A DNA stretch of 64,000 nt from a virus, in IMG/VR virus record IMGVR_UViG_3300049595_001870, positions 53,779 to 117,778 of that record, one strand, 5' to 3'. Positions 1 through 64,000 of the stretch are shown here, piece after piece. The position numbers and the translations under genes were made by a program. The notes under the pieces are model-generated. The model saw nothing but the letters and a program-made list of their open reading frames with translations. It had not been told where the DNA came from and ran no database searches. How positions within the stretch are numbered: the first letter of the stretch is position 1; each line of letters begins with the position of its first letter.

Positions 1-227
1 CGGGGAATCTGGCGGGCTCCCCAGTTACGCCCCAGCCAGTGAAGATAGAACGCGCTGGCCGCTTCCTGCGCCGCATCCTCGGAAAGCCCGTCCCGCTGGG
101 CGTCACGGGCGAAGCGGTCGCGGATCGTCAGATGATCCTCGGGCGGAAGGTCCGTCGGATCGTAGGGCCGCATTGGCCATTCGCAGGAAGCCCCGTTGTG
201 GGCGAAATACAGGCTAATCGGTTGCAT
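1..227 (-). CDS. Partial ORF (runs off window start), divergent homolog of the leftward 58774-59577 gene; weak sigma-region-2-like
   Basis: Not in ORF track. ATG at 227 with GAGGG RBS; MQPISLYFAHNGASCEWPMRPYDPTDLPPEDHLTIRDRFARDAQRDGLSEDAAQEAASAFYLHWLGRNWGARQIP, open to base 1; aligns by eye with FSPADITP..LSAEGREETVAAILHSIWTRDYSKSGIARG of 58774-59577. Confidence 0.6.
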   Translation of the reverse strand, partial: MQPISLYFAHNGASCEWPMRPYDPTDLPPEDHLTIRDRFARDAQRDGLSEDAAQEAASAFYLHWLGRNWGARQIP

Positions 228-354
228 GGTCAAACCCTCGGGAAGTGTTACCCCCGGGAGACAGTCCCCCGGGCGGTCCGTTGAATGTAGCACAATCGGA
301 CCCCGTTACAATCGGCCGATTTCCCGGGCGAAAGTAGTAAAAAGATTTTTCCCA

Positions 355-612
355 AGATTTTTTTCGCCGTCCCGCTGTATAGGTGTTGTGAGAGTGAGTG
401 AGTGAGTGTGAGTGAGTGAGTGAGTGAGTGAGCCTTTCGCTCGCTTGTTCGCTTGTTCGCTCGCTTGTTCGATTCACGGGCATTCTCCCGGTTTTCCGGG
501 GGTGTGCCGCTCACACTGGCGCAGATTCTGTCTGCGGTCAGCGTACGAAAAAAATCCTTCCGTGCGAAAGATTTTTTTGTGCGTCCCGCTGTATATGTTG
601 TGCGGTGAGTGT
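355..612 (+). promoter_or_regulatory. Two copies of a ~40-bp promoter-like element (AAGATTTTTTT..CGTCCCGCTGTATA.GT..TGTG..GTGAG)
   Basis: Copies at ~355-395 and ~567-612 in the divergent intergenic region; TATAGG/TATATG -10-like hexamers. Confidence 0.4.
388..472. repeat. Short tandem repeats: (GTGA)n 388-432 and (CGCTTGTT)-type 441-472
   Basis: Directly visible; a shorter GTGAGT run recurs at 606-625. Confidence 0.85.
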
Positions 613-690
613 GAGTGTGAGTGTAACGCTCGCAATGCGGGGAGTAACGTATTACTCTATCCGCATGCGGGCAGCATATGAGGTGACACT

Positions 691-870
691 ATGGACGATG
701 AGGATCGTTCGCAGTTCGCCCGGCCTGGGTCTGCGTTGCGTCGGGCCACCAAGGGGAATCCTCGGATTCACCCGTGCCCAACGTGCAAAGAGCCCAACAG
801 ACTGACCCCCGCGGATGTTCGCCGGGGATACCAGTGTGATGCCTGTGCGGACAGGGATGAAGGTGTGTGA
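691..870 (+). CDS. 59-aa putative zinc-binding phage protein (first early gene of this allele)
   Basis: Below ORF-track cutoff; GAGGTG RBS; MDDEDRSQFARPGSALRRATKGNPRIHPCPTCKEPNRLTPADVRRGYQCDACADRDEGV with CxxC...CxxC. Confidence 0.7.
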   Translation: MDDEDRSQFARPGSALRRATKGNPRIHPCPTCKEPNRLTPADVRRGYQCDACADRDEGV

Positions 871-957
871 CGGGATCCGATCCCGGGCAGTGACAGCCCC
901 TCCGGGGGTTATTCCGTGTTGCTGTCCGGGTTCGGCTGCCGTTCGGTAGTCGGTTCT
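871..957 (+). ncRNA. Structured cis-regulatory RNA (three hairpins) in 5' leader of Gp88-like gene
   Basis: 13-bp stem 882-894/918-930, inner stem with cUCCGg loop, flanking hairpins 871-885 and 934-951; pairing-preserving changes versus copy at 60026-60110. Confidence 0.6.
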
Positions 958-973
958 ATCAACGGAGGTGCGT

Positions 974-1723
974 ATGCGACTGGCATATGCACCGGCCAAC
1001 GCCAAGCTCCGCCGTCTTCAGGAGCGTTTGGGCGTCAAGGTCTACTCCTTTGACATGCTGTCAGGAGTGACCTGTCCCGCAGCCAAGGACTGTAAGTCTT
1101 GGGCTGTGGAGTACGGACGCGGCAAACGCAAGATTCAAGACGGGAAGCACACGTTGTTCCGGTGCTTTTCGGCCTCGCAAGAGGCTCAGTACACGGATGT
1201 GTACAAGTTTCGTAAGGCCAACATGGATGCGGCCCTGTCGCTTGCGGCAGAGTCGCCCATGAAGTGTGCCTCGGCTCTGGTTGAGGCTCTGCCTGACCGG
1301 GCAGCGGTGATTCGCATCCATGTGGCTGGGGATTTCAAGATCCTCAACTACTTCGATGCGTGGCTGGAGGTGTGCGAACGCAGGCCCGACCTGCGGCTGT
1401 ATGCCTACACCAAGATGTTGTCGTTCTGGCAGAAGCGGCGGGACATCCTGCCTGCGAATCTGGCCCTGACTGCCAGCAGGGGTGGTCGGTTCGACCATCT
1501 GATCGACAGCGAGGGATTCCGTGAGTCGGTAGTGGTCTACAGCGAGGCCAAGGCCAAACGGCTGCGGCTGGCTATCGACCATGATGACAGCCATGCGTAC
1601 TCGCTCACTGGCGGGTCGTTTGCCCTGCTGATCCACGGCACTCAACCGCCGGGCAGCGAGGCTGGCAAGGCCGTGCGGGCCTTGCGCGGGAAGGGTTCCT
1701 ACAACCGGAAAGTGAAGGTGTGA
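974..1723 (+). CDS. Gp88-like phage protein (radical-SAM-like, GP88 family)
   Basis: TCPAAKDC...CFSA Cys cluster, IRIHVAGDF, LYAYTK motifs; GGAGG RBS places start at ATG 974. Confidence 0.75.
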   Translation: MRLAYAPANAKLRRLQERLGVKVYSFDMLSGVTCPAAKDCKSWAVEYGRGKRKIQDGKHTLFRCFSASQEAQYTDVYKFRKANMDAALSLAAESPMKCASALVEALPDRAAVIRIHVAGDFKILNYFDAWLEVCERRPDLRLYAYTKMLSFWQKRRDILPANLALTASRGGRFDHLIDSEGFRESVVVYSEAKAKRLRLAIDHDDSHAYSLTGGSFALLIHGTQPPGSEAGKAVRALRGKGSYNRKVKV

Positions 1724-1724
1724 C

Positions 1725-1946
1725 ATGCGGACAAGTCTGACCGGCCGCCTTGTGCGTGCGGCCGACGACTTGCGGAGGCTGCGGTCTGATCTGAACAGCC
1801 TGGCCGTGGCACTGCTGACGGATGACAACGGCATATCACAAGAGTCCTACGGACTGCTGCGGTCAGTGTTTGCCCGTGTCGGCGGCATGCCGGCCCTGAA
1901 CGTCGATGCGACGGACGGGCGGTTCTACATTCCGGAGGAGGTGTGA
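1725..1946 (+). CDS. Hypothetical early protein
   Basis: GGTGTGACATG junction, coupled to neighbours. Confidence 0.75.
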   Translation: MRTSLTGRLVRAADDLRRLRSDLNSLAVALLTDDNGISQESYGLLRSVFARVGGMPALNVDATDGRFYIPEEV

Positions 1947-1947
1947 C

Positions 1948-2172
1948 ATGAACAAAGATTTTGGCGAGACAGTCGCCAAGTACTTTTACGGCGAGGGGAA
2001 GTGGGTGTCGGTCTATGCGTGCTACCCAGACATGGAGGCTTACGACAATCGAACGCCGGACTACTGGGATGTGTACGACGAGAACGGAGCATGCCTCAAC
2101 GAGGGTGAGGCGTTCTATGCGATGCCCACTTGGGGCGATGTGCTGAAGTCCTACATCAAGCAGGAGGTGTGA
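1948..2172 (+). CDS. Hypothetical early protein
   Basis: GGAGGTGTGACATG junction; acidic/aromatic 74 aa. Confidence 0.75.
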   Translation: MNKDFGETVAKYFYGEGKWVSVYACYPDMEAYDNRTPDYWDVYDENGACLNEGEAFYAMPTWGDVLKSYIKQEV

Positions 2173-2173
2173 C

Positions 2174-2443
2174 ATGCGGAAGCTGAGCGATGAGCCTTTG
2201 GTCTGGCAGTACGGCCTCCACCGCGTCGTCAATGGCGTACCGCAGTGGCTGTCTGTAGATGGCGATTGGCTGCCTGACTCTAACACCGAAAACTTACGCA
2301 TCCGCAGGTTCCTCTCGCTGGCGGCAGCGAAGCGAGCGTGGGAGGACGAGATGCCGCATGCGCTGGATGCGTGGGCTCGCTCCATTGGTATTTTCCAGGG
2401 GAAGCGAGATGTGACAGAGGCCCTTTATCGCGGGGAGGTGTGA
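2174..2443 (+). CDS. Hypothetical early protein
   Basis: GGAGGTGTGACATG junction. Confidence 0.7.
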   Translation: MRKLSDEPLVWQYGLHRVVNGVPQWLSVDGDWLPDSNTENLRIRRFLSLAAAKRAWEDEMPHALDAWARSIGIFQGKRDVTEALYRGEV

Positions 2444-2444
2444 C

Positions 2445-2720
2445 ATGGTGGCGATTGTGACCAAGTATCACGGCCCGACCAACACGCGGGGTTCCCGTGT
2501 GTCTGCGTCTGCCAACGGGCACCGCGTTGAGGTGACCCATGAGTCTGCTCTGGACTCCGAGGCCAACCATCGCCAGGCATTGCGTGCCCTATGCGACAAG
2601 CTGGGGTGGGATGAGGACAGGTTCTACGGCGGTGCCATGGACGATGGCAGGTGGGCCTGGGTGCCTGTCTTTACCTACGACTGGGAGCAGCGACACAAGG
2701 AGCAAGCCAATGCAAACTGA
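2445..2720 (+). CDS. Conserved-looking phage early protein (IVTKYHGPTNTRGSRV)
   Basis: GGAGGTGTGACATG junction; motif recalled from other phage early regions. Confidence 0.75.
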   Translation: MVAIVTKYHGPTNTRGSRVSASANGHRVEVTHESALDSEANHRQALRALCDKLGWDEDRFYGGAMDDGRWAWVPVFTYDWEQRHKEQANAN

Positions 2721-2931
2721 CCTGTACAAGGGTGTGGACTGGGCCCCGCATGTGCGTGAGTTCTATGCGGAGTGGCTCAGATTCACTGGCCTGCGGGCGG
2801 ATAGTCGCCGGTCTTTCGACCGATTCGTAGCCCTGATGGAGGAACGCATGGGCGACTTCCTGATGGATCAGTGTGCGGACTTTTCTGGGATGGGTCTTAT
2901 CCGGGAGGAGGTGAGCGATGCGACTGCGTGA
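2710..2931 (+). CDS. Hypothetical early protein (MQTDLYKG...)
   Basis: AAGGAG RBS, ATG 2710, overlaps upstream stop. Confidence 0.7.
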   Translation: MQTDLYKGVDWAPHVREFYAEWLRFTGLRADSRRSFDRFVALMEERMGDFLMDQCADFSGMGLIREEVSDATA

Positions 2932-3310
2932 TCGGTTCAATGCCTGGGTCCAGGCCCGGGTGGATGCGGTGCTGCTGCCGCGTGTGCGGCGGTGCGTGCA
3001 GGCTGAGGCCCAGCCTATCGACTTCCAGCGGCTGGCGCTGGAAACGTCCACCTTGCGTGGGTTCAGCAAGGAGGTGGCGGATGCGCTGGAGCTGGACAAC
3101 GACTTCTGCCGGCGGCTGGCAGAGGAGATTCCGGCCAGCGACATCGCATACCACATCGACGCCGAGGAGGTGGCCAAGGAGGTGGAGGTGGACATCTGCG
3201 TGTCCGATGTGGCCGAGAGTCTGGACATGTCGGAGCTGGCCGGGGAGATCGATTACGAGGCGCTGGCGGCGGCGCTCGTTCGCATGGCAGCAAAGGGGGT
3301 GACCAAGTGA
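2918..3310 (+). CDS. Acidic hypothetical early protein with IDxEEVA-like repeats
   Basis: GGAGGTG RBS; coupled. Confidence 0.75.
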   Translation: MRLRDRFNAWVQARVDAVLLPRVRRCVQAEAQPIDFQRLALETSTLRGFSKEVADALELDNDFCRRLAEEIPASDIAYHIDAEEVAKEVEVDICVSDVAESLDMSELAGEIDYEALAAALVRMAAKGVTK

Positions 3311-3507
3311 GACATGTGGAATTCCGCAAGTTGGTGGACGCTGTCATCGAAGCCCACTGCGGGCTGGGGTCCATGGATCTGCCCGACTTCGATCTGTGGA
3401 GCTACTTCGACGAGGACATGACATCCGAAGAGGCGCAGGAGGCGGCGCGTGATGCCGCCATCGACCTGCTGGTGGAAGAGGGCTTTCCGTTTGAGGAGGG
3501 TGCGTGA
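3307..3507 (+). CDS. Acidic hypothetical early protein
   Basis: GTGA overlap; DLPDFDLWSYFDED motif. Confidence 0.7.
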   Translation: MRHVEFRKLVDAVIEAHCGLGSMDLPDFDLWSYFDEDMTSEEAQEAARDAAIDLLVEEGFPFEEGA

Positions 3508-3731
3508 TGCAGAAGTGGGTGGCCCATGCGATTGCGTCTCACGGCCCGTCTCTGGACGAGCGATGGGTTGGTGATGTGACTGCCGGCGTGGCGGGCGATC
3601 TGCCGGCGTTCATTGCGGCAGCGGCGACGGCGGCGCGTGAGTTGGCCGACGAGCAGTTGGCCGAAGAGTTCTTGGATGCCTTGGCGGCAGTCAATATCGA
3701 CCGTGTGTTGGGGAAGACCGTCTTCTACTAG
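3507..3731 (+). CDS. Hypothetical early protein
   Basis: GGAGG RBS, TGATG overlap. Confidence 0.65.
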   Translation: MQKWVAHAIASHGPSLDERWVGDVTAGVAGDLPAFIAAAATAARELADEQLAEEFLDALAAVNIDRVLGKTVFY

Positions 3732-3741
3732 GGGGTGCGTG

Positions 3742-3954
3742 ATGAGCTATCGACCGATGGTGAAGGTGGGCAATGAGTGGGCTGGCAATGGCATTCGCTT
3801 TGCCACCCGGGCAGAGGCCGAGGCTTCCGCCCGTGATCTGTACGGACGATGGACCCTGTGTGTGGATCACCGGGCAGATGAGTCCGATGATCAGGTAAAC
3901 TGTGAGTGGGATTCGTCCCGTGGCAATGTGCATTTGGAGGTGGTCAATGCCTGA
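3742..3954 (+). CDS. Phage early protein (WAGNGIRFATRAEAEA)
   Basis: GGGGGTG RBS; ATG 3742. Confidence 0.7.
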   Translation: MSYRPMVKVGNEWAGNGIRFATRAEAEASARDLYGRWTLCVDHRADESDDQVNCEWDSSRGNVHLEVVNA

Positions 3955-4210
3955 GATTCCAAACATCCCGCAGTCCGTGCGGATATACGTGGCTCCTGTC
4001 GGCACAGTGGACTCCCCTGTTCATGGCTGCATTCCGTTCGTCGTTCGGGCCTACGACAACACCCGCACTGGCGAGGTGATGTGGCGGGGCAGCTACTACC
4101 AGAACGTCAATGGCTTCCCAATGTACGTCGCCGCTAGGCAGGCGGCCGAGCGTGAATGCGGCGTGCGTAACTGGCACATCGTCAACCCAGAGGAGGTGAG
4201 CAGTGCCTAG
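3947..4210 (+). CDS. Hypothetical early protein
   Basis: GGAGGTGGTCAATG junction. Confidence 0.65.
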   Translation: MPEIPNIPQSVRIYVAPVGTVDSPVHGCIPFVVRAYDNTRTGEVMWRGSYYQNVNGFPMYVAARQAAERECGVRNWHIVNPEEVSSA

Positions 4211-4505
4211 GCACAGACGTTCTCGCACCGACTACCCGGCTGGCGTGATTGCCATCTATGACAACTGCGGCAAGACCATCGACCGATACGAGGTGGTGTT
4301 CTCGCCTGCGTCCAGTGATGGGGTGCAGTTCTTTCCCATCCTGTACATGAGCCCCGATCCGTTCCATCCGCAGGGCGTGGGGCAGCATTCCGAAACGCTG
4401 TTCCGCCCGACGCGGATGCCCGATCAGCGCGTGATTGATTGGGCCGATCTCCCTGAACGATGCAAGCAGTGTGTTCTGCAAGACTTGGAGGTGACCAATG
4501 CCTAA
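4203..4505 (+). CDS. Phage early protein (YDNCGKTIDRYEVVF...PFHPQGVGQH)
   Basis: GGAGGTG RBS, GTG start; motif recalled from other phages. Confidence 0.75.
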   Translation: MPRHRRSRTDYPAGVIAIYDNCGKTIDRYEVVFSPASSDGVQFFPILYMSPDPFHPQGVGQHSETLFRPTRMPDQRVIDWADLPERCKQCVLQDLEVTNA

Positions 4506-4713
4506 ACAGCGGCGGCGGTATGCCGTGATCGGCTGGTGTGCCGTCGATGTCCTGGAGCATAGGCCGGGCTGGACCCGCAAGCAGTGCAACGAGTTTCTGG
4601 AGGCCAACGAGGATCACGTCCAGTTGGCGATGATTGAGGCTGGCAATGCGGCGATCAGGGAGTGCCTGCCGCCGGGGAACGATGAGGACACAGAGGAGGT
4701 GGTCAATGCCTAA
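4498..4713 (+). CDS. Hypothetical early protein
   Basis: GGAGGTGACCAATG junction. Confidence 0.7.
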   Translation: MPKQRRRYAVIGWCAVDVLEHRPGWTRKQCNEFLEANEDHVQLAMIEAGNAAIRECLPPGNDEDTEEVVNA

Positions 4714-4957
4714 CCCAAACGTCAGTCAGAGCCACTTCGCCAAGGCTGCTGCCGGCAAGGCGGCGACGTTTTGCGAAGAGGCCAAGAGCGAGGCAAGCCT
4801 AGCCGTTATTGCCCGCATGGTACTGGAGGAGTTCGACACGGCCCCCAAGTCGCAGGAGTACCTAGCCCTCGCGGCTGCGTTCAGCAAGTCGCATGGCAAG
4901 AACGAATGGGTGATAGTGGACGACATTGTCCGTGCGTTCAAATGGTTTCGGAGGTGA
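4706..4957 (+). CDS. Hypothetical early protein
   Basis: GGAGGTGGTCAATG junction. Confidence 0.7.
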   Translation: MPNPNVSQSHFAKAAAGKAATFCEEAKSEASLAVIARMVLEEFDTAPKSQEYLALAAAFSKSHGKNEWVIVDDIVRAFKWFRR

Positions 4958-4961
4958 CGAC

Positions 4962-5252
4962 ATGACATCCGGTGACCTCGCCAAGATGGCCCGTGCCGCA
5001 GCCGTCATTGAGTCTGTGCTGGGCCGGGACTTTGTGTGCTACACCCGGTCAGAGTTCGATGGTGAGTACGGCAAGGGTGCCTTGCTCATCCTGCAACATG
5101 AGAGCTGCGATCCGCTGTACCCGTATGTGAACTACGACGGTTTGCAATACGGCAAGATCGAACAGTTGTCCGATGCGTTGTCGGCTGCTGGGTTCTGGGT
5201 GGAGGACTGCACGGGGTGGTACTCCGGTGTCTATGAGAAGGAGGTGGCGTAA
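4962..5252 (+). CDS. Hypothetical early protein
   Basis: GGAGGTG RBS; ATG 4962. Confidence 0.75.
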   Translation: MTSGDLAKMARAAAVIESVLGRDFVCYTRSEFDGEYGKGALLILQHESCDPLYPYVNYDGLQYGKIEQLSDALSAAGFWVEDCTGWYSGVYEKEVA

Positions 5253-5491
5253 TGCGAGTGCGATATGCGGCTGGCGAAATTGTTGATGTGGACTCCGGCG
5301 TGTTCACTGCCTCGCCCATTCGCGGCGAGGGCTGGGTGCGATGCGAGGTGGTGTGCGACACCGACAACGTGGATCAGACGTACATCAGCCCCCTCCCGCC
5401 GCACCTTGGCTCGCCCCTATACGTGCGACCACGGGACATCCGTGGGCCCTCGCTACTTACCAACAAGGAGAACGCCAATGCCGCAGATTGA
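5252..5491 (+). CDS. Hypothetical early protein
   Basis: TAATG overlap, GGAGGTG RBS. Confidence 0.6.
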   Translation: MRVRYAAGEIVDVDSGVFTASPIRGEGWVRCEVVCDTDNVDQTYISPLPPHLGSPLYVRPRDIRGPSLLTNKENANAAD

Positions 5492-5675
5492 TTGGACTGC
5501 TGACCAAGGCGAAGAGGTTCGGCAGTTGCTTCTGAATCAAATTGATTTCCTGCAAGAGAGAAAGGCAACGTGGGTTTCTCGCGGTGCCCTCGGCCCAGCA
5601 GCAAGCGACTCGCACCTCATCCAAGACTTGCGTGACATAATTTCTAAACTGGAGGCTGCATATGCCAACGATTGA
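5478..5675 (+). CDS. Hypothetical early protein (helical)
   Basis: AAGGAG RBS; ATG 5478. Confidence 0.65.
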   Translation: MPQIDWTADQGEEVRQLLLNQIDFLQERKATWVSRGALGPAASDSHLIQDLRDIISKLEAAYAND

Positions 5676-5841
5676 ACTGACCGACGAGCAGGCCGAGGAG
5701 TTGCAGGATGTGCTGGTGTACGAGTCTGACCGCCTGACGTTTGCCATCAAGGACGCTGACCCCAGCGATGCAGACGCTATTGCTACGCGGCACACTGTGT
5801 CTGTCCTGTCCGACATCCTTCACCTACTGGAGATTGCGTGA
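5662..5841 (+). CDS. 59-aa hypothetical early protein (MPTIELTDEQAEEL...)
   Basis: Below ORF-track cutoff; GGAGG RBS; fills gap exactly with TGATG overlap. Confidence 0.7.
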   Translation: MPTIELTDEQAEELQDVLVYESDRLTFAIKDADPSDADAIATRHTVSVLSDILHLLEIA

Positions 5842-6059
5842 TGAAGCCACTGCATATCACTGAGCATGAGGCACGCCAGGAACTGCTAGCCTACGTGGAC
5901 ATCGATGATCTGGCCCTGCTTCTCAGCAAGCTGGCCGTGTATCAGGACCGCACCGTGGTTGTGAAGGGCACCGACAAGGAGAGTTACGCCTGCTGGAATG
6001 GGTACATGAGCGACGAGCGTGGTGATCTGAACTGCTTCAGCGACAAGGAGACTGCCTAA
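5841..6059 (+). CDS. Hypothetical early protein
   Basis: Coupled, GGAG RBS. Confidence 0.65.
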   Translation: MKPLHITEHEARQELLAYVDIDDLALLLSKLAVYQDRTVVVKGTDKESYACWNGYMSDERGDLNCFSDKETA

Positions 6060-6298
6060 TGCCATACCCAGACAGTGAGTACCCGTCCATCCTGCGTGGA
6101 CGCACCAAGCGTGAGAGCCAGCGGTTGCTGGCGGCGGCACCGGACATGCTGGCTGCGCTGAAGATGTGGATGGAGCTAGAGACAACGTGCGATGGGCGCC
6201 GACCGTGCTATTGCGACGACCCAGAGATATCGCGGCACGGCAAATGCTATGCGTGCGCTGCCGATTCCGCCATCGCCAAAGCAGAAGGGAGAAAGTGA
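6059..6298 (+). CDS. Phage protein with RLLAAAPDML motif and C-terminal Cys cluster
   Basis: TAATG overlap; AAAP(D/E)ML motif shared with next gene. Confidence 0.7.
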   Translation: MPYPDSEYPSILRGRTKRESQRLLAAAPDMLAALKMWMELETTCDGRRPCYCDDPEISRHGKCYACAADSAIAKAEGRK

Positions 6299-6594
6299 TG
6301 GCACATACACCGGGAACGTGGGAGGCAAGGCCGACTGACGGGCAGATCGTTCTCAATGGATCGAACTGCTATGACATTCAGGAAATCTACAACGATCAGG
6401 GCGGGTTCAATCCTGACGACATCCGGCTCATGGCGGCGGCGCCTGAGATGCTGGCTGCGTTGCGTGACACGCTCGGCGAACTGGAGTGGCTGTGCGAATG
6501 CCACCGCAAGTGCAAGGAAGAGCCGGATGCTGGTGCGTATGCTGCTATCGCCAAGGCCCGCACGGCCATACTCAAAGCGGAAGGGAGGGATTGA
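6298..6594 (+). CDS. Phage protein of the HTPG.W...RL.AAAPE.L family
   Basis: MAHTPGTW N-terminus and DIRLMAAAPEMLAAL motif. Confidence 0.75.
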   Translation: MAHTPGTWEARPTDGQIVLNGSNCYDIQEIYNDQGGFNPDDIRLMAAAPEMLAALRDTLGELEWLCECHRKCKEEPDAGAYAAIAKARTAILKAEGRD

Positions 6595-6700
6595 TGGGCC
6601 GCAGGGCCAGCGTATCGGCCAAGCCGAGGCGGAACATGCGGACGCTGCTTCTACGGTGGGGCGGCTGGGAGTGGTTTCTGAAACACATCAAGTGAGCGAC

Positions 6701-6898
6701 ATGATCAACCTGACTTTGAGTCCGACGCACTTCTTCTACCTGCTGGCCGCCGTCCGCCGGGACGCGGCCGAGCTGGAGGACATGGCACCATGGGATATCA
6801 GTGAGGAAACCGAGGCACATGAGCAGGAGATGAAGTTGTGCCGGGAGGTTGGTAGGCTCCTGTCCAAGGTGGAGCAGGAGCAGGTGTTCACGCACTAG
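6701..6898 (+). CDS. Hypothetical early protein
   Basis: In-frame 3' part of ORF 6356-6898; start uncertain (GTG 6692 or ATG 6701). Confidence 0.6.
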   Translation: MINLTLSPTHFFYLLAAVRRDAAELEDMAPWDISEETEAHEQEMKLCREVGRLLSKVEQEQVFTH

Positions 6899-6907
6899 GA
6901 GGTGTGC

Positions 6908-7045
6908 ATGGGACGCATCGACTGGTGGACTGACGGGCGGGTAGACTACGTCATCAGCCTGCTTGTGCAGGCCGAGCGTGTGGTGCGAGAGGTTGAGCCT
7001 GATCTGTACGAGAAGATCCGGCGTTTTCTTTTGGAGGAGGCGTGA
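6908..7045 (+). CDS. 45-aa hypothetical early protein (MGRIDWWTDG...)
   Basis: AGGAGGTG RBS; TGATG overlap with next gene. Confidence 0.65.
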   Translation: MGRIDWWTDGRVDYVISLLVQAERVVREVEPDLYEKIRRFLLEEA

Positions 7046-7524
7046 TGAACAAGTATCGCGTGCAAGACTCGCACTGCGGCGAGGACTTTGAGGCTGCCGA
7101 CGAGGACGCCGCCTTCGCATACGCCAAGGAGTGGCTGCGAACCGGCGACTGGGATCGGTCTCACACTCTCTGGCCGGACGCCACCGTCTTTGCGTACGAC
7201 GGCGACACAGAGGAGCGGCTGGGTTCAGTGACGGTCACCCTCCCGCCCGATGAGCCGGCATGCGTTGGCGAGGAGCATGTGTGGTGTTCACCGCATCACA
7301 TCCTCGGCGGCCTGGAGGATAACCCGGGCGTGTGGGGTAACGGCGGAGGCGCTCGCATCAAGGAAGTGTGCAGCGAGTGCGGCGTGTACAAGTTGGTCGA
7401 TACGTGGGCCACCAACCCCACTAACGGTACGCAGGGGCACACTTCCGTGGAGTACCTGCCGCCTGACAACGCGTCCTTAGAGTGGGTAAGGCAACTGCAA
7501 ACAGAGGAGGTGCGTGATGGCTAA
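7045..7524 (+). CDS. Phage early protein with putative Zn-ligand His/Cys (HVWC...CSECG)
   Basis: GGAGGAGG RBS; 159 aa. Confidence 0.75.
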   Translation: MNKYRVQDSHCGEDFEAADEDAAFAYAKEWLRTGDWDRSHTLWPDATVFAYDGDTEERLGSVTVTLPPDEPACVGEEHVWCSPHHILGGLEDNPGVWGNGGGARIKEVCSECGVYKLVDTWATNPTNGTQGHTSVEYLPPDNASLEWVRQLQTEEVRDG

Positions 7525-7993
7525 GAAGAAGGCTGCGAAGAAGCCCCGGCCGCAGAGCGTGACGCTCCGGTTCATTTCCGATCCCGGCCATGGGTGGCTG
7601 GAGGTGCCGAAGGCTCTGTGCGAGATGCTTGGTCTGGGCACAGACTTCCCCGCCCATGGGCCCTTCTGCTACTTGGAGGAAGACTGTGATTGTACCGACT
7701 TCGACCGGGCGGCGAAGCGGCACGGCGTGTCGTTCGTAACGGCCGAGCATGAGGTGGATAGCTTCGATCACTGGTTCGGTGGTGAGCAGTGGCCGTACAT
7801 CCCCGGCGCCGTCTATGGGGATGACAGAAAGCTTGTGTGCCACGCTTTGGAATCCCTCGGTACGCAGATGAAGCAGTGTCACTTGGATGAGACGTACAGT
7901 GCCAAAGAACGCAAGGAGTTCCGAAAGATGTGGGAGGATTGCGTGCGGCTAACACTGAAGTTTGAAACCCTGAACGGTGTGGGAGGTGAGTGA
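7517..7993 (+). CDS. Phage early protein (FISDPGHGWLEV...YLEEDCD)
   Basis: GGAGGTG RBS; DPGHGWL/YLEEDCD motifs recalled from phage/plasmid proteins. Confidence 0.75.
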   Translation: MAKKKAAKKPRPQSVTLRFISDPGHGWLEVPKALCEMLGLGTDFPAHGPFCYLEEDCDCTDFDRAAKRHGVSFVTAEHEVDSFDHWFGGEQWPYIPGAVYGDDRKLVCHALESLGTQMKQCHLDETYSAKERKEFRKMWEDCVRLTLKFETLNGVGGE

Positions 7994-8289
7994 TGACTAA
8001 TGACACCGTCACGGATTGGCGGCATGCAATTCGATTTCGCATCGACGGCCAGCAGTTTCACTATGACGGCCAAGGAGAATTCCGTGCGCTGCATGCCACC
8101 GTGTTCCAGTACGCCAGCGATGGCAAACGATACTGGAAGGTCGAAGTGCTAGAGGAGAGTTCGGATCGCAGCCGGGCCGAGGCTTACACGTATGGCGACA
8201 CTCTGCCGCTCACGCACAAGATGGCGACAGAGATCGCGCGTAGGTTTGTGACCGGGAAGAAGATACCCAAACGATTGGAGTGGAGGTGA
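7993..8289 (+). CDS. Hypothetical early protein
   Basis: GGAGGTGAGTGATG junction. Confidence 0.7.
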   Translation: MTNDTVTDWRHAIRFRIDGQQFHYDGQGEFRALHATVFQYASDGKRYWKVEVLEESSDRSRAEAYTYGDTLPLTHKMATEIARRFVTGKKIPKRLEWR

Positions 8290-8292
8290 GTG

Positions 8293-16688: not shown

Positions 16689-17368
16689 ACAGGACCATTG
16701 CTCGCCAAGGGCCCTGGCGTGCGTTCAGACGGCCGTTCGCCCTGGACGGGTGTCCACAGGCCGGGGACTGAGATCGGGCCGTACGCCCACTCTGAGGAGC
16801 CGCTGGCGTCGAAGGACGACGACTCCGATCGGTAGACCTCCTCCTGCACCCGGTAGCCACGGGAGCGTGGGTCTGGGCTGTCTCCAACAAAGTACCCATC
16901 CTTCCACGCCACACGGTTTGTCGGCAGGGCCGCCAGCCTGCCCGTCGCCAAGGCCAGTACATGTGCGCACTTGGCCTGCTCGGGGCGGGCCAGCCAGCCC
17001 GGCGCCGACAGTGAGTCGGGAAGCCAATCGACAGTGAACAGGTACTCGCCTGGGATCGGGCCACGCCGCGTGTAGCACACGGCCTCATGCTCCAGCAGGT
17101 AGGCAAAGACCGTCACCACCGGGCGAAATGAAAAACAATCCCAGAGCTGGCAGTTCTCCAATTCCTCAGTCGCTGCGCCCTCACGCAGGGCCAGTGCATG
17201 GATCGGTAGATTGCGGAAGTGCGCGCCGCTCTTGAGCATTACATGAAATGCCAGGGCCCTGGCCGGGTAGCTCTGTATGGCGAATGCGTAGCCCTCCTCC
17301 TGGCCAGGGCAGCCAGTGGTAAAGCTGTTGTCTACCCAGACTCGCAGGTATGGGATGTCAGCGTTCAT
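16673..17368 (-). CDS. Conserved phage hypothetical protein
   Basis: GAHFRNLPIHAL, QLWDCFS, YLFTVDW, ALPTNRV motifs; start MNADIP at 17368. Confidence 0.75.
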   Translation of the reverse strand: MNADIPYLRVWVDNSFTTGCPGQEEGYAFAIQSYPARALAFHVMLKSGAHFRNLPIHALALREGAATEELENCQLWDCFSFRPVVTVFAYLLEHEAVCYTRRGPIPGEYLFTVDWLPDSLSAPGWLARPEQAKCAHVLALATGRLAALPTNRVAWKDGYFVGDSPDPRSRGYRVQEEVYRSESSSFDASGSSEWAYGPISVPGLWTPVQGERPSERTPGPLASNGPVCGAP

Positions 17369-17642
17369 ACGTAATCGGCCGTATTGATCCGTGTTTCGTC
17401 CGCTCCAGCAGTCCGTCGATGACCGCCGCGATCTTGTTGCACTGCACATCGTCCTCGTAGGCGTATATGTCTCGCACTTCCCGCAGGACGGACCGCTCCG
17501 CGTCGGTGAGCCGCAGCCGCCTTATTTCTTCTTGCAGCCATGTGTTCGCCGCCGACAGCCTCGCCGTAGCCATGTGCGTGTTGTGAGAACCAGCGGATGC
17601 AAGAGACGGCTCGGCCGCGTCTCGCGTGTTGTCAGTGTCCAT
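17358..17642 (-). CDS. Hypothetical protein whose N-terminus is encoded by antisense attC-1
   Basis: AGGAG RBS and ATG lie inside attC-1; MDTDNTRDAAEPSLASAGS leader, RLTDAER motif. Confidence 0.7.
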   Translation of the reverse strand: MDTDNTRDAAEPSLASAGSHNTHMATARLSAANTWLQEEIRRLRLTDAERSVLREVRDIYAYEDDVQCNKIAAVIDGLLERTKHGSIRPITYER

Positions 17643-17673
17643 ATCTCGCCGCTCCTGATCCTTGGCGTTCTGT
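17584..17673 (+). mobile_element. attC: attC site 1 (90 bp)
   Basis: R'' TGAGAAC, 5-nt spacer CAGCG, L'' GATGCAAG, L' CCTGATC, 6-nt spacer CTTGGC, R' GTTCTGT; two extrahelical bases. Confidence 0.8.
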
Positions 17674-17675
17674 GG

Positions 17676-17927
17676 CTACTTGCGAGCCTCGCGGATCGCC
17701 TTTGCCATCGCATCTTGGATACGCGGCGGTATCGGCACAGCCTGCGACTGAATCGCCTTCGGCTTCCTGCCGTAGACCAAAGGCCACACTCTCCAGTCGG
17801 CTCTGGTGTCTGCAATCAGCATTCGCGCAACAGCATCGGCGTCCTCTTCGCAGCGAAATATCTCATGGTGGTGAAAACGCTCGCCAACGCGAACCACTGC
17901 ATACGCAACGGGGGTGCGATCACTCAT
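17676..17927 (-). CDS. 83-aa cassette A protein (inverted relative to attC)
   Basis: Fills cassette; stop 3 nt from R'; GGAG RBS. Confidence 0.7.
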   Translation of the reverse strand: MSDRTPVAYAVVRVGERFHHHEIFRCEEDADAVARMLIADTRADWRVWPLVYGRKPKAIQSQAVPIPPRIQDAMAKAIREARK

Positions 17928-17929
17928 GT

Positions 17930-18004
17930 CTATACTCCGTTCGCCACAGAACCAGCGGATGCAAGAGACGGCTCGGCATCGTCCTGCGTGTTGTCATCGC
18001 TCAT
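17930..18004 (-). CDS. 24-aa attC-2-encoded leader peptide MSDDNTQDDAEPSLASAGSVANGV
   Basis: AGGAG-N10-ATG inside attC-2; TAG 2 nt before the ATG of 17676-17927. Confidence 0.5.
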   Translation of the reverse strand: MSDDNTQDDAEPSLASAGSVANGV

Positions 18005-18035
18005 AGTTCGCCGCTCCTGATCCTTGGCGTTCTCA
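17946..18035 (+). mobile_element. attC: attC site 2 (90 bp)
   Basis: R'' ACAGAAC, CAGCG, GATGCAAG ... CCTGATC, CTTGGC, R' GTTCTCA; 30-bp left and 26-bp right arms identical to attC-1. Confidence 0.8.
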
Positions 18036-18283
18036 CGTTGTATCGCCGGTGCCCGGCACGGGTCGCGTCACGGGTTTATCAGTCCCGCCGCTGCCGTGTC
18101 CGCCACCGGGTTCCCCAGTTGCGGAATCTGTTCGGGCTGTCGCCGCCGGCGCGGCGTCATGATTTGTGTCAGAAAAACTCATGCGGTTTTCTTTCGGCGT
18201 GAGAACCACGCGCTGCAGCGGACCCGCGATGGCGTCGGTTGGTTGTGGTTTCGTCAGCGGTCGCGGGCCGCTGATCTTTGGCG
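18030..18283 (+). mobile_element. Gene cassette B (254 bp)
   Basis: Begins in GTTCTCACG; its own R'' CGTGAGAAC is the exact 9-nt complement. Confidence 0.75.
18033..18182 (-). CDS. 49-aa low-complexity cassette B peptide (MSFSDTNHD...GDTT)
   Basis: 3' part of ORF 18033-18443; TGA lies within the antisense of R'; no strong RBS. Confidence 0.4.
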   Translation of the reverse strand: MSFSDTNHDAAPAATARTDSATGEPGGGHGSGGTDKPVTRPVPGTGDTT

Positions 18284-18289
18284 TTCTGT
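18200..18289 (+). mobile_element. attC: attC site 3 (90 bp)
   Basis: R'' TGAGAAC, CACGC, L'' GCTGCAGC, GG[A]CCCGCGA/TCGCGGGCC stem, L' GCTGATC, TTTGGC, R' GTTCTGT. Confidence 0.85.
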
Positions 18290-18292
18290 GGC

Positions 18293-18436
18293 TCACCTCG
18301 TCATCCACATGAGGCCAAGATTCGCTGTGCTGTAGCTCATCCACACCAGAAAGCCAGCCGGCGATCCTCGCCACAACTGTTCGATAGCGACGACGAAGTA
18401 GATGATGGCGACGATGAACACTAGTGGCGCGCTCAT
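18293..18436 (-). CDS. 47-aa two-TM phage membrane protein
   Basis: Below cutoff; MSAPLVFIVAIIYFVVAIEQLWRGSPAGFLVWMSYSTANLGLMWMTR; stop abuts attC-3 R'. Confidence 0.75.
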   Translation of the reverse strand: MSAPLVFIVAIIYFVVAIEQLWRGSPAGFLVWMSYSTANLGLMWMTR

Positions 18437-18451
18437 TCATCACCCCACGTG

Positions 18452-19060
18452 CTAATTAGCTTTGCCTTCGCCATCGCCAGCTCCCTCTCCAGCTTTGCTA
18501 TCCTCTCCCGCAACGTAGCGTTCAACTGTTTCAGTCGCTCCACCTCCCGCTGCGAATGCTCCTGCCTCTCCATCAATCAGTCCCAGCTTGTGACGCGGAT
18601 AAAGAATCTCCAACAACGCGCTTGCCGGCCGTAAGAATTTCTTCGGAGCCTCCAGAATCGGCACCTCATGGCCACGCTCTCGGTCGGTCGTCTTTCCCTC
18701 TTTCCATGAGTCGTCTCTGTCCAAGATCGTCAGCCACACCCATGCCCCGGTCGGCTTGGAAAGAAACACGTAGATCAGATTGATGTGGCTTTCACGCTTC
18801 ATGCCGCGCAAGTCATCGACATACACGGTGTCATACGGAAAGGACTCCGGCCCATCGAACTTCAGCGACCGCTCTTTCACTTCGATCGCCACCACGGCTG
18901 CGGCGTCTGGCGTATCGACATGTCCGGTGCGCTTGCAGTGCCTCTTGGCGACGATCTTGCGACCATGCGCCACCGCGCACCCGATCTTGCGCATCGTTTC
19001 CACCCACTTGCGTTCCGCGCGCTGGCCTTTAGCCAGCGCTACGGAAAATGAGCGCGCCAT
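18452..19060 (-). CDS. PD-(D/E)XK restriction-endonuclease-like protein
   Basis: GQRAE..TPD..IEVKER pattern. Confidence 0.6.
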   Translation of the reverse strand: MARSFSVALAKGQRAERKWVETMRKIGCAVAHGRKIVAKRHCKRTGHVDTPDAAAVVAIEVKERSLKFDGPESFPYDTVYVDDLRGMKRESHINLIYVFLSKPTGAWVWLTILDRDDSWKEGKTTDRERGHEVPILEAPKKFLRPASALLEILYPRHKLGLIDGEAGAFAAGGGATETVERYVAGEDSKAGEGAGDGEGKAN

Positions 19061-19544
19061 TGCGATTGGCTCCGAAGAATTGCCGAATGGCAGGATTCGT
19101 CTGGCAGACATCACGCCCACGGAGTACGCCCATCGCCTGCACCCTGGCGCAGCGATGACGAATCACATCTGGCATCGGATCGGTCTTGGTTATGTGACCG
19201 ACGAACCAGCAAAGCTCCTCCGGGATTGGCTCGGCCTCCTCAAACTCGGCGCGGTGCGCACGCACCTGAAAGCCCCAGCGGGTGGTCCGGCCAAAGATGT
19301 CGCCGATGTCTTCATCCGTGAGAGTCGGATCGTTCATGGCTATGCAGGCCAGGCGCTCGTCGCTCGGGCAGCGACGGCAGTGCAGGTGGATGCGGATGAT
19401 GGACTCAAACGCCTGCTCGGCTTGCTGGCACTGCTCGGCAACTTTTGACACACCCTCACGGTTGATCAGCACGCGGCGAAACACCTCGCGTGCGAAACCC
19501 AAGCAGTGATCCAATCGCCTCTCGCCACGTTCGCTTTTTTGCAC
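19029..19544 (-). CDS. Hypothetical protein, possible HTH (LTDEDIGDIFGRTTRW)
   Basis: AAGGAGG RBS, GTG start. Confidence 0.6.
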   Translation of the reverse strand: MQKSERGERRLDHCLGFAREVFRRVLINREGVSKVAEQCQQAEQAFESIIRIHLHCRRCPSDERLACIAMNDPTLTDEDIGDIFGRTTRWGFQVRAHRAEFEEAEPIPEELCWFVGHITKTDPMPDVIRHRCARVQAMGVLRGRDVCQTNPAIRQFFGANRNGALIFRSAG

Positions 19545-19648
19545 GGGGACCCTCCTTGTTTTCGACCTGCGGAGCCGCCGGCCACGCATGATCGACATCG
19601 AACACCTCCCGAAGAATCACATCAGCCGTCTGGTCCAGCAGCAGGTCG

Positions 19649-20530
19649 TTACGCTGTTCGTCCATCGATCGCATCTCCTATGCTGGTCACGCCACGCTTG
19701 CGCTCCTTGGAACGCACGTACTCGTCTCGCATGCGGGCGCGCTTCCAAGACTCGTATTCGCCCGCTGTCATCTCGCGGCCGGCGTCTGGCCGGAACACGG
19801 CACGCGGCGCCGCAGGAGCAGGCTCCGCCTCCGCGTACTCCTGAGCGCGGGACAGCCACGCCTTGAGGGCTCGGTTCCAGTCCGTCTTGCGTGCGTAGCC
19901 GCGGTTGCTCACGGCGTGCGCGTGGCACCGGGCCAGCTCGCGGTCGATGTCCACACGCGGGAAGGCTGCCCTCCAAGCCGACCGGGAGATTTCGCAGACC
20001 CCCTCAAAGCCGCCTGCCGCCGTCCAAGAAATCTTTGCAGCAGCGGGCGGACGGATTTTCGTCCGCCTCCTAATACTCTTAAGAGTATCTGGTTCTGGTT
20101 CTGGTTCTGGTTGCAGGTTGTTGACAGGGTTGACAACAGGGTTGTTGACAGGGTTGTTGACAGGGTTGACAACAAGGTTGACAACAGGGCTGGCGGGCAG
20201 TCCTTTGGCCGACCTAGCCTTGGCGACGGCCGATACCTTGCGGTCATAGGCACCCTGCTGCTTGGCCCGCTCTGCCTCCAGCCGGGGGTGCGACAGCCGC
20301 TCCTCGCTGGTGCCAGCGTCTAGGACCACCAGACGCCGCCTACAGACCGCCCAGTCTTCTGGCGACATGCCGCCCGCGATCCGGCAGCACGCCTCCATAT
20401 CGTTCGGGAGGCCGCTGGAATCCCAGGCGTACAACAAGAGCCGCATGTACCCCCCAAACTGGGAGCAGGTCATGTCGGCGCAACTGGCCAGGATGTCGCG
20501 GGTGTAGACCGGCATCCAATTGAGTCCCAT
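19649..20530 (-). CDS. Replication initiator, YdaU/DUF1376 family
   Basis: WMPVYTRD..MTCSQFGGYMRLLLYAW; internal iterons; EPEPEPD linker; C-terminal DWNRALKAWL. Confidence 0.85.
   Translation of the reverse strand: MGLNWMPVYTRDILASCADMTCSQFGGYMRLLLYAWDSSGLPNDMEACCRIAGGMSPEDWAVCRRRLVVLDAGTSEERLSHPRLEAERAKQQGAYDRKVSAVAKARSAKGLPASPVVNLVVNPVNNPVNNPVVNPVNNLQPEPEPEPDTLKSIRRRTKIRPPAAAKISWTAAGGFEGVCEISRSAWRAAFPRVDIDRELARCHAHAVSNRGYARKTDWNRALKAWLSRAQEYAEAEPAPAAPRAVFRPDAGREMTAGEYESWKRARMRDEYVRSKERKRGVTSIGDAIDGRTA
20116..20187. repeat. Six tandem 12-bp iterons GGTTG(TTG/ACA)ACA(G/A), putative origin
   Basis: Exact 12-bp period inside the initiator gene, next to TCTGGT hexamer repeats. Confidence 0.75.
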
Positions 20531-20554
20531 ATCACAGTCCTCCATGGTGAATGA

Positions 20555-20614
20555 AACCCCCGGGGGCGCAGGAGGTAGGGGAGGCGAAACCTCCGCGCCG
20601 CACCCGGGGGAGTT
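20555..20614 (-). promoter_or_regulatory. Branched hairpin between ssb and initiator RBS
   Basis: CCCCCGGG/CCCGGGGG outer stem, GGCGC/GCGCC, GGAGG with two alternative CCTCC partners. Confidence 0.45.
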
Positions 20615-21000
20615 CAGAAAGGGATTCCGCCGTCGTCTTCCTCAAACTTTGGCAACGCCTTTGTGGCGGCCGGCTTTGCTGGCGCAGCAGCCTTGGGTGG
20701 CGGCGGCGACATGATCTGCACAGACTGGACGGTGCAGACAAACGCAGACTTCTCCGCGCCGTCCTTGCCAGTCCACTTCTGCTCTTCAATGCGGCCGGTG
20801 AAGGCGACGCGCTGCCCCTTGGTGAGCAAGGCCAGAAGCCCTGCCGGGCACTCCCAATGCTCACAAGTCAGCCAAGTCGTCTGGTCATTCCGGCCGCCGA
20901 TCGCCACGCGATAACGGCTCTTGGTCTTGCCGTTGATGTCCCGGCTCTCTGCGTCACCGCCCAGCCGCCCGGTGAAACAGCACACGTTCATGTCAGCCAT
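20614..21000 (-). CDS. ssb: Single-stranded DNA-binding protein
   Basis: FTGRLGGDAE, VAFTGRIEEQKW, acidic tail DDGGIPF. Confidence 0.92.
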   Translation of the reverse strand: MADMNVCCFTGRLGGDAESRDINGKTKSRYRVAIGGRNDQTTWLTCEHWECPAGLLALLTKGQRVAFTGRIEEQKWTGKDGAEKSAFVCTVQSVQIMSPPPPKAAAPAKPAATKALPKFEEDDGGIPF

Positions 21001-21625
21001 TGACCACCTCCTCGGCAAAAGCCCGCTCGTACGCCTGCTCCGCACGGTGGAGCAGCTCCTGATCGACCTCGCCCCGCTTGGCGAACAAACGGAACTTGTC
21101 CAGCAGCCGCTGCGACAACTCCGCGTTGCGTTCCGCCAACGCCTTGCGCAGTTCGTTCTCCGTCGCAGCCGCCTCCAGCACGGCCCGTGGGTTCTTCGCC
21201 GCCGGCTTCACTTCTTGCGGCTGAGACACGGCGTTGGCGTCGTCGTCGTCGCAGCCACTCAGGGCCCCGGTGAGGCAGATCAGCAGCATGCGATGGGCGT
21301 AGGTCAGCGCGCTTTTAAAGCCCTGCATGTCCTGCTTGGAGAAAAACAGCGGTACCGACGCATTGATCTCCTCGCCGCTCCTGTGCCGCAGGCACCCCTC
21401 CGCAAACCACAGGCCGTCCACCAGCCGAGGATGGACGGTCATCGGAGCGAAGCCGTTGGCCGTCAGCGCCTCGGAGATGGCCGCATCGATGTCGCCAACC
21501 GTGCTATACGGAGTACCGCGTGGGTTGGACGGACCTTTGAAAAACGTGTTCAGCCCGCTCTGCTTGGGCTGCCGGAACTGCTGCTTGGCCTTGGCCAGGG
21601 CAGCGACGATTGCCTTCTCCTCCAT
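20993..21625 (-). CDS. erf: ERF-family ssDNA annealing protein
   Basis: KQSGLNTFFK..YSTVGDI..QGFKSALTYAHR..DDDAN. Confidence 0.85.
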   Translation of the reverse strand: MEEKAIVAALAKAKQQFRQPKQSGLNTFFKGPSNPRGTPYSTVGDIDAAISEALTANGFAPMTVHPRLVDGLWFAEGCLRHRSGEEINASVPLFFSKQDMQGFKSALTYAHRMLLICLTGALSGCDDDDANAVSQPQEVKPAAKNPRAVLEAAATENELRKALAERNAELSQRLLDKFRLFAKRGEVDQELLHRAEQAYERAFAEEVVNG

Positions 21626-22473
21626 CAGTACACCTCCTCCTTGTTGCGAACCCACGCCGGAATCTCCAGCTCCCTGATCTCCCCGTGATCCAGCGGCAGG
21701 TACTCACCTGTCGCCCTCCGCAGACGAATCAACTCCATCGTTGACAGCATTCGCTCGCCGCACTCAGCGACGTAGTCATGCGGCAGGTAGTACACATGGC
21801 ATGCGTACGGAGCCGCCGTCTGGACAAACACAAACGGCATCCGGAACGGACCCATTCCGATGGCCATGGCGCCGTTGACATACAGCCATTCCTGCTCGCC
21901 GTAGCCGTAGTCAAAGACCGAGCGATAGAGCTGGTCCCACTTGGCACTGGTGGTTTTTAGATCCCACCACCTGTCCTGGCAGCAGCCGTCCGGACGAACC
22001 TTCAGTCGGTGGCCCTCAAGATCAAAGAACACGCTGACCTGCGTCTCGGTGGTGTTCTCCACCAGATCGCGGGCGGCGCTGTTGGCCATGAGCGAGTCCA
22101 GCATCTTGCTGTACTGCTCGCACTGATCCTGCGTGCAGACGATCACGCCGATCTGCTCGGCCTCCCACGCCTTGTAGGCGTTGGTGCTGCGCGATCCGTT
22201 GGACCCCAGCACCTCTTTCGGCGGGACGCGGATCTGCTCCGCAAGGGTCTTGCCCTCGCAGACGCCTTGGACGATCTGATCGAACTCGCTGCCTCGCCTA
22301 GTGGCAGAGTTGCCTGAGAAGAGCGAGTTGCCTGCGTCCATCCACTGCTGTACCTCGCCGCCACCTTTGGCCACCGCCGAGATGAATGAGCGGCTGTCGA
22401 ATCCCTTCAGTCGGTGGTATTCTTCCCCCGGCATGCCGATGACCTTAGTCGGCAGCTTGTCAATGCTGTGCAT
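21625..22473 (-). CDS. RecE/exonuclease VIII-like PD-(D/E)XK nuclease (DUF3799-like)
   Basis: EEYH..SRS, KVRPD..WDLKTT, YGEQ..Y, FVFVQT. Confidence 0.85.
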   Translation of the reverse strand: MHSIDKLPTKVIGMPGEEYHRLKGFDSRSFISAVAKGGGEVQQWMDAGNSLFSGNSATRRGSEFDQIVQGVCEGKTLAEQIRVPPKEVLGSNGSRSTNAYKAWEAEQIGVIVCTQDQCEQYSKMLDSLMANSAARDLVENTTETQVSVFFDLEGHRLKVRPDGCCQDRWWDLKTTSAKWDQLYRSVFDYGYGEQEWLYVNGAMAIGMGPFRMPFVFVQTAAPYACHVYYLPHDYVAECGERMLSTMELIRLRRATGEYLPLDHGEIRELEIPAWVRNKEEVY

Positions 22474-22765
22474 TTATGCACTCCCCCTAGAAAAAGAAGC
22501 CCCGTCCATGGGGCGAGAAAGCGATCCGTCAGCCCCTCCGTAGGCGGCGGCCCTCCATGAACCAGCGGACGAACACGGGCAGCTCGCCCAGTGCGATGAG
22601 CGTCAGAACGACGCCAGTCATTTTCACAGTCAGAGCTGCGAAAATGGCGGCCATGAGGAGGCCGCGTAAGATCAGGTAGAGGCGACCAGTGCCGTGGCCA
22701 ATTGAGCCACGGGCGCTTAGTGGGTAGAACCCCTCCACGGCCGGCGCTTCTCCCGGAGGAACGCC

Positions 22766-23590
22766 ATGACGATCGCGGAGCTTGCCAACAAATACTGCAC
22801 CAGAGTCGGAGCCAAGGCCAGCTACGCCCACCAGTTCCGTGTCCTGACCAGACGCCTGCCTTGGCAGGTCGCCCAACTGTCCGAGGACCGAATCGACGCC
22901 TACCTGACCGATGCCCTGGGACATCTCGCGCCCTCCACCGTGGCCAAGCACAGAAGGATGCTGGCCTGCCTCCTCCAGTTCGCACGTAGCGAACGCCTCC
23001 TGAACAAACGCACAGTACCACGCCCCCTGCGAAGGGTCAAGTGCCCCCCGCCCAATCCGCGGGCGTGGAGCCACGCGGACATCCGTGCGCTGCTGTCGGT
23101 AGCCGAGCATCTGAAGGGCGGTACGCGGCAATGCGCGTACTCGCTGATTGTGCCGGCGTGGATACTGGCTGCGTACAGCACAGGGCTGCGGCGCCAGGAT
23201 CTGCTGGATCTGCGACATGACGCCATCCGTGGGTCTAGAGCAGCTGTTCGTCAGGCCAAAACTGGCTGGCCGCATGTCGTCAACCTTGATCCAGCCTCCA
23301 TTGCTGCGATCAGACGACTCCCCCGAAAAGGACCGCGCGTGTTTGGCGATCTGATTTCGGCGGTGCAGATCGTAAGGGTAATGCGGAGACTTGTCAAGCA
23401 AGCCGGCCTGGACGGCACCGGCAAATGGCTCAGACGTAGTGGCGCAACGTATTGCGAGGCCGCGGGATACGACGCAAGCGGCCATCTCGGGCACAAGTCG
23501 CCGGGCATGAAGATCCACTACATCGACCGGCTGCTGCTCGCGGAGATCAGGCCAGACGAGCCGCGCGTGCCGCCGGTGCTAGCTACCTAG
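22766..23590 (+). CDS. Tyrosine recombinase/integrase
   Basis: STGLRRQDL (R), QAKTG (K), WLRRSGAT (HxxR variant), LGHKS (H), IHY (Y). Confidence 0.88.
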   Translation: MTIAELANKYCTRVGAKASYAHQFRVLTRRLPWQVAQLSEDRIDAYLTDALGHLAPSTVAKHRRMLACLLQFARSERLLNKRTVPRPLRRVKCPPPNPRAWSHADIRALLSVAEHLKGGTRQCAYSLIVPAWILAAYSTGLRRQDLLDLRHDAIRGSRAAVRQAKTGWPHVVNLDPASIAAIRRLPRKGPRVFGDLISAVQIVRVMRRLVKQAGLDGTGKWLRRSGATYCEAAGYDASGHLGHKSPGMKIHYIDRLLLAEIRPDEPRVPPVLAT

Positions 23591-26500
23591 CAGCAGCGCC
23601 ATCGGATCCTGCTGATCGCGCTGGCGGGCGCGTTTCGCGGCATCGGACTGGATCGTCCTGTACAGCAAGTACAGGCGCCTTTGGTCTGGCGTCAGGCGAT
23701 CCAGAGCGTCCTCGGGCACGGTGATGTTCTCGTACGTCCGGACGCCCGGGGTGGTGGAGAGCGTGGCGTTAAGGACTTGGCGGGCCGCCTGCTGGCGGGC
23801 GCGATCCTCATCCACATCGCTCAACTTTAATCCGGCCAACAGATTGAACGCGGTCTTCATCAGCGCATCGCCGGGCGTTAGCCGATCGTCGGTGAGCTGT
23901 CGGTAGGTGCTGATGGCGCGCGACCCAAACGGAATGAAATTACTGGCGAACTGCTCCAGCGGGCGGCCGATCGGTCCCAGTCCCTGCTCCAAGACCGAAT
24001 ACAGGTCGGACAGATCGCGGCCAGAATACAGTTGGCGATTGGTGGCGTATTCGATCGGCGCTTTGATGAGCGGCGTCGTCTGTCCGAGGATGTTGCTGCC
24101 TGTCTTGGCAAGCGTGTCGGCAAAAACGGCCGCCGCAGTTCCGCCTGCCCCAGGCGTGAAGAGGTTAATGGACTCAAACGGCAAGTCGATGTTGGTCAGA
24201 TACCGCTGGAGCCCCTCGCCGGGCGACCAGCCTTCCGGCAAAGGGATCGCGGCCGTCTGCCGCAGATGCTCGGGGACGAAGTTTTCTTCGCTCGGCTCCG
24301 ACGCCCGGGAGATGGCGCGGATGCTCTGACCTTGCAGTCCGCCCGGCTGATACAAAAGCCGATCAGCGATCTGCGGGATAATTCGTCGCTGAAAGCTATA
24401 GAAGGGCAGGATTTTCTTCAGCCAGCGGCTCTCAAAATCGCTGAAGCTGGCCGGGCTGTAATCCAACTGAGCAAGGCGAACGGCGTCTCCGGCGGCGCCC
24501 GGGTCCGTGCCTCGCCGTATCTGCGTGAGGAACGCGCCGGTTCTGAGCGTGTCTTCGACCGCGCTTCCGACGGCGTCGTTGATCTTAAGTATCGGGTTTG
24601 TGTTCGTCGGGCGCGGCCTGCGCAAGACGCCGACGCCTCGCAAAGAGGTGAAGTCGTTGAAGAAGTCCAGCCAACTTCTTCCGGTCTGGCCACGCAACTC
24701 ACCAACGGTGCTGGAGATTGTGTCGGACTGTCCGCCAGTGTAGGTGGACCGCATCGCCTCTTCGGGGATCGACAAGTCGTCGATGACGTTTCCGCTGGCC
24801 ATGCGCTGTCCGCCGGTCTGCGCAAGGAATTCGCGGATGCGTTCTGCGTCTGTGAGCTGTTCGTAACCAGGCGCACGGCGAAGCCTTCGGGCAAGCGGCT
24901 GGTAGTTGCCCTGGCTGGCGCGGTAGGCTGCGAACTGATCTAGTGGGTTGAACATCCCAAACGCGGCGTTGGAGAATTCGCCGCTGTACAAATTGCGCGT
25001 GTGGAACGCCGGGTTCGCCAGTGCGCCGACTTTGAATGCATTGGTGAACTGCTGTATGGCGCCCAGCAGCCCGGCCTCGGCTTCCGGAACACGCGGGCGC
25101 ACTGCCAGAGTCTGGAGGGATTGCACAAGCCTGTCTGGTACGGACACGGCCGCCGGGTCCGAGCTGACCTGCGATTGCCACATGGCTTTGAACGACTCTC
25201 GGTTAAACCCGAGCGCCTCGGCGGCATCCAGCACGCTTTGCGCGCCGCCGCCCGGCACGGAGGTTGGCGGCAACGGAATGACGGCCTCTTGCAGCGCCGG
25301 CACTATCTCGGCCACGTTGGATGTGACACGCATGCGCCCTTGCTCATAGCGGCGCAGGCGATCCATGTAGTTGGTGTCAAAGAGTCCCGTGCCGGTTTCT
25401 GCAAACTGCCTGTCGGCGTCACGCAAGAGATCAACGAGGGCCGTTTCCTTGCGTTCGATGTCCTCCGTCACCCGCTGCATCATCCGCCTTTGACGGCGAG
25501 GCGTGGCGTTGAGGTAGTCCGGAGAGTTCTGGAGCCGGCGCAACTGCGCCTGGTACGGCCTCTCTACGTTGAGCGTGTCGAAAGCCTGCCGCAGTAGCAC
25601 GCGGGCGTTTGTGTCGTCGGCGGCCAGGAGACTGTCCTGCAATTGCCGGGCGTTCAGGTTCGGATCGCCGCCCGTAAGCCTGCGGAAAGTCCGACTGGCG
25701 CCTGGGATGTCGGTGTAGTCCCGCCTGCCACGGCCGAAGTTGTCGTTGGTGGCGAGCAGCACATTGCCAGGAGAGTACGGGCTGGCGGTGCGCTGGGCGG
25801 CGTTCGCTCGCTCTGGAACCTGTGGGTCCAGCCACTGCTTTACTTGGCGCACAAACCAATTCTCGCCCGTGGACCCACGCCAGCCATCCAGCTCTAGCCC
25901 TAAGTCTCTGGCCAGACGCTCCATTTCTGGCCCGACTTGTACGCCGGCGTCCCGGAGGACACGGAACTCAGGCACGTTCTCTAGAACCCAGTCGGCAACC
26001 GGGTCATAGCTTGTGCGGCCCAGCGGAGCGCCGGACATCGACGGCCCTAGCAGGTCTGGCGACTCCACGTAGTCCGTGAGCGCGTTTTGAATTGTCCGGT
26101 TGTTGAAGTTGCGGTACGCCTCTGGTATCGGAGTACCGTTCGGCATCACATCCGGAACCTGCGCGTTCATTGCATCGTAAAGCTGGCGCGTCCGCAGCGT
26201 GCCCGCCTCCTCCTGCAAAATGCGCTCGGTATTGCGGGCTACCCGGTTACGCCACTGGATCGCTGGATCCATGACGGGGCCCGCATCGGCGGTCAGCAGC
26301 GCGCGGGCGCCGGACACCAACGGGCCGATGCCTGGGGCGCTTTTGCTTGCCTCGCCTGTGCGATCTAAGAACCGCGCCAGAGAGTCGCCGGCCTGGGACA
26401 TTGTTCCCGTGCCGCCGGCCTCACCGACCGTCCAGCCAAGATTGGTGCCTGGCACACGCACATCCATCAGTGCGGCGGCGCGCTGCGTCAGATCGTCCGG

Positions 26501-27166
26501 ATCGACTCCGAAGCGCTCGGCATTGCGGCGCCACCGAGCCATCATGGCAGGATCGCTCTGGTTCAGCAGAGCGGCCGGGGTGGCTGCTTGGCTGCGAAGG
26601 TATTCCCGCACCCCCATCGAACCGCGCGTGCCCTGCTGGTACGCCTCAACAGCAGGGTTGCGCAGGAGTCCTGTGGCACGCAGTGCTTTGCCTGTTGGCG
26701 TGATGGCGCCGCGGCCCAGGATGGCCGCGGGGTTCACCAGCAGCAAAGGATCCAGCAGCACCTCGGCTGCCAAGCCGCCTGCGAAGTTGCTCCAGTTGTC
26801 TTCGTCACCGGCCAAGTTGTAAGAGCGCAAAAGGTCACGCCCAGACACTCGCTCGTCGGAAGTGTCCCAGAGAGCGGACAGCGCTTTGCTTGGCCCTTCC
26901 GACAGTAAGCCGCGCAACATGGCGCCTGGCGTGTCAAGTAGCCAGCCGGCCGCCGAGAGCCCCGATGCGCCGGTCTGAGCCAGCGTATTGAGGAGTGACG
27001 ACTTCTCCTCGGCCGGCATCAGGTCCGAGAGCGTTAGCTTCCGACGGCCGAAAGACGGAACCCCGAATTCGTCTACGTCGGACTCATCCGGCAGCAGGCC
27101 CATCTGGGCCTGCATCTCCAGCTCGCCGTACGGATCGTAGTAGTCGAAAAGTGGCGAGCGCGCCAT
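23579..27166 (-). CDS. Large (~1195 aa) putative internal virion/DNA-ejection protein
   Basis: Size, position at end of structural block, FYSFQRR motif; function inferred. Confidence 0.6.
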   Translation of the reverse strand: MARSPLFDYYDPYGELEMQAQMGLLPDESDVDEFGVPSFGRRKLTLSDLMPAEEKSSLLNTLAQTGASGLSAAGWLLDTPGAMLRGLLSEGPSKALSALWDTSDERVSGRDLLRSYNLAGDEDNWSNFAGGLAAEVLLDPLLLVNPAAILGRGAITPTGKALRATGLLRNPAVEAYQQGTRGSMGVREYLRSQAATPAALLNQSDPAMMARWRRNAERFGVDPDDLTQRAAALMDVRVPGTNLGWTVGEAGGTGTMSQAGDSLARFLDRTGEASKSAPGIGPLVSGARALLTADAGPVMDPAIQWRNRVARNTERILQEEAGTLRTRQLYDAMNAQVPDVMPNGTPIPEAYRNFNNRTIQNALTDYVESPDLLGPSMSGAPLGRTSYDPVADWVLENVPEFRVLRDAGVQVGPEMERLARDLGLELDGWRGSTGENWFVRQVKQWLDPQVPERANAAQRTASPYSPGNVLLATNDNFGRGRRDYTDIPGASRTFRRLTGGDPNLNARQLQDSLLAADDTNARVLLRQAFDTLNVERPYQAQLRRLQNSPDYLNATPRRQRRMMQRVTEDIERKETALVDLLRDADRQFAETGTGLFDTNYMDRLRRYEQGRMRVTSNVAEIVPALQEAVIPLPPTSVPGGGAQSVLDAAEALGFNRESFKAMWQSQVSSDPAAVSVPDRLVQSLQTLAVRPRVPEAEAGLLGAIQQFTNAFKVGALANPAFHTRNLYSGEFSNAAFGMFNPLDQFAAYRASQGNYQPLARRLRRAPGYEQLTDAERIREFLAQTGGQRMASGNVIDDLSIPEEAMRSTYTGGQSDTISSTVGELRGQTGRSWLDFFNDFTSLRGVGVLRRPRPTNTNPILKINDAVGSAVEDTLRTGAFLTQIRRGTDPGAAGDAVRLAQLDYSPASFSDFESRWLKKILPFYSFQRRIIPQIADRLLYQPGGLQGQSIRAISRASEPSEENFVPEHLRQTAAIPLPEGWSPGEGLQRYLTNIDLPFESINLFTPGAGGTAAAVFADTLAKTGSNILGQTTPLIKAPIEYATNRQLYSGRDLSDLYSVLEQGLGPIGRPLEQFASNFIPFGSRAISTYRQLTDDRLTPGDALMKTAFNLLAGLKLSDVDEDRARQQAARQVLNATLSTTPGVRTYENITVPEDALDRLTPDQRRLYLLYRTIQSDAAKRARQRDQQDPMALLLGS

Positions 27167-27170
27167 GGGC

Positions 27171-28565
27171 CTACATGCTTTGATGTTCTGGGACGCGCGG
27201 CACCCGCGGAGCAGCTTCCTCCATTGGCACTTGGCCAAACAGCCAGTTCGATAGCGATTGGCCAGACCTCTTCTTAGCTATATCATCTACGATACGCTGA
27301 GCCTTCTCAAGCGAATACTTCTTCACATTGACTAGATAGTCGATAGTCGCCTGCTGTTCCGCAATTGTAAAATGTGAAGTGGTTCCAAACGATCCCATCG
27401 AAGACGAGTACCGTTGCGAGACATAGTCTTCCGCGGCAGCCATTTCGGACGGATGCACTGCTTCATCATTAACGTGCAGATCCGCCTGCTGTTCTGGGGG
27501 CAATTGGTTTTCTTGTGCGCGCCGAGCTGCGTCCATCGCCGCCGCCTGCGCTGGGTCTAATGGCTTTCCGCCGCCTCCTTGCAGATAGCGTTCACCAAGA
27601 CGCTGCAAGCCTTCGTTCTGCCTAGCCTGCATTTCAATCGGCGTAAATCCGGAAGATCCGACCAGTTTTCGGGCAAGCACCATCTTGGACCAAGGGTCCA
27701 CATCCTCCCTGTTCAGGTATTCCAGTGGGTTGTACGCCGCCTGCGCGCGTCTGGTGAGGATGTCCCTAGCGTTGGCCTTCTGCGCCATCCGCTTGTCCAC
27801 CACGCCCTCCATGCCGGAGAGTTCAATGCGAGCTGCATCCGTCGCCTGCGCGACGTTGGCGAGCGACAGCGGGCCGCCACCCTTGCCGGCTAGCCCCTGG
27901 ACCGCATTGTCATACGCAGCTTTGGCAACGGCTTCGCTCACGCCCATTCGCATGGCCAGCTCTTTCACTCGCCGCGTGACGGCGCGCGGGTCGTTTGCCC
28001 TGCTCACAGATTCCAAGCGGGCGTTTGCGCGTGCCGCCAACTGTTCAATAGTCGGCGAATCAGAGCCGTACCCAAACTGCTCCTCGTCCCGCCGATTCAT
28101 CCATTGCACGCCGGCTAGGCGTGCGGCCTCGCGCTGCGCGGCCTGGGCGGCTTTGACATCGCCGAGACTGTACATTTGCCTGCCGCCGCCGCCTTTGATG
28201 ACGGGCACTTCAACACCGTCAACCATCTGAGTCGGCGTGAGCGAGCCTGCCATCGGCGCGCCACGCTCGGCCCGCATGTCGTTGTAGTCCTGCTCCATGG
28301 CAAGCTGCTGCTGGATCCGGGCGTCCTGCTTCTCTCTGACTCGCGCCGCGTCGCGAGCGACCCGATCAGCAATCAGTTGCTGAACCCTCAGAACAGGGTC
28401 ATCGGCGATCGGCGTGGCCGCAGCCTCCAAGTTGCCGTCCACGTACGGATCTCCCCAAACCATGCCAGCTTTCGCCAGCATGGAACGCGCGGCCATTCGG
28501 CGGCCCGGCGTCTCGTTTGGGTCAGTGGCGATGGCTTGAGCTAGTTCCATATCCATGTCGGTCAC
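27171..28565 (-). CDS. Putative internal virion protein
   Basis: Ala/Gln-rich helical 464 aa in structural block. Confidence 0.55.
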   Translation of the reverse strand: MTDMDMELAQAIATDPNETPGRRMAARSMLAKAGMVWGDPYVDGNLEAAATPIADDPVLRVQQLIADRVARDAARVREKQDARIQQQLAMEQDYNDMRAERGAPMAGSLTPTQMVDGVEVPVIKGGGGRQMYSLGDVKAAQAAQREAARLAGVQWMNRRDEEQFGYGSDSPTIEQLAARANARLESVSRANDPRAVTRRVKELAMRMGVSEAVAKAAYDNAVQGLAGKGGGPLSLANVAQATDAARIELSGMEGVVDKRMAQKANARDILTRRAQAAYNPLEYLNREDVDPWSKMVLARKLVGSSGFTPIEMQARQNEGLQRLGERYLQGGGGKPLDPAQAAAMDAARRAQENQLPPEQQADLHVNDEAVHPSEMAAAEDYVSQRYSSSMGSFGTTSHFTIAEQQATIDYLVNVKKYSLEKAQRIVDDIAKKRSGQSLSNWLFGQVPMEEAAPRVPRVPEHQSM

Positions 28566-29878
28566 CCTGCGTTCCTGAGTTGATCAGCCATGCCTTGGAG
28601 CCGACGCACTTCGGCCATGATCTGCTGCGCCTGCGGGACTTCGCCGCCGGCCTCGCGCCGCATATCGTTGAGGCGGTTGATCAGGTTCTGCGCCTGCTGT
28701 CGGTATCGGCTGGCTTTGTCGCCCGGCCGGAAGTCTGGCTGCCTTACTTGTTCATTGCCCTTGGCCAGCAGGCGATTGATCTCCGCCATCATCTGCGGTG
28801 CCTGTGGCACTTCGCCGCCGGCCTTACGCCGCATGTCGTTGAGCCTGTCGATGAGGATGCGAGCCTGGAGCGAACCGTCCTCGGCGCGCCTCTGCTCCCG
28901 GTCGGTGAACTGCCGCTTAAACCGATCGGTGAATTCATCCTCGGCCGACGCCACTGCTGGCGGTGGCGATGATTCGGCGGCGAGATCAGCCGTGCCGGCC
29001 GTGCCATCAACGGACGGCGTGTCCTGATTCATCAGCGACAGGCCGGCGCCAACGGCACCAGCCCCTGCCGCCAGTGCGGCGGCCGGTCGATAATCGAATG
29101 AGCGGGCTGGAGGGTCAGCCAACGCCTGACGCGGCGGCTCTGGCAAGTCGTCTGGTGTCGCCACCGGCCGCGGGGTTCGCATGCCGGCCAAATCGCCCTC
29201 AATGCCTCGCAGCTCGGCGGCCAGCCGATCACCCTCTTCTGCTAGGTATCGATTGGCGCTGCCCCAGAGGTCCGGGTCAGCGGAACGTGGCTGATTCATG
29301 GCGGCACTCCGGCCGTATGACAGCGTCGAAGCGCCGGGCGCCGTAGCCCGAGACGGCATCACATCGGCCCGGAAGGTCGCGTCAAACTGATCGGCGATTG
29401 ACGGAGTCGGCCGAGCCATCTCGCGGATGGAATCCTCAACCGTTGCCGGCCGACGGCGAGAAGGCGACCGCTTCGGCGCCTTGCCGGCACTGTCGCCTCG
29501 GTCAACCAACATGCGATACGCTTCGTACAGGGCCTCCGTGTCCCCCTGCTCCACGCGCGCCGCCAATTCGGGCGGCATGGCGCCCATCTGCGATCGCACC
29601 TCTTGTCCGATGCGGCTCTCAGGACGGGCCGACCACTCACGGCCAGACAAGGCTTCTCCCTTGGCGACAGGTGGCGTGCGCGTCTCCGGTATGGCCGGAC
29701 TCCGCTCCCAGGTCAGGTCGGCCAACGTCTTGCGCAGCGTGCGTCCACCATCTTCCATGGCGGCGGCTTCAACAATCTTTTGAGCAATCGACGGATCCCT
29801 GCCGGCCATGCGGACGATGTCGTCGGCGCGGGCGCCGGTCAGGATTCCGGAGATGGCCTGCTCAACGAGCCTCTTCAT
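28562..29878 (-). CDS. Putative internal virion protein with duplicated C-terminal helix
   Basis: RLNDMRRxAGGEVPQAxQxMAE occurs twice. Confidence 0.55.
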   Translation of the reverse strand: MKRLVEQAISGILTGARADDIVRMAGRDPSIAQKIVEAAAMEDGGRTLRKTLADLTWERSPAIPETRTPPVAKGEALSGREWSARPESRIGQEVRSQMGAMPPELAARVEQGDTEALYEAYRMLVDRGDSAGKAPKRSPSRRRPATVEDSIREMARPTPSIADQFDATFRADVMPSRATAPGASTLSYGRSAAMNQPRSADPDLWGSANRYLAEEGDRLAAELRGIEGDLAGMRTPRPVATPDDLPEPPRQALADPPARSFDYRPAAALAAGAGAVGAGLSLMNQDTPSVDGTAGTADLAAESSPPPAVASAEDEFTDRFKRQFTDREQRRAEDGSLQARILIDRLNDMRRKAGGEVPQAPQMMAEINRLLAKGNEQVRQPDFRPGDKASRYRQQAQNLINRLNDMRREAGGEVPQAQQIMAEVRRLQGMADQLRNAG

Positions 29879-30123
29879 TTCTTCTTCGCCTTCCTGGGAA
29901 CCTCGGGAAGCTCCTCGCCGTCCTCGGGGAGGTCGTCGTCCTCAACCTCCGGCGTGTTGGGCTTGCCGTGCATCTCCTCGTCCAAGTCGGCCAAGTCGTT
30001 CTTGCCGTCTAGCTTGGACAGGATCTTCCGCTCGTCGGACTCGTTGGCACTCAGGAGCTGCTGCACCAGCCGCTTGAACACGGCATTTGTGATGTCGTCA
30101 AGACCCAGGTCGATTTTCGCCAT
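29875..30123 (-). CDS. Acidic hypothetical protein
   Basis: Coupled ORF. Confidence 0.65.
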   Translation of the reverse strand: MAKIDLGLDDITNAVFKRLVQQLLSANESDERKILSKLDGKNDLADLDEEMHGKPNTPEVEDDDLPEDGEELPEVPRKAKKK

Positions 30124-30536
30124 TAGTCGGTCAACCCTCCGAGGAGGCTCCCTGCCAGGTTCATAATTGCCTGCTGCCGTTGCAGCCTCGCCATCTGCTG
30201 TGCGTATGCCTCTTGCTGCTGAAGACTGGCGAGCGCTTGGGCCTGACGCTCCTGCGTCTGCTGGTTCTGGAGCGTGAGGTTGGCGTTGTACTTCTGGTCG
30301 TCCATCGCGCCTTGGTATGCCTCGGAGATTCCTTCGGCCATAGCCTGCGCGGCGTTGATGCCGGCTTGGTTGCGCTGAGCGCCGCCGCGCGAGAATCCGG
30401 CGCGGTCCAAATTCTTCATTTGGAAACGCGGATCACCCATCGCCAGAGCCTGTGCCATGCGCTGGCTGTAGGCGGCCTGCTGCTGCCGGTCAGTGAAGCC
30501 GGAAGGCGGTACTTGGTTCAGTTCGATGCTGTTCAT
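30123..30536 (-). CDS. Gln-rich putative internal virion protein
   Basis: Ends GSLLGGL, typical of ejected proteins (inference). Confidence 0.6.
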   Translation of the reverse strand: MNSIELNQVPPSGFTDRQQQAAYSQRMAQALAMGDPRFQMKNLDRAGFSRGGAQRNQAGINAAQAMAEGISEAYQGAMDDQKYNANLTLQNQQTQERQAQALASLQQQEAYAQQMARLQRQQAIMNLAGSLLGGLTD

Positions 30537-30871
30537 CGCAACAGGTTCCCGAGCAACTGTGACTGGAAACCAAGCATGTTCTGCAAGCGAGTGTTAGAAA
30601 GGTTTTGCCGGTTCTGCCTGTCGTTCGCCAGTTGCTCAAGGCCAGCCAACGCCGACTGCATACTCGCCTGCTGCTGCTGTTGGGCGTAGGTGTCCTGCAT
30701 CTGCTGGGCGTAGCGGTCCATGTCCACCGACCGCTGCTGGAGCAGGTTGTCCATGACATCTCGGTGGTTTTGATTGTAGGACCACGGAGACTGGATCTGC
30801 TGCATCTGCTGCAACAGTTGATCTGTCTGCGGCGGACTGTTCTGGATGCCGGTTTTGTACTGGTAGTTCAT
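30533..30871 (-). CDS. Gln-rich putative internal virion protein
   Basis: Ends QLLGNLLR; paralog-like composition to neighbour. Confidence 0.6.
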   Translation of the reverse strand: MNYQYKTGIQNSPPQTDQLLQQMQQIQSPWSYNQNHRDVMDNLLQQRSVDMDRYAQQMQDTYAQQQQQASMQSALAGLEQLANDRQNRQNLSNTRLQNMLGFQSQLLGNLLR

Positions 30872-32223
30872 ATCGCCCTCCGCCCGCCAATCATCATGTT
30901 CTTACGAGCCAGAGGTATCGAATTGTGTTGTGCCATGCGCGAGGCAACGACACGTTGCCAACCCGGATCGGACTGCTTGTCCAGTTCGGCGAGCAGGCGG
31001 TCGGACTTGCTATCACGCTTCATCGCCGCACCTAATGCGCGGCCGTCCGCGTACCGCTCGCTTTCCGTTGGCGCCAGTCGCCGCAGGAGCCCAGACATGC
31101 CAGTCATGCCAGAGTTGTTGGCCTCGCGCATTCCGGAACCCATCTGATTCGCCAAGCCAGCCAGCACGCCCAAGCTGCCGCTGTAGTCTTGGGTCATGCG
31201 ACCGCCAACGTCGCGGATGTCTCGGCTGCTCTGGTTGAATCCCTGCCGCGCCTGGTCCATGTAGGCTTGGAAGTTGGGCCGATTCTGCGACACATTGCCG
31301 TAGAAGTCGCTCATGCCTTGGCGCAAGGATCCGGCACCCTCGCGGCCCATTGCCAGCATGCCCATCAATCCCTGGCCAAACATGTTGGAATAGTCTTGGC
31401 GATACAGGTCCTGCTGGCGATCCAGGCGATCACGGGCCTCCATGTCGGAGTCGGCCAACTGTGCCAGGACGGAGTTGTCCATCAGTGCGTCCATGTAGGG
31501 CGACATGCTTGCGCCCTCACGCCGCATGCTGCCGCTCATGCCCGCATCGCCGCCGCCTCCACCGCCGTAGCTTCCAGATGCGATGGGACCACCTGGGCCA
31601 GTGGCCTCAAACCCCACACCGCCGCTGCCGCCACCACCGCCGAAATCAAACGACACGTTGGAGATCGCGTCCGCGGCACCCAGCCGGCCGATGTTATCCA
31701 GTCGCTTCTGGCCGTAGCCGCTGACCGCGGACTGATTGGCGCCCTGCATGCCGGCGAGCGCCTGCTGGTAGCCCGTCTGGCCGCGCCCCATGCCCTCCGC
31801 GAGCGCATTGCCCATGCCGCCGAGGCTGGACAGCGCCTGCGTCCAGATATTGGACAACGCAGATTGGTTGGCCCCGGCCGCACCACCCAAGGATTGGTAG
31901 TAGCCGATCGCGTCCTTGGCGGCGGCGTCGGCGATGCCAGTTGTGGCATTGCCAAATGCGCCGTAGTTCTGGGCCATGGCGTTGCCCAGTCCGGACAAGG
32001 CGGATGAGTGCTGGCCCGCCATGCCGCCGATGGACTGGCCAATGCCGCCCAGGCCGCCTGTCATAGATGCATAGTTCTGGGCTGTGCTTTGCAGCATTTG
32101 CCCTGGTAGCTGGTACAGAACGCCGGAAGGATCCTGATACTGCTGCTGTTGCGGCGCCCAGAAGGTCTGCGAGCCGCCAGGGAACGTGATGGTCTTGCCG
32201 GACTGATGCAGTGCAGTGGCCAT
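30868..32223 (-). CDS. Gly/Ala/Met-rich putative internal virion (pilot-like) protein
   Basis: Low-complexity GLGG/QAL repeats. Confidence 0.6.
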   Translation of the reverse strand: MATALHQSGKTITFPGGSQTFWAPQQQQYQDPSGVLYQLPGQMLQSTAQNYASMTGGLGGIGQSIGGMAGQHSSALSGLGNAMAQNYGAFGNATTGIADAAAKDAIGYYQSLGGAAGANQSALSNIWTQALSSLGGMGNALAEGMGRGQTGYQQALAGMQGANQSAVSGYGQKRLDNIGRLGAADAISNVSFDFGGGGGSGGVGFEATGPGGPIASGSYGGGGGGDAGMSGSMRREGASMSPYMDALMDNSVLAQLADSDMEARDRLDRQQDLYRQDYSNMFGQGLMGMLAMGREGAGSLRQGMSDFYGNVSQNRPNFQAYMDQARQGFNQSSRDIRDVGGRMTQDYSGSLGVLAGLANQMGSGMREANNSGMTGMSGLLRRLAPTESERYADGRALGAAMKRDSKSDRLLAELDKQSDPGWQRVVASRMAQHNSIPLARKNMMIGGRRAI

Positions 32224-32257
32224 GTGATCTCCTACAGGCTATTGCTCACGGAGCAGG

Positions 32258-33079
32258 TTATGGCGCTAGCGGATTTTCGCCGGGCATCGGAAAATTGCCG
32301 CCCACGTTCTGAGTGCTCAAGACGCGGATTTTTTTGCGTGTCAGCTCCAGCCCAACAGCCTCCCATACCTCTTCGTACTGTGGCTCAACGACTAACTCTC
32401 CTTCGTCGGAGCAGTACACAATGACATCGGAAAGGCGTTCGACGTTGTTCCAGAGGATGTCTGCATCGACGACGACTTTGATGTCCTGTGTTCGGATGGG
32501 TCCAGTAGTTGGCGGCCGGACAACTATGATGCCAATGCCAAATGCGCCCGGGGGCCCGGCAGGACCCATAGGGCCTGGAGGCCCGAGCTGGCCAGGCGGA
32601 CCTGCTGGCCCTTCTAGGCCGCCGATGAATACTGTGCCGCCAGGCCGACCGTCTGCGCCACGCTCGCCGGGCGTCCCCTGATCTCCACGCTCCCCACGCT
32701 CCCCACGCTCTCCACGCTGGCCGGGCGGGTTGTTGATGATGTTGGTGACGTTGCCTTCAAAGGTGTTGAAAATCCGATTATCAAAAAACGTCTGGAAGGT
32801 GGGAGTTGAAAAATCGCGCTGGTCGATGTCGTTGAAGACATTGTTGTCGCCAGCCACATTGTTGATTATGCTACTAAAATCCCTGTAATCGTAATAATCT
32901 CCGTTGTACATGCCTCCAGCACCGCCGCCAGGCGGCATGGAAGGCGTAAACGCAACGGGGCCGCGATGCTCTAGCGGTTGATTGCAATTGCCAAGCGCTT
33001 GCATCATGGCCCGCATGTCTTGCGGACTGAGTGCGTTACCAAGCGCCTTTGAAAGCGCTGGCATAAGCTGTGTTAGCAT
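32258..33079 (-). CDS. Collagen-like repeat protein (tail/appendage)
   Basis: [25 protein letters not shown] and [22 protein letters not shown] Gly-X-Y runs. Confidence 0.8.
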
Positions 33080-35985
33080 TACTCTGCTCCCTGAACGCCT
33101 TCGACAAGAACACCATGGATGACGACCGCGTCTGCGGCCTGCGTGCCGGCCAACGCGACGGCCACATGCTTGTCCGATCCAGCACTCCTGTCATTGCGAC
33201 GGCCACCAAACGCCGCGCGCGCCATGCCATTGGCGTCACCCAATGCACTGCGGGCGAGCTTCATGTCCAGTTCAGCAACGGTCGCACCTTGCTCGGCCAC
33301 AAAGCCCGCGCCAACATCTGTTCTGATGGCGTTTGCTCGCGGCGTATCTGAGTTGTTGTAGTGCAGGCCAACTTGCAGCTTGGCCGTGCCGGCTGTCGGC
33401 TTGTACACCACACTGATCGCTCCGGCGTCTTCCTCCCCCAAGACCAGCGGCCCGGTGCGGAAGGCATACGGAACGGCCGTTCCTGCATCAGACAGCCCTC
33501 CGGACTTCAGAAGCCCGCCCGAGGCGGTAGCACTGACTTGCACCCAGCGGTTGCCAAGCAACGACAGATTGGAGGCCGTGACCGCCACGGGGTACGTTTC
33601 CTCCCACCATGCCTTGGTGGCCACGCAATAGCACAGAGCCCGCACCGGCTGCGTGTCTCCCGGCGCGCAATAGTGGAATCGCACGGTCTTCGTCAGCCAG
33701 TCGGACGACACGTGGAACTTGTCGGCTTGGCTGAAATCAATTGAGTTGTCTCGCCACTTGTCGTCTATGGCTGCTGATATCGCCTCATCCTTCTGACCGT
33801 CGAAAGCGTAGACGCCGTTGGAGTCGGCAAGAAACAATACGCCCCCGAGGACGGTCCAGCAGCGGCTGTTCATCACGCCGCGGTAGGCGACCAGCGTGAT
33901 GCTTGCGTCGATAATCGGCTGCGACACGTACATCAACTTATAGATATGCGATTGCTGGATTACCAGCAGCATCGGCCCCAGCGGCGCCAAGGCGACAACC
34001 TTGTCCGGCGTTGAGCTGTTTTCTTGGACGATCAGCTCGTTGTCGGCGCTGACGCTTTCCGGTTCGTCAATTTCTGAAAAGTACAGAGTGTTCGGCCGCA
34101 GGCCCAAGGCATCCACGGCATACCACGCGCGGTCTTGGAACATGGTCGCCACAGCAAACTCGCCGGGCGGCACAGCGAACCTCCGCGCGTTAGCCTGTCC
34201 ACTTGGCAGCGTGACGGGCATCAGGCCATAGTTGTCGCGGCTGGTGTCCGCCAGATCGATGTCGGTTATGGATTCGACGTACGTGCCGCTCCATTGCGCG
34301 TCCGTCTTTTTGATGGTTCCGACACGGAACAGGATGGTTCTCTGATCGGGCGTGGTGCGCCACAGCTCCATGCCGACCACGCGGTCGTCCACGCCGTAGT
34401 GGCGGAATTTCCACGTGAGGCTCGCGGCCCCGTCCCCGCAATCCACTTCCACCAGATCCGAAATGGAGGAGTACACGGGGCCGTTCTCTTCCTCCGGCGT
34501 GTCGTCAAAGTAACGTATGCAACAGTAGTAGACTCCGCGCAGCGTATCGCGCAGGGTGGCTTGCGCGCGTGCCTCAGAGTCGGAGACATACGCCGTCGGA
34601 AACTCAGAGTATTCGCCGCGACTCACCACGGTGGCTGCTGTCACGCGACCATTGGCCACGGCCGCCTCCGCTGTGGCGTCAACTGTTTCCGTGTCGGCGA
34701 CGTTTCGGCGAATCGTAACCACGGGCGGTGTGTAGTAGCCGTCTCCGGAGTTGCCGACTGTAAGCGAAGAGATGCCGAATCGCATGCCGACCGCAACCGC
34801 TGCGCCGGATCCACTCAGGCTGTTGATGGTTGCGGTCACACCAGAGGTGGTTGCGCCAGTGCCGGACTCCAATACGACGAGCCCGATCACTTGGCCGTTG
34901 GAGTTGACGACTACCCGTGCCGAGGCTCCTGTCAGTCCCTGCGCCGTGCTGAAAGTCAGTGTTGCGGCGTATGTGCCGGATGATGTGTAGCCGGTGCCTC
35001 CGGCCAGCACGCTCAAACTATTTACGCCGCCGACCATGCCGACATTGAATGTCGCTCCAGTCCCAACGCCGCCTGACACGGTGACGGTCGGCGTGTCTTG
35101 GTAGCCGGCGCCTTGGTCGGTCACAATGATGCGATCGACCCTGCCATTGGCGACGACGGCCCTGGCTGTGGCTGGCCGGTCGGGCGTCCCGCCGGTCAGC
35201 GTAACCGTCGGCAGGCCATGGTAGCCCGCCCCGCCACGCACCATCTGAATCGCGGAGATGTATTTTCCGCCGGCCGTGCTTGCGGCCGATACAGTAGGCC
35301 CGATCGCAGGCTTGTTGAGGCCAATCGGCACAATAGACGGAACGAAATCACTGCCCACCAAAAGCTGCTGACCGGATGGCGTAACGACGGCCTCGCCAGC
35401 GTTAGTGACAAGAATGCCCTGCATGCTGTATTCGCCCTCACGGAACGAATACCGAAAACCACGCCCGCCGCCGTCTACGCCGTAAACGTCGTTGAAGCGG
35501 CCACGGAAAAAGCTCACCGGGCGCAGCGGCCCCGTGGCTGCGTACGCAACGGCAAAGGCGCCTGTGCCGTACTCCAGCAGAGTCACCGCGCCGATCGCCG
35601 ACGTAGTGGCTGCTAGAACTGCCTGGGTTGAACTGACCCAGTTCTGGATCAGCGCGGTTGTCCCGGCCGACAGGATCGGCCATGTGGTGGCCGTCAGCGA
35701 TGCGGCAAACGTGATGGTCGCCGTGCTTGTGCCGGCGGTCACTGATGCAACAGTCGCAGCCTGCGAGGGGACGCGCAGTGCCACTGTTGGGTTGCTGGTG
35801 TACCCGGTTCCAGCCGACGTAACGACAATCGACTCCACCTTGCCGCCAGCAAGATGCGCTTGCGCCGCAGCACCCGCGCCGCCTCCACCAGACAAGATGA
35901 CGTTTGGCGGTGAGGTGTAGTTAGTGCCGCCGCTGGTGACGACAAATTTCACCAAGCCGCCATTGGTCCGTGCGCCAATTTGCAT
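33079..35985 (-). CDS. Tail tubular/nozzle (gp10-like) protein with N-terminal GxGY beta repeats
   Basis: Repeated (S/A/G)G(T/A/D)(G/N)Y-x3-P-x-V units; C-terminal propeller-like [20 protein letters not shown]. Confidence 0.65.
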
Positions 35986-36251
35986 TAGCTAGGCCCTAGC
36001 GCGGCGCGGATCACTCCGTCGTCTGACTGATACAGCACGGCCTCCGTGTGAGCCGGGTAGCGAAACGAGTGCCAGATCCTGGCCGTGGAGCCGGTATGCA
36101 GCGTGAAGGACACGGCCTGCGTGCCCGGACGAACCGCCAGCTCTCCAGGGGCCAGAATCTGGAGATTCACCTGCGTCACCGCTGCGCCTGGTTTGATGGC
36201 GTACGGCGAAGCGTTGGTGACTAAGCCAGACCACTGCTCTATTGCGATCAT
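35985..36251 (-). CDS. Small tail protein resembling the N-terminal strand set of tail tubular B proteins
   Basis: WSGLVTNASP..QVNLQILAPGELAVRPG; TAATG coupling. Confidence 0.55.
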   Translation of the reverse strand: MIAIEQWSGLVTNASPYAIKPGAAVTQVNLQILAPGELAVRPGTQAVSFTLHTGSTARIWHSFRYPAHTEAVLYQSDDGVIRAALGPS

Positions 36252-37420
36252 CCGTTATCCGGGCCGCTTGGCGCCATGCGGATTGCCGTGCTGTAGGACA
36301 CCTCCGGGTTGCCGAAGAGCGCGCTGCGACGGCCCGAGATCGGCGACATCTGGTCGGCCTCCATGGCCATGCGAAGGTCCCGCATGTAGATGGCCGCAGA
36401 CTTTTCGACATCGCCCTTCCGCATCCGTGCCAGCCACAGCTCCGCTCCGGACAGGAGGGCAGAGAACATGCCGTCCGACAAATCCAGAAGGCTGCTCACA
36501 ACGTACTTGCGATCCGTGTACGTGCCGGTCAAAGCGTCCTTCAGGGTCAACGACGTTCCGCTGGCGATCGACTGAATGACGGACTGCTCTTGGTAGGGAT
36601 ACACGCCGGCCAGCGGCTCCGGGTAATTGACTCCGGAGTCGATGATGCGGAGAACACATCCAGCCATGTCAGCCTTGAACTGCGTATTGGTTCCCGTGAC
36701 AGAACTTGAGGCGGCACACGCCGCCGTGCCGGCCCTGGCACCCTGCTCGTACCCGGTGTACCTGGGCATCGTTACCTTGCGACGGTACGTGTAGTCCAAC
36801 GTCTCGGCCGCATCGGGATAGCCGCAGACCCGAACCGCCCATTTGTCAGGCACGGTGGACTGCTCGTCCCGCATGATCGTCCAATACACCGGATCGCCAG
36901 AGAGCAGGATCGACCGTTCGATCCGCGCCCACTCCGTCGGCGAGACGTACGATGTGATGCTGGTACGGTCCTGCGTGATCAGCGCGTCCATGTTCCGGAA
37001 GTCGGCCGGCAACTGATATGTGTTGCGGTACAGGATCACCTGCTTGCCGGCGCCGTCGAACGTAGACGGGAATTTGAATGTGCTGCTCAGAGTCAGGACC
37101 GTGTTGGATGTCCTGGCAGCGACCTGGGCCACCACGCCGCCGCTGTGGGCGCGGTAGGAGGTGGCGTTTGACGGCCAAGACCCTGATGCTCGCGTAAGGG
37201 TGGTCCCAGAGCCACCAATGGTGACCGTTACCGTCTCGGCCGGCTCCAGCATGAGGCGGCTCTGAGTGACATGCCACGCCCAGTCCTTGGCGTTCACCAA
37301 GTCACGGTAGGCGTGATGGACGGCCGATCGCAGCTCCCGCTGCTCGGCGTCCTGCGCCCCGCCGCCCGACACGGAAATCAGGTGGTCAATGACATCTTGG
37401 ACGGCGTAGTAGGACCCCAC
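36248..37420 (-). CDS. Head-tail adaptor / tail tubular A-like protein
   Basis: AVHHAYRDL..DWAW, YQLPADF, GYPDAAETLDYTY. Confidence 0.7.
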   Translation of the reverse strand: MGSYYAVQDVIDHLISVSGGGAQDAEQRELRSAVHHAYRDLVNAKDWAWHVTQSRLMLEPAETVTVTIGGSGTTLTRASGSWPSNATSYRAHSGGVVAQVAARTSNTVLTLSSTFKFPSTFDGAGKQVILYRNTYQLPADFRNMDALITQDRTSITSYVSPTEWARIERSILLSGDPVYWTIMRDEQSTVPDKWAVRVCGYPDAAETLDYTYRRKVTMPRYTGYEQGARAGTAACAASSSVTGTNTQFKADMAGCVLRIIDSGVNYPEPLAGVYPYQEQSVIQSIASGTSLTLKDALTGTYTDRKYVVSSLLDLSDGMFSALLSGAELWLARMRKGDVEKSAAIYMRDLRMAMEADQMSPISGRRSALFGNPEVSYSTAIRMAPSGPDNG

Positions 37421-37501
37421 GGCTTCTCCTTGGTTGATGGCCTACTAACTATTGCCCTCGGCGGCACAGCGAAAAATCACCCTGCCGTCAGCCGCCAAAT
37501 G

Positions 37502-37864
37502 TCAGGAAATAGCGCAGTCCGCCTGCACCTCGGCGCTCCACGCGCTGGATCCGTAGCTGTTGACAGCCTTCACCCTGTAATACGCCTGCCCGCCAAAGCC
37601 CTCAACGTCTAAGTTTGTTGAAGTGCCAGCACCGGAAAATGCCTCAGTGAACGAACCGCCGGACGCAAACGACCACTCCAGAACATACGATGTCGCGCCG
37701 GACACGCTGTCCCAGGATATCGTTCCGGTGCCAGTGCTGGTGTCACAGGCCGTCTGCGCGAGGCCAGTCGGAGTGGCAGGGGCAGATCCACCACCACCGC
37801 CGCCCGATTCTGTCGTTCGCGGGACAAGCATGAGCAATGGGTGCGCCATCAGATCGCCCTCCAC
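37502..37864 (-). CDS. Fibronectin type III domain protein
   Basis: PATPTGL..ISWDSVSGATSYVLEW..YYRVKAVNSYGSSAWS. Confidence 0.85.
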   Translation of the reverse strand: MEGDLMAHPLLMLVPRTTESGGGGGGSAPATPTGLAQTACDTSTGTGTISWDSVSGATSYVLEWSFASGGSFTEAFSGAGTSTNLDVEGFGGQAYYRVKAVNSYGSSAWSAEVQADCAIS

Positions 37865-39054
37865 CGAGATTCCGAAGTGTCATAGACCAGAAGGACGGCG
37901 TGCCCGTTGGCCGTGACGGCGTAGTCTGTGGCGCCCTTGGCCAGCACCCGGTTGGCTTCTGCGGAGCTGGTGTGCGCGTGCTTCACCGTGATGGTGTAGG
38001 TCGCGCCGGTGTTTACCAACAGCACGGCAACGCCTGTTGACCCACCTGTGAATCCTGTGAGGTCCCTGTTGGTGGTGGCCGCAGAAATGCGCACCACATC
38101 CAAAGCTCCCAGAGACAAATTGTGCGTGTCCTGCGTCAGGGCCGACACGCTCCCCATGACGATCAGGTACGGATCCGTTCCTCCACGCATATGCTGCGAT
38201 GCGTGCGTTGCGCCAGCCGCGCCGACCGACGCTGCACTGAGCGACACCGCACCTGTAACGCCGTTGACCGACGCCACTGGGCCGGTGGTGCCGGCGATCA
38301 GCGCAACAGCCGTGACGAAATTATCAACTGCCGTCGTCGCATGAGTATGCACCGTCGGCGCCGCACCGACCGAAGTGGCGCTGAGCGACACGGCACCCGT
38401 GACGCCGTTGACCGACGAAACGTCGCCGCCGCCGCCACCGCCCGAAATCGTCACTGCGCCCGTAAGCCCATTGACCGAGGTCACGGGCGCAGCAGTTGCA
38501 GCGATCGCCACCACGGCAGCGCCAAAATTGACGATGTCTCCGGTCGAATGATTGTGCGAGGCTGTTGCAGCGCCGACCGAAGCTGCGGCAAGGCTCACCG
38601 CACCAGTGAGGCCATTGACTGAAGCGACCGGAGTTGCCGTACCAATGACAGTCACCACGGCCGTGCTGAAGTCGCTGATGTCCTTGGCCACATGCCCGTG
38701 AGACGCCAAGGCAGCGCCGACTGCCGTGGCGTTGAGTGACACGGCGCCAGTCTGCCCGTTGACGGACGACACAGGCGCGGCCGTGGCCGCAATAGCAACG
38801 ACGGCTGTGTTGAAGTTGCTAATGTCGCCAGTCGCATGATTGTGCGATGCGGGCGCCGCGCCAACTGAAGTAGCGGCAAGGCTGACCGCACCGCTTAGAC
38901 CGTTCACGCTCGCCACGGGGCCGGACAAAGCCGCCAACGCACCAGCCGTGCCCTGGTAGGTGGTTTTGCTGTCGCTGCTGTTGAACAGCACTACGGAATC
39001 GATCGCCACCGTCCCGGCCGGCAGCGAGTTGATTTTGATTTGCGTGACGGACAT
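37849..39054 (-). CDS. Tail fibre with VxSVNGxTGAV(S/T) repeats
   Basis: Five SVNG(L/Q/V)(S/T)GAV units, several followed by H-x-H motifs. Confidence 0.8.
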   Translation of the reverse strand: MSVTQIKINSLPAGTVAIDSVVLFNSSDSKTTYQGTAGALAALSGPVASVNGLSGAVSLAATSVGAAPASHNHATGDISNFNTAVVAIAATAAPVSSVNGQTGAVSLNATAVGAALASHGHVAKDISDFSTAVVTVIGTATPVASVNGLTGAVSLAAASVGAATASHNHSTGDIVNFGAAVVAIAATAAPVTSVNGLTGAVTISGGGGGGDVSSVNGVTGAVSLSATSVGAAPTVHTHATTAVDNFVTAVALIAGTTGPVASVNGVTGAVSLSAASVGAAGATHASQHMRGGTDPYLIVMGSVSALTQDTHNLSLGALDVVRISAATTNRDLTGFTGGSTGVAVLLVNTGATYTITVKHAHTSSAEANRVLAKGATDYAVTANGHAVLLVYDTSESRWRAI

Positions 39055-39055
39055 C

Positions 39056-39382
39056 TCATCCCTTCAGGCAAACGGTCATGGAGCAAGAGGTGGCGCCAAC
39101 CACCACCGGCACAACAAACGGCAGGGCGAATGTCTGGTCGGGGAACGGAATGGCTCCGACGACAATCGCGGATGTGACAGCCGCGCCGCTGGCTTGCAGC
39201 GGCAGCGGAGTCCCTTCTGCGCTGGCGGCTCCGTGCCAGTTGATCTGCGTGCAACCGCCCGTGTTTGCTACCAGCACCACGCCGGAAGCGAAGGGGCCAA
39301 AGGCAACCCGCGGAGCCACGGAATTGGCGGAACTACTGGCGACGATGGCGGCTGTGGAAAAGTGGCGTGCGATGTCGTTCAT
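39056..39382 (-). CDS. Small beta-rich structural protein
   Basis: Coupled ORF in structural block. Confidence 0.6.
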   Translation of the reverse strand: MNDIARHFSTAAIVASSSANSVAPRVAFGPFASGVVLVANTGGCTQINWHGAASAEGTPLPLQASGAAVTSAIVVGAIPFPDQTFALPFVVPVVVGATSCSMTVCLKG

Positions 39383-39924
39383 ACGTTCCTCCCCTTAACT
39401 TTGTAGGCGTGCTGGGCGATGATCTTCTCTCTCAGTTCCCCGACCTTGGCTCGGGGATGTTTCTTACGCTCCTTGCGCAGCTCGTCACGGATGATCGACT
39501 CCGAAAGCAGCACGCGCTTCGGCGGCGCTAGCCCCGGATCGTAGTTTACGCTGCCCTCCACCTTGCGACTACGCCGCTTGGCCACTCGCAGTACATCGTC
39601 GGAAGACGACACCCACGCTTCAGGATCGCGCCAGCCGCGGCTGTCAGCCAAGCCGCCGCAGTAATACTTTCCGGAGATGTTAATGCCGGCGGCCCGCGCC
39701 TCGCGCGCCAGCCACTTGGCCTGAAGCGGAGGCATGTCGTCCAACTGCTGCTGGTTCATGCGGCCCTCCATGAACGCGCGGTCGGTGCCCTTTGTCCCTG
39801 GGGGGGTCTGTAAGGCGACCATGAGGGCCCACCGCTCACCATGCGGCAGTGCGGCTAGATACACCCGCTGAACCTCGGGGCTGGCTTCAGCGATCTCAGG
39901 CGGGAGCTTGCTGCGGTTCTTCAT
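39379..39924 (-). CDS. Hypothetical protein downstream of portal
   Basis: PPGTKGTDRAF..GKYYCGGLAD..DPEAWVS. Confidence 0.7.
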   Translation of the reverse strand: MKNRSKLPPEIAEASPEVQRVYLAALPHGERWALMVALQTPPGTKGTDRAFMEGRMNQQQLDDMPPLQAKWLAREARAAGINISGKYYCGGLADSRGWRDPEAWVSSSDDVLRVAKRRSRKVEGSVNYDPGLAPPKRVLLSESIIRDELRKERKKHPRAKVGELREKIIAQHAYKVKGRNV

Positions 39925-41878
39925 TTTGTGGTGGGGGTGGAGGTGGCGGGGGCGGGACCATGAACTCGGAAACATCCATCTGATTAACCTTGCCCCATTG
40001 CGCCATCACGCCATTGAACAGCTCCGGCCTGCCGGCCTGGAGCAGGCCCTGGGCAACCGGCATGATGACCTGCATGAAGTTGTTCAGGTTTTCCGTCTTG
40101 GTGGCGATGTTGGGCTTGCGGGCTGACCCGGCTTCGACGCGGTAGGCGTATTCCCGGACGATGGACTCCGGGTCTTCGTTCTGCACGTGCATCTGCCACG
40201 CTTGAGCAGCCATAGGTCCAAGGAGAGGAGCAACGTCCTGTGGGTACACCATCCAACGGGCCAGCAGGGCTTCCTTGCGAGCCACCTCGGATAAAGCGTC
40301 TTCCAGCGTATTGGCATAGTCGTCGGGGCGGACGCTGATCTGTTCCGCCTTCACGTTTGCTTCTGCCGCCGACCGGAACTGTGCCCGCGTCATGCCGTAA
40401 ATAAGCTCGGTCAGCCCAACCCGTCTATCAAAGAGATTGGTCACCTCCGAGATGATGTTGTACATGTCTTGCGACACGCCGGGCATTTGGAAGACGCTGA
40501 TGACATCGTTGACAGAGCGGCCGATGGCCTCGCTGATCTCAACGACGTTGAAGCCATTTTCCGATTTGTTGTCTAGGATCTTGGCCTTGATATCCGGATC
40601 GGCCGCCTTCGCCACGCCGACGAGCGTCTGTGAAGAGGTGGCAATGCGGGTGGCGAGAAAGCTCATCGCCCAGTTGATGAACCGCAGCTCTCCAATTCCG
40701 GGTTTTATAATGCTCACCGGCCAGGAGTAGCCCGGCTGCCCGTGCCAAGCAAGGAGCGTGAATGGCCAGCCGTTCGGCTCGGCCCAGAATGGGATCGGCC
40801 ACTGTGCCGCCATGAACATCGCCTGCGGCACGCCGGAATCATCGACCGGCTCCTGCAACATGGCCGGCGGCACGTTCAGCGGAAACTCCACGCCCTCGGC
40901 GACGACGATGTAACAGTTGGGCCCCATCGCGTCGAATACGCCGCGCAGGTCCTTGTCGGCGTCCTTCAAACGATCTCCGAAGCCCGTCTTGCTGTAGATT
41001 TCCCAGTAGCAGATCAGGTCGTTGGTCTTGCCGTTCTTCTTCTTGTGCAGATAGCCGCGGTCGTTCTGGTCGGCCCGGGAAGAATAGGATTCGATGTGAC
41101 CCTTGAGATCGTCCCGAGACAGGCCGAATTTGGCGGCCACCTCATCAATCGGCTGCACCCGCTTGCGGGCGGCCCAGCGGATGTCCTCGTACTCGTCGGC
41201 ATCCGGGTCCCAGACCAAATTGTCGATGGAGTCGAAGAACGATCCGGCCATCCGCACCTGGGCGCCGGGTGGGGCGTACAGCTCATGCCACCAGACCGAC
41301 GCACCCTTGATGAAAGCCTCTTCCACCACCTTGCGGGAGTGGCGCTTCAGGTCTAGCTCGTTGGGTGTGTAATTCAGGTAATCCTGCAAAAGCTGGCTGA
41401 TGAGCTTGCGCCGCTCAAACAGCATGCCCTGCTGCTGCATCATCTGCTGGTACATCTGCTCGCCAGGGTCTGGCATCATCACCGGCTGGCCGTCTGGGCC
41501 CATCACTGGCTGGCCGTCTGGGCCCATCTGCGGAGTGGGTGGCTGCGGGAAGATGCCCAAGAGCTGGGGGCCGATGATGGGGTATTCCTTCGGCGTCACC
41601 GCCCGCACTGGATTCCGGTGGTGAATCACCGCCGTAAACAGCCGGACGGCCTCCCAAACGCGGTTGACGACCATCCGGAAGGACGGCATGGTCAGGCCGC
41701 GGTTGTAGCCACGCACCCCGCTGGCGGCCTCCGTGCCCCACATGGCGTCGGGATCGGAGGAATAGAAGCCCATAGCCTCCTTGGCGTCCAAGGAGAATGG
41801 CTTCTTGTGTTCCTCGGCCTGCTTAATGCACTCCAGCCAACGGGTGACAATGGGGCGCAGCGGGTTTTCGTCGGGCAT
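39896..41878 (-). CDS. Portal protein
   Basis: 660 aa next to TerL; SAAEANVKAEQ, C-terminal Pro/Gln tail. Confidence 0.8.
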   Translation of the reverse strand: MPDENPLRPIVTRWLECIKQAEEHKKPFSLDAKEAMGFYSSDPDAMWGTEAASGVRGYNRGLTMPSFRMVVNRVWEAVRLFTAVIHHRNPVRAVTPKEYPIIGPQLLGIFPQPPTPQMGPDGQPVMGPDGQPVMMPDPGEQMYQQMMQQQGMLFERRKLISQLLQDYLNYTPNELDLKRHSRKVVEEAFIKGASVWWHELYAPPGAQVRMAGSFFDSIDNLVWDPDADEYEDIRWAARKRVQPIDEVAAKFGLSRDDLKGHIESYSSRADQNDRGYLHKKKNGKTNDLICYWEIYSKTGFGDRLKDADKDLRGVFDAMGPNCYIVVAEGVEFPLNVPPAMLQEPVDDSGVPQAMFMAAQWPIPFWAEPNGWPFTLLAWHGQPGYSWPVSIIKPGIGELRFINWAMSFLATRIATSSQTLVGVAKAADPDIKAKILDNKSENGFNVVEISEAIGRSVNDVISVFQMPGVSQDMYNIISEVTNLFDRRVGLTELIYGMTRAQFRSAAEANVKAEQISVRPDDYANTLEDALSEVARKEALLARWMVYPQDVAPLLGPMAAQAWQMHVQNEDPESIVREYAYRVEAGSARKPNIATKTENLNNFMQVIMPVAQGLLQAGRPELFNGVMAQWGKVNQMDVSEFMVPPPPPPPPPQNEEPQQAPA

Positions 41879-41894
41879 GGAGGGCTCCTAACTA

Positions 41895-42206
41895 CTATTG
41901 CCCCTCGGCCTTCTTCAGGCCCACCTTCCGCTCCAGCAGAGAAACCCGCTCAGACAGGGCCGCAATGTCCGTCTGTCGCTTGTGTTCCCAGTACCCGTAC
42001 CGCTTCCAGTCCGGGAAATCCTCCACGCCGGGGTCATCGACATGATGCGCGGACGGCTTGTCCACCGGCCCGCCGATGCCGAAGGCCACCAGATTCAGCG
42101 TCCGGGACGACGCCGTGACGACCAGGGCCGGCACGGGATCGGCCTCCTTGTGCGGGTAGAAGAGAACCCAGTCGCCGACGACGGCCTTGGGCATGACGTA
42201 GCTCAT
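41895..42206 (-). CDS. Hypothetical protein
   Basis: Between TerL and portal; C-terminal coiled coil. Confidence 0.7.
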   Translation of the reverse strand: MSYVMPKAVVGDWVLFYPHKEADPVPALVVTASSRTLNLVAFGIGGPVDKPSAHHVDDPGVEDFPDWKRYGYWEHKRQTDIAALSERVSLLERKVGLKKAEGQ

Positions 42207-43894
42207 TTTTGCAGGCTCCTAGTGGGGGCTAACAGAACGCACGGGTCCACCGACTCTCGCTGACGCTTTTTCCGCTCATCCATCCATTTCACCCACCACG
42301 GCTCGGGGCCGAGCTTCTTGGGTGGCCGGTGGTATTTCGGCTCATGGGCGCAGAGGTATTCCAGAGTCTGAACGGCGTGAACCTCGCCCCTGGTCTGTGG
42401 GGCGTCCGTCACGTACACCACACCGTTCACGGATGTCGTCTTCTTGCGGTAGCGACGGATCTCACGGACGAGATTGGGGCAGGTGCCCTCCAAGAGTCGC
42501 AGCCGCGTGGACCCGTCGCCGCGGATGTGCATCATCTGCCGCACCAGCGCCGTCCGCGCCGGGATGTCGTCGGAGCCAGGGATGAACTGATGACCAGTCA
42601 GAAGGAACTTCACGTTCCGCTTCTTCAGCTCTTCTGAATACAGTTCATGCGGCAACCGGCCGGAGCCAAGGTCGCGCAATGCGCCGCCGTGCATGTCCAT
42701 GATGGCGGCGCAGATGGGCGTGTGCTGAACTTTCTCCGCGAACTGCTCGCCCCAGATCAGCGCGTTGCAGTTGCGAATATACAGCTCATCGTACACAAGC
42801 AGATATCGTTCATCCGGCGGGACGGCCGCAAAGAGCGTGGCCATGACCGCGTGCCCCGGGTCGATGGCGACGTAGCGAGTCCAGTCGTCCGGGACATGAC
42901 CGCCGGGCAGCAACTCACGCCGCATCAGGTGTACCGACGGATTGAAGGTCGGATACATGAGAGTTGATTCGGTGGTGAACTCGCCCTCCGCACGCATGCG
43001 AAGCTCGTCCTGCCCGAGGGCCGACCAGCGTTCGATGTTCTTGCGGCGCTCCTCTTGGTCGATGTGCGGGTTGTCCAAGAAGCGGAGCGTGAACTTTTTG
43101 ATGATGGCCTTTTCGTTGCCGGCCTCGGCCTCGCGGTCGGCGCGCTCGCATAGCCCCAAGAGCGCATCGTTCTTGCTCCACGGCATGGCCGACCAGACAA
43201 AGCGCCCACGGCGATCGGAAAGACGAGCCTGCATCTCACCAACCCATCGCTCGTTATTGATGTCCTCATCGATGTGTACTAAGTCGGCCTGGAACCCCTG
43301 CGGCGGCTCGCCCTCGGACGAGAAGCAGTAGATCGTCCAGCCGTTCAGCAGCTCGGCTCTCTGGAGGTAGTTGGCGTTCTTGAGAACCCAAGAGAAATCC
43401 TTCACCATGCGCGGCGGGATGAGGGGCGGCGCCGGCTTGCTCTCAGGCTTCCTGGCATCGTCCGGGCCAGGACGGAAGGATCGCCAGCGGCCCGTCTCTT
43501 CGTCGCGGATGATTCGGAAGGCTCCGGCCTTAAAGAGCATGGGGTAGACCACCATGCCGATGTGCGGCCAGTTCTTGCCAATGATCACCAAGTTCCCGCC
43601 TTCCTTCGGGTACTTGCCGTACGGATCTTGGCCGGTGGCGGCGCGGGCGTCTTCGACAAAAGTGCAGGCGCTCTTGCCGCTGCGGTTGCCTCCGATTACA
43701 AGCCTTTCGCTTGCAAGACAGCGGTGGAATTCGTCCTGCTTTGGCATCGGCTCATACAGACGCAGCGCCTCAAGCCGGCGTTCCGCCAGCTCGGCCTGCA
43801 CATCCTTCATCTGCCCCAGTTGATGCTGGGTCAGCCCGCCAAGTGGGCCGTCAGGAACCGGCGGCGGGGGTACTTTCGGGTGTCGGCGGGGCAT
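42203..43894 (-). CDS. terL: Terminase large subunit
   Basis: Walker A GGNRSGKS, Walker B VHIDE, RuvC-like VAIDPG. Confidence 0.92.
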   Translation of the reverse strand: MPRRHPKVPPPPVPDGPLGGLTQHQLGQMKDVQAELAERRLEALRLYEPMPKQDEFHRCLASERLVIGGNRSGKSACTFVEDARAATGQDPYGKYPKEGGNLVIIGKNWPHIGMVVYPMLFKAGAFRIIRDEETGRWRSFRPGPDDARKPESKPAPPLIPPRMVKDFSWVLKNANYLQRAELLNGWTIYCFSSEGEPPQGFQADLVHIDEDINNERWVGEMQARLSDRRGRFVWSAMPWSKNDALLGLCERADREAEAGNEKAIIKKFTLRFLDNPHIDQEERRKNIERWSALGQDELRMRAEGEFTTESTLMYPTFNPSVHLMRRELLPGGHVPDDWTRYVAIDPGHAVMATLFAAVPPDERYLLVYDELYIRNCNALIWGEQFAEKVQHTPICAAIMDMHGGALRDLGSGRLPHELYSEELKKRNVKFLLTGHQFIPGSDDIPARTALVRQMMHIRGDGSTRLRLLEGTCPNLVREIRRYRKKTTSVNGVVYVTDAPQTRGEVHAVQTLEYLCAHEPKYHRPPKKLGPEPWWVKWMDERKKRQRESVDPCVLLAPTRSLQK

Positions 43895-44408
43895 ATTCCA
43901 ACTTCGGGGAGTCCACTACGGTCACGGCCTTCACGGCAGCCGCCGCTTCTAGCACCTGCCTTCTTAGCTCTACCTCCAGCTCCTCCTCCGTCATCAGCTC
44001 CAGTGGCTTCTTCGCGCCGCCCATGGCCGTGTTGTTGACGACCAGCCGCATCACGCCCTCCAGCATCTTGGTGCGGAAGGCGCCACCGACCGGGGCATCG
44101 TAGAACTGCTTCATGTAGCAGTTCGCAAATCCGCGAACCCCACCGAAGTATTCCATCAACACCTCCAGCAGCTCGCTGGAGTGCGGAATGCAGGCCCCGC
44201 CTACGCGAGCTGCGCCGATAAAGATGTCCACGGCGCCGCGTTCGATCTCGTCCAACTTTTTGGACGAACGGGACTTCCGCGCCTTGCGGATCTTTTTGTT
44301 CCGGCAATTCTTGCATCTGGGGTGCAAGCCATCCTTGGACTTGTGGAAATTCTCGGGCGTGGCGGGAAAGACCCTCCCGCAATCTATGCAAGCGCGGGTG
44401 TCGGACAT
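43851..44408 (-). CDS. Putative terminase small subunit with N-terminal Zn ribbon
   Basis: CIDC..CKNC; immediately upstream of terL; MTEEELE tail. Confidence 0.5.
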   Translation of the reverse strand: MSDTRACIDCGRVFPATPENFHKSKDGLHPRCKNCRNKKIRKARKSRSSKKLDEIERGAVDIFIGAARVGGACIPHSSELLEVLMEYFGGVRGFANCYMKQFYDAPVGGAFRTKMLEGVMRLVVNNTAMGGAKKPLELMTEEELEVELRRQVLEAAAAVKAVTVVDSPKLEYAPPTPESTPAAGS

Positions 44409-45253
44409 TTCAGATCGATAAGCCTTGTTTGGCCGTCATGCCCAGACTCCCAGGCGTTCTTCAGCTTGTCGCTGACGCCGGACGCCGACATCACCACCGG
44501 CTTGCCGACGCACTTGGGCTTCCAATGCCCGGCCCAGGCGTCCCAATTGCACAGCACCGGGTTGTAGCCGAGCTTCTGCGTGCCAACCAAAGACAGGTCG
44601 CGGGTCATGGTCACATCTTCGGTGGAAGCCTTCTCGGCGGCGTACTTGTCCTTCCACTCGTAGTAGAACCAGGGCTTGTCGGACTCGGTCTTCGGCTCCG
44701 TGAGATCGAAAGCGCGCATGTCATACATGATGAGGCCCGTGGGCAGGGCAGCGCACTCCTGAATCCCGGCCATCTTCACGGCCGTGTGGCGATCGTACAT
44801 CTCCAACTGATAGTCTGGGTTGGGATGGAAGGACTGCATGTTCTGCCAGCGGAACACGTACACGCACTCATGCGGCGGCGGGCCGCAGTACGGGGCACCG
44901 ATCACCACCGGCCCCTTGGCGTAATGTTTGACGATATAATCAAACGAAGACGGGAAGAACGGCTTGGCGTCCGGAGTACCGGCGTACAGGTCCGGCTTCA
45001 TGTCGGAGTCGATCATCAGAAGCACATCGACGCCAAACTGCCGGGCCATGATCACGGCGCGGTTCCGCGTCATGGTGATCGGCGTGTCGGCCAGATTCCA
45101 AATGCGGATCTGATCGACACGCGGATCCTTGGACAAGTCAGCCACGCACGGCACCATCCACTCTCGGATGTCGGGGACCTCAGAGGAGATGCCGCCGTTG
45201 CCGCCGTACGAGAACGTGCAGATGCCGACGTTAAACTTCTGGAGCATGGCCAC
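44384..45253 (-). CDS. GT-A fold (GT2-like) glycosyltransferase
   Basis: ITMTRN, LLMIDSDM (DxD), VIGAPY, TGLIM, TED, GHWK. Confidence 0.75.
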   Translation of the reverse strand: MAMLQKFNVGICTFSYGGNGGISSEVPDIREWMVPCVADLSKDPRVDQIRIWNLADTPITMTRNRAVIMARQFGVDVLLMIDSDMKPDLYAGTPDAKPFFPSSFDYIVKHYAKGPVVIGAPYCGPPPHECVYVFRWQNMQSFHPNPDYQLEMYDRHTAVKMAGIQECAALPTGLIMYDMRAFDLTEPKTESDKPWFYYEWKDKYAAEKASTEDVTMTRDLSLVGTQKLGYNPVLCNWDAWAGHWKPKCVGKPVVMSASGVSDKLKNAWESGHDGQTRLIDLKCPTPALA

Positions 45254-45289
45254 CTCGGGGGGAAGAAGGTGCCATCAGTATACAGACGA

Positions 45290-46918
45290 TCAGCCCCGGC
45301 CGCCAGACCGCAAGAGCGCCAGGCCGCGGTTCATCAGGGCCTGCGATTGGCGGTCGGCTTGGCGGGACCTGGGATTGGCCGGCGGCGCCGGGCGCTGAAG
45401 CGGAGTGCCCTGCGTTCGCTCGGGAATGGGCTGCGCTTGGCCTGCCTTGACTTTCGGTGTGGCCGGCACGGGCTTGCGGAACGCCTCGGCCATGTCGCGG
45501 CGTTGCTCTGGAGTCCAAGTGGCGAACGGGTCCTGTGGAGTGTTTTGCGGCGCTGGCCTCCAGCTACTGACTTTCGCACCTTGCATGGCCAGCTCAGGCG
45601 TCCACTCCACCAACTGGCGGCTACCGGGCATAAACGCCATGGGCGTCAGGCCAGTCTGCTGCTGCATCCTGCGAACCGCTTCAATCTGCGCCTCTAGGCC
45701 CATCACCTGCTCGCCATTTGGCCCGCGTGTCATGCCGGGACGCAGCGGGTAGTCCCACTGGCTTGGCGTCTTCGGTGGCGGCGGCGATGGCGCCGGCGCT
45801 GGCGCCGGCGTGTCTAGCAAACTTTGTGGAAACTCTGGGCCGGCGATCCGGCGCCCACCGGCTGGCGGCAGAGAGGGGCCACTGGGCATTAGCCCGGGAG
45901 GCGGCGGCGCCTCTGGGTCGGCCCCATCTGGAAGCCTACTCTCCGCATCAATGTTGCTGGTTAAGTCTATGCCTGGAGATGCGTCGAATTCCGCCCGGCC
46001 GACTTTTCTCCAGCCCGTTCCTGCCCGCGGCGATTGCCCGCCCGTGCTGAAGCTGGCCTTTTGGCCTGTCTGCGGGTTGATATAAAACTGAAACGCTTGA
46101 GTGACCGCAGAGCCCGGCGGGGCAAAGATGAAATCGTTCGCGCCTGCCACAGGCGGCGGGCTGGGCTGTGCCGGGCCACTAAGTCCCTGTCCAACCAACT
46201 CCTGCCATTTCTGGACCGAGGCTTGGAGACGTTCGTCGTCTTGCGCTTGCAAACTCTTCGCGTCCTGCGGGGAGACGTAGACGGTTCGCGCAGAGCGGGT
46301 TCCGGCATTCATTACATATGGAACGAGCCCTGGGCCTGGGTCGGGGTACATTGGCACCTGGGCGCCAGTTGGTCGATAGCTAGTATCCAGAGGCTGCTGT
46401 CCGGCCCCAGGTGCTGGCGAAGGCATTCCGGCCGCAGGAGGTGCCAAGCTCGGCGCATTCGCACCATACGGCAGGCCGGTGGCGGGATTCACAAATTTGG
46501 GAATGTCCAAAACCTTCTGTGGCGCAGGGGCGGGCGGCATCAACGCGGGCGGCGCGGACTGCTGCCCCAGGTTCTTTATGAGCCGGTCCCGGAATCCGTC
46601 GGGCACCTGCATGCCGTACTGGTCGAACATCGACAGGATGCCATCGACGTTGCCGGTGGCAAACGGGTTTCCTTGGTACACGCCGCTCTTAATGTTCTCG
46701 CCGGCCTGCTGCCACGCCTGCATCGTCGGCACTTTGGTAGCCGGCCTGCCCTCACGCAGGGCTAGGTTGTACTCCCGCTGATTTTTCAGGTGCTGTTGAG
46801 CGTAGGCGTCCTGCCGCTGAAGATAGGACTGGAGGTCCGGGAATTCCCCAAACGGGCTACGCACCTTCCCTTGCGACGGCGGGCTACTTGCCTGCTGCGT
46901 GTTTTGTAATGGCATCAT
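45290..46918 (-). CDS. Pro/Gln-rich hypothetical protein
   Basis: 542-aa ORF. Confidence 0.6.
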   Translation of the reverse strand: MMPLQNTQQASSPPSQGKVRSPFGEFPDLQSYLQRQDAYAQQHLKNQREYNLALREGRPATKVPTMQAWQQAGENIKSGVYQGNPFATGNVDGILSMFDQYGMQVPDGFRDRLIKNLGQQSAPPALMPPAPAPQKVLDIPKFVNPATGLPYGANAPSLAPPAAGMPSPAPGAGQQPLDTSYRPTGAQVPMYPDPGPGLVPYVMNAGTRSARTVYVSPQDAKSLQAQDDERLQASVQKWQELVGQGLSGPAQPSPPPVAGANDFIFAPPGSAVTQAFQFYINPQTGQKASFSTGGQSPRAGTGWRKVGRAEFDASPGIDLTSNIDAESRLPDGADPEAPPPPGLMPSGPSLPPAGGRRIAGPEFPQSLLDTPAPAPAPSPPPPKTPSQWDYPLRPGMTRGPNGEQVMGLEAQIEAVRRMQQQTGLTPMAFMPGSRQLVEWTPELAMQGAKVSSWRPAPQNTPQDPFATWTPEQRRDMAEAFRKPVPATPKVKAGQAQPIPERTQGTPLQRPAPPANPRSRQADRQSQALMNRGLALLRSGGRG

Positions 46919-46948
46919 GGCTCACGCCTTGGATGAAAGTGAGATCGA

Positions 46949-48979
46949 CTAACGAAAAGGGCTCAATGTGGGGTGAGGTGGAGGCGTATAAAACACACTG
47001 GAGCCCCAAGTATTTTTAGCGGGCCGCTGGGCTAGGTATGTGTCAAGGTCCGCGCCGACCCAAGGATTGGACTCTGGGCGTACATCGCGGCCATCTTGCC
47101 AGTACTTGTCAACAGAGTCTGGTCGCATGGAGTTCATGGTTACTGGATCATAATTTGCGGCAATGGTGTATGCCTTCTCTCTATCTGAACCTTGCAGTGC
47201 GCGAATGCCGGTCTGTCTGCCGAGAGCGGCATTAAGCCATGGGTCCTGAAAGCCATACCGGCTATTCTGCCACCAGCCCGCTTCTTCAGCCATTTGCGGG
47301 TGGCTGTATTGCGGCGCCAGGGCGGGGGCGTCCGCAGCCTGCTTATCAAAAATGTCCAAATACCAATCCCAATCCTTTTGGCTGACGCCGGCCGGCGCGC
47401 GCTGTCGCTCGTCTCCGAAATACTCCATGATCGGCCTGCCGTCCGGGCCAATCATGTTTTTTGCGGTGTCGTATTTCGGTCGCTGGTCCAATGGGACGGC
47501 GGCAAGCCCTTGTTCGTAGTTTCGCCAACGGGCCAGCCGACTGGCATTTGATTCAGCGTTCCAGTTCTGGGCCCTCTCATCCAAGATTAGCGCGTGCTTT
47601 TGGTATTCAGCCTCCATTGCAGCCCGGTCAAATGGGATGCCGCGCTCTTTAAAAGCCTGCTCGGCAGCGGCGAGCTGCTCTGGAACATGGTCCCTGTGCC
47701 TTGTTTTCGCCTTCTCAATTCCTTCCGGCGTTGCCCAGTCAGGCGTAGCCAATGTATTTGTGTCCGAGTGCAGGAACTTGTCTCTGTCGGCAAAACGCTG
47801 TGCCCACGCTCCCCGGAACTCTGGAGGCGCAGCGGCCGGCGCCGCCGCTTGCATCGGGTTGTAGGCCGTGCCTTGGCTGGGCTCAGAAATGGACCGTGCC
47901 GTGCCTGGCGCCGCTGGTGCAGTGGGCCTCGCGGTTGCGTAAATCGGTTGCAGTGGCTGGTTGATGCCGCCGCCGCCCCACCCAATGATCCGAGGCGTTC
48001 CGTCGGCGTGATAGTTGCTATGCCAATACTGGGCCTGCATAGCGTTAGGGCCCCAATAATCGGCCAGCGTCACGCCGTTTGGATATGGGTTGTATCCAGG
48101 CTGGTTTTGAGGCAGGTCCACATTCATCCTTGGGGCAAATGCTTGCTCGCGTGCGGACTGCTCTGCTTGCTGGCGGAGGCTGTCCTGCTGACGCGCGTAC
48201 GCCGCCTCTGCATTAAATCTGGCCGACGATTCGGCGGCTGTTTCGTTATCTCGCCGCGCGGGCGGAGGACCAACTGGCGCCGTATTGACAGCCCTAGCCA
48301 CCTGCTGAGAGCCGGCCGCCGCGGTGCTTGGCGGCTGGGACTGCGGAGCAGCGCGAGATGCCGCGGCGTCCTTGGTCATCTGGCCCAACGTCGTCTGGTT
48401 GCTGTAGCGAGCTGCGTCGTCTTTATAGCTGCGAATTTGCCCCGTCACGTCGCCGGCCAGACGCTGATGCAAAACATCTTGCGACCAGTCGCGCGAGCCA
48501 TATCTATCCATAGCCTTTAGCGCTATTTCAGATTGCGTCCAAGTACCTGGGTCGTACATCTTCATGTAGGCGTCGTACGCCTCGTTGCGCGCAGCCACCA
48601 GCGCATCTTTATTTTCCCAGTCCAAGCTCTTGGAGCCCGCAAAGCCAAAGTTGCCAAATTGCTGTGAGCCGAGGCGCATCAGCCGTCCGTTGGCGTCATA
48701 GTGATCTTCCTCTGGGCCGCGGGCAGCCCCAGTCCCTTGCTGGTTGTAATACTGGACGCCGTCAACCATGCCTGAGTATTGGTTTTGCTGGGACGTGGCT
48801 GAAGCCTTGCCTTGCTGTGGCGAGTAGGCGCTAAAGCCGCCAGCGTTCTGGCCTCCCGCGGCCTGCCCGCCCTGCACAAGGCTGCGAACCTGATTGCCGT
48901 ACGGTTCCACTTGCCCTTGGGCGCGCAACTGATTCTGGCGATTGCGGCTTCCGAAACCGGCGTGACCGAATGCGCTCAT
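46949..48979 (-). CDS. Hypothetical protein (676 aa)
   Basis: Long ORF in late block. Confidence 0.65.
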   Translation of the reverse strand: MSAFGHAGFGSRNRQNQLRAQGQVEPYGNQVRSLVQGGQAAGGQNAGGFSAYSPQQGKASATSQQNQYSGMVDGVQYYNQQGTGAARGPEEDHYDANGRLMRLGSQQFGNFGFAGSKSLDWENKDALVAARNEAYDAYMKMYDPGTWTQSEIALKAMDRYGSRDWSQDVLHQRLAGDVTGQIRSYKDDAARYSNQTTLGQMTKDAAASRAAPQSQPPSTAAAGSQQVARAVNTAPVGPPPARRDNETAAESSARFNAEAAYARQQDSLRQQAEQSAREQAFAPRMNVDLPQNQPGYNPYPNGVTLADYWGPNAMQAQYWHSNYHADGTPRIIGWGGGGINQPLQPIYATARPTAPAAPGTARSISEPSQGTAYNPMQAAAPAAAPPEFRGAWAQRFADRDKFLHSDTNTLATPDWATPEGIEKAKTRHRDHVPEQLAAAEQAFKERGIPFDRAAMEAEYQKHALILDERAQNWNAESNASRLARWRNYEQGLAAVPLDQRPKYDTAKNMIGPDGRPIMEYFGDERQRAPAGVSQKDWDWYLDIFDKQAADAPALAPQYSHPQMAEEAGWWQNSRYGFQDPWLNAALGRQTGIRALQGSDREKAYTIAANYDPVTMNSMRPDSVDKYWQDGRDVRPESNPWVGADLDTYLAQRPAKNTWGSSVFYTPPPHPTLSPFR

Positions 48980-49131
48980 CGCTCACCCTGCTTGTTTGTC
49001 ATCCGGTCGGTGCCCATGCGGAAGCCCTGGAGCATGCGAACCTGGGTGGCGTCCTTGGATGGCCTGTCGGCCCGGACAGCTCGGATGAGCTGCCGGATGT
49101 AGTTCATGTTGCTATGGGCCGGTCTATCCAT
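48976..49131 (-). CDS. 51-aa hypothetical protein (MDRPAHSNMNYIRQLI...)
   Basis: Below cutoff; ATGA overlap with 46949-48979. Confidence 0.5.
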   Translation of the reverse strand: MDRPAHSNMNYIRQLIRAVRADRPSKDATQVRMLQGFRMGTDRMTNKQGER

Positions 49132-49172
49132 AAAAGAAAACAGCCGGCCGGCGCTAGTCCGACCGGCTGTCC
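49130..49172 (-). terminator. Rho-independent terminator after capsid genes
   Basis: ACAGCCGG(T/C)CGG stem followed by TTTTCTTTTAT on minus strand. Confidence 0.7.
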
Positions 49173-49198
49173 CCCGTAAGCCCCGCTAGGGGCAATCA

Positions 49199-49483
49199 TC
49201 ACGCGGTCGTTGTGCCGATCAATCCGAGGTTGCCAAGAGCCGTGACCAGCGCCGTGACGCCGGCCGCACCGGCAGTAATGCCGACAGGCTTGGTCGTTAC
49301 GGCCGCGCCGAAGAATCCAAGACGACCGCTGGTCACGCCGACCGAGGCCGTGGACGCACCAATCGTCACGGTGGACGGCGAGATAGTCAGCGAGGAATCG
49401 TCACCAGTGACATGCTGGAGCGCGTCCCAGACGCGGTTTCCGGCAGCCTCGTCGGCCAGGCCAACGATCAATTTGCTACGCAT
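49199..49483 (-). CDS. Small structural protein (head fibre/decoration-like)
   Basis: RLGFFGAAVTTKP..LVTALGNLGLI. Confidence 0.65.
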   Translation of the reverse strand: MRSKLIVGLADEAAGNRVWDALQHVTGDDSSLTISPSTVTIGASTASVGVTSGRLGFFGAAVTTKPVGITAGAAGVTALVTALGNLGLIGTTTA

Positions 49484-49486
49484 GGG

Positions 49487-50068
49487 TCAGCTCCGCAGGA
49501 TCTTGACGCTCGCCAGCACGTTGGTCCCGGCATTGCCGGCCGACAGGGCTGTGCCCACATGGCCGGGAAGCAGGAGCGTGTTGGCAGAGGTGTGAGCACG
49601 GCCACCCGAGGCACCGCTGGTCGCGGCCTGATCGGTCAGCGAAGAGGTCGAAGCGGCACCCGTGTAGGCCACCAACGTCGTCCCAAGGGCACAGGTCTGG
49701 GCGGGACCCAGCGTGACCTCGGTCTGACCATCGACCGTCAACCAGAACACATCATTGACCGCCACGCCCGTGGCCGGCAGATACTCGTCCACCACGCCAG
49801 CAACGGTGACCGTCACATCGGTGGTGTAGCCGTCCACCTCCGTGATCTTGCCGTTCTTGTAGGCCACCAGCTTCTTGCCGGCGAGCGGCACGGTGGCGAC
49901 GTTCCGCACAGCAACGCAGGTCTTCACCCGGTTGCTCCGCACCTTGCCGGTGCGCGGATTCACATCCGGAAAAGTCTTCACTACGCCCACCCAGTTCTCA
50001 CCGTCCGTGGCACTGGTCACCCCGAGCGTCTGCCCGAGCGAGAAAGGCGGATCGACATACAGGCTCAT
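49487..50068 (-). CDS. Capsid decoration/cement-like protein
   Basis: Directly after MCP; FWLTVDG motif. Confidence 0.65.
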   Translation of the reverse strand: MSLYVDPPFSLGQTLGVTSATDGENWVGVVKTFPDVNPRTGKVRSNRVKTCVAVRNVATVPLAGKKLVAYKNGKITEVDGYTTDVTVTVAGVVDEYLPATGVAVNDVFWLTVDGQTEVTLGPAQTCALGTTLVAYTGAASTSSLTDQAATSGASGGRAHTSANTLLLPGHVGTALSAGNAGTNVLASVKILRS

Positions 50069-50083
50069 CTGTTACTCCTCGGA

Positions 50084-51196
50084 TCAGGCGATCAGTTTGA
50101 AAAAGTTGCGCGGACTCTTGAACTTAAGGTTGCCGAGCGTCGAAACCACGTAGCGGTACTGCTGCGTAATTTCGTCGTAAAACGGTCCCTCGCTCACCAT
50201 GAGCTGGTTTTCCATGCACAGCAGTTCGACGTTGCCGACGGCAAGACCGTAGCCGGTGTTCGCCGGCACGCTGTTCTCAGACGACACTTCGACGCCGTCC
50301 AGCTCAAAGACATCCGTGAACCCGTAGCTCCGCAAGCCGTTGGTGCGGCTGATGATCACCCGCTCTTTGGCGTCCAGCGTGTTCAGGAAGTCGATGAACA
50401 GCCGGCGGTTCAGGAGGACCATGTCCACCTGATCCTCCTTGGTGTCGTTCCGGCGGGTCTGGTGAAGCGCCTCGCGGACGGCCTTCACGCAGTTGTCCTT
50501 CCAAGTCGTCGCACCGAAGTAGGACGAGTCGGCGTTGACGATTACCGGAGAGAAGAAGTCAAACTCCGGATCCACCTTGCCGTTCGGCCAGGACACCACG
50601 CCGTCCGCGCTGCCGCCGTACGCGCCCAGCACGGTCGAAAGACCGGCGTAGGAGTCGTTCGGGTAGTAGAACGGATCGGCGGCGTTCGCCGAGCGATTGA
50701 CGGCACCGGCCGAAGTGGCGGTGATCGTCTCCGTGGCGTTCATAAACGACTCAACGCCATGGAACCGCAGCTCGTTCCCGGTGGCATAGCCGTCCTGAAT
50801 CCACTCCTGCGCCAGGTACTGCTCCATGCTGGTGAGCAGGCGGCTGGCCATCTTGCCGGCGACGTTCACCAGGGCCTGGGCGCTCCGATTCTCCAGCATT
50901 TCCTTCTTGTAGATGGCGTCCGTGACCTGCGCGCCACGGTACTCCAGCTCCAGTTTCTTCCAGAGATTCTCGCGGCTGAAGGAGCGAGGCGTCTCGCCGT
51001 TGTTGCCGGACGGCGTATGGTTGCGGTACTGGATTTCCCAGTCGAAACCGCGCCCTGACATGTTGGTCCGGATCTGCCCGGAGCCCTCCAGAGCGGCGAA
51101 GAACTTGTACTTCCGCAGCGATGCGATCTCCTCCTCGCGGAGGTGGTTGACGATCGTCGTTGCAATACTACGAGCCCAGTCAGTCGAACTGGCCAT
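50084..51196 (-). CDS. Major capsid protein
   Basis: 370 aa after scaffold; GGRGFDW-like E-loop region, NLKFKSPR C-terminal motif. Confidence 0.8.
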   Translation of the reverse strand: MASSTDWARSIATTIVNHLREEEIASLRKYKFFAALEGSGQIRTNMSGRGFDWEIQYRNHTPSGNNGETPRSFSRENLWKKLELEYRGAQVTDAIYKKEMLENRSAQALVNVAGKMASRLLTSMEQYLAQEWIQDGYATGNELRFHGVESFMNATETITATSAGAVNRSANAADPFYYPNDSYAGLSTVLGAYGGSADGVVSWPNGKVDPEFDFFSPVIVNADSSYFGATTWKDNCVKAVREALHQTRRNDTKEDQVDMVLLNRRLFIDFLNTLDAKERVIISRTNGLRSYGFTDVFELDGVEVSSENSVPANTGYGLAVGNVELLCMENQLMVSEGPFYDEITQQYRYVVSTLGNLKFKSPRNFFKLIA

Positions 51197-52215
51197 TACA
51201 GCACTCCATCAGTTACGAGCTGGCTGCGCAGCCGCTCTTCAAAGGACATCTTCTGCCTCGGCGCCCGAGGCTCCGTGGTTCCGGCACTGCGGTTTGGTGT
51301 ACGGGTGGCGCGTTCACGGAGGAACTGCATGTTCTGAACGGCCACAGGGTCTGCCGCTTGGGGAGCCGCCGGCGCTTGCGGCACGGCATGACCCTGCGCC
51401 ATTTGCGGCTGCATCTGCTGCATCTGCTGGTATCGCAGATTCAGGAGATCCCTCTGGAGCATGCCAGTGGCGTACTGCCAGCGGGCCTCGGGGGTGGAAA
51501 TCCCGATCTCGGAAGCCTGCTGGATATACGCCTGGATGGCCTGGCCTTCCGGAGTGACCTGGCCGTCGGGACTGTACAGCCAGTCGGAGTTCTGCGACTC
51601 CAAAGACTGCACGTAGTTCTGCGCCTTGTAGGACCCGAGCTGCTGCTGCACAAGCTCCTGGGCCTTGGCCATCGCCACCTGTTCGATGAACGGCTTCAGC
51701 GTGTTCTCGGGATCGGTGACGAACTTCCTCGCGAAGTCCGCGGTGTACGCTTGGTACTCCCGCAGGGCCTGCTGCGCCTCAAACGGCGCGTTGGGATCGA
51801 TCACCTCCTTCCCGGTCTGGGGGTCCCGGACGATGAAGGACCGCCATGTGTCCTTCACCTGCGGAGGATTCCACCACCTGGGCGGTTCCTCCTTTTTCGG
51901 AGCCTGTGCAGCAGCCTGCTCTTGCTTCCACTTCTCGTACGCCTGACGGTTCTGGAGGTATTCCGTGGCGTGCGGGATGATCGACTGGTACTGCTGGAGG
52001 CTGCGCTGGGCCTGCTGAAAGCCGTTGAACGCGCCGTACAGGTTGCGGGCGATCGCCAGATCGTCCTGGCCCTGGAACTCCGGCAGATGGCGGAACGCTT
52101 CGTAGGGGGTCGAAAAGCCGCCCTCGGACGACGCTGCCGGCTGCGAATCAGCCACCGGCGCGGAGGCTTCAGGAGCCTCTGGAGCAGCGGAAAGGTTTTC
52201 GATTTCGTCTGACAT
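51196..52215 (-). CDS. Capsid scaffolding protein
   Basis: Ala/Pro/Glu-rich N-terminus, helical, TAATG-coupled to MCP. Confidence 0.7.
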   Translation of the reverse strand: MSDEIENLSAAPEAPEASAPVADSQPAASSEGGFSTPYEAFRHLPEFQGQDDLAIARNLYGAFNGFQQAQRSLQQYQSIIPHATEYLQNRQAYEKWKQEQAAAQAPKKEEPPRWWNPPQVKDTWRSFIVRDPQTGKEVIDPNAPFEAQQALREYQAYTADFARKFVTDPENTLKPFIEQVAMAKAQELVQQQLGSYKAQNYVQSLESQNSDWLYSPDGQVTPEGQAIQAYIQQASEIGISTPEARWQYATGMLQRDLLNLRYQQMQQMQPQMAQGHAVPQAPAAPQAADPVAVQNMQFLRERATRTPNRSAGTTEPRAPRQKMSFEERLRSQLVTDGVL

Positions 52216-52278
52216 GGCGTCCTAGACCCTCGGGGGAGCGGGTTCTAGGAAACTATTGGCACGCCATGTGCGAAATTG

Positions 52279-52503
52279 TTACACCGGCCCAACTTCAACG
52301 CCGTCTTCTGTCTCAATCCACACCCGCGCCCCGCAGGAAAGTGGGTTGTCTGGCTCGTAGCGTATCACGCACGGGCCGTTGATCCGCACGGAGTGGGCGT
52401 AGCGGTTCTCCTTGTAGTTCTTCACCGTGATCACCGGCTCCCGCTCGCCGGTCTTGTGGTTCTTGCGGATCACGTGCTGGTTGATGTGGATGATGTGTTT
52501 CAC
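52279..52503 (-). CDS. Conserved phage protein (IHINQHVIRKN..EPVITVK)
   Basis: Motif GPCVIRYEPDNPLSCGARVWIET. Confidence 0.75.
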   Translation of the reverse strand: MKHIIHINQHVIRKNHKTGEREPVITVKNYKENRYAHSVRINGPCVIRYEPDNPLSCGARVWIETEDGVEVGPV

Positions 52504-52778
52504 GCTTGGACCTCAATGGTTGGCCGGGCGGTCGGCGCCAACAACCCTTGCAAAGCACCCGCGGCCCTGTTTGCTTCTGCGATTGATCCGTAAGCACCGA
52601 GGCTTTGCCCGGTCTGCATGAACCGCTTCAGCGCTTCAGCGTCCGAAAGCACCGTGCCGTCAGGCAGCGTAGTTGGAACCAGCACTATGCGGCCGTCGAT
52701 TTCCAGAGTCAGTGGCCGAGCATCTTGCGTCGGGACACGCCGTGGCACCGGATCAAGTAGGTATCGACCAGAGTTCAT
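52500..52778 (-). CDS. Hypothetical protein (VLVPT..G..LS..EA..F..TGQ.LG.Y)
   Basis: Coupled ORF. Confidence 0.65.
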   Translation of the reverse strand: MNSGRYLLDPVPRRVPTQDARPLTLEIDGRIVLVPTTLPDGTVLSDAEALKRFMQTGQSLGAYGSIAEANRAAGALQGLLAPTARPTIEVQA

Positions 52779-52797
52779 CAGCGGGCCCCGCTTCTTG

Positions 52798-53625
52798 TTA
52801 GTCCTCGCCCATCGCACTGGCAGCTATCGGCGCCAGCAGGCCGTACTTCCGCAAGATGCGGATGGAGTCTTCGGTGCCGGGGAACATGACGTAGTTGCGG
52901 GTGCCTAGAGGCGAGCCGCGAGAAGCGGCGTCTAGGTATTTGACCCCAGGGACTCCTGCGTCCAGCAGGGCCGATGCAGCACGGCGACGACCGCCGGAGT
53001 CGCCAAGCCTGTCCATAATCACCTTTGCACTGAACCGCCTAGAGGGGGGCAGGCCCGGCTCGGCATCAAACCCAAGCGTGCGCAGCGCCTGCTGCACCTG
53101 CGGCGATTGTGTCTCAGCCATTGAGTCGTAATCCAAAAGCGATTCTTCCGGATGCTGGATTGCGACTTCGTACATCCGGCCGGTTCGCTCCTTGGGAGTT
53201 ATTGGCGCGCCGCTAGAGATGAGTTCAGCCGCCTCGCGAAGCATCTTCCCTTGCGATGCGTCGTATCCGTAAGAACCCGGGTCGGCAGCATGCTTGCGCA
53301 ACTTATCCAGCGCAAGCGCGGGAGATTTTCGGGACGACCAATCAACTGAGGAGGGCGTGCCCCAAACCTTCAGGTACTCGGCTGCAACCTGATCTGGCGA
53401 CTCAAATGGAGCCTGGCCGGCTAGTTTGTTGCGATAGTATTGGGCGACCCCCTCCTCGCCAGCGAAGTACAGCCCATGCCCATACGCCTGCGCCCCTTCT
53501 CCGCTGCCGATCTTGCTCGCATCAAACCTGTCAAAGTCATACGGGCTACCGTGGTACGCCCGGATGTACTTGGGATCCGGGGCGGCCCTGCCGACCGCGG
53601 CGATGAGATCGTCTATTTTGCCCAT
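52798..53625 (-). CDS. ADP-ribosyltransferase-like polyvalent-protein domain
   Basis: AYHGSPYDFDRFD..GSGEGAQAYGHGLYFA; GVPGVKYLD..RNYVMF. Confidence 0.6.
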   Translation of the reverse strand: MGKIDDLIAAVGRAAPDPKYIRAYHGSPYDFDRFDASKIGSGEGAQAYGHGLYFAGEEGVAQYYRNKLAGQAPFESPDQVAAEYLKVWGTPSSVDWSSRKSPALALDKLRKHAADPGSYGYDASQGKMLREAAELISSGAPITPKERTGRMYEVAIQHPEESLLDYDSMAETQSPQVQQALRTLGFDAEPGLPPSRRFSAKVIMDRLGDSGGRRRAASALLDAGVPGVKYLDAASRGSPLGTRNYVMFPGTEDSIRILRKYGLLAPIAASAMGED

Positions 53626-54338
53626 CAGTACCCCAACGCCCGCGGCTCCGTGGAGCGGGGAGAGTTCATCAGGCGCCTGATCTCGTTGCCGGCCTCATCG
53701 ACAATGTGCGTTGGCGCGCCGCGGCCGTAACGCATCAAATCCCCGACGGCGCCGGCGGATCGCATGGCGGCCCCGCCAAGGCGACCGGCCACTTTGAACG
53801 GAATGGGCACGGGCAGGTACGTCTCGGGATCCGTCAGAAGATCGATCGCCGTGATGTTGCCGTCAGAGATTCCCAGACGCCGGGCGTCCTCGCGCCAGTC
53901 GTCCGGTGATCCCGGTGTTCCGGCGGCGGCTGACGGATACGCCGCAGAGATCGGAGCCCGCAGTGCCAGCTCTGCCGCCCGGCCGTAGTCGTCTGCGTTG
54001 TACGCCTGGGCCGCTTTGATGAGCGTGTCCCTTGGCCGCATGGCCGTCTCAAACACGGCGCTGTACGCCTTGCCTGGCGCGGCCTTCAGGTGCTCGTAGT
54101 AGTCCCCCGACGGGCCCGGCCGCAGGGTGTCCTGCACCATGCCCATGCGCAGCTCGCGCGGATCGTACGGCCGACCGTCGATATACACGCTGCGATCTCG
54201 CATGCCCTCCAGCACTTGGTATTCCGGCGACGCAGTAACCTCCTGCCACCTCCGCTCACGCTCGGCTGACTCCGCTGCCTGCTGCTCTGGAGAGCCGTAA
54301 AAATAATCCGTGAACCGATCGGCTATGGTTCTGGGCAT
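53625..54338 (-). CDS. Hypothetical protein
   Basis: TGATG-coupled ORF. Confidence 0.65.
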   Translation of the reverse strand: MPRTIADRFTDYFYGSPEQQAAESAERERRWQEVTASPEYQVLEGMRDRSVYIDGRPYDPRELRMGMVQDTLRPGPSGDYYEHLKAAPGKAYSAVFETAMRPRDTLIKAAQAYNADDYGRAAELALRAPISAAYPSAAAGTPGSPDDWREDARRLGISDGNITAIDLLTDPETYLPVPIPFKVAGRLGGAAMRSAGAVGDLMRYGRGAPTHIVDEAGNEIRRLMNSPRSTEPRALGY

Positions 54339-55801
54339 CAGCGCTGATCCTCCAGCAAACCGTCCGTCACCATTCCCCCACCAACGGCAGCGCCGATGCC
54401 CTGCGTCAGGATGCGGCGGCGCATTTCGTCAGACATGATGTAGCGACGGGCTGGGGCGCGCACGGGAGGGGCTATCTTTTCTTGGGCGGCCAAGTGACGC
54501 AGCCGGCTGTGGTTGTTCTGCAATGCCGTTACCTCGTCAGCCTGACGCATCAGGCCCGGCATGAACTGATCCACAAGCGTGTTGGCGGCTGGAGTCGGAT
54601 AGCCGTTTTCAACTGCCTGCGTAACCAAATGATTTCGCAGCCGGACGGCATGCTTGGTCGGGTCGATGCCAACTTGCAGCGCATGGATCACATCTTCCAC
54701 AAGCCCGGCCGACGATGTCTGATCCTTCCCCCAGCCGCTCCCCACGTATCCATCAGCATGCACTATCAGATCGTTTAGCGCGTCCTCCGCTGCCTGCCGC
54801 GTTTCCGGCCACGCATAGCCCTTGCGAACGACATCTTGCCCTACCGCATCTGGCGTCAGTCCGCCCATCTTCCTGCCCAGTCGCTCCAGCGCCCCCGGAA
54901 CTACCTTCCCGTAGAAGTGTTCGTAGTTCTCAATGTTGCCGCCGACCTTGTCAGCGATGGCTCTTGGTGAGGCGACTTCGATGGCCCGATGCCCCTTGCG
55001 CGCGGCCTCTAGGGCGAGGCGTTTGATGAGGAGGTCGGACCAAGAGTCTTCTAGGGGGAAGGGGATGCCAGTCTTGGGCGATACCACCACATTGCCGCCC
55101 TCGTCCCAGTCAACGGCGTGGCCCGCCTCCAGCATGGCATCCGCGTAGTCGGAATCTGATTCACTTGGTAGCTGCTGCCTTGGGGGCAAAGAGCCTTCCC
55201 GTGCCTTTCGGTTGTGAATCCCCAAGTCCGATTGGAGTTCATTGATCCGCAGGGCATCGCCGTGGGTGTCGAAGCGTGCGTGGGCGACTGCGTCGGCGTT
55301 TTCGTTTGCCCAGTGATTGTCAAACTTGCGCTCGGCCGCGAAGGGCTGAATGAGCAGCAGCTCTGTGTAGTCCTTGCCGCCCTGTCCATACGATTGATAA
55401 GTCGGCGGCCCAACAGGCTCTCCTTGCCCCAAAGGGTCGCTCCGCATAAAACCACCAGTCGGATCATCCAAGTCGGCCCACGCGGATGACATTGGGGCAT
55501 TGCGCCGCACTTGCTCCGCGTGCGTATACACAGGGCTGCGTTCTTGCACCCTGGCCAAGAGTTCTTCCCTCGGCACCACATCCCTGCCGAAGGTCAACGA
55601 ATCTAGGTCGGTTGCCTTCAGCTCCCACCCAGGCACGCCGTCTTTGTAGCGCTTCAGCAGCCCGGGGAGTTCCTGCACACGGACGTTCTCTGGCATGGCC
55701 TCAATGGCACGCTCCAGGCGGGAGTAAATGCCTGGATCCGGGTTGTAGCCAAGCAGTCCGGCGATCTGGCGGCCGGCGGCGTCGTAACGTCCGGGCATCA
55801 C
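54338..55801 (-). CDS. Polyvalent-protein-like module (YSRLE..Y.ELLL..AHAR..ELQSD)
   Basis: Motif order resembles a module of large phage polyvalent proteins. Confidence 0.55.
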   Translation of the reverse strand: MMPGRYDAAGRQIAGLLGYNPDPGIYSRLERAIEAMPENVRVQELPGLLKRYKDGVPGWELKATDLDSLTFGRDVVPREELLARVQERSPVYTHAEQVRRNAPMSSAWADLDDPTGGFMRSDPLGQGEPVGPPTYQSYGQGGKDYTELLLIQPFAAERKFDNHWANENADAVAHARFDTHGDALRINELQSDLGIHNRKAREGSLPPRQQLPSESDSDYADAMLEAGHAVDWDEGGNVVVSPKTGIPFPLEDSWSDLLIKRLALEAARKGHRAIEVASPRAIADKVGGNIENYEHFYGKVVPGALERLGRKMGGLTPDAVGQDVVRKGYAWPETRQAAEDALNDLIVHADGYVGSGWGKDQTSSAGLVEDVIHALQVGIDPTKHAVRLRNHLVTQAVENGYPTPAANTLVDQFMPGLMRQADEVTALQNNHSRLRHLAAQEKIAPPVRAPARRYIMSDEMRRRILTQGIGAAVGGGMVTDGLLEDQR

Positions 55802-56070
55802 CAGCTCCAGTTACATGACCACCAGCCGGGCGTCAGCTTGTCCGTCTTCTCGTCGCAATTGTGGCGGGCTTTGAAGTTGGCCCGGCGGCCATCATCACCA
55901 TGACCACCGCCAGACCCGTCCCGGTAGTGGCCCATGGACGCATCGCCGAATCGCACCAGCCGCTCTTCGTCCCCGACCTTGGCGCGGACGACGAACTTCT
56001 TCCCGCCCTGCGTATCCCGGACGGGACGGTTGGGAATCAGCTTGCGGATCTTGTCGCCTTCTTCGTCCAT
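55798..56070 (-). CDS. Conserved small protein (KKFVV..VRFGD..RRANFKARHNC..WWSC)
   Basis: Motif family recalled from phages/giant viruses. Confidence 0.75.
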   Translation of the reverse strand: MDEEGDKIRKLIPNRPVRDTQGGKKFVVRAKVGDEERLVRFGDASMGHYRDGSGGGHGDDGRRANFKARHNCDEKTDKLTPGWWSCNWSW

Positions 56071-56768
56071 CACTCGTCGTCCTGCATAAGTTCCGTCGCC
56101 CACCAAGGCGATGTTGCTGCGGCCCCAAGCTCTCCAGCGCGTCGGAGAGTGCGCGGATCGTTGTAGATGGCCTGGGCGCGGCCGATCATGTCGGCGATGC
56201 GCGCTGCCGATTTGTCGCCCTCGTTGGCATAGTAGTTGGCATACGCAGCCCACGGCACTCCTATGACCCGATCGCCGCCGGCGCGGGTGGCCAAAGCCTC
56301 ATCGAAGACACGGTTAAGGCCGTGCGGCAATCTGGCTGTCAACTGAACGCCGATCGGCAGTCGGGGGTGATCGGGCGAAGGATTTGGCAATTCCAAGTAG
56401 CGTTTCGCCCCTTCGTTTATTGCGTGCATGACCTCATGCCGCCGTATTCTTCGGTCGCCCTGTGGGTACACAACCGTCCCAAGGACGCCCTGTCGCCGTT
56501 CATCATACTGGTCAAAGTAGTCTTCCAGTTTACGGTCGGGAACAAACATGCCGATGGCGTCTTTGGCTTTCATAGAATATGGGATGTGTTCAACATCGGT
56601 GGCTGTAAACCTGGCCGCGGTTGACCTCGGATAAGCGTCCAAGTACGTTCCGTCCGGCATGTATGGCAAATCGACGGTCGCTCTCCGCATGGCCAGCATC
56701 GCCCTGACCCGCTCGTTCCGGGCCGGGCCCACTCCCAGACGCGCGATCAGGTCATCGATCTTGCCCAT
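56070..56768 (-). CDS. Putative zincin-like metallopeptidase
   Basis: RHEVMH (HExxH) with downstream DEALA. Confidence 0.55.
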   Translation of the reverse strand: MGKIDDLIARLGVGPARNERVRAMLAMRRATVDLPYMPDGTYLDAYPRSTAARFTATDVEHIPYSMKAKDAIGMFVPDRKLEDYFDQYDERRQGVLGTVVYPQGDRRIRRHEVMHAINEGAKRYLELPNPSPDHPRLPIGVQLTARLPHGLNRVFDEALATRAGGDRVIGVPWAAYANYYANEGDKSAARIADMIGRAQAIYNDPRTLRRAGELGAAATSPWWATELMQDDE

Positions 56769-56810
56769 GGACGCATCCAGTCCTCCAGCTCGTCCTCGTC
56801 CTCCCAGTCC

Positions 56811-57191
56811 TCATCCAAGGACGATACTGCTGCCGCGCGGGACGACGGTGACGGGAGATTCCGCCTGTTGCAGCCGCCGGAGAAGGGCGTCAATCCGCAT
56901 CTGCTCCATCTCTTTCTCATGCTGCATCCTCCGCGCCTCTCGGAGTTGACTGACACGCGAGTCGTTTTCCCTGCGGAAGGCGGCCGTGGTCTTGTCGGCC
57001 ATGTCCTTCAACAGTTCAGCCTGCTGGGCCGGGCCGGGCAGGGGAAACATTGGTGCTGCCATCTGTGGTTTCGCCATCCTTCTTGGGCGCGGCCGTGCGG
57101 CCGGCTGCCGCGGATTGCCTAACGCATCGTTGGGTTCGTCTTCCATCTCCTGCCCCAGCAACGGCAGGAGTTCGTCTGGAATGCCAAGCAT
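56811..57191 (-). CDS. Hypothetical protein
   Basis: TAGGAG RBS places start at MLGIP. Confidence 0.6.
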   Translation of the reverse strand: MLGIPDELLPLLGQEMEDEPNDALGNPRQPAARPRPRRMAKPQMAAPMFPLPGPAQQAELLKDMADKTTAAFRRENDSRVSQLREARRMQHEKEMEQMRIDALLRRLQQAESPVTVVPRGSSIVLG

Positions 57192-57201
57192 GGGCGTTCT
57201 C

Positions 57202-57618
57202 CTATGAACCATTGCCCTTGCGGGCGCGCCAGCACGCCAGACGCACCAGGGCCTTGGCCGCCAGCCGGCTAAAAGGCAGCTTTCGCTTTTGGGCCGTCTC
57301 TTCCATCACGGCGACGATCTCGTCTGTGTGGTTCAGCGACTCCTGGCCCCACTTGTTCATTTTGTTGGCCATAGCGTTGCACTTGCAGGTCTTGCTGGCG
57401 TGGATCCCGATTGTGGCCAGGAGCTTCTTCAGTTCCGTGCCCGGCCCAACATCTGGCGGAGCCGACACGGCACGGCGGCGTCCTGGGTAGCTGCTGTGCT
57501 TTTCATCGATCGTCCACTGGTCGCCGTCCTTGGCGACGACGCACGGCATCGCATCGGCTAGCGAATATCCGCGCTGGCGGCAGCGGGCCTCAAAGAATTT
57601 GCGATGGCAAGTGATCAC
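57202..57618 (-). CDS. Cys-containing phage protein (GPGTELKKLL..CKC..MN.WG)
   Basis: GTGA overlap with upstream gene. Confidence 0.65.
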   Translation of the reverse strand: MITCHRKFFEARCRQRGYSLADAMPCVVAKDGDQWTIDEKHSSYPGRRRAVSAPPDVGPGTELKKLLATIGIHASKTCKCNAMANKMNKWGQESLNHTDEIVAVMEETAQKRKLPFSRLAAKALVRLACWRARKGNGS

Positions 57619-58337
57619 GGGAGCGGGTTGAACTCCAGGCCGTCCTGGCTGAGCAGCTCGTCCAAGAATTCGTTCTGCTGCTCGCAGAAGTCGCTGTATC
57701 CGCTGATGTCCGCCGATCCAATAGGGACCAGCGTCAGCGTGCCGTCGCAATCCACTATGCGATGCTGCCGGGTGGAGCTGGCGATTTGCGGTGAGGTTAT
57801 GTCGCCGCCGCCTACCCAGCCTATAAGGACCAGAGAAACCGTGACGGTGATCTTGTAGTCTTCGTCAGGATCATCGGCGCAATCGCTGACAAATGTCAGC
57901 AAGTGCTCCATCAGCGACACGGGGCACGGGGAATCAAAGCAGATGTTGGGGTTGTCAACGTCAATGCAAGACAGCTCGCCGAAGTCGTCCGAGGTCAGGT
58001 TTCCTTCACCGCTCGGCGATATGCCGTTGTTGTAGATCAGTTGTTCTTCCAAATCCGGCGGGTCACCGCAGGTGTACGGATCGCATCCCACGCACTCGCC
58101 GTCTTCGCATGTCTCCCCCACTTCGCAGCAATACGGATCCTCCGAAGAACCGCAGCACGCTTGGCCAGAGGGGCAACAGATTTTCTCTTGGCAGCAGTAC
58201 TCGCCCTCGGGGCAGCACACCTGCTCCTCGCCGGAGCCACAGCAGACCCGAGGCTCCTTGCAGCACGCCTTCTCGCCCGGCGGACCACAGCACTCACCGT
58301 TCACCGCCAAGCAGCAGCAGTCGCAGCAGCTCATCAC
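57615..58337 (-). CDS. Cys-rich protein with periodic CC pairs
   Basis: CC every 6-9 residues over the first ~90 aa; TAGGAG RBS. Confidence 0.75.
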   Translation of the reverse strand: MMSCCDCCCLAVNGECCGPPGEKACCKEPRVCCGSGEEQVCCPEGEYCCQEKICCPSGQACCGSSEDPYCCEVGETCEDGECVGCDPYTCGDPPDLEEQLIYNNGISPSGEGNLTSDDFGELSCIDVDNPNICFDSPCPVSLMEHLLTFVSDCADDPDEDYKITVTVSLVLIGWVGGGDITSPQIASSTRQHRIVDCDGTLTLVPIGSADISGYSDFCEQQNEFLDELLSQDGLEFNPLP

Positions 58338-58611
58338 ACGCTCCTACAAGCCATTGCCCCCGCAGCGTGGCCAAAGCCCCTGCCCCGAGCTTCGTTTTTA
58401 CCTTCTTGCTTGTATAGGTGGGGGATGGCCTCGTCACGCCCACGCTTCGCCCCTCTGGCGTTGTGGCGCGGCCACGCTATTACCGGGCCTTTGACGCTAA
58501 CGGGCTCCTGGCGTCACGCAGGAGCGTCACAGGGGCATGTGGTGTTTCGCTGGGAGAAACACGTGGGGGCCGGAGGTGGTGAAAAATCCGGGAGGGGGAT
58601 TGAAGAAAAAG

Positions 58612-58685
58612 GCGTCGCAAAAAAGGGGGGGGCAGGGTGGGGTATGATCGACCGTCCGGCCGATCATAACACCTTACCCTGCCCC
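58612..58685 (-). terminator. Long hairpin plus U-tract after the leftward 58774 gene
   Basis: GGGGCAGGGT/ACCCTGCCCC and ATGATCG/CGATCAT stems; TTTTTT follows on minus strand. Confidence 0.55.
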
Positions 58686-58773
58686 GACTTACGCTGCGCG
58701 TTTAGGTTGGTGGGCAAGAGCACACCCCCCGGGCCGTCGCCCCGACGACGATCGGCCCGGTGGGCGTGCATGC

Positions 58774-59577
58774 TCACCCGACGATAGCTTCCCGCGCCAC
58801 CTCGGCGGCGATCGGTTCCATACGCTTCCCGCCCCTACTGCGTCGGCTTGTCTTCCGGGCGCGGTTTACTACTGAAGGCGCCCACAGACCGCCGATCTGC
58901 CGACCGTCGGCATCGTAGCGGCTGGTGGCCGCTTCGATAGCCTCAGCGATCCTCGCCGGATTGTCGATCGGCGGGCGGTTGTACTCCGCGGATTCGATGC
59001 CGGACTGCCGCCGCTTCTCAGCGGCCCGGGCAAACAAGCTGTCGCCTACCCATGCCGTGCGGCGGTATAGGCTGCAGGTCTGCCACGTGGCCGCTGCGAG
59101 GTTTCCACGGGCGATGCCGGATTTTGAATAGTCCCGCGTCCAGATACTGTGCAGGATCGCGGCCACGGTTTCTTCGCGTCCCTCCGCGGACAGCGGCCGT
59201 CGATCGTACGGGCCGGACCACCTCGCCACGTAACGGGAAACGACCACAAGCAGACTTTTCGCCTGCCGCGGTGTGATATCGGCCGGACTGAACGTGCCGA
59301 CCCCCATGCCACGTTCACGCGAAGCCCATCGCCCGCCTTTACGCTGGCCTAACATTCTGGCCATCTGCTCGCGTGTGAACGAGCGATGCCGATCCGCTCG
59401 CACGGTCTGCGGCACGGGGGTCGGGTCTGCTATTTGCCCGCTGTCACCCGCCAGCGGGATCAGCAGCGGCCAACGCTCACGTTCGGCGGTCTGCTCTTCG
59501 CACCATGCCAGAATCTCGCGGGCGATCGTCTCCACCGTGCTCGCATCAATACCGTCGATCATCTCAGACACGTTCAT
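58774..59577 (-). CDS. Leftward gene divergent from the early operon; unknown, weak sigma-region-2-like core
   Basis: GGGGAG RBS, MNVSEMID start; homologous by eye to 1-227. Confidence 0.6.
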   Translation of the reverse strand: MNVSEMIDGIDASTVETIAREILAWCEEQTAERERWPLLIPLAGDSGQIADPTPVPQTVRADRHRSFTREQMARMLGQRKGGRWASRERGMGVGTFSPADITPRQAKSLLVVVSRYVARWSGPYDRRPLSAEGREETVAAILHSIWTRDYSKSGIARGNLAAATWQTCSLYRRTAWVGDSLFARAAEKRRQSGIESAEYNRPPIDNPARIAEAIEAATSRYDADGRQIGGLWAPSVVNRARKTSRRSRGGKRMEPIAAEVAREAIVG

Positions 59578-59672
59578 TGTCGAATCTCCCCTTATACTAG
59601 TCCTCGCGGTGTGACAATTCACCCCGCACGCCATACAGTATATATCGGCCGCTGAGATTCGCAAAATAAATT

Positions 59673-59792
59673 GTAACACCGCCCGGACTAGTCTAAGGCG
59701 ACGCCGACGACGATCGACGACGATCGACGACGACGCCGACGACGGTGTTTTGGTAACACCGCCCGGACTAGTCTAAGGCGACGCCGACGACG
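59673..59792. repeat. Two perfect 40-bp direct repeats (80-bp period) separated by a GACGAC-rich spacer
   Basis: GTAACACCGCCCGGACTAGTCTAAGGCGACGCCGACGACG at 59673-59712 and 59753-59792; internal palindrome GACTAGTC. Confidence 0.9.
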
Positions 59793-59854
59793 CCCGTCAC
59801 GCGGGGAAGGAAGCGTGTTGCTTCCTGCGCATGCGGGCAGCCAATGGAGGTTCC

Positions 59855-60025
59855 ATGTGGGAATACGAATGGCTGGGCTACGGCCTGACCATCACCGCTC
59901 CGTGCGGGAAGGACATATTCATGCAGGGCGAGGAAGCCAGTGAACTGCATGACCGCTTGGAGGCCATGTCACCCGAGGAGGTGCAGGCTGAACTGAGCGA
60001 GTACGACGTTCTGCTGGAAGATTGA
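59855..60025 (+). CDS. 56-aa acidic protein (first early gene of this allele)
   Basis: GGAGG RBS; MWEYEWLGYG...YDVLLED; unrelated to 691-870. Confidence 0.7.
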   Translation: MWEYEWLGYGLTITAPCGKDIFMQGEEASELHDRLEAMSPEEVQAELSEYDVLLED

Positions 60026-60110
60026 CGGGATTCGATCCCGGGCAGTGGCAGCCCATATGGGTTATTCCGTGCCGCTGCCTGGGTTCGGCTGCCGTTTGGT
60101 AGTCGGTTCT
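60026..60110 (+). ncRNA. Second allele of structured leader RNA
   Basis: Same three hairpins as 871-957 with loop and pairing-preserving changes. Confidence 0.6.
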
Positions 60111-60126
60111 TTCCACGGAGGTGCGT

Positions 60127-60876
60127 ATGCGACTGGCATATGCACCGGCCAACGCCAAGCTCCGCCGTCTTCAGGAGCGCTTGGGCGTCAAGGTCTACTC
60201 CTTTGACATGCTGTCAGGAGTGACCTGTCCCGCAGCCAAGGACTGCAAGTCTTGGGCTGTGGAGTACGGACGCGGCAAGCGTAGGATTCAAGACGGCAAG
60301 CACACGTTGTTCCGGTGCTTTTCGGCCTCGCAAGAGGCTCAGTACACGGATGTGTACAAGTTCCGTAAGGCCAACATGGATGCGGCCCTGTCGCTTGCGG
60401 CAGAGTCGCCCATGAAGTGTGCCTCGGCCCTGGTTGAGGCTCTGCCTGACCGGGCAGCGGTGATTCGCATCCATGTGGCTGGGGATTTCAAGATCCTCAA
60501 CTACTTCGATGCGTGGCTGGAGGTGTGCGAACGCAGGCCCGACCTGCGGCTGTATGCCTACACCAAGATGTTGTCGTTCTGGCAGAAGCGGCGGGACATC
60601 CTGCCTGCGAATCTGGCCCTGACTGCCAGCAGGGGTGGTCGGTTCGACCATCTGATCGACAGCGAGGGATTCCGTGAGTCGGTAGTGGTCTACAGCGAGG
60701 CCAAGGCCAAACGGCTGCGGCTGGCTATCGACCATGATGACAGCCATGCGTACTCGCTCACTGGCGGGTCGTTTGCCCTGCTGATCCACGGCACTCAACC
60801 GCCGGGCAGCGAGGCTGGCAAGGCCGTGCGGGCCTTGCGCGGGAAGGGTTCCTACAACCGGAAAGTGAAGGTGTGA
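60127..60876 (+). CDS. Gp88-like protein (second copy)
   Basis: Same as 974-1723 except one K/R. Confidence 0.75.
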   Translation: MRLAYAPANAKLRRLQERLGVKVYSFDMLSGVTCPAAKDCKSWAVEYGRGKRRIQDGKHTLFRCFSASQEAQYTDVYKFRKANMDAALSLAAESPMKCASALVEALPDRAAVIRIHVAGDFKILNYFDAWLEVCERRPDLRLYAYTKMLSFWQKRRDILPANLALTASRGGRFDHLIDSEGFRESVVVYSEAKAKRLRLAIDHDDSHAYSLTGGSFALLIHGTQPPGSEAGKAVRALRGKGSYNRKVKV

Positions 60877-63800
60877 CATGCGGACAAGTCTGACCGGCCG
60901 CCTTGTGCGTGCGGCCGACGACTTGCGGAGGCTGCGGTCTGATCTGAACAGCCTGGCCGTGGCACTGCTGACGGATGACAACGGCATATCACAAGAGTCC
61001 TACGGACTGCTGCGGTCAGTGTTTGCCCGTGTCGGCGGCATGCCGGCCCTGAACGTCGATGCGACGGACGGGCGGTTCTACATTCCGGAGGAGGTGTGAC
61101 ATGAACAAAGATTTTGGCGAGACAGTCGCCAAGTACTTTTACGGCGAGGGGAAGTGGGTGTCGGTCTATGCGTGCTACCCAGACATGGAGGCTTACGACA
61201 ATCGAACGCCGGACTACTGGGATGTGTACGACGAGAACGGAGCATGCCTCAACGAGGGTGAGGCGTTCTATGCGATGCCCACTTGGGGCGATGTGCTGAA
61301 GTCCTACATCAAGCAGGAGGTGTGACATGCGGAAGCTGAGCGATGAGCCTTTGGTCTGGCAGTACGGCCTCCACCGCGTCGTCAATGGCGTACCGCAGTG
61401 GCTGTCTGTAGATGGCGATTGGCTGCCTGACTCTAACACCGAAAACTTACGCATCCGCAGGTTCCTCTCGCTGGCGGCAGCGAAGCGAGCGTGGGAGGAC
61501 GAGATGCCGCATGCGCTGGATGCGTGGGCTCGCTCCATTGGTATTTTCCAGGGGAAGCGAGATGTGACAGAGGCCCTTTATCGCGGGGAGGTGTGACATG
61601 GTGGCGATTGTGACCAAGTATCACGGCCCGACCAACACGCGGGGTTCCCGTGTGTCTGCGTCTGCCAACGGGCACCGCGTTGAGGTGACCCATGAGTCTG
61701 CTCTGGACTCCGAGGCCAACCATCGCCAGGCATTGCGTGCCCTATGCGACAAGCTGGGGTGGGATGAGGACAGGTTCTACGGCGGTGCCATGGACGATGG
61801 CAGGTGGGCCTGGGTGCCTGTCTTTACCTACGACTGGGAGCAGCGACACAAGGAGCAAGCCAATGCAAACTGACCTGTACAAGGGTGTGGACTGGGCCCC
61901 GCATGTGCGTGAGTTCTATGCGGAGTGGCTCAGATTCACTGGCCTGCGGGCGGATAGTCGCCGGTCTTTCGACCGATTCGTAGCCCTGATGGAGGAACGC
62001 ATGGGCGACTTCCTGATGGATCAGTGTGCGGACTTTTCTGGGATGGGTCTTATCCGGGAGGAGGTGAGCGATGCGACTGCGTGATCGGTTCAATGCCTGG
62101 GTCCAGGCCCGGGTGGATGCGGTGCTGCTGCCGCGTGTGCGGCGGTGCGTGCAGGCTGAGGCCCAGCCTATCGACTTCCAGCGGCTGGCGCTGGAAACGT
62201 CCACCTTGCGTGGGTTCAGCAAGGAGGTGGCGGATGCGCTGGAGCTGGACAACGACTTCTGCCGGCGGCTGGCAGAGGAGATTCCGGCCAGCGACATCGC
62301 ATACCACATCGACGCCGAGGAGGTGGCCAAGGAGGTGGAGGTGGACATCTGCGTGTCCGATGTGGCCGAGAGTCTGGACATGTCGGAGCTGGCCGGGGAG
62401 ATCGATTACGAGGCGCTGGCGGCGGCGCTCGTTCGCATGGCAGCAAAGGGGGTGACCAAGTGAGACATGTGGAATTCCGCAAGTTGGTGGACGCTGTCAT
62501 CGAAGCCCACTGCGGGCTGGGGTCCATGGATCTGCCCGACTTCGATCTGTGGAGCTACTTCGACGAGGACATGACATCCGAAGAGGCGCAGGAGGCGGCG
62601 CGTGATGCCGCCATCGACCTGCTGGTGGAAGAGGGCTTTCCGTTTGAGGAGGGTGCGTGATGCAGAAGTGGGTGGCCCATGCGATTGCGTCTCACGGCCC
62701 GTCTCTGGACGAGCGATGGGTTGGTGATGTGACTGCCGGCGTGGCGGGCGATCTGCCGGCGTTCATTGCGGCAGCGGCGACGGCGGCGCGTGAGTTGGCC
62801 GACGAGCAGTTGGCCGAAGAGTTCTTGGATGCCTTGGCGGCAGTCAATATCGACCGTGTGTTGGGGAAGACCGTCTTCTACTAGGGGGTGCGTGATGAGC
62901 TATCGACCGATGGTGAAGGTGGGCAATGAGTGGGCTGGCAATGGCATTCGCTTTGCCACCCGGGCAGAGGCCGAGGCTTCCGCCCGTGATCTGTACGGAC
63001 GATGGACCCTGTGTGTGGATCACCGGGCAGATGAGTCCGATGATCAGGTAAACTGTGAGTGGGATTCGTCCCGTGGCAATGTGCATTTGGAGGTGGTCAA
63101 TGCCTGAGATTCCAAACATCCCGCAGTCCGTGCGGATATACGTGGCTCCTGTCGGCACAGTGGACTCCCCTGTTCATGGCTGCATTCCGTTCGTCGTTCG
63201 GGCCTACGACAACACCCGCACTGGCGAGGTGATGTGGCGGGGCAGCTACTACCAGAACGTCAATGGCTTCCCAATGTACGTCGCCGCTAGGCAGGCGGCC
63301 GAGCGTGAATGCGGCGTGCGTAACTGGCACATCGTCAACCCAGAGGAGGTGAGCAGTGCCTAGGCACAGACGTTCTCGCACCGACTACCCGGCTGGCGTG
63401 ATTGCCATCTATGACAACTGCGGCAAGACCATCGACCGATACGAGGTGGTGTTCTCGCCTGCGTCCAGTGATGGGGTGCAGTTCTTTCCCATCCTGTACA
63501 TGAGCCCCGATCCGTTCCATCCGCAGGGCGTGGGGCAGCATTCCGAAACGCTGTTCCGCCCGACGCGGATGCCCGATCAGCGCGTGATTGATTGGGCCGA
63601 TCTCCCTGAACGATGCAAGCAGTGTGTTCTGCAAGACTTGGAGGTGACCAATGCCTAAACAGCGGCGGCGGTATGCCGTGATCGGCTGGTGTGCCGTCGA
63701 TGTCCTGGAGCATAGGCCGGGCTGGACCCGCAAGCAGTGCAACGAGTTTCTGGAGGCCAACGAGGATCACGTCCAGTTGGCGATGATTGAGGCTGGCAAT

Positions 63801-64000
63801 GCGGCGATCAGGGAGTGCCTGCCGCCGGGGAACGATGAGGACACAGAGGAGGTGGTCAATGCCTAACCCAAACGTCAGTCAGAGCCACTTCGCCAAGGCT
63901 GCTGCCGGCAAGGCGGCGACGTTTTGCGAAGAGGCCAAGAGCGAGGCAAGCCTAGCCGTTATTGCCCGCATGGTACTGGAGGAGTTCGACACGGCCCCCA
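60127..64000 (+). repeat. Copy 2 of long direct repeat; repeats the early ORFs of 974-4847
   Basis: Offset 59153; window ends at equivalent of 4847. Confidence 0.97.

Follow-up and report, generated by a model that had tools for sequence, protein, structure and literature searches.

Predicted mirror-image attC cassettes with an embedded translation-start module in a phage operon

The operon examined here raises the question of why small phage genes should begin inside, and end at, repeats that resemble integron recombination sites, and on the strand opposite to the expected one. The locus belongs to IMG/VR record IMGVR_UViG_3300049595_001870 (117,778 bp), of which positions 53,779-117,778 make up the window, the whole stretch of 64,000 nt that we analysed. 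An earlier note on this DNA had called the three repeats attC sites and had proposed that their antisense strand acts as a portable translation-initiation and leader-peptide module. These repeats (Table 1) are the sole copies within the record; attC-1 and attC-2 are 88% alike with 0 indels, and attC-3 shares their ends and differs in the centre.

Table 1. Features of the phage array and its surroundings (window positions; attC scores are from the covariance model)
Feature	Position	Strand	Remarks
Backbone gene phrog_3704, annotated 'ferredoxin'	16673-17368	-	E 5.5e-30; directly downstream of array
94-aa ORF	17358-17642	-	codons 1-19 from attC-1 (17586-17642); Met24 at 17571-17573; body family HNTHMATARLS...LTD(A/E)ER
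12-nt direct-repeat pair	17576-17587 and 17624-17635	+	48 nt apart; pair spans 17576-17635
attC-1	17586-17671	+ (top)	105.8 bits; geometry as aadA1 attC; R'' AGAAC 17586-17590; L'' from 17596; L' to 17660; R' GTTCT 17667-17671; 7-bp R' box 17667-17673
attC-1 start signals	17652-17656 (AGGAG); 17640-17642 (ATG)	-
83-aa cassette ORF	17676-17927	-	own GGAG SD; stop 17676-17678, 2 nt past attC-1 R' box
24-aa leader ORF of attC-2	17930-18004	-	stop TAG 17930-17932, 2 nt ahead of next ATG
attC-2	17948-18033	+	102.5 bits; 7-bp R' box 18029-18035
attC-2 start signals	18014-18018 (AGGAG); 18002-18004 (ATG)	-
49-aa low-complexity ORF between attC-3 and attC-2	18033-18182	-	stop TGA 18033-18035, inside attC-2 R' box
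attC-3	18202-18287	+	77.1 bits; R/L boxes same, centre different, antisense start codon absent; 7-bp R' box 18283-18289
47-aa membrane-protein gene, phage backbone	18293-18436	-	stop 18293-18295, 3 nt past attC-3 R' box; attC-3 R' side directly after stop
Xer-like tyrosine recombinase	22766-23590	+	PF00589, 27.7 bits; 4.5 kb from array; not IntI

We compared the repeats with the attC of aadA1, whose sequence in R100, taken along the aadA1 coding strand, is CTAAC-5 nt-GTT-C-AAGCCG-A-... / ...-AAC-6 nt-GTTAG. The + strand of the window reads AGAAC-5 nt-GAT-G-CAGGAG-A-... / ...-ATC-6 nt-GTTCT, with the same 5/6-nt spacers and with the two extra L''-arm bases in the same places, one following the first 3 bp and the other a further 6 bp on. 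In the bottom strand, these extrahelical bases are C and T in the window attCs and G and T in aadA1. Canonically the first of them is G; as it is C here, recognition of the window attCs by IntI is only putative. A covariance model built from 18 copies recovered 73 copies from 15 sources, arranged in co-oriented arrays with as many as 15 members, and the family as a whole numbers about 80 sites, spread over 17 viral or MAG contigs. AAC...GTT occupies fixed model positions in 78 of 81 family copies, including all three window copies, and 5 stem pairs of the hairpin show compensatory changes, while lengths are 60, 67 and 96-103 nt and the loops are unrelated. The R' extension and the R'' extension of the next attC are perfectly complementary at 45 of 64 junctions and complementary in at least 4/5 bases at 60 of 64 (mean 4.58), as against a mean of 2.76 and a maximum of 3.34 in 5000 shuffles of partners, and 2.79 for R' and R'' within a single attC. 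The two window junctions match perfectly, pairing CACAG of attC-2 R'' with CTGTG of attC-1 R', and GTGAG of attC-3 R'' with CTCAC of attC-2 R'. Because the stability of hairpins in these G+C-rich sequences did not differ significantly from shuffles (RNA z +0.2 to -1.8; DNA z +0.7 to -2.0), the structural case rests on covariation. Taken together, geometry, AAC/GTT cores, covariation and complementary cassette ends bear out the identification of the repeats as attC: judged by sequence, the three are bona fide integron attC sites, for which recombination as a folded bottom strand by an integron integrase is predicted indirectly. With three attCs on one strand within 702 bp and IntI absent, the array is a CALIN (at least 2 co-oriented attC sites within 4 kb, intI absent nearby).

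The cassette genes had been described as inverted relative to attC, with each stop within 0-3 nt of an R' box, and both statements hold: with + as the attC top strand, all window ORFs lie on the bottom strand, and their stops fall inside, 2 nt past and 3 nt past these boxes. No window cassette has the canonical layout of an ORF on the top strand with attC at its 3' end. In viral arrays generally, the longer ORF is on the bottom strand in 44 cassettes and on the top strand in 10, and 8 bottom-strand Pfam domains are confirmed (N6_N4_Mtase at 1e-41 and seven DUF551); these ORFs are real. In Pirellulales arrays of the same attC family, the top-strand ORF is the longer one in 18/23 cassettes, and DUF4279 and DMP19 are both encoded by the top strand. 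The inverted layout with attC in front of its gene and supplying the start recurs in dozens of viral contigs and is very rare in Pirellulales chromosomal cassette arrays. The attC-to-attC distance is 154-724 nt in viral cassettes versus 343-1297 nt in Pirellulales arrays.

If the - strand were instead the attC top strand, the cassettes would be canonical, the start codon would come from the attC of the upstream cassette, and each IntI event would create a new fusion, which is the mechanism implied by the earlier claim that cassette shuffling creates N-terminal fusions. Such a system would need the uniform frame that is observed across GGT-TCT, and it would fit the finding that, in the loci, four different leaders precede the 94-aa body, the break falling precisely between GS and H, at the R'' box. 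The spacers and extra bases, however, fit the aadA1 top strand only if + is top, and the same model orientation places Pirellulales chromosomal ORFs on the top strand. ORFs that lack a start follow leader-bearing attCs, and those that have one follow leaderless attCs. Moreover, the segment that phage L012 shares with Pirellulales chromosomal contig L065 (~95% identity over attC and ORF) begins exactly between GAA and C of the far R' box and includes both attC and ORF. We therefore regard reversed polarity as highly improbable. The canonical attC crossover lies between G and TT of R'. Since the crossover falls between the upstream stop and attC, leader and ORF body move in one cassette, and the L012/L065 breakpoint agrees; the claim of N-terminal fusions by cassette shuffling is not supported.

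Read antisense, attC-1 and attC-2 do carry AGGAG followed by ATG, with a spacing of 9 nt and not the 10 nt given previously. The peptides derived for attC-1 and attC-2, MDTDNTRDAAEPSLASAGS and MSDDNTQDDAEPSLASAGS, are correct in sequence. MDTDNTRDAAEPSLASAGS is in frame with the 94-aa ORF, in which the internal Met24 has no SD, and MSDDNTQDDAEPSLASAGS forms the 24-aa ORF, whose stop is separated by 2 nt from the ATG that opens the 83-aa ORF. Ribosome loading by translational coupling would be consistent with this geometry. Two independent analogues of the attC-2 type, L012:278-352 and L016:7005-7079, combine a similar leader with an ATGA overlap with the downstream start. Among the leader types folded, the window attC type alone has its SD buried in the stem; three others have it in the loop.

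Across the family, 41 of 55 viral long attCs possess a bottom-strand SD and an ATG/GTG open to R'', all in a single frame (GGT-TCT). In the same attCs, the other bottom-strand frames gave 6 and 0 and the top-strand frames 0, 2 and 1, while an SD with a start on the bottom strand was found in 1/41 Pirellulales chromosomal attCs and in 0/20 short attCs. An attC start of this kind provides the first 14-20 amino acids of its protein. There are about 14 leader types, whose lengths differ by whole codons only, and in 28/35 cases the leader ORF spans the entire cassette and stops at the next R' box. These findings support, family-wide and with a conserved frame, the proposal that the antisense attC may serve as a portable translation-initiation and leader module. 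One could suppose that the antisense ATG is unused, that the open frame is a by-product of G+C-rich, stop-poor DNA, in which long spurious ORFs occur on both strands, and that the real starts lie downstream, for example at Met24, which is conserved in the 94-aa family. Restriction of the module to one frame argues against this supposition, as do its near absence from Pirellulales relatives of the same composition, the whole-codon differences in leader length and the lack of an SD at Met24. Likewise, leader-fused DUF551 and DNA methylase domains follow the leader directly and have no alternative start: DUF551 begins 2 residues past the leader in L010:3659-3922 and L017:4480-4740, and a DUF551 that follows a leaderless 60-nt attC (L010:1981-2199) starts with a Met of its own. 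In L077, the attC-derived ATG is ATGA-coupled to the upstream gene, the overlap being at the attC ATG and not at the internal ATG. We consider it very unlikely that the antisense ATG is idle, and its use in vivo is the reading that these sequences suggest.

The sequence of the leader peptide is another matter. The attC-1 and attC-2 leaders differ at 8 nucleotides in 4 codons, and 4/4 of these codons alter the amino acid. The claim that loop differences keep the frame open is thus upheld, but its second half is not, as the peptide is not conserved by synonymous-type change. A codon-position test of leader codons found no third-position excess and so gave no codon-level sign of selection on the leader, a result that would also suit an unused ATG. 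With all attC-1/attC-2 changes non-synonymous, the leader peptide itself may be neutral.

The phage carries no IntI: a search with TIGR02249 of this record and 10 other array-bearing records had no match, no IntI was seen adjoining any examined array of the attC family, and no IntI with the specific additional domain that marks a complete integron adjoins the array. Cassette movement would for this reason depend on a host IntI. The attC family is present in 16/151 Pirellulales genomes, one attC-carrying Pirellulales MAG has two full IntI genes (435 and 388 bits), and one protein cluster is named Planctomycetia; the host group of the phage is likely Pirellulales (Planctomycetota). In the contig parts examined, no attCs of the family lie near the two IntI genes of this MAG. 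A small tyrosine recombinase is present in 6/6 records tested for PF00589, and we considered whether these phage enzymes are hidden IntIs; they are not, as they score below TIGR02249 and lack the insertion seen in two Pirellulales IntIs.

Leaders and bodies occur in many combinations. More than 100 protein clusters have the body of the 94-aa family, behind attC-encoded leaders of about 10 or more kinds, and one leader occurs in turn with at least 10 bodies. Bodies show signs of exchange on both flanks and also internally, and half-sites and a 28-nt remnant survive as start modules. Simple IntI shuffling does not explain one body behind many leaders, and the leader-body combinations seen need some other exchange within attC. 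These patterns, the absence of IntI from the 11 array-bearing viral records and the tyrosine recombinase in every record tested would all be accommodated if the repeats were attC descendants that are no longer IntI substrates in phages and are now conserved intergenic linkers, with the embedded SD/ATG as their selected function and the small genes shuffled by phage homologous recombination or the phage Xer-like recombinase, in the manner of T4 PeSLs or lambdoid boundary sequences. Yet sites whose loops diverge widely still share the extrahelical geometry and AAC/GTT, as expected if IntI recognition is still selected, and the L012/L065 breakpoint is exactly at the canonical crossover. The phage recombinases are without the IntI-specific insertion, and the same tyrosine recombinase is present in the attC-free sister unit. 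In T4-type PeSL (promoter-early stem-loop) cassettes, repeated intergenic stem-loops reportedly flank small accessory ORFs in hyperplastic regions; they are thought to mediate ORF shuffling, and are said to carry a promoter and to recombine by homology. Unlike PeSLs, the phage attCs show full attC anatomy and a site-specific junction signature, and their repeats do not each combine an early promoter with a stem-loop: a scan of 16500-19500, with planctomycete-specific promoters outside its coverage, found no sigma-70-like promoter or terminator-like site overlapping the attCs. On balance, we judge the reduction of these sites to mere linkers to be unlikely.

We favor, with a probability of roughly 0.7, mirror-image attC cassettes with an embedded start module. 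AttCs of a family found in Pirellulales chromosomes form an integrase-less cluster in the early/replication operon of the phage, with each gene on the attC bottom strand, so that the order on the mRNA is attC, ORF, and a stop in the R' box extension. Long (~100 nt) attCs would have gained a Shine-Dalgarno sequence and an ATG, located in the loop or the upper part of the stem, and translation would continue through L'', spacer and R'' in a single fixed frame, giving a short, flexible N-terminal leader that ends in ...A-S-A-G-S. With SD, ATG and leader borne by attC, each cassette would be a self-contained translation unit able to work at any position of a polycistronic phage transcript. If a cassette gene brings its own start, as the one behind attC-2 does, the 24-aa leader ORF ends 2 nt before that start or overlaps it, as fits translational coupling. 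A more speculative extension, which we hold to be possible but doubtful, is that phages keep a mirror-image cassette system of their own, in which the recombinogenic attC bottom strand is the sense strand and one 60-100-nt element serves as both recombination site and mRNA start module (an SD, an ATG and a harmless tag rich in Gly and Ser). As the early operon is transcribed, the non-template bottom strand might then be exposed as ssDNA, coupling shuffling by host IntI to phage expression, and the accessory genes (candidate anti-defence) could be plug-and-play units exchanged among phages and with host chromosomes.

With respect to known systems, the window cassettes share with classical ones (the aadA1 attC of In2/R100; sedentary chromosomal integrons) the R''-L''...L'-R' order, AAC/GTT, 5/6-nt spacers, complementary cassette ends, a variable terminal structure (60-103 nt) and two extra L''-arm bases at the same positions. 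They differ in the strand of the gene, which is reversed and puts attC on the 5' side of its own ORF in the mRNA, in the first extrahelical base (C where the classical site has G) and in their very small size; unlike a complete integron, the phage element is without IntI, attI and Pc. According to the accessible portions of Qi et al. 2023 (PMC9892861), phage CALINs are attC arrays without intI in temperate and virulent phages, carry small accessory genes including DNA methyltransferases, and have yielded attCs from virulent phages that recombined with IntI1; in two virulent phages the cassettes run in one direction with the typical structure of bacterial arrays. The window array resembles these, as far as those portions describe them, in being integrase-less, in a phage and composed of small accessory genes, and differs in that all window ORFs, and those of most related viral cassettes, occupy the bottom strand, with SD, ATG and leader codons within attC; the same portions of PMC9892861 make no mention of bottom-strand genes or start codons within attC. 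A functional parallel is attI1 ORF-11/ORF-18, which, according to the review PMC8876359 (citing Hanau-Bercot et al. 2002), provides translational coupling for TIR-less cassettes. In both cases, a short ORF with a canonical SD and ATG in an integron recombination site recruits ribosomes, or would do so in the phage, by coupling or fusion; ORF-11/ORF-18, however, is in attI, on the top strand, and serves the first cassette only, whereas the phage module is a bottom-strand part of attC that moves along with each cassette and in most cases forms one protein with the cassette gene. Fused integron cassettes, in which loss of attC gives in-frame gene fusions (PMC4670013), are likewise comparable. Read-through forms (...QNTQDQERRDM...) occur in the phage family, as do deletion forms in which MSDDNT is joined to HMATARLS, the attC 3' arm having been lost by a 48-nt in-frame deletion that kept the attC ATG. 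In the window, the 12-nt repeats flank the 3' arm of attC-1 (coding-strand reading), and precisely this 48 nt is missing in relatives. Like known fused cassettes, both forms are cassettes fused or fixed via a translated or truncated attC; in the known cases the fusion is a rare top-strand accident, whereas in the phage family the entire attC bottom strand is an open frame by design.

We found no paper describing a mirror-image layout in which attC provides the start. In integron biology, a cassette is taken to be a promoterless ORF with attC behind it, read from Pc, and attC hairpins are assumed to be at best neutral or inhibitory for translation. The lineage described here (about 80 sites, >100 protein clusters) would reverse that assumption, its recombination site being the 5' end of the gene and encoding the start. 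If this is true, attC sequence space can hold coding and translation signals without loss of attC anatomy, and expression of very small TIR-less ORFs at any landing spot in a phage operon would be accounted for. Cassette exchange between phages and Pirellulales chromosomes (L012/L065) would also be documented, and annotation would be affected, as cassette analyses that expect top-strand genes, and gene callers, may mis-orient or truncate them. The half-site and deletion derivatives would offer a rare view of cassettes becoming fixed ordinary genes.

The borders of the array show how it sits in the phage backbone. At its downstream side, the start of the phrog_3704 gene (orthologue at L101:5419-6057 in the sister unit) overlaps the end of the 94-aa ORF, an R' half-site is absent from the far end of this cassette, and the cassette merges into the backbone. 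TATGAAC at 17362-17368 was considered as the missing half-site and ruled out, since the attC-free sister unit has the same ATGAACGC backbone-gene start. As a query for close relatives, the phrog_3704 backbone protein found only one, at 38% and attC-free. The 47-aa membrane-protein gene at the other side has its sister-unit orthologue at L101:6272-6415. Between attC-3 and attC-2, the 49-aa ORF is the weakest gene call of the set, and a 136-aa frame that overlaps it had no match in Pfam or PHROG. Finally, the PVAYAV motif of the 83-aa ORF resembles PVAWAV, which is found after some attC leaders elsewhere.

The three attC repeats of the window, which have no further copies elsewhere in the 117,778-bp IMG/VR record, accompany an array whose ORFs all lie on the - strand (see table). 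On that strand attC-1 and attC-2 carry AGGAG followed after 9 nt by ATG; the attC-1 leader reads in frame into the 94-aa ORF, while the attC-2 start opens a 24-aa ORF that ends 2 nt ahead of the ATG of the 83-aa ORF. An earlier note had described these repeats, the - strand ORFs with stops at R' boxes and the antisense SD and ATG. That description stands, and both leader peptides it quoted were reproduced exactly, although its SD-to-ATG distance of 10 nt was wrong.

Positions of features discussed in the text
Feature	Location	Strand	Remark
attC-1	window 17586-17671	+	88% identical to attC-2, no indels
attC-2	window 17948-18033	+	88% identical to attC-1, no indels
attC-3	window 18202-18287	+	shares only its ends with attC-1/attC-2
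ORF stop codon	window 18293-18295	-	3 nt beyond 7-bp GTTCTNN box
ORF stop codon	window 18033-18035	-	within 7-bp GTTCTNN box
ORF stop codon	window 17676-17678	-	2 nt beyond 7-bp GTTCTNN box
Short leader ORF ending at a downstream start	window attC-2	-	
Short leader ORF ending at a downstream start	L012:278-352		
Short leader ORF ending at a downstream start	L016:7005-7079		
Direct repeats flanking deletion	window 17576-17587 and 17624-17635		
attC remnant	L078:13237-13265		28 nt
Tandem paralogues	L077:900-1400	-	ATGA overlaps, no attC
Pirellulales mixed array	L065:5106-7412		
Syntenic units	window 12947-24580; record 9252-21476 (L101)		
Two HNH-type ORFs	window 15208-16114	-	second ORF 15593-16114
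Xer-like tyrosine recombinase	window 22766-23590	+	PF00589, about 28 bits; strand opposite to neighbours
Xer-like tyrosine recombinase, sister unit	record 19938-20384	opposite to neighbours	PF00589, about 28 bits

Scanning viral contigs for a 17-nt motif gave 60 loci, of which 17 held true relatives and the remainder were chance hits. With a covariance model built from 18 copies, 15 sources yielded 73 copies and two MAG contigs a further 10. Arrays are co-oriented, with at most 15 sites spaced 154-724 nt apart; the sites measure 60, 67 or 96-103 nt, have unrelated loops and show covariation at 5 stem pairs. As a reference for geometry we recovered the aadA1 attC from plasmid R100. On the aadA1 coding strand it reads CTAAC, 5 nt, GTT-C-AAGCCG-A-... 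then ...-AAC, 6 nt, GTTAG, and the window + strand reads AGAAC, 5 nt, GAT-G-CAGGAG-A-... then ...-ATC, 6 nt, GTTCT. Spacer lengths are identical, and in both the two extra bases follow 3 bp and a further 6 bp, indicating that the + strand is the attC top strand. We also compared cassette ends at 64 junctions, pairing the 5 nt that follow GTT in one attC with the 5 nt that precede AAC in the next attC. Complementarity was perfect at 45/64, including both window junctions, and reached at least 4 of 5 bases at 60/64 (mean 4.58), compared to 2.76 for shuffled partners (top value 3.34 over 5000 shuffles) and 2.79 for the two ends of one and the same attC. Thus, the family bears the integron cassette signature.

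Gene polarity was counted with the same model orientation for Pirellulales and viral arrays. The longer ORF lay on the top strand in 18/23 Pirellulales cassettes, with DUF4279 and DMP19 domains on that strand; in viral arrays it lay on the bottom strand in 44 cassettes versus 10 on the top, and Pfam identified a DNA methylase (N6_N4_Mtase, 1e-41) and seven DUF551 domains on the bottom strand. About 255 nt of the phage array L012 recur at ~95% identity in L065, a chromosomal contig from Pirellulales. The match opens precisely at GAA|C in the R' box and, in bottom-strand reading, takes in the 60-nt attC and then the downstream ORF, which argues that the mobile unit on the mRNA is an attC followed by its gene. 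These findings bear out the claim that the cassettes are inverted. The L065 region is chromosomal, with creatininase and aminotransferase genes, and places one phage-type inverted cassette beside two canonical ones, one encoding a DMP19-like (DNA-mimic) protein.

The proposal that the antisense attC serves as a start and leader module gained support across the family: an SD with ATG/GTG and a frame open to R'', always ...GGT TCT, was found on the bottom strand of 41/55 long viral attCs, compared to only 1/41 Pirellulales chromosomal copies and 0/20 short attCs. The same scan gave 6 and 0 in the other bottom-strand frames and 0, 2 and 1 in the top-strand frames. About 14 leader types (e.g. MxxDNTxxxAEPSxASAGS, MTDETTPQDxxAMPPASAGS, MTxExEQSIPSRGS and MTHDVAGPSVASAGS) differ in length by whole codons only. 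Another attC follows 35 of the leader ORFs; 28 of these span the full cassette (80-216 aa), terminating at the next R' box, and four shorter ones encode 24-28-aa peptides, three of which end 2 nt before, or ATGA-overlap, a downstream start bearing its own SD. In two cassettes without any other start, DUF551 begins 2 residues past the leader; where the preceding attC is a leaderless 60-nt one, the domain has a Met of its own. In the protein database the 94-aa family forms >100 clusters whose gene calls include the leader, and the identical window leader occurs on at least 10 unrelated bodies. Taken together, use of the attC ATG as the start appears the most economical reading. The earlier suggestion that a similar peptide is maintained fared less well: third-position changes were not in excess, and every attC-1/attC-2 difference alters an amino acid. 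The start and its frame are conserved; the peptide is not. In predicted folds the SD of the window type is paired in the L stem with the ATG in the loop; since three other leader types place the SD in the loop, hairpin-gated coupling cannot, on these models, be a general mechanism.

Because the canonical crossover point falls after the upstream stop but ahead of the attC, IntI shuffling would leave leader and body joined, contrary to the idea that shuffling itself creates N-terminal fusions. The many leader-body combinations, read-through forms and mosaic bodies suggest that further exchange takes place within the conserved arms of attC. Six protein matches (P0008, P0031, P0050, P0083, P0087 and P0103) translate through the whole attC bottom strand (...QNTQDQERRDM...); these read-through ORFs are predicted fusion proteins in which attC is an in-frame linker joining two cassette products. 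Fused integron cassettes have been described (PMC4670013). Some relatives lost the attC 3' arm through a 48-nt in-frame deletion between direct repeats. The derivative at locus L078 retains the attC-derived SD and ATG, and at locus L077 the attC-derived ATG and the upstream paralogue's stop codon overlap. L078 also holds a minimal remnant, TGAGAAC-GAACAG-GATC-GCGTG-GTTCT, with the entire L stem and loop deleted, still positioned between a stop codon and the following gene. The tandem L077 paralogues belong to the LTDxEREAI...TLRGLLERL small-protein family; C-terminal codons of the upstream gene (CTGGAGCGGCTGAA) resemble the L'/SD part of the window attC type (CAGGAGCGGCGA), which may hint at its origin or be coincidence. 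At many loci, numerous cassette proteins carry PTLTDEER(E/T)A close to the C-terminal third or contain the DUF551 core W(I/T)PV(T/E)ERLP, and the pool consists mostly of a few small phage protein families, not bacterial-type cargo.

The record contains two syntenic units offset by ~57 kb with ~66% nucleotide identity. It may represent tandem related prophages or an assembly join, and its CheckV completeness of 100% may for that reason mislead. The sister unit has no attC: its 47-aa membrane gene leads into a 66-aa gene of the LTDEEREAI family shared with the 94-aa ORF, preceded by an SD of its own, and next comes the phrog_3704 gene. This argues for local expansion in the window, which gained three attCs and two small ORFs, the predicted start of the resident family gene having moved into attC-1. 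Just downstream of the array region are two adjoining ORFs with HNH-type Cys/His motifs, overlapping by ~80 nt; the second matches HNH-endonuclease PHROGs, and the motifs of the first were recognized by eye.

Pirellulales are the likely host group. The 24-nt core of the short attC type matches one Pirellulales MAG contig and a second MAG contig, the model detected the family in 16/151 sampled Pirellulales genomes, and Planctomycetia is the label of one database entry from the 94-aa protein family. The matching Pirellulales MAG encodes two full integron integrases (435 and 388 bits; cut-off 265), with no attC of the family beside them on the contig parts examined. A literature search found no published account of attC sites that carry bottom-strand start modules, nor any of fully inverted phage arrays; ORF-11/ORF-18 of attI1 is a known coupling module, and translation effects in arrays have been reported (PMC8876359, PMC11511950). 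No IntI was found in the window's record or in ten other array-bearing viral records; therefore, the element is a CALIN, a kind already known from phages, in which attC clusters have been reported (Qi et al. 2023, PMC9892861). Of the records tested, 6/6 encode a small Xer-like tyrosine recombinase, which the attC-free sister unit has as well; the phage enzymes lack the insertion present in both Pirellulales IntIs. Each of the two syntenic units encodes one such recombinase, with a 329-aa - strand ORF overlapping it.

Follow-up and report, generated by a model that had tools for sequence, protein, structure and literature searches.

Probable integron-type attC sites, with gene starts built into their hairpins, in a phage genome

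Integrons are bacterial gene-capture devices. The core of their attC sites follows the consensus RYYYAAC / GTTRRRY and the sites measure 57–141 bp, with a variable terminal structure. T4-type phages, for their part, carry promoter-stem-loop "mobile regulatory cassettes", repeated structured elements located 5′ of small early genes for which modular gene shuffling has been proposed. These act by homologous recombination between the repeats and, to our knowledge, neither gene-specific inverted repeats at the cassette ends nor an attC geometry have been reported for them.

In attC sites the extrahelical bases are separated by a 6-bp stem, the distal one being a conserved T on the bottom strand, and the UCS is 5–6 nt long. 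The one stretch common to all sites is the AAC/GTT triplet, and in mobile-integron sites the bottom strand has a stability advantage of 2.1 kcal/mol (PMC5027507). The first report of phage-borne attC clusters dates from 2023 and describes them as rare and small: Qi, Rajabal, Ghaly, Tetu and Gillings described 17 CALINs in sequenced phages, mostly with few sites, proposed that a host IntI acts on them in trans and observed that IntI1 recombined 5 of the 6 phage sites tested (PMC9892861). An earlier remark on the locus described below, that such arrays are rarely described in phages, is therefore right, provided that it is not read as "undescribed".

The window analysed here, 64,000 nucleotides of the IMG/VR virus record IMGVR_UViG_3300049595_001870 (positions 53,779 to 117,778), includes three elements, all located where the sequence-only reading had placed them (Table 1). 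We consider it probable that these are integron-type attC sites, that the DNA running from one G|TT to the next constitutes gene cassettes and that the phage carries a CALIN in its early/replication operon. With three sites and no IntI in the record, the CALIN criterion (at least two attC sites and no intI nearby) is met. This interpretation had been put forward from the letters of the window alone, and every part of it that could be tested held: covariation, recognition of integron sites by a model built from phage sites, the cassette footprint and a link to IntI. The phage with the array is 59 kb long, and a divergent phage occupies the first 54.7 kb of the record.

Table 1. Features of the array and its surroundings, in window coordinates
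Feature	Position	Strand	Remarks
attC-type site 1	17586..17671	+	Top strand R″ AGAAC ... R′ GTTCT; covariance model R1, 98.8 bits
attC-type site 2	17948..18033	+	R1, 96.9 bits
attC-type site 3	18202..18287	+	Different, compensated stem; R1, 76.2 bits; loop without start codon
Cassette 2	17668..18029	.	362 nt, TT of site 1 R′ to G of site 2 R′; ORF83 and site 2; bounded by GTTCTGTGGC (17667-17676) / GCCACAGAAC (17943-17952), exact 10-nt flank inverted repeat
Cassette 3	18030..18283	.	254 nt; small ORF and site 3; bounded by GTTCTCACG (18029-18037) / CGTGAGAAC (18198-18206), exact 9-nt flank inverted repeat
ORF94, gene of cassette 1	17358..17642	-	AGGAG and ATG within site 1 loop; frame continues through L″/R″
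ORF83, gene of cassette 2	17676..17927	-	
24-codon leader ORF	17930..18004	-	Start in site 2 loop; stop 2 nt before ORF83 ATG; frame as in the leaders of the family
Small ORF of cassette 3	18033..18182	-	49 codons; own ATG; TGA stop in site 2 R′ flank
GTTCA, tentative proximal array border	17363..17367	+	Overlaps likely ATG (17366-17368, minus) of conserved nuclease-like gene; inference
Xer-like tyrosine recombinase	22766..23590	+	274 aa; 4.5 kb from array; context only

Each element has a core of 86 nt, from AGAAC to GTTCT, which falls within the 57–141 bp of integron attC sites; the 90-nt borders given earlier correspond to this core with 2 nt added on each side. From left to right the core consists of AGAAC, a 5-nt spacer, an 8-nt L″, a 6-bp stem, an unpaired A, a central part, a 7-nt L′, a 6-nt spacer and GTTCT. 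An extra G is the fourth base of L″, the 6-bp stem closes the L box and, in sites 1 and 2, an A-C mismatch on the top strand becomes G-T on the bottom strand. The attC geometry (spacers, L″/L′, extrahelical bases and mismatch) is thus present as the sequence-only reading had it. Integron attC sites share the AAC/GTT R box, the 5/6-nt unpaired spacer, the 8/7-nt L box with an extra fourth base, the 6-bp stem followed by a second extra base, T on the bottom strand, and the variable terminal structure. Sites 1 and 2 are 88% identical, while site 3 has sequence in common with them only at its ends and its stem is compensated independently. A 17-mer at the 3′ end of the elements occurs three times, against 0.32 expected. 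An Rfam scan of 16500–19500, with E up to 1, gave no match.

The same type of site occurs in more than 300 copies on more than 100 viral contigs, with same-strand arrays of up to 16 sites. The family is apparently undescribed and is spread over uncultured freshwater phages, on contigs of unrelated backbone; some of the short IMG/VR contigs carrying arrays could be fragments of bacterial integrons misfiled as viral. No match was obtained among GenBank phages in blastn searches with a 2.6-kb region and with one element, and no cultured phage with the element was found. Like this locus, the phage CALINs known so far are groups of two or more attC sites in a phage genome that lack an integrase, and like the family they have DNA methyltransferases among their cargo. 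They differ in that a single homogeneous site family of this size and array length is involved here, in that cassettes are shared with a chromosomal integron, and in the inverted orientation of the genes, whose start codon lies in the site.

In 51 aligned copies AAC and GTT are invariant and the R-box pairs 15-100, 16-99 and 17-98 are kept in 50–51 of the 51. Over the whole alignment 93.8% of cells pair, compared with 33–52% when the partners are slid, and both-sided changes number 108 cells as against 37 in shuffles. This covariation proves the hairpin. The two extrahelical bases are separated by a covarying 6-bp helix; on the top strand, 265 of 271 copies have G as the first and 259 have A (T on the bottom strand) as the second. 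The spacers are 5 nt (R″-L″ arm) and 6 nt (L′-R′ arm) in every copy retrieved with a fixed-geometry detector. The family occurs in forms of 81–88 nt and also in forms of 44–54 nt with a minimal loop, below the usual 57-nt minimum of integron attC sites. Further differences from these are the proximal extra base, a bottom-strand C instead of the usual G, and the R′ core: this is GTTCT, GTTAT, GTTCG or GTTAG in the phage family (C or A at position 4, T or G at position 5) and not GTTRRRY. In the window R′ reads GTTCTGT and GTTCTCA, so that the core consensus RYYYAAC / GTTRRRY is not met.

The earlier claim that the bottom strand folds better stands at the level of the family, in which this strand is the more stable in 71% of the 271 copies, with a mean difference of -0.69 kcal/mol (Wilcoxon p about 4e-21), a smaller advantage than in mobile-integron sites. 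Single-sequence folding as DNA is uninformative for sites 1 and 2, which do no better than shuffles (z +0.7 to -0.8); only site 3 exceeds them (z -2.3).

The most unusual property of the family concerns its genes. Cassette ORFs occupy the bottom strand, and the attC loop contains the start of most of them. Nearly all long copies have an ORF that traverses the 3′ arm in one fixed frame, with its ribosome-binding site in the stem or the loop and its ATG in the loop. This differs from integron cassettes and is new here, such a layout not being described for them. It also bears on the claim of one small ORF per interval: small ORFs are present, but they are on the minus strand and begin in or next to the elements. 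As in T4-type mobile regulatory cassettes, small early genes have repeated structured elements at their 5′ ends. One could accordingly see them mainly as RNA-level or gene-start modules, the 5′ hairpin controlling translation and the genes being shuffled by homologous recombination (Erf and exonuclease) at conserved 15–20-nt boxes without any site-specific recombination. The arrangement of start signals and reading frame fits this, the mRNA strand is the folded strand, and genes for an ERF annealing protein and a PDDEXK exonuclease are present in the phage. Such modules leave unexplained why the short copies, which lack a start codon, have an unchanged structure, and this explanation becomes hardly tenable in the light of the cassette ends.

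These ends carry a mark of integron-type recombination. In the window the R″ of a cassette is the exact complement of the R′ at its left edge, over 10 and 9 nt, confirming what had been noticed there. Across the family, R′ of one site and R″ of the next were compared over 198 junctions: the complementary run extends on average 4.71 nt beyond GTT/AAC, compared with 1.9 in controls, and runs of at least 4 nt occur at 78% of the junctions, compared with 15–16% in own-site, reversed and random controls. Changes in the core covary, with 28 cases of GTTAT/ATAAC, seven of GTTCG/CGAAC and four of GTTAG/CTAAC. From these sequence comparisons, the cassette footprint is supported as a general property of the family. 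Integron cassettes resemble these units in the complementarity of R″ to R′ at the other cassette end, in their same-strand arrays and in their diverse and mostly unknown cargo. Here the 198 intervals fall into 127 protein families, and the cassettes include DNA methyltransferases and Mom-type anti-restriction genes.

Modular shuffling is also shown. Bodies of 90–99% identity occur between different sites and beside different neighbour genes; one body of 276 nt, for example, is present in four contigs with differing neighbours. The left ends of homology cluster at the G of GTT, and the GTT-to-GTT unit (body and right-hand site) is shared 10–13 times and the body with its left site three times. 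Of the roughly 24 shared bodies that are informative, about 11 differ in the site on both sides, which requires a second crossover in the conserved L″/R″ stretch or homologous exchange. Such body-only exchanges could be counted in favour of shuffling by homology alone. Homologous exchange does not, however, explain the gene-specific inverted repeat of 7–10 nt at both ends of every gene, the breakpoints at GTT, or the fact that a model of the phage sites recognises the attC sites of unrelated integrons.

This model, R1, is a covariance model built from phage copies only. Applied to the class 1 integron of pCTX-M3, it scored the three attC sites above everything else in 10 kb, on the strand of the ORFs (27.5, 18.9 and 7.6 bits); a second class 1 integron examined has the same array as the first. 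In a cyanobacterial chromosomal integron it identified 14 same-strand sites behind intI, and in both integrons all matches are on the expected strand. Reciprocal R′/R″ complementarity holds too in the Cyanobium-family chromosomal integron that was examined, with the ORFs there on the top strand.

In contrast to integrons, the phage has neither intI nor attI. No match to IntI (TIGR02249) was found in the whole 117.8-kb record, in agreement with the earlier statement that the genome lacks intI. No attI could be defined in the record and the criteria for a complete integron (intI and attI beside the array) are not met. The tyrosine recombinases of the record are all Xer-like, and the one listed in Table 1 was rejected as an IntI. 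It remains conceivable that the sites are served by this small recombinase of the phage itself instead of an IntI, since the window and the three larger related records all encode a Xer-like recombinase of 274–288 aa and, in a few contigs (L191, L202, L204, L268), a homologue lies 92–1100 nt from the array. We consider this quite unlikely. An adjacency test did not support it as the enzyme of the array: the recombinase stands next to the array in only a few of 117 loci, on a varying side, and is 11–16 kb away in the three related records, so that the distance ranges over 4.5–16 kb with inconstant side and orientation. The divergent phage of the first 54.7 kb possesses the recombinase but not the element (which also leaves no empty site for comparison), the geometry of the sites fits the known requirements of IntI, and this site family also occurs in an array following a true IntI, oriented as expected for that enzyme.

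The latter case is provided by G006:C39, a contig labelled Cyanobium and chromosomal in its gene content (ABC transporter, OEP, HlyD and lipoyl synthase genes). Its IntI scores 457 bits against a cut-off of 265 and is followed by a same-strand array in which three phage-type sites (98.6, 64.9 and 50.1 bits) stand among generic ones. One cassette of this contig is 92% identical over 359 nt to a cassette on the viral contig L089. Co-occurrence of the phage-type sites with IntI in a bacterium is thus an observation. A second IntI contig of G006, C66, has no R1 sites in its 6.9 kb. IntI above the cut-off was detected in 37 of 151 genomes of the Cyanobium family.

As the phage lacks IntI, the enzyme presumably comes from a host, for which the Cyanobium family of picocyanobacteria offers the best lead. 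The terminase of the phage gives no indication of its host: in tblastn searches against GenBank phages it matched only at 23–27% identity, to a Pelagibacter phage and an uncultured phage, from which no host can be inferred. The action of IntI on the phage copies and the identity of the host that supplies it are both inferences. According to the scheme that we propose, the bottom strand (the minus strand of the window) would fold into a hairpin comprising an R box, an unpaired spacer and an L box with a flipped-out base on either side. The R′ of this strand would be cut between A and C of AAC by an IntI-type integrase, and cassettes would leave as circles and insert at another site. The ribosome-binding site, the ATG and the first 14–20 codons of the cassette gene are contained in the attC loop and 3′ arm on the same strand. 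With the start of the gene built into the site, each cassette would constitute a complete translation unit that can be inserted into a phage operon; translation of the leaders is inferred.

We give somewhat better than even weight to the wider proposal that this is a phage-adapted class of integron cassette, with inverted genes and with ribosome-binding site, start and first 14–20 codons held in fixed frame in the attC hairpin. Shuffling would then move ready-to-translate units in and out of early operons, and cassettes, including those for DNA methyltransferases and Mom-type anti-restriction proteins, would circulate between uncultured freshwater phages and the chromosomal integrons of picocyanobacterial hosts. 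The data suggest that integron recombination is a routine route by which some phages gain and exchange accessory genes, several of which encode anti-restriction enzymes, and that phages and host integrons draw on a common cassette pool. The inverted layout makes it possible to test how cassettes are expressed without an integron promoter and how a coding sequence is superimposed on a structured recombination site. For a direct assay there are now three well-defined sites and one candidate integrase.

Recombination activity in this particular phage is inferred and not demonstrated, no recombination event having been observed. The array might be a relic: its cassettes would have come from another phage or a host integron, would have been retained for the genes they carry and would have ceased to recombine here. 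The record without IntI, the presence of three sites only and an imperfect proximal border would be consistent with this. The border in question is that of cassette 1: GTTCA has only partial complementarity to the R″ flank of site 1, at the start of the nuclease-like gene (16673–17449 as listed; conserved peptide MNADIPY). Two of the three window cassettes are, moreover, singletons in the collected data: ORF83 matches no family and is without a relative in the arrays collected, and the small ORF of cassette 3 has no relatives in them either. We nevertheless give the relic hypothesis little credence. All three sites retain all the structural features, with scores matching those of the best family members, and the flank repeats are perfect over 9–10 nt. 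At this locus L006, which by its flanking genes is the nearest relative, carries another cassette and a degenerate site; its protein identity of only 55–59% precludes a cassette-precise comparison. The limits of cassette 2 as a unit rest on the homology breakpoints of the whole family. Among the window cassettes only the ORF94 body recurs in other arrays: it was found again in five of them, behind at least three different leader types.

The three elements of the window are real attC cassette sites in a phage and belong to a widespread family whose inverted genes start inside the site; activity in the window phage has not been shown. Single-copy folding of elements 1 and 2 was not convincing and the case therefore depends on comparison. 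A 17-mer scan of IMG/VR recovered about 18 related copies, an HMM followed by a covariance model (R1, trained on 51 phage copies) revealed same-strand arrays of 2 to 16 copies each, and a second pattern scan matched at least 120 stretches. With a fixed-geometry detector written for this analysis we found 322 copies at 122 loci (five are AT-rich false positives), and at no locus were copies present on both strands. In the 51-sequence alignment, paired cells amounted to 93.8% compared with 33–52% for slid partners, and there were 108 double-sided changes compared with 37 in shuffles. The hairpin is thus proven by covariation. It begins with a 5-bp R box (AGAAC/GTTCT), followed by an unpaired spacer of 5/6 nt and 3 bp; next come an unpaired G, a covarying 6-bp helix and an unpaired A, and then another helix and a loop of between 3 and about 40 nt. 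There are two size forms, long (81–88 nt) and short (44–54 nt). The outer pairs of the R box show no compensation within one site, as expected if the next cassette starts directly after the G of R'.

Features of the window discussed in the text
Feature	Position	Strand	Remarks
attC-type element 1	17586-17671	+
attC-type element 2	17948-18033	+
attC-type element 3	18202-18287	+
136-codon open frame	18033-18443	-	crosses site 3
HNH endonuclease genes	15208-16114	-	two, neighbouring and overlapping; downstream of array
ERF-family annealing protein and PDDEXK (DUF3799) exonuclease	20993-22473	-	recombination module
Xer-like tyrosine recombinase	22766-23590	+	divergent orientation; adjoins ERF/exonuclease module
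Subtilase	12745-13683	-	Peptidase_S8, 173 bits
Exact 3,886-bp repeat, first copy	961-4846		record 54740-58625
Exact 3,886-bp repeat, second copy	60114-63999		record 113893-117778

The sequence-only reading had attributed attC anatomy to the three elements and reciprocal R'/R'' flanks to successive ones. All of the anatomical details were found, as was the complementarity, of 10 nt and 9 nt. In integron attC sites, the L'' arm carries extrahelical bases, of which the one inside L'' is usually a G on the bottom strand and the farthest a conserved T; these are separated by a 6-bp stem, the spacer is 5–6 nt and the bottom-strand R' is cut between the A and C of AAC (PMC5027507). When the minus strand of the window is taken as the bottom strand, all these rules hold except on the proximal base, here a C. 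Past the triplet, the phage core (GTTCT) also departs from the attC consensus, GTTRRRY. In 71% of copies (n=271) it is the bottom strand that folds more stably. R1, whose training set contained no bacterial sequence, returned as its top three matches in 10 kb the three attC sites of the pCTX-M3 class 1 integron (dfrA12-gcuF-aadA2), each covered from end to end on the strand of the ORFs; in a chromosomal integron from the Cyanobium family it also detected 14 sites behind intI, all of them on one strand. The structure of the phage site is that of attC.

Across 198 junctions, R' flanks are complementary to the R'' flanks of the following sites. The complementary run past GTT/AAC averages 4.7 nt and reaches at least 4 nt in 78%, compared with a mean of 1.9 nt and 15–16% in the controls (own flanks, reversed pairing and random pairs). 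Core changes covary across the gene (GTTAT/ATAAC 28 times, GTTCG/CGAAC 7 times and GTTAG/CTAAC 4 times), and the same reciprocity, over 8–10 nt, is seen in a canonical host-family integron. Homology among the four 276-nt bodies of one family ends exactly after AAC in the gene sense (top-strand GTT), and the left ends of homology blocks cluster at position -1/0 of the G of GTT. The GTT-to-GTT unit (body and right-hand site) is shared 10–13 times while body and left site are shared only 3 times; the body alone is shared by 11 pairs. From this sharing pattern and the GTT breakpoints, the unit is TT ... gene ... R''-site-G, which is the integron layout; the conserved L''/R'' stretch sees some additional exchange. 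Family-wide (e.g. loci L162, L166 and L121), cassette ends form a few extended classes of 13–17 nt common to unrelated genes, such as GTTCTGTGGCTACTTG, GTTCTCACTTCGTCCG and GTTCTCAGCCTAG, each including the stop codon; these exceed the R-box requirement.

The 198 intervals represent 127 protein families. Bodies which are 90–99% identical sit between different sites, never beside the same neighbour gene, and none of the window flanking genes occurs in the contigs having sites and cassettes in common with the window. Since they are shared without flanking genes, cassettes move across phage lineages. Nameable cargo includes C5, N6 and Dam methyltransferases, Mom, HNH endonucleases, DUF551 and HTH proteins; Pfam gave no match for the majority of the 75 proteins scanned. 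The same locus in L006, the closest relative by flanking genes, carries (at 5810–5900, read on the minus strand) a single short attC whose reciprocal flank is 9 nt and, beside it, an apparent decayed site with the end GTTCTGTGGCTAC. In this lineage the locus appears to serve as a standing slot for cassettes.

The cassette genes are carried by the bottom strand. The loop of nearly all long sites includes a ribosome-binding site and an ATG, and the ORF crosses the 3' arm in one fixed frame (peptide form ..PSxASxGS), and reads on into the cassette body, with its stop at the next site. The same bodies are found behind different leader types, with the joint directly after GS (GGTTCT). The host-family integron examined has its ORFs on the top strand, the usual arrangement, in contrast to the inverted phage-type cassettes; inversion is therefore a mark of the latter. 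In the window, ORF94 (cassette 1) starts inside site 1, site 2 provides a leader of 24 codons with a stop 2 nt ahead of ORF83 (cassette 2), and site 3 has no ATG, its ORF using its own start. The 136-codon frame through site 3 is in frame with the small cassette ORF; it is probably due to chance in GC-rich DNA but, if real, site 3 would be translated.

The absence of intI, also claimed from the sequence alone, was confirmed: the phage record includes no IntI. The only tyrosine recombinase of the window phage is Xer-like, lies 4.5 kb from the array and is probably a lysogeny integrase. Its homologues in related records are 11–16 kb from the arrays, and one is next to the array at only a few loci, on varying sides. 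A tblastn search with IntI1 against 117 array loci gave a single match, in L156, a contig of an assembly labelled Cyanobium sp. FGCU52. This contig is chromosomal (ABC transporter, OEP, HlyD and lipoyl synthase genes) and its integrase scores 457 bits against a TIGR02249 cut-off of 265. In the same-strand array behind it, three phage-type sites (98.6, 64.9 and 50.1 bits) are interspersed with generic attC sites (31.5, 21.5 and 17.8 bits). Over 359 nt, one of its cassettes matches viral contig L089 with 92% identity; a second cassette has 88% identity to several viral contigs. IntI is above cut-off in 37 of 151 sampled genomes of the Cyanobium family, and R1 matches at E <= 1e-6 occur in 12 of the 151. 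It is thus plausible that host IntI acts in trans on the phage sites; the host of the window phage is not established. The concept itself is already published: 17 CALINs (attC clusters lacking an integron integrase) were reported in phages, and IntI1 recombined 5/6 phage sites tested (Qi et al. 2023, PMC9892861). No publication dealing with integron cassettes of cyanophages was found, and the site family was absent from the GenBank phages searched.

The contigs of a MAG with 22 sites are binned phage DNA, because the MAG also carries a terminase 70% identical to that of the window. In the chromosomal integrons L290 (G006:C39; 9903–10991 and 13060–15730) and L292 (G095:C6), intI is on the attC top strand, an "inverted integrase" layout, and AT-poor phage-type cassettes lie beside AT-rich cassettes (about 40–47% GC). 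Just past the intI stop of L290 (10992–11140), GGTGGTTCACGGAC is present twice, the first copy inside a perfect palindrome; these may represent a terminator or belong to the attI region.

The window is the second half of a 117,778-bp IMG/VR record. The exact 3,886-bp repeat, whose copies are offset by 59,153 bp, means that it wraps round a single 59.2-kb phage genome, circular or permuted. The first 54.7 kb of the record are a different, divergent but related phage with only a few short stretches common to both, and the record therefore looks like a chimeric or tandem assembly. The window phage encodes terminase, portal and tail genes. All genes surrounding the array are on the minus strand and include those for a DUF1376 primosomal protein, the ERF annealing protein, the PDDEXK exonuclease, a nuclease-like gene and the two HNH endonucleases. 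Between the array and the HNH pair are a 200-aa ORF and the nuclease-like gene, which matches a PHROG family labelled "ferredoxin".
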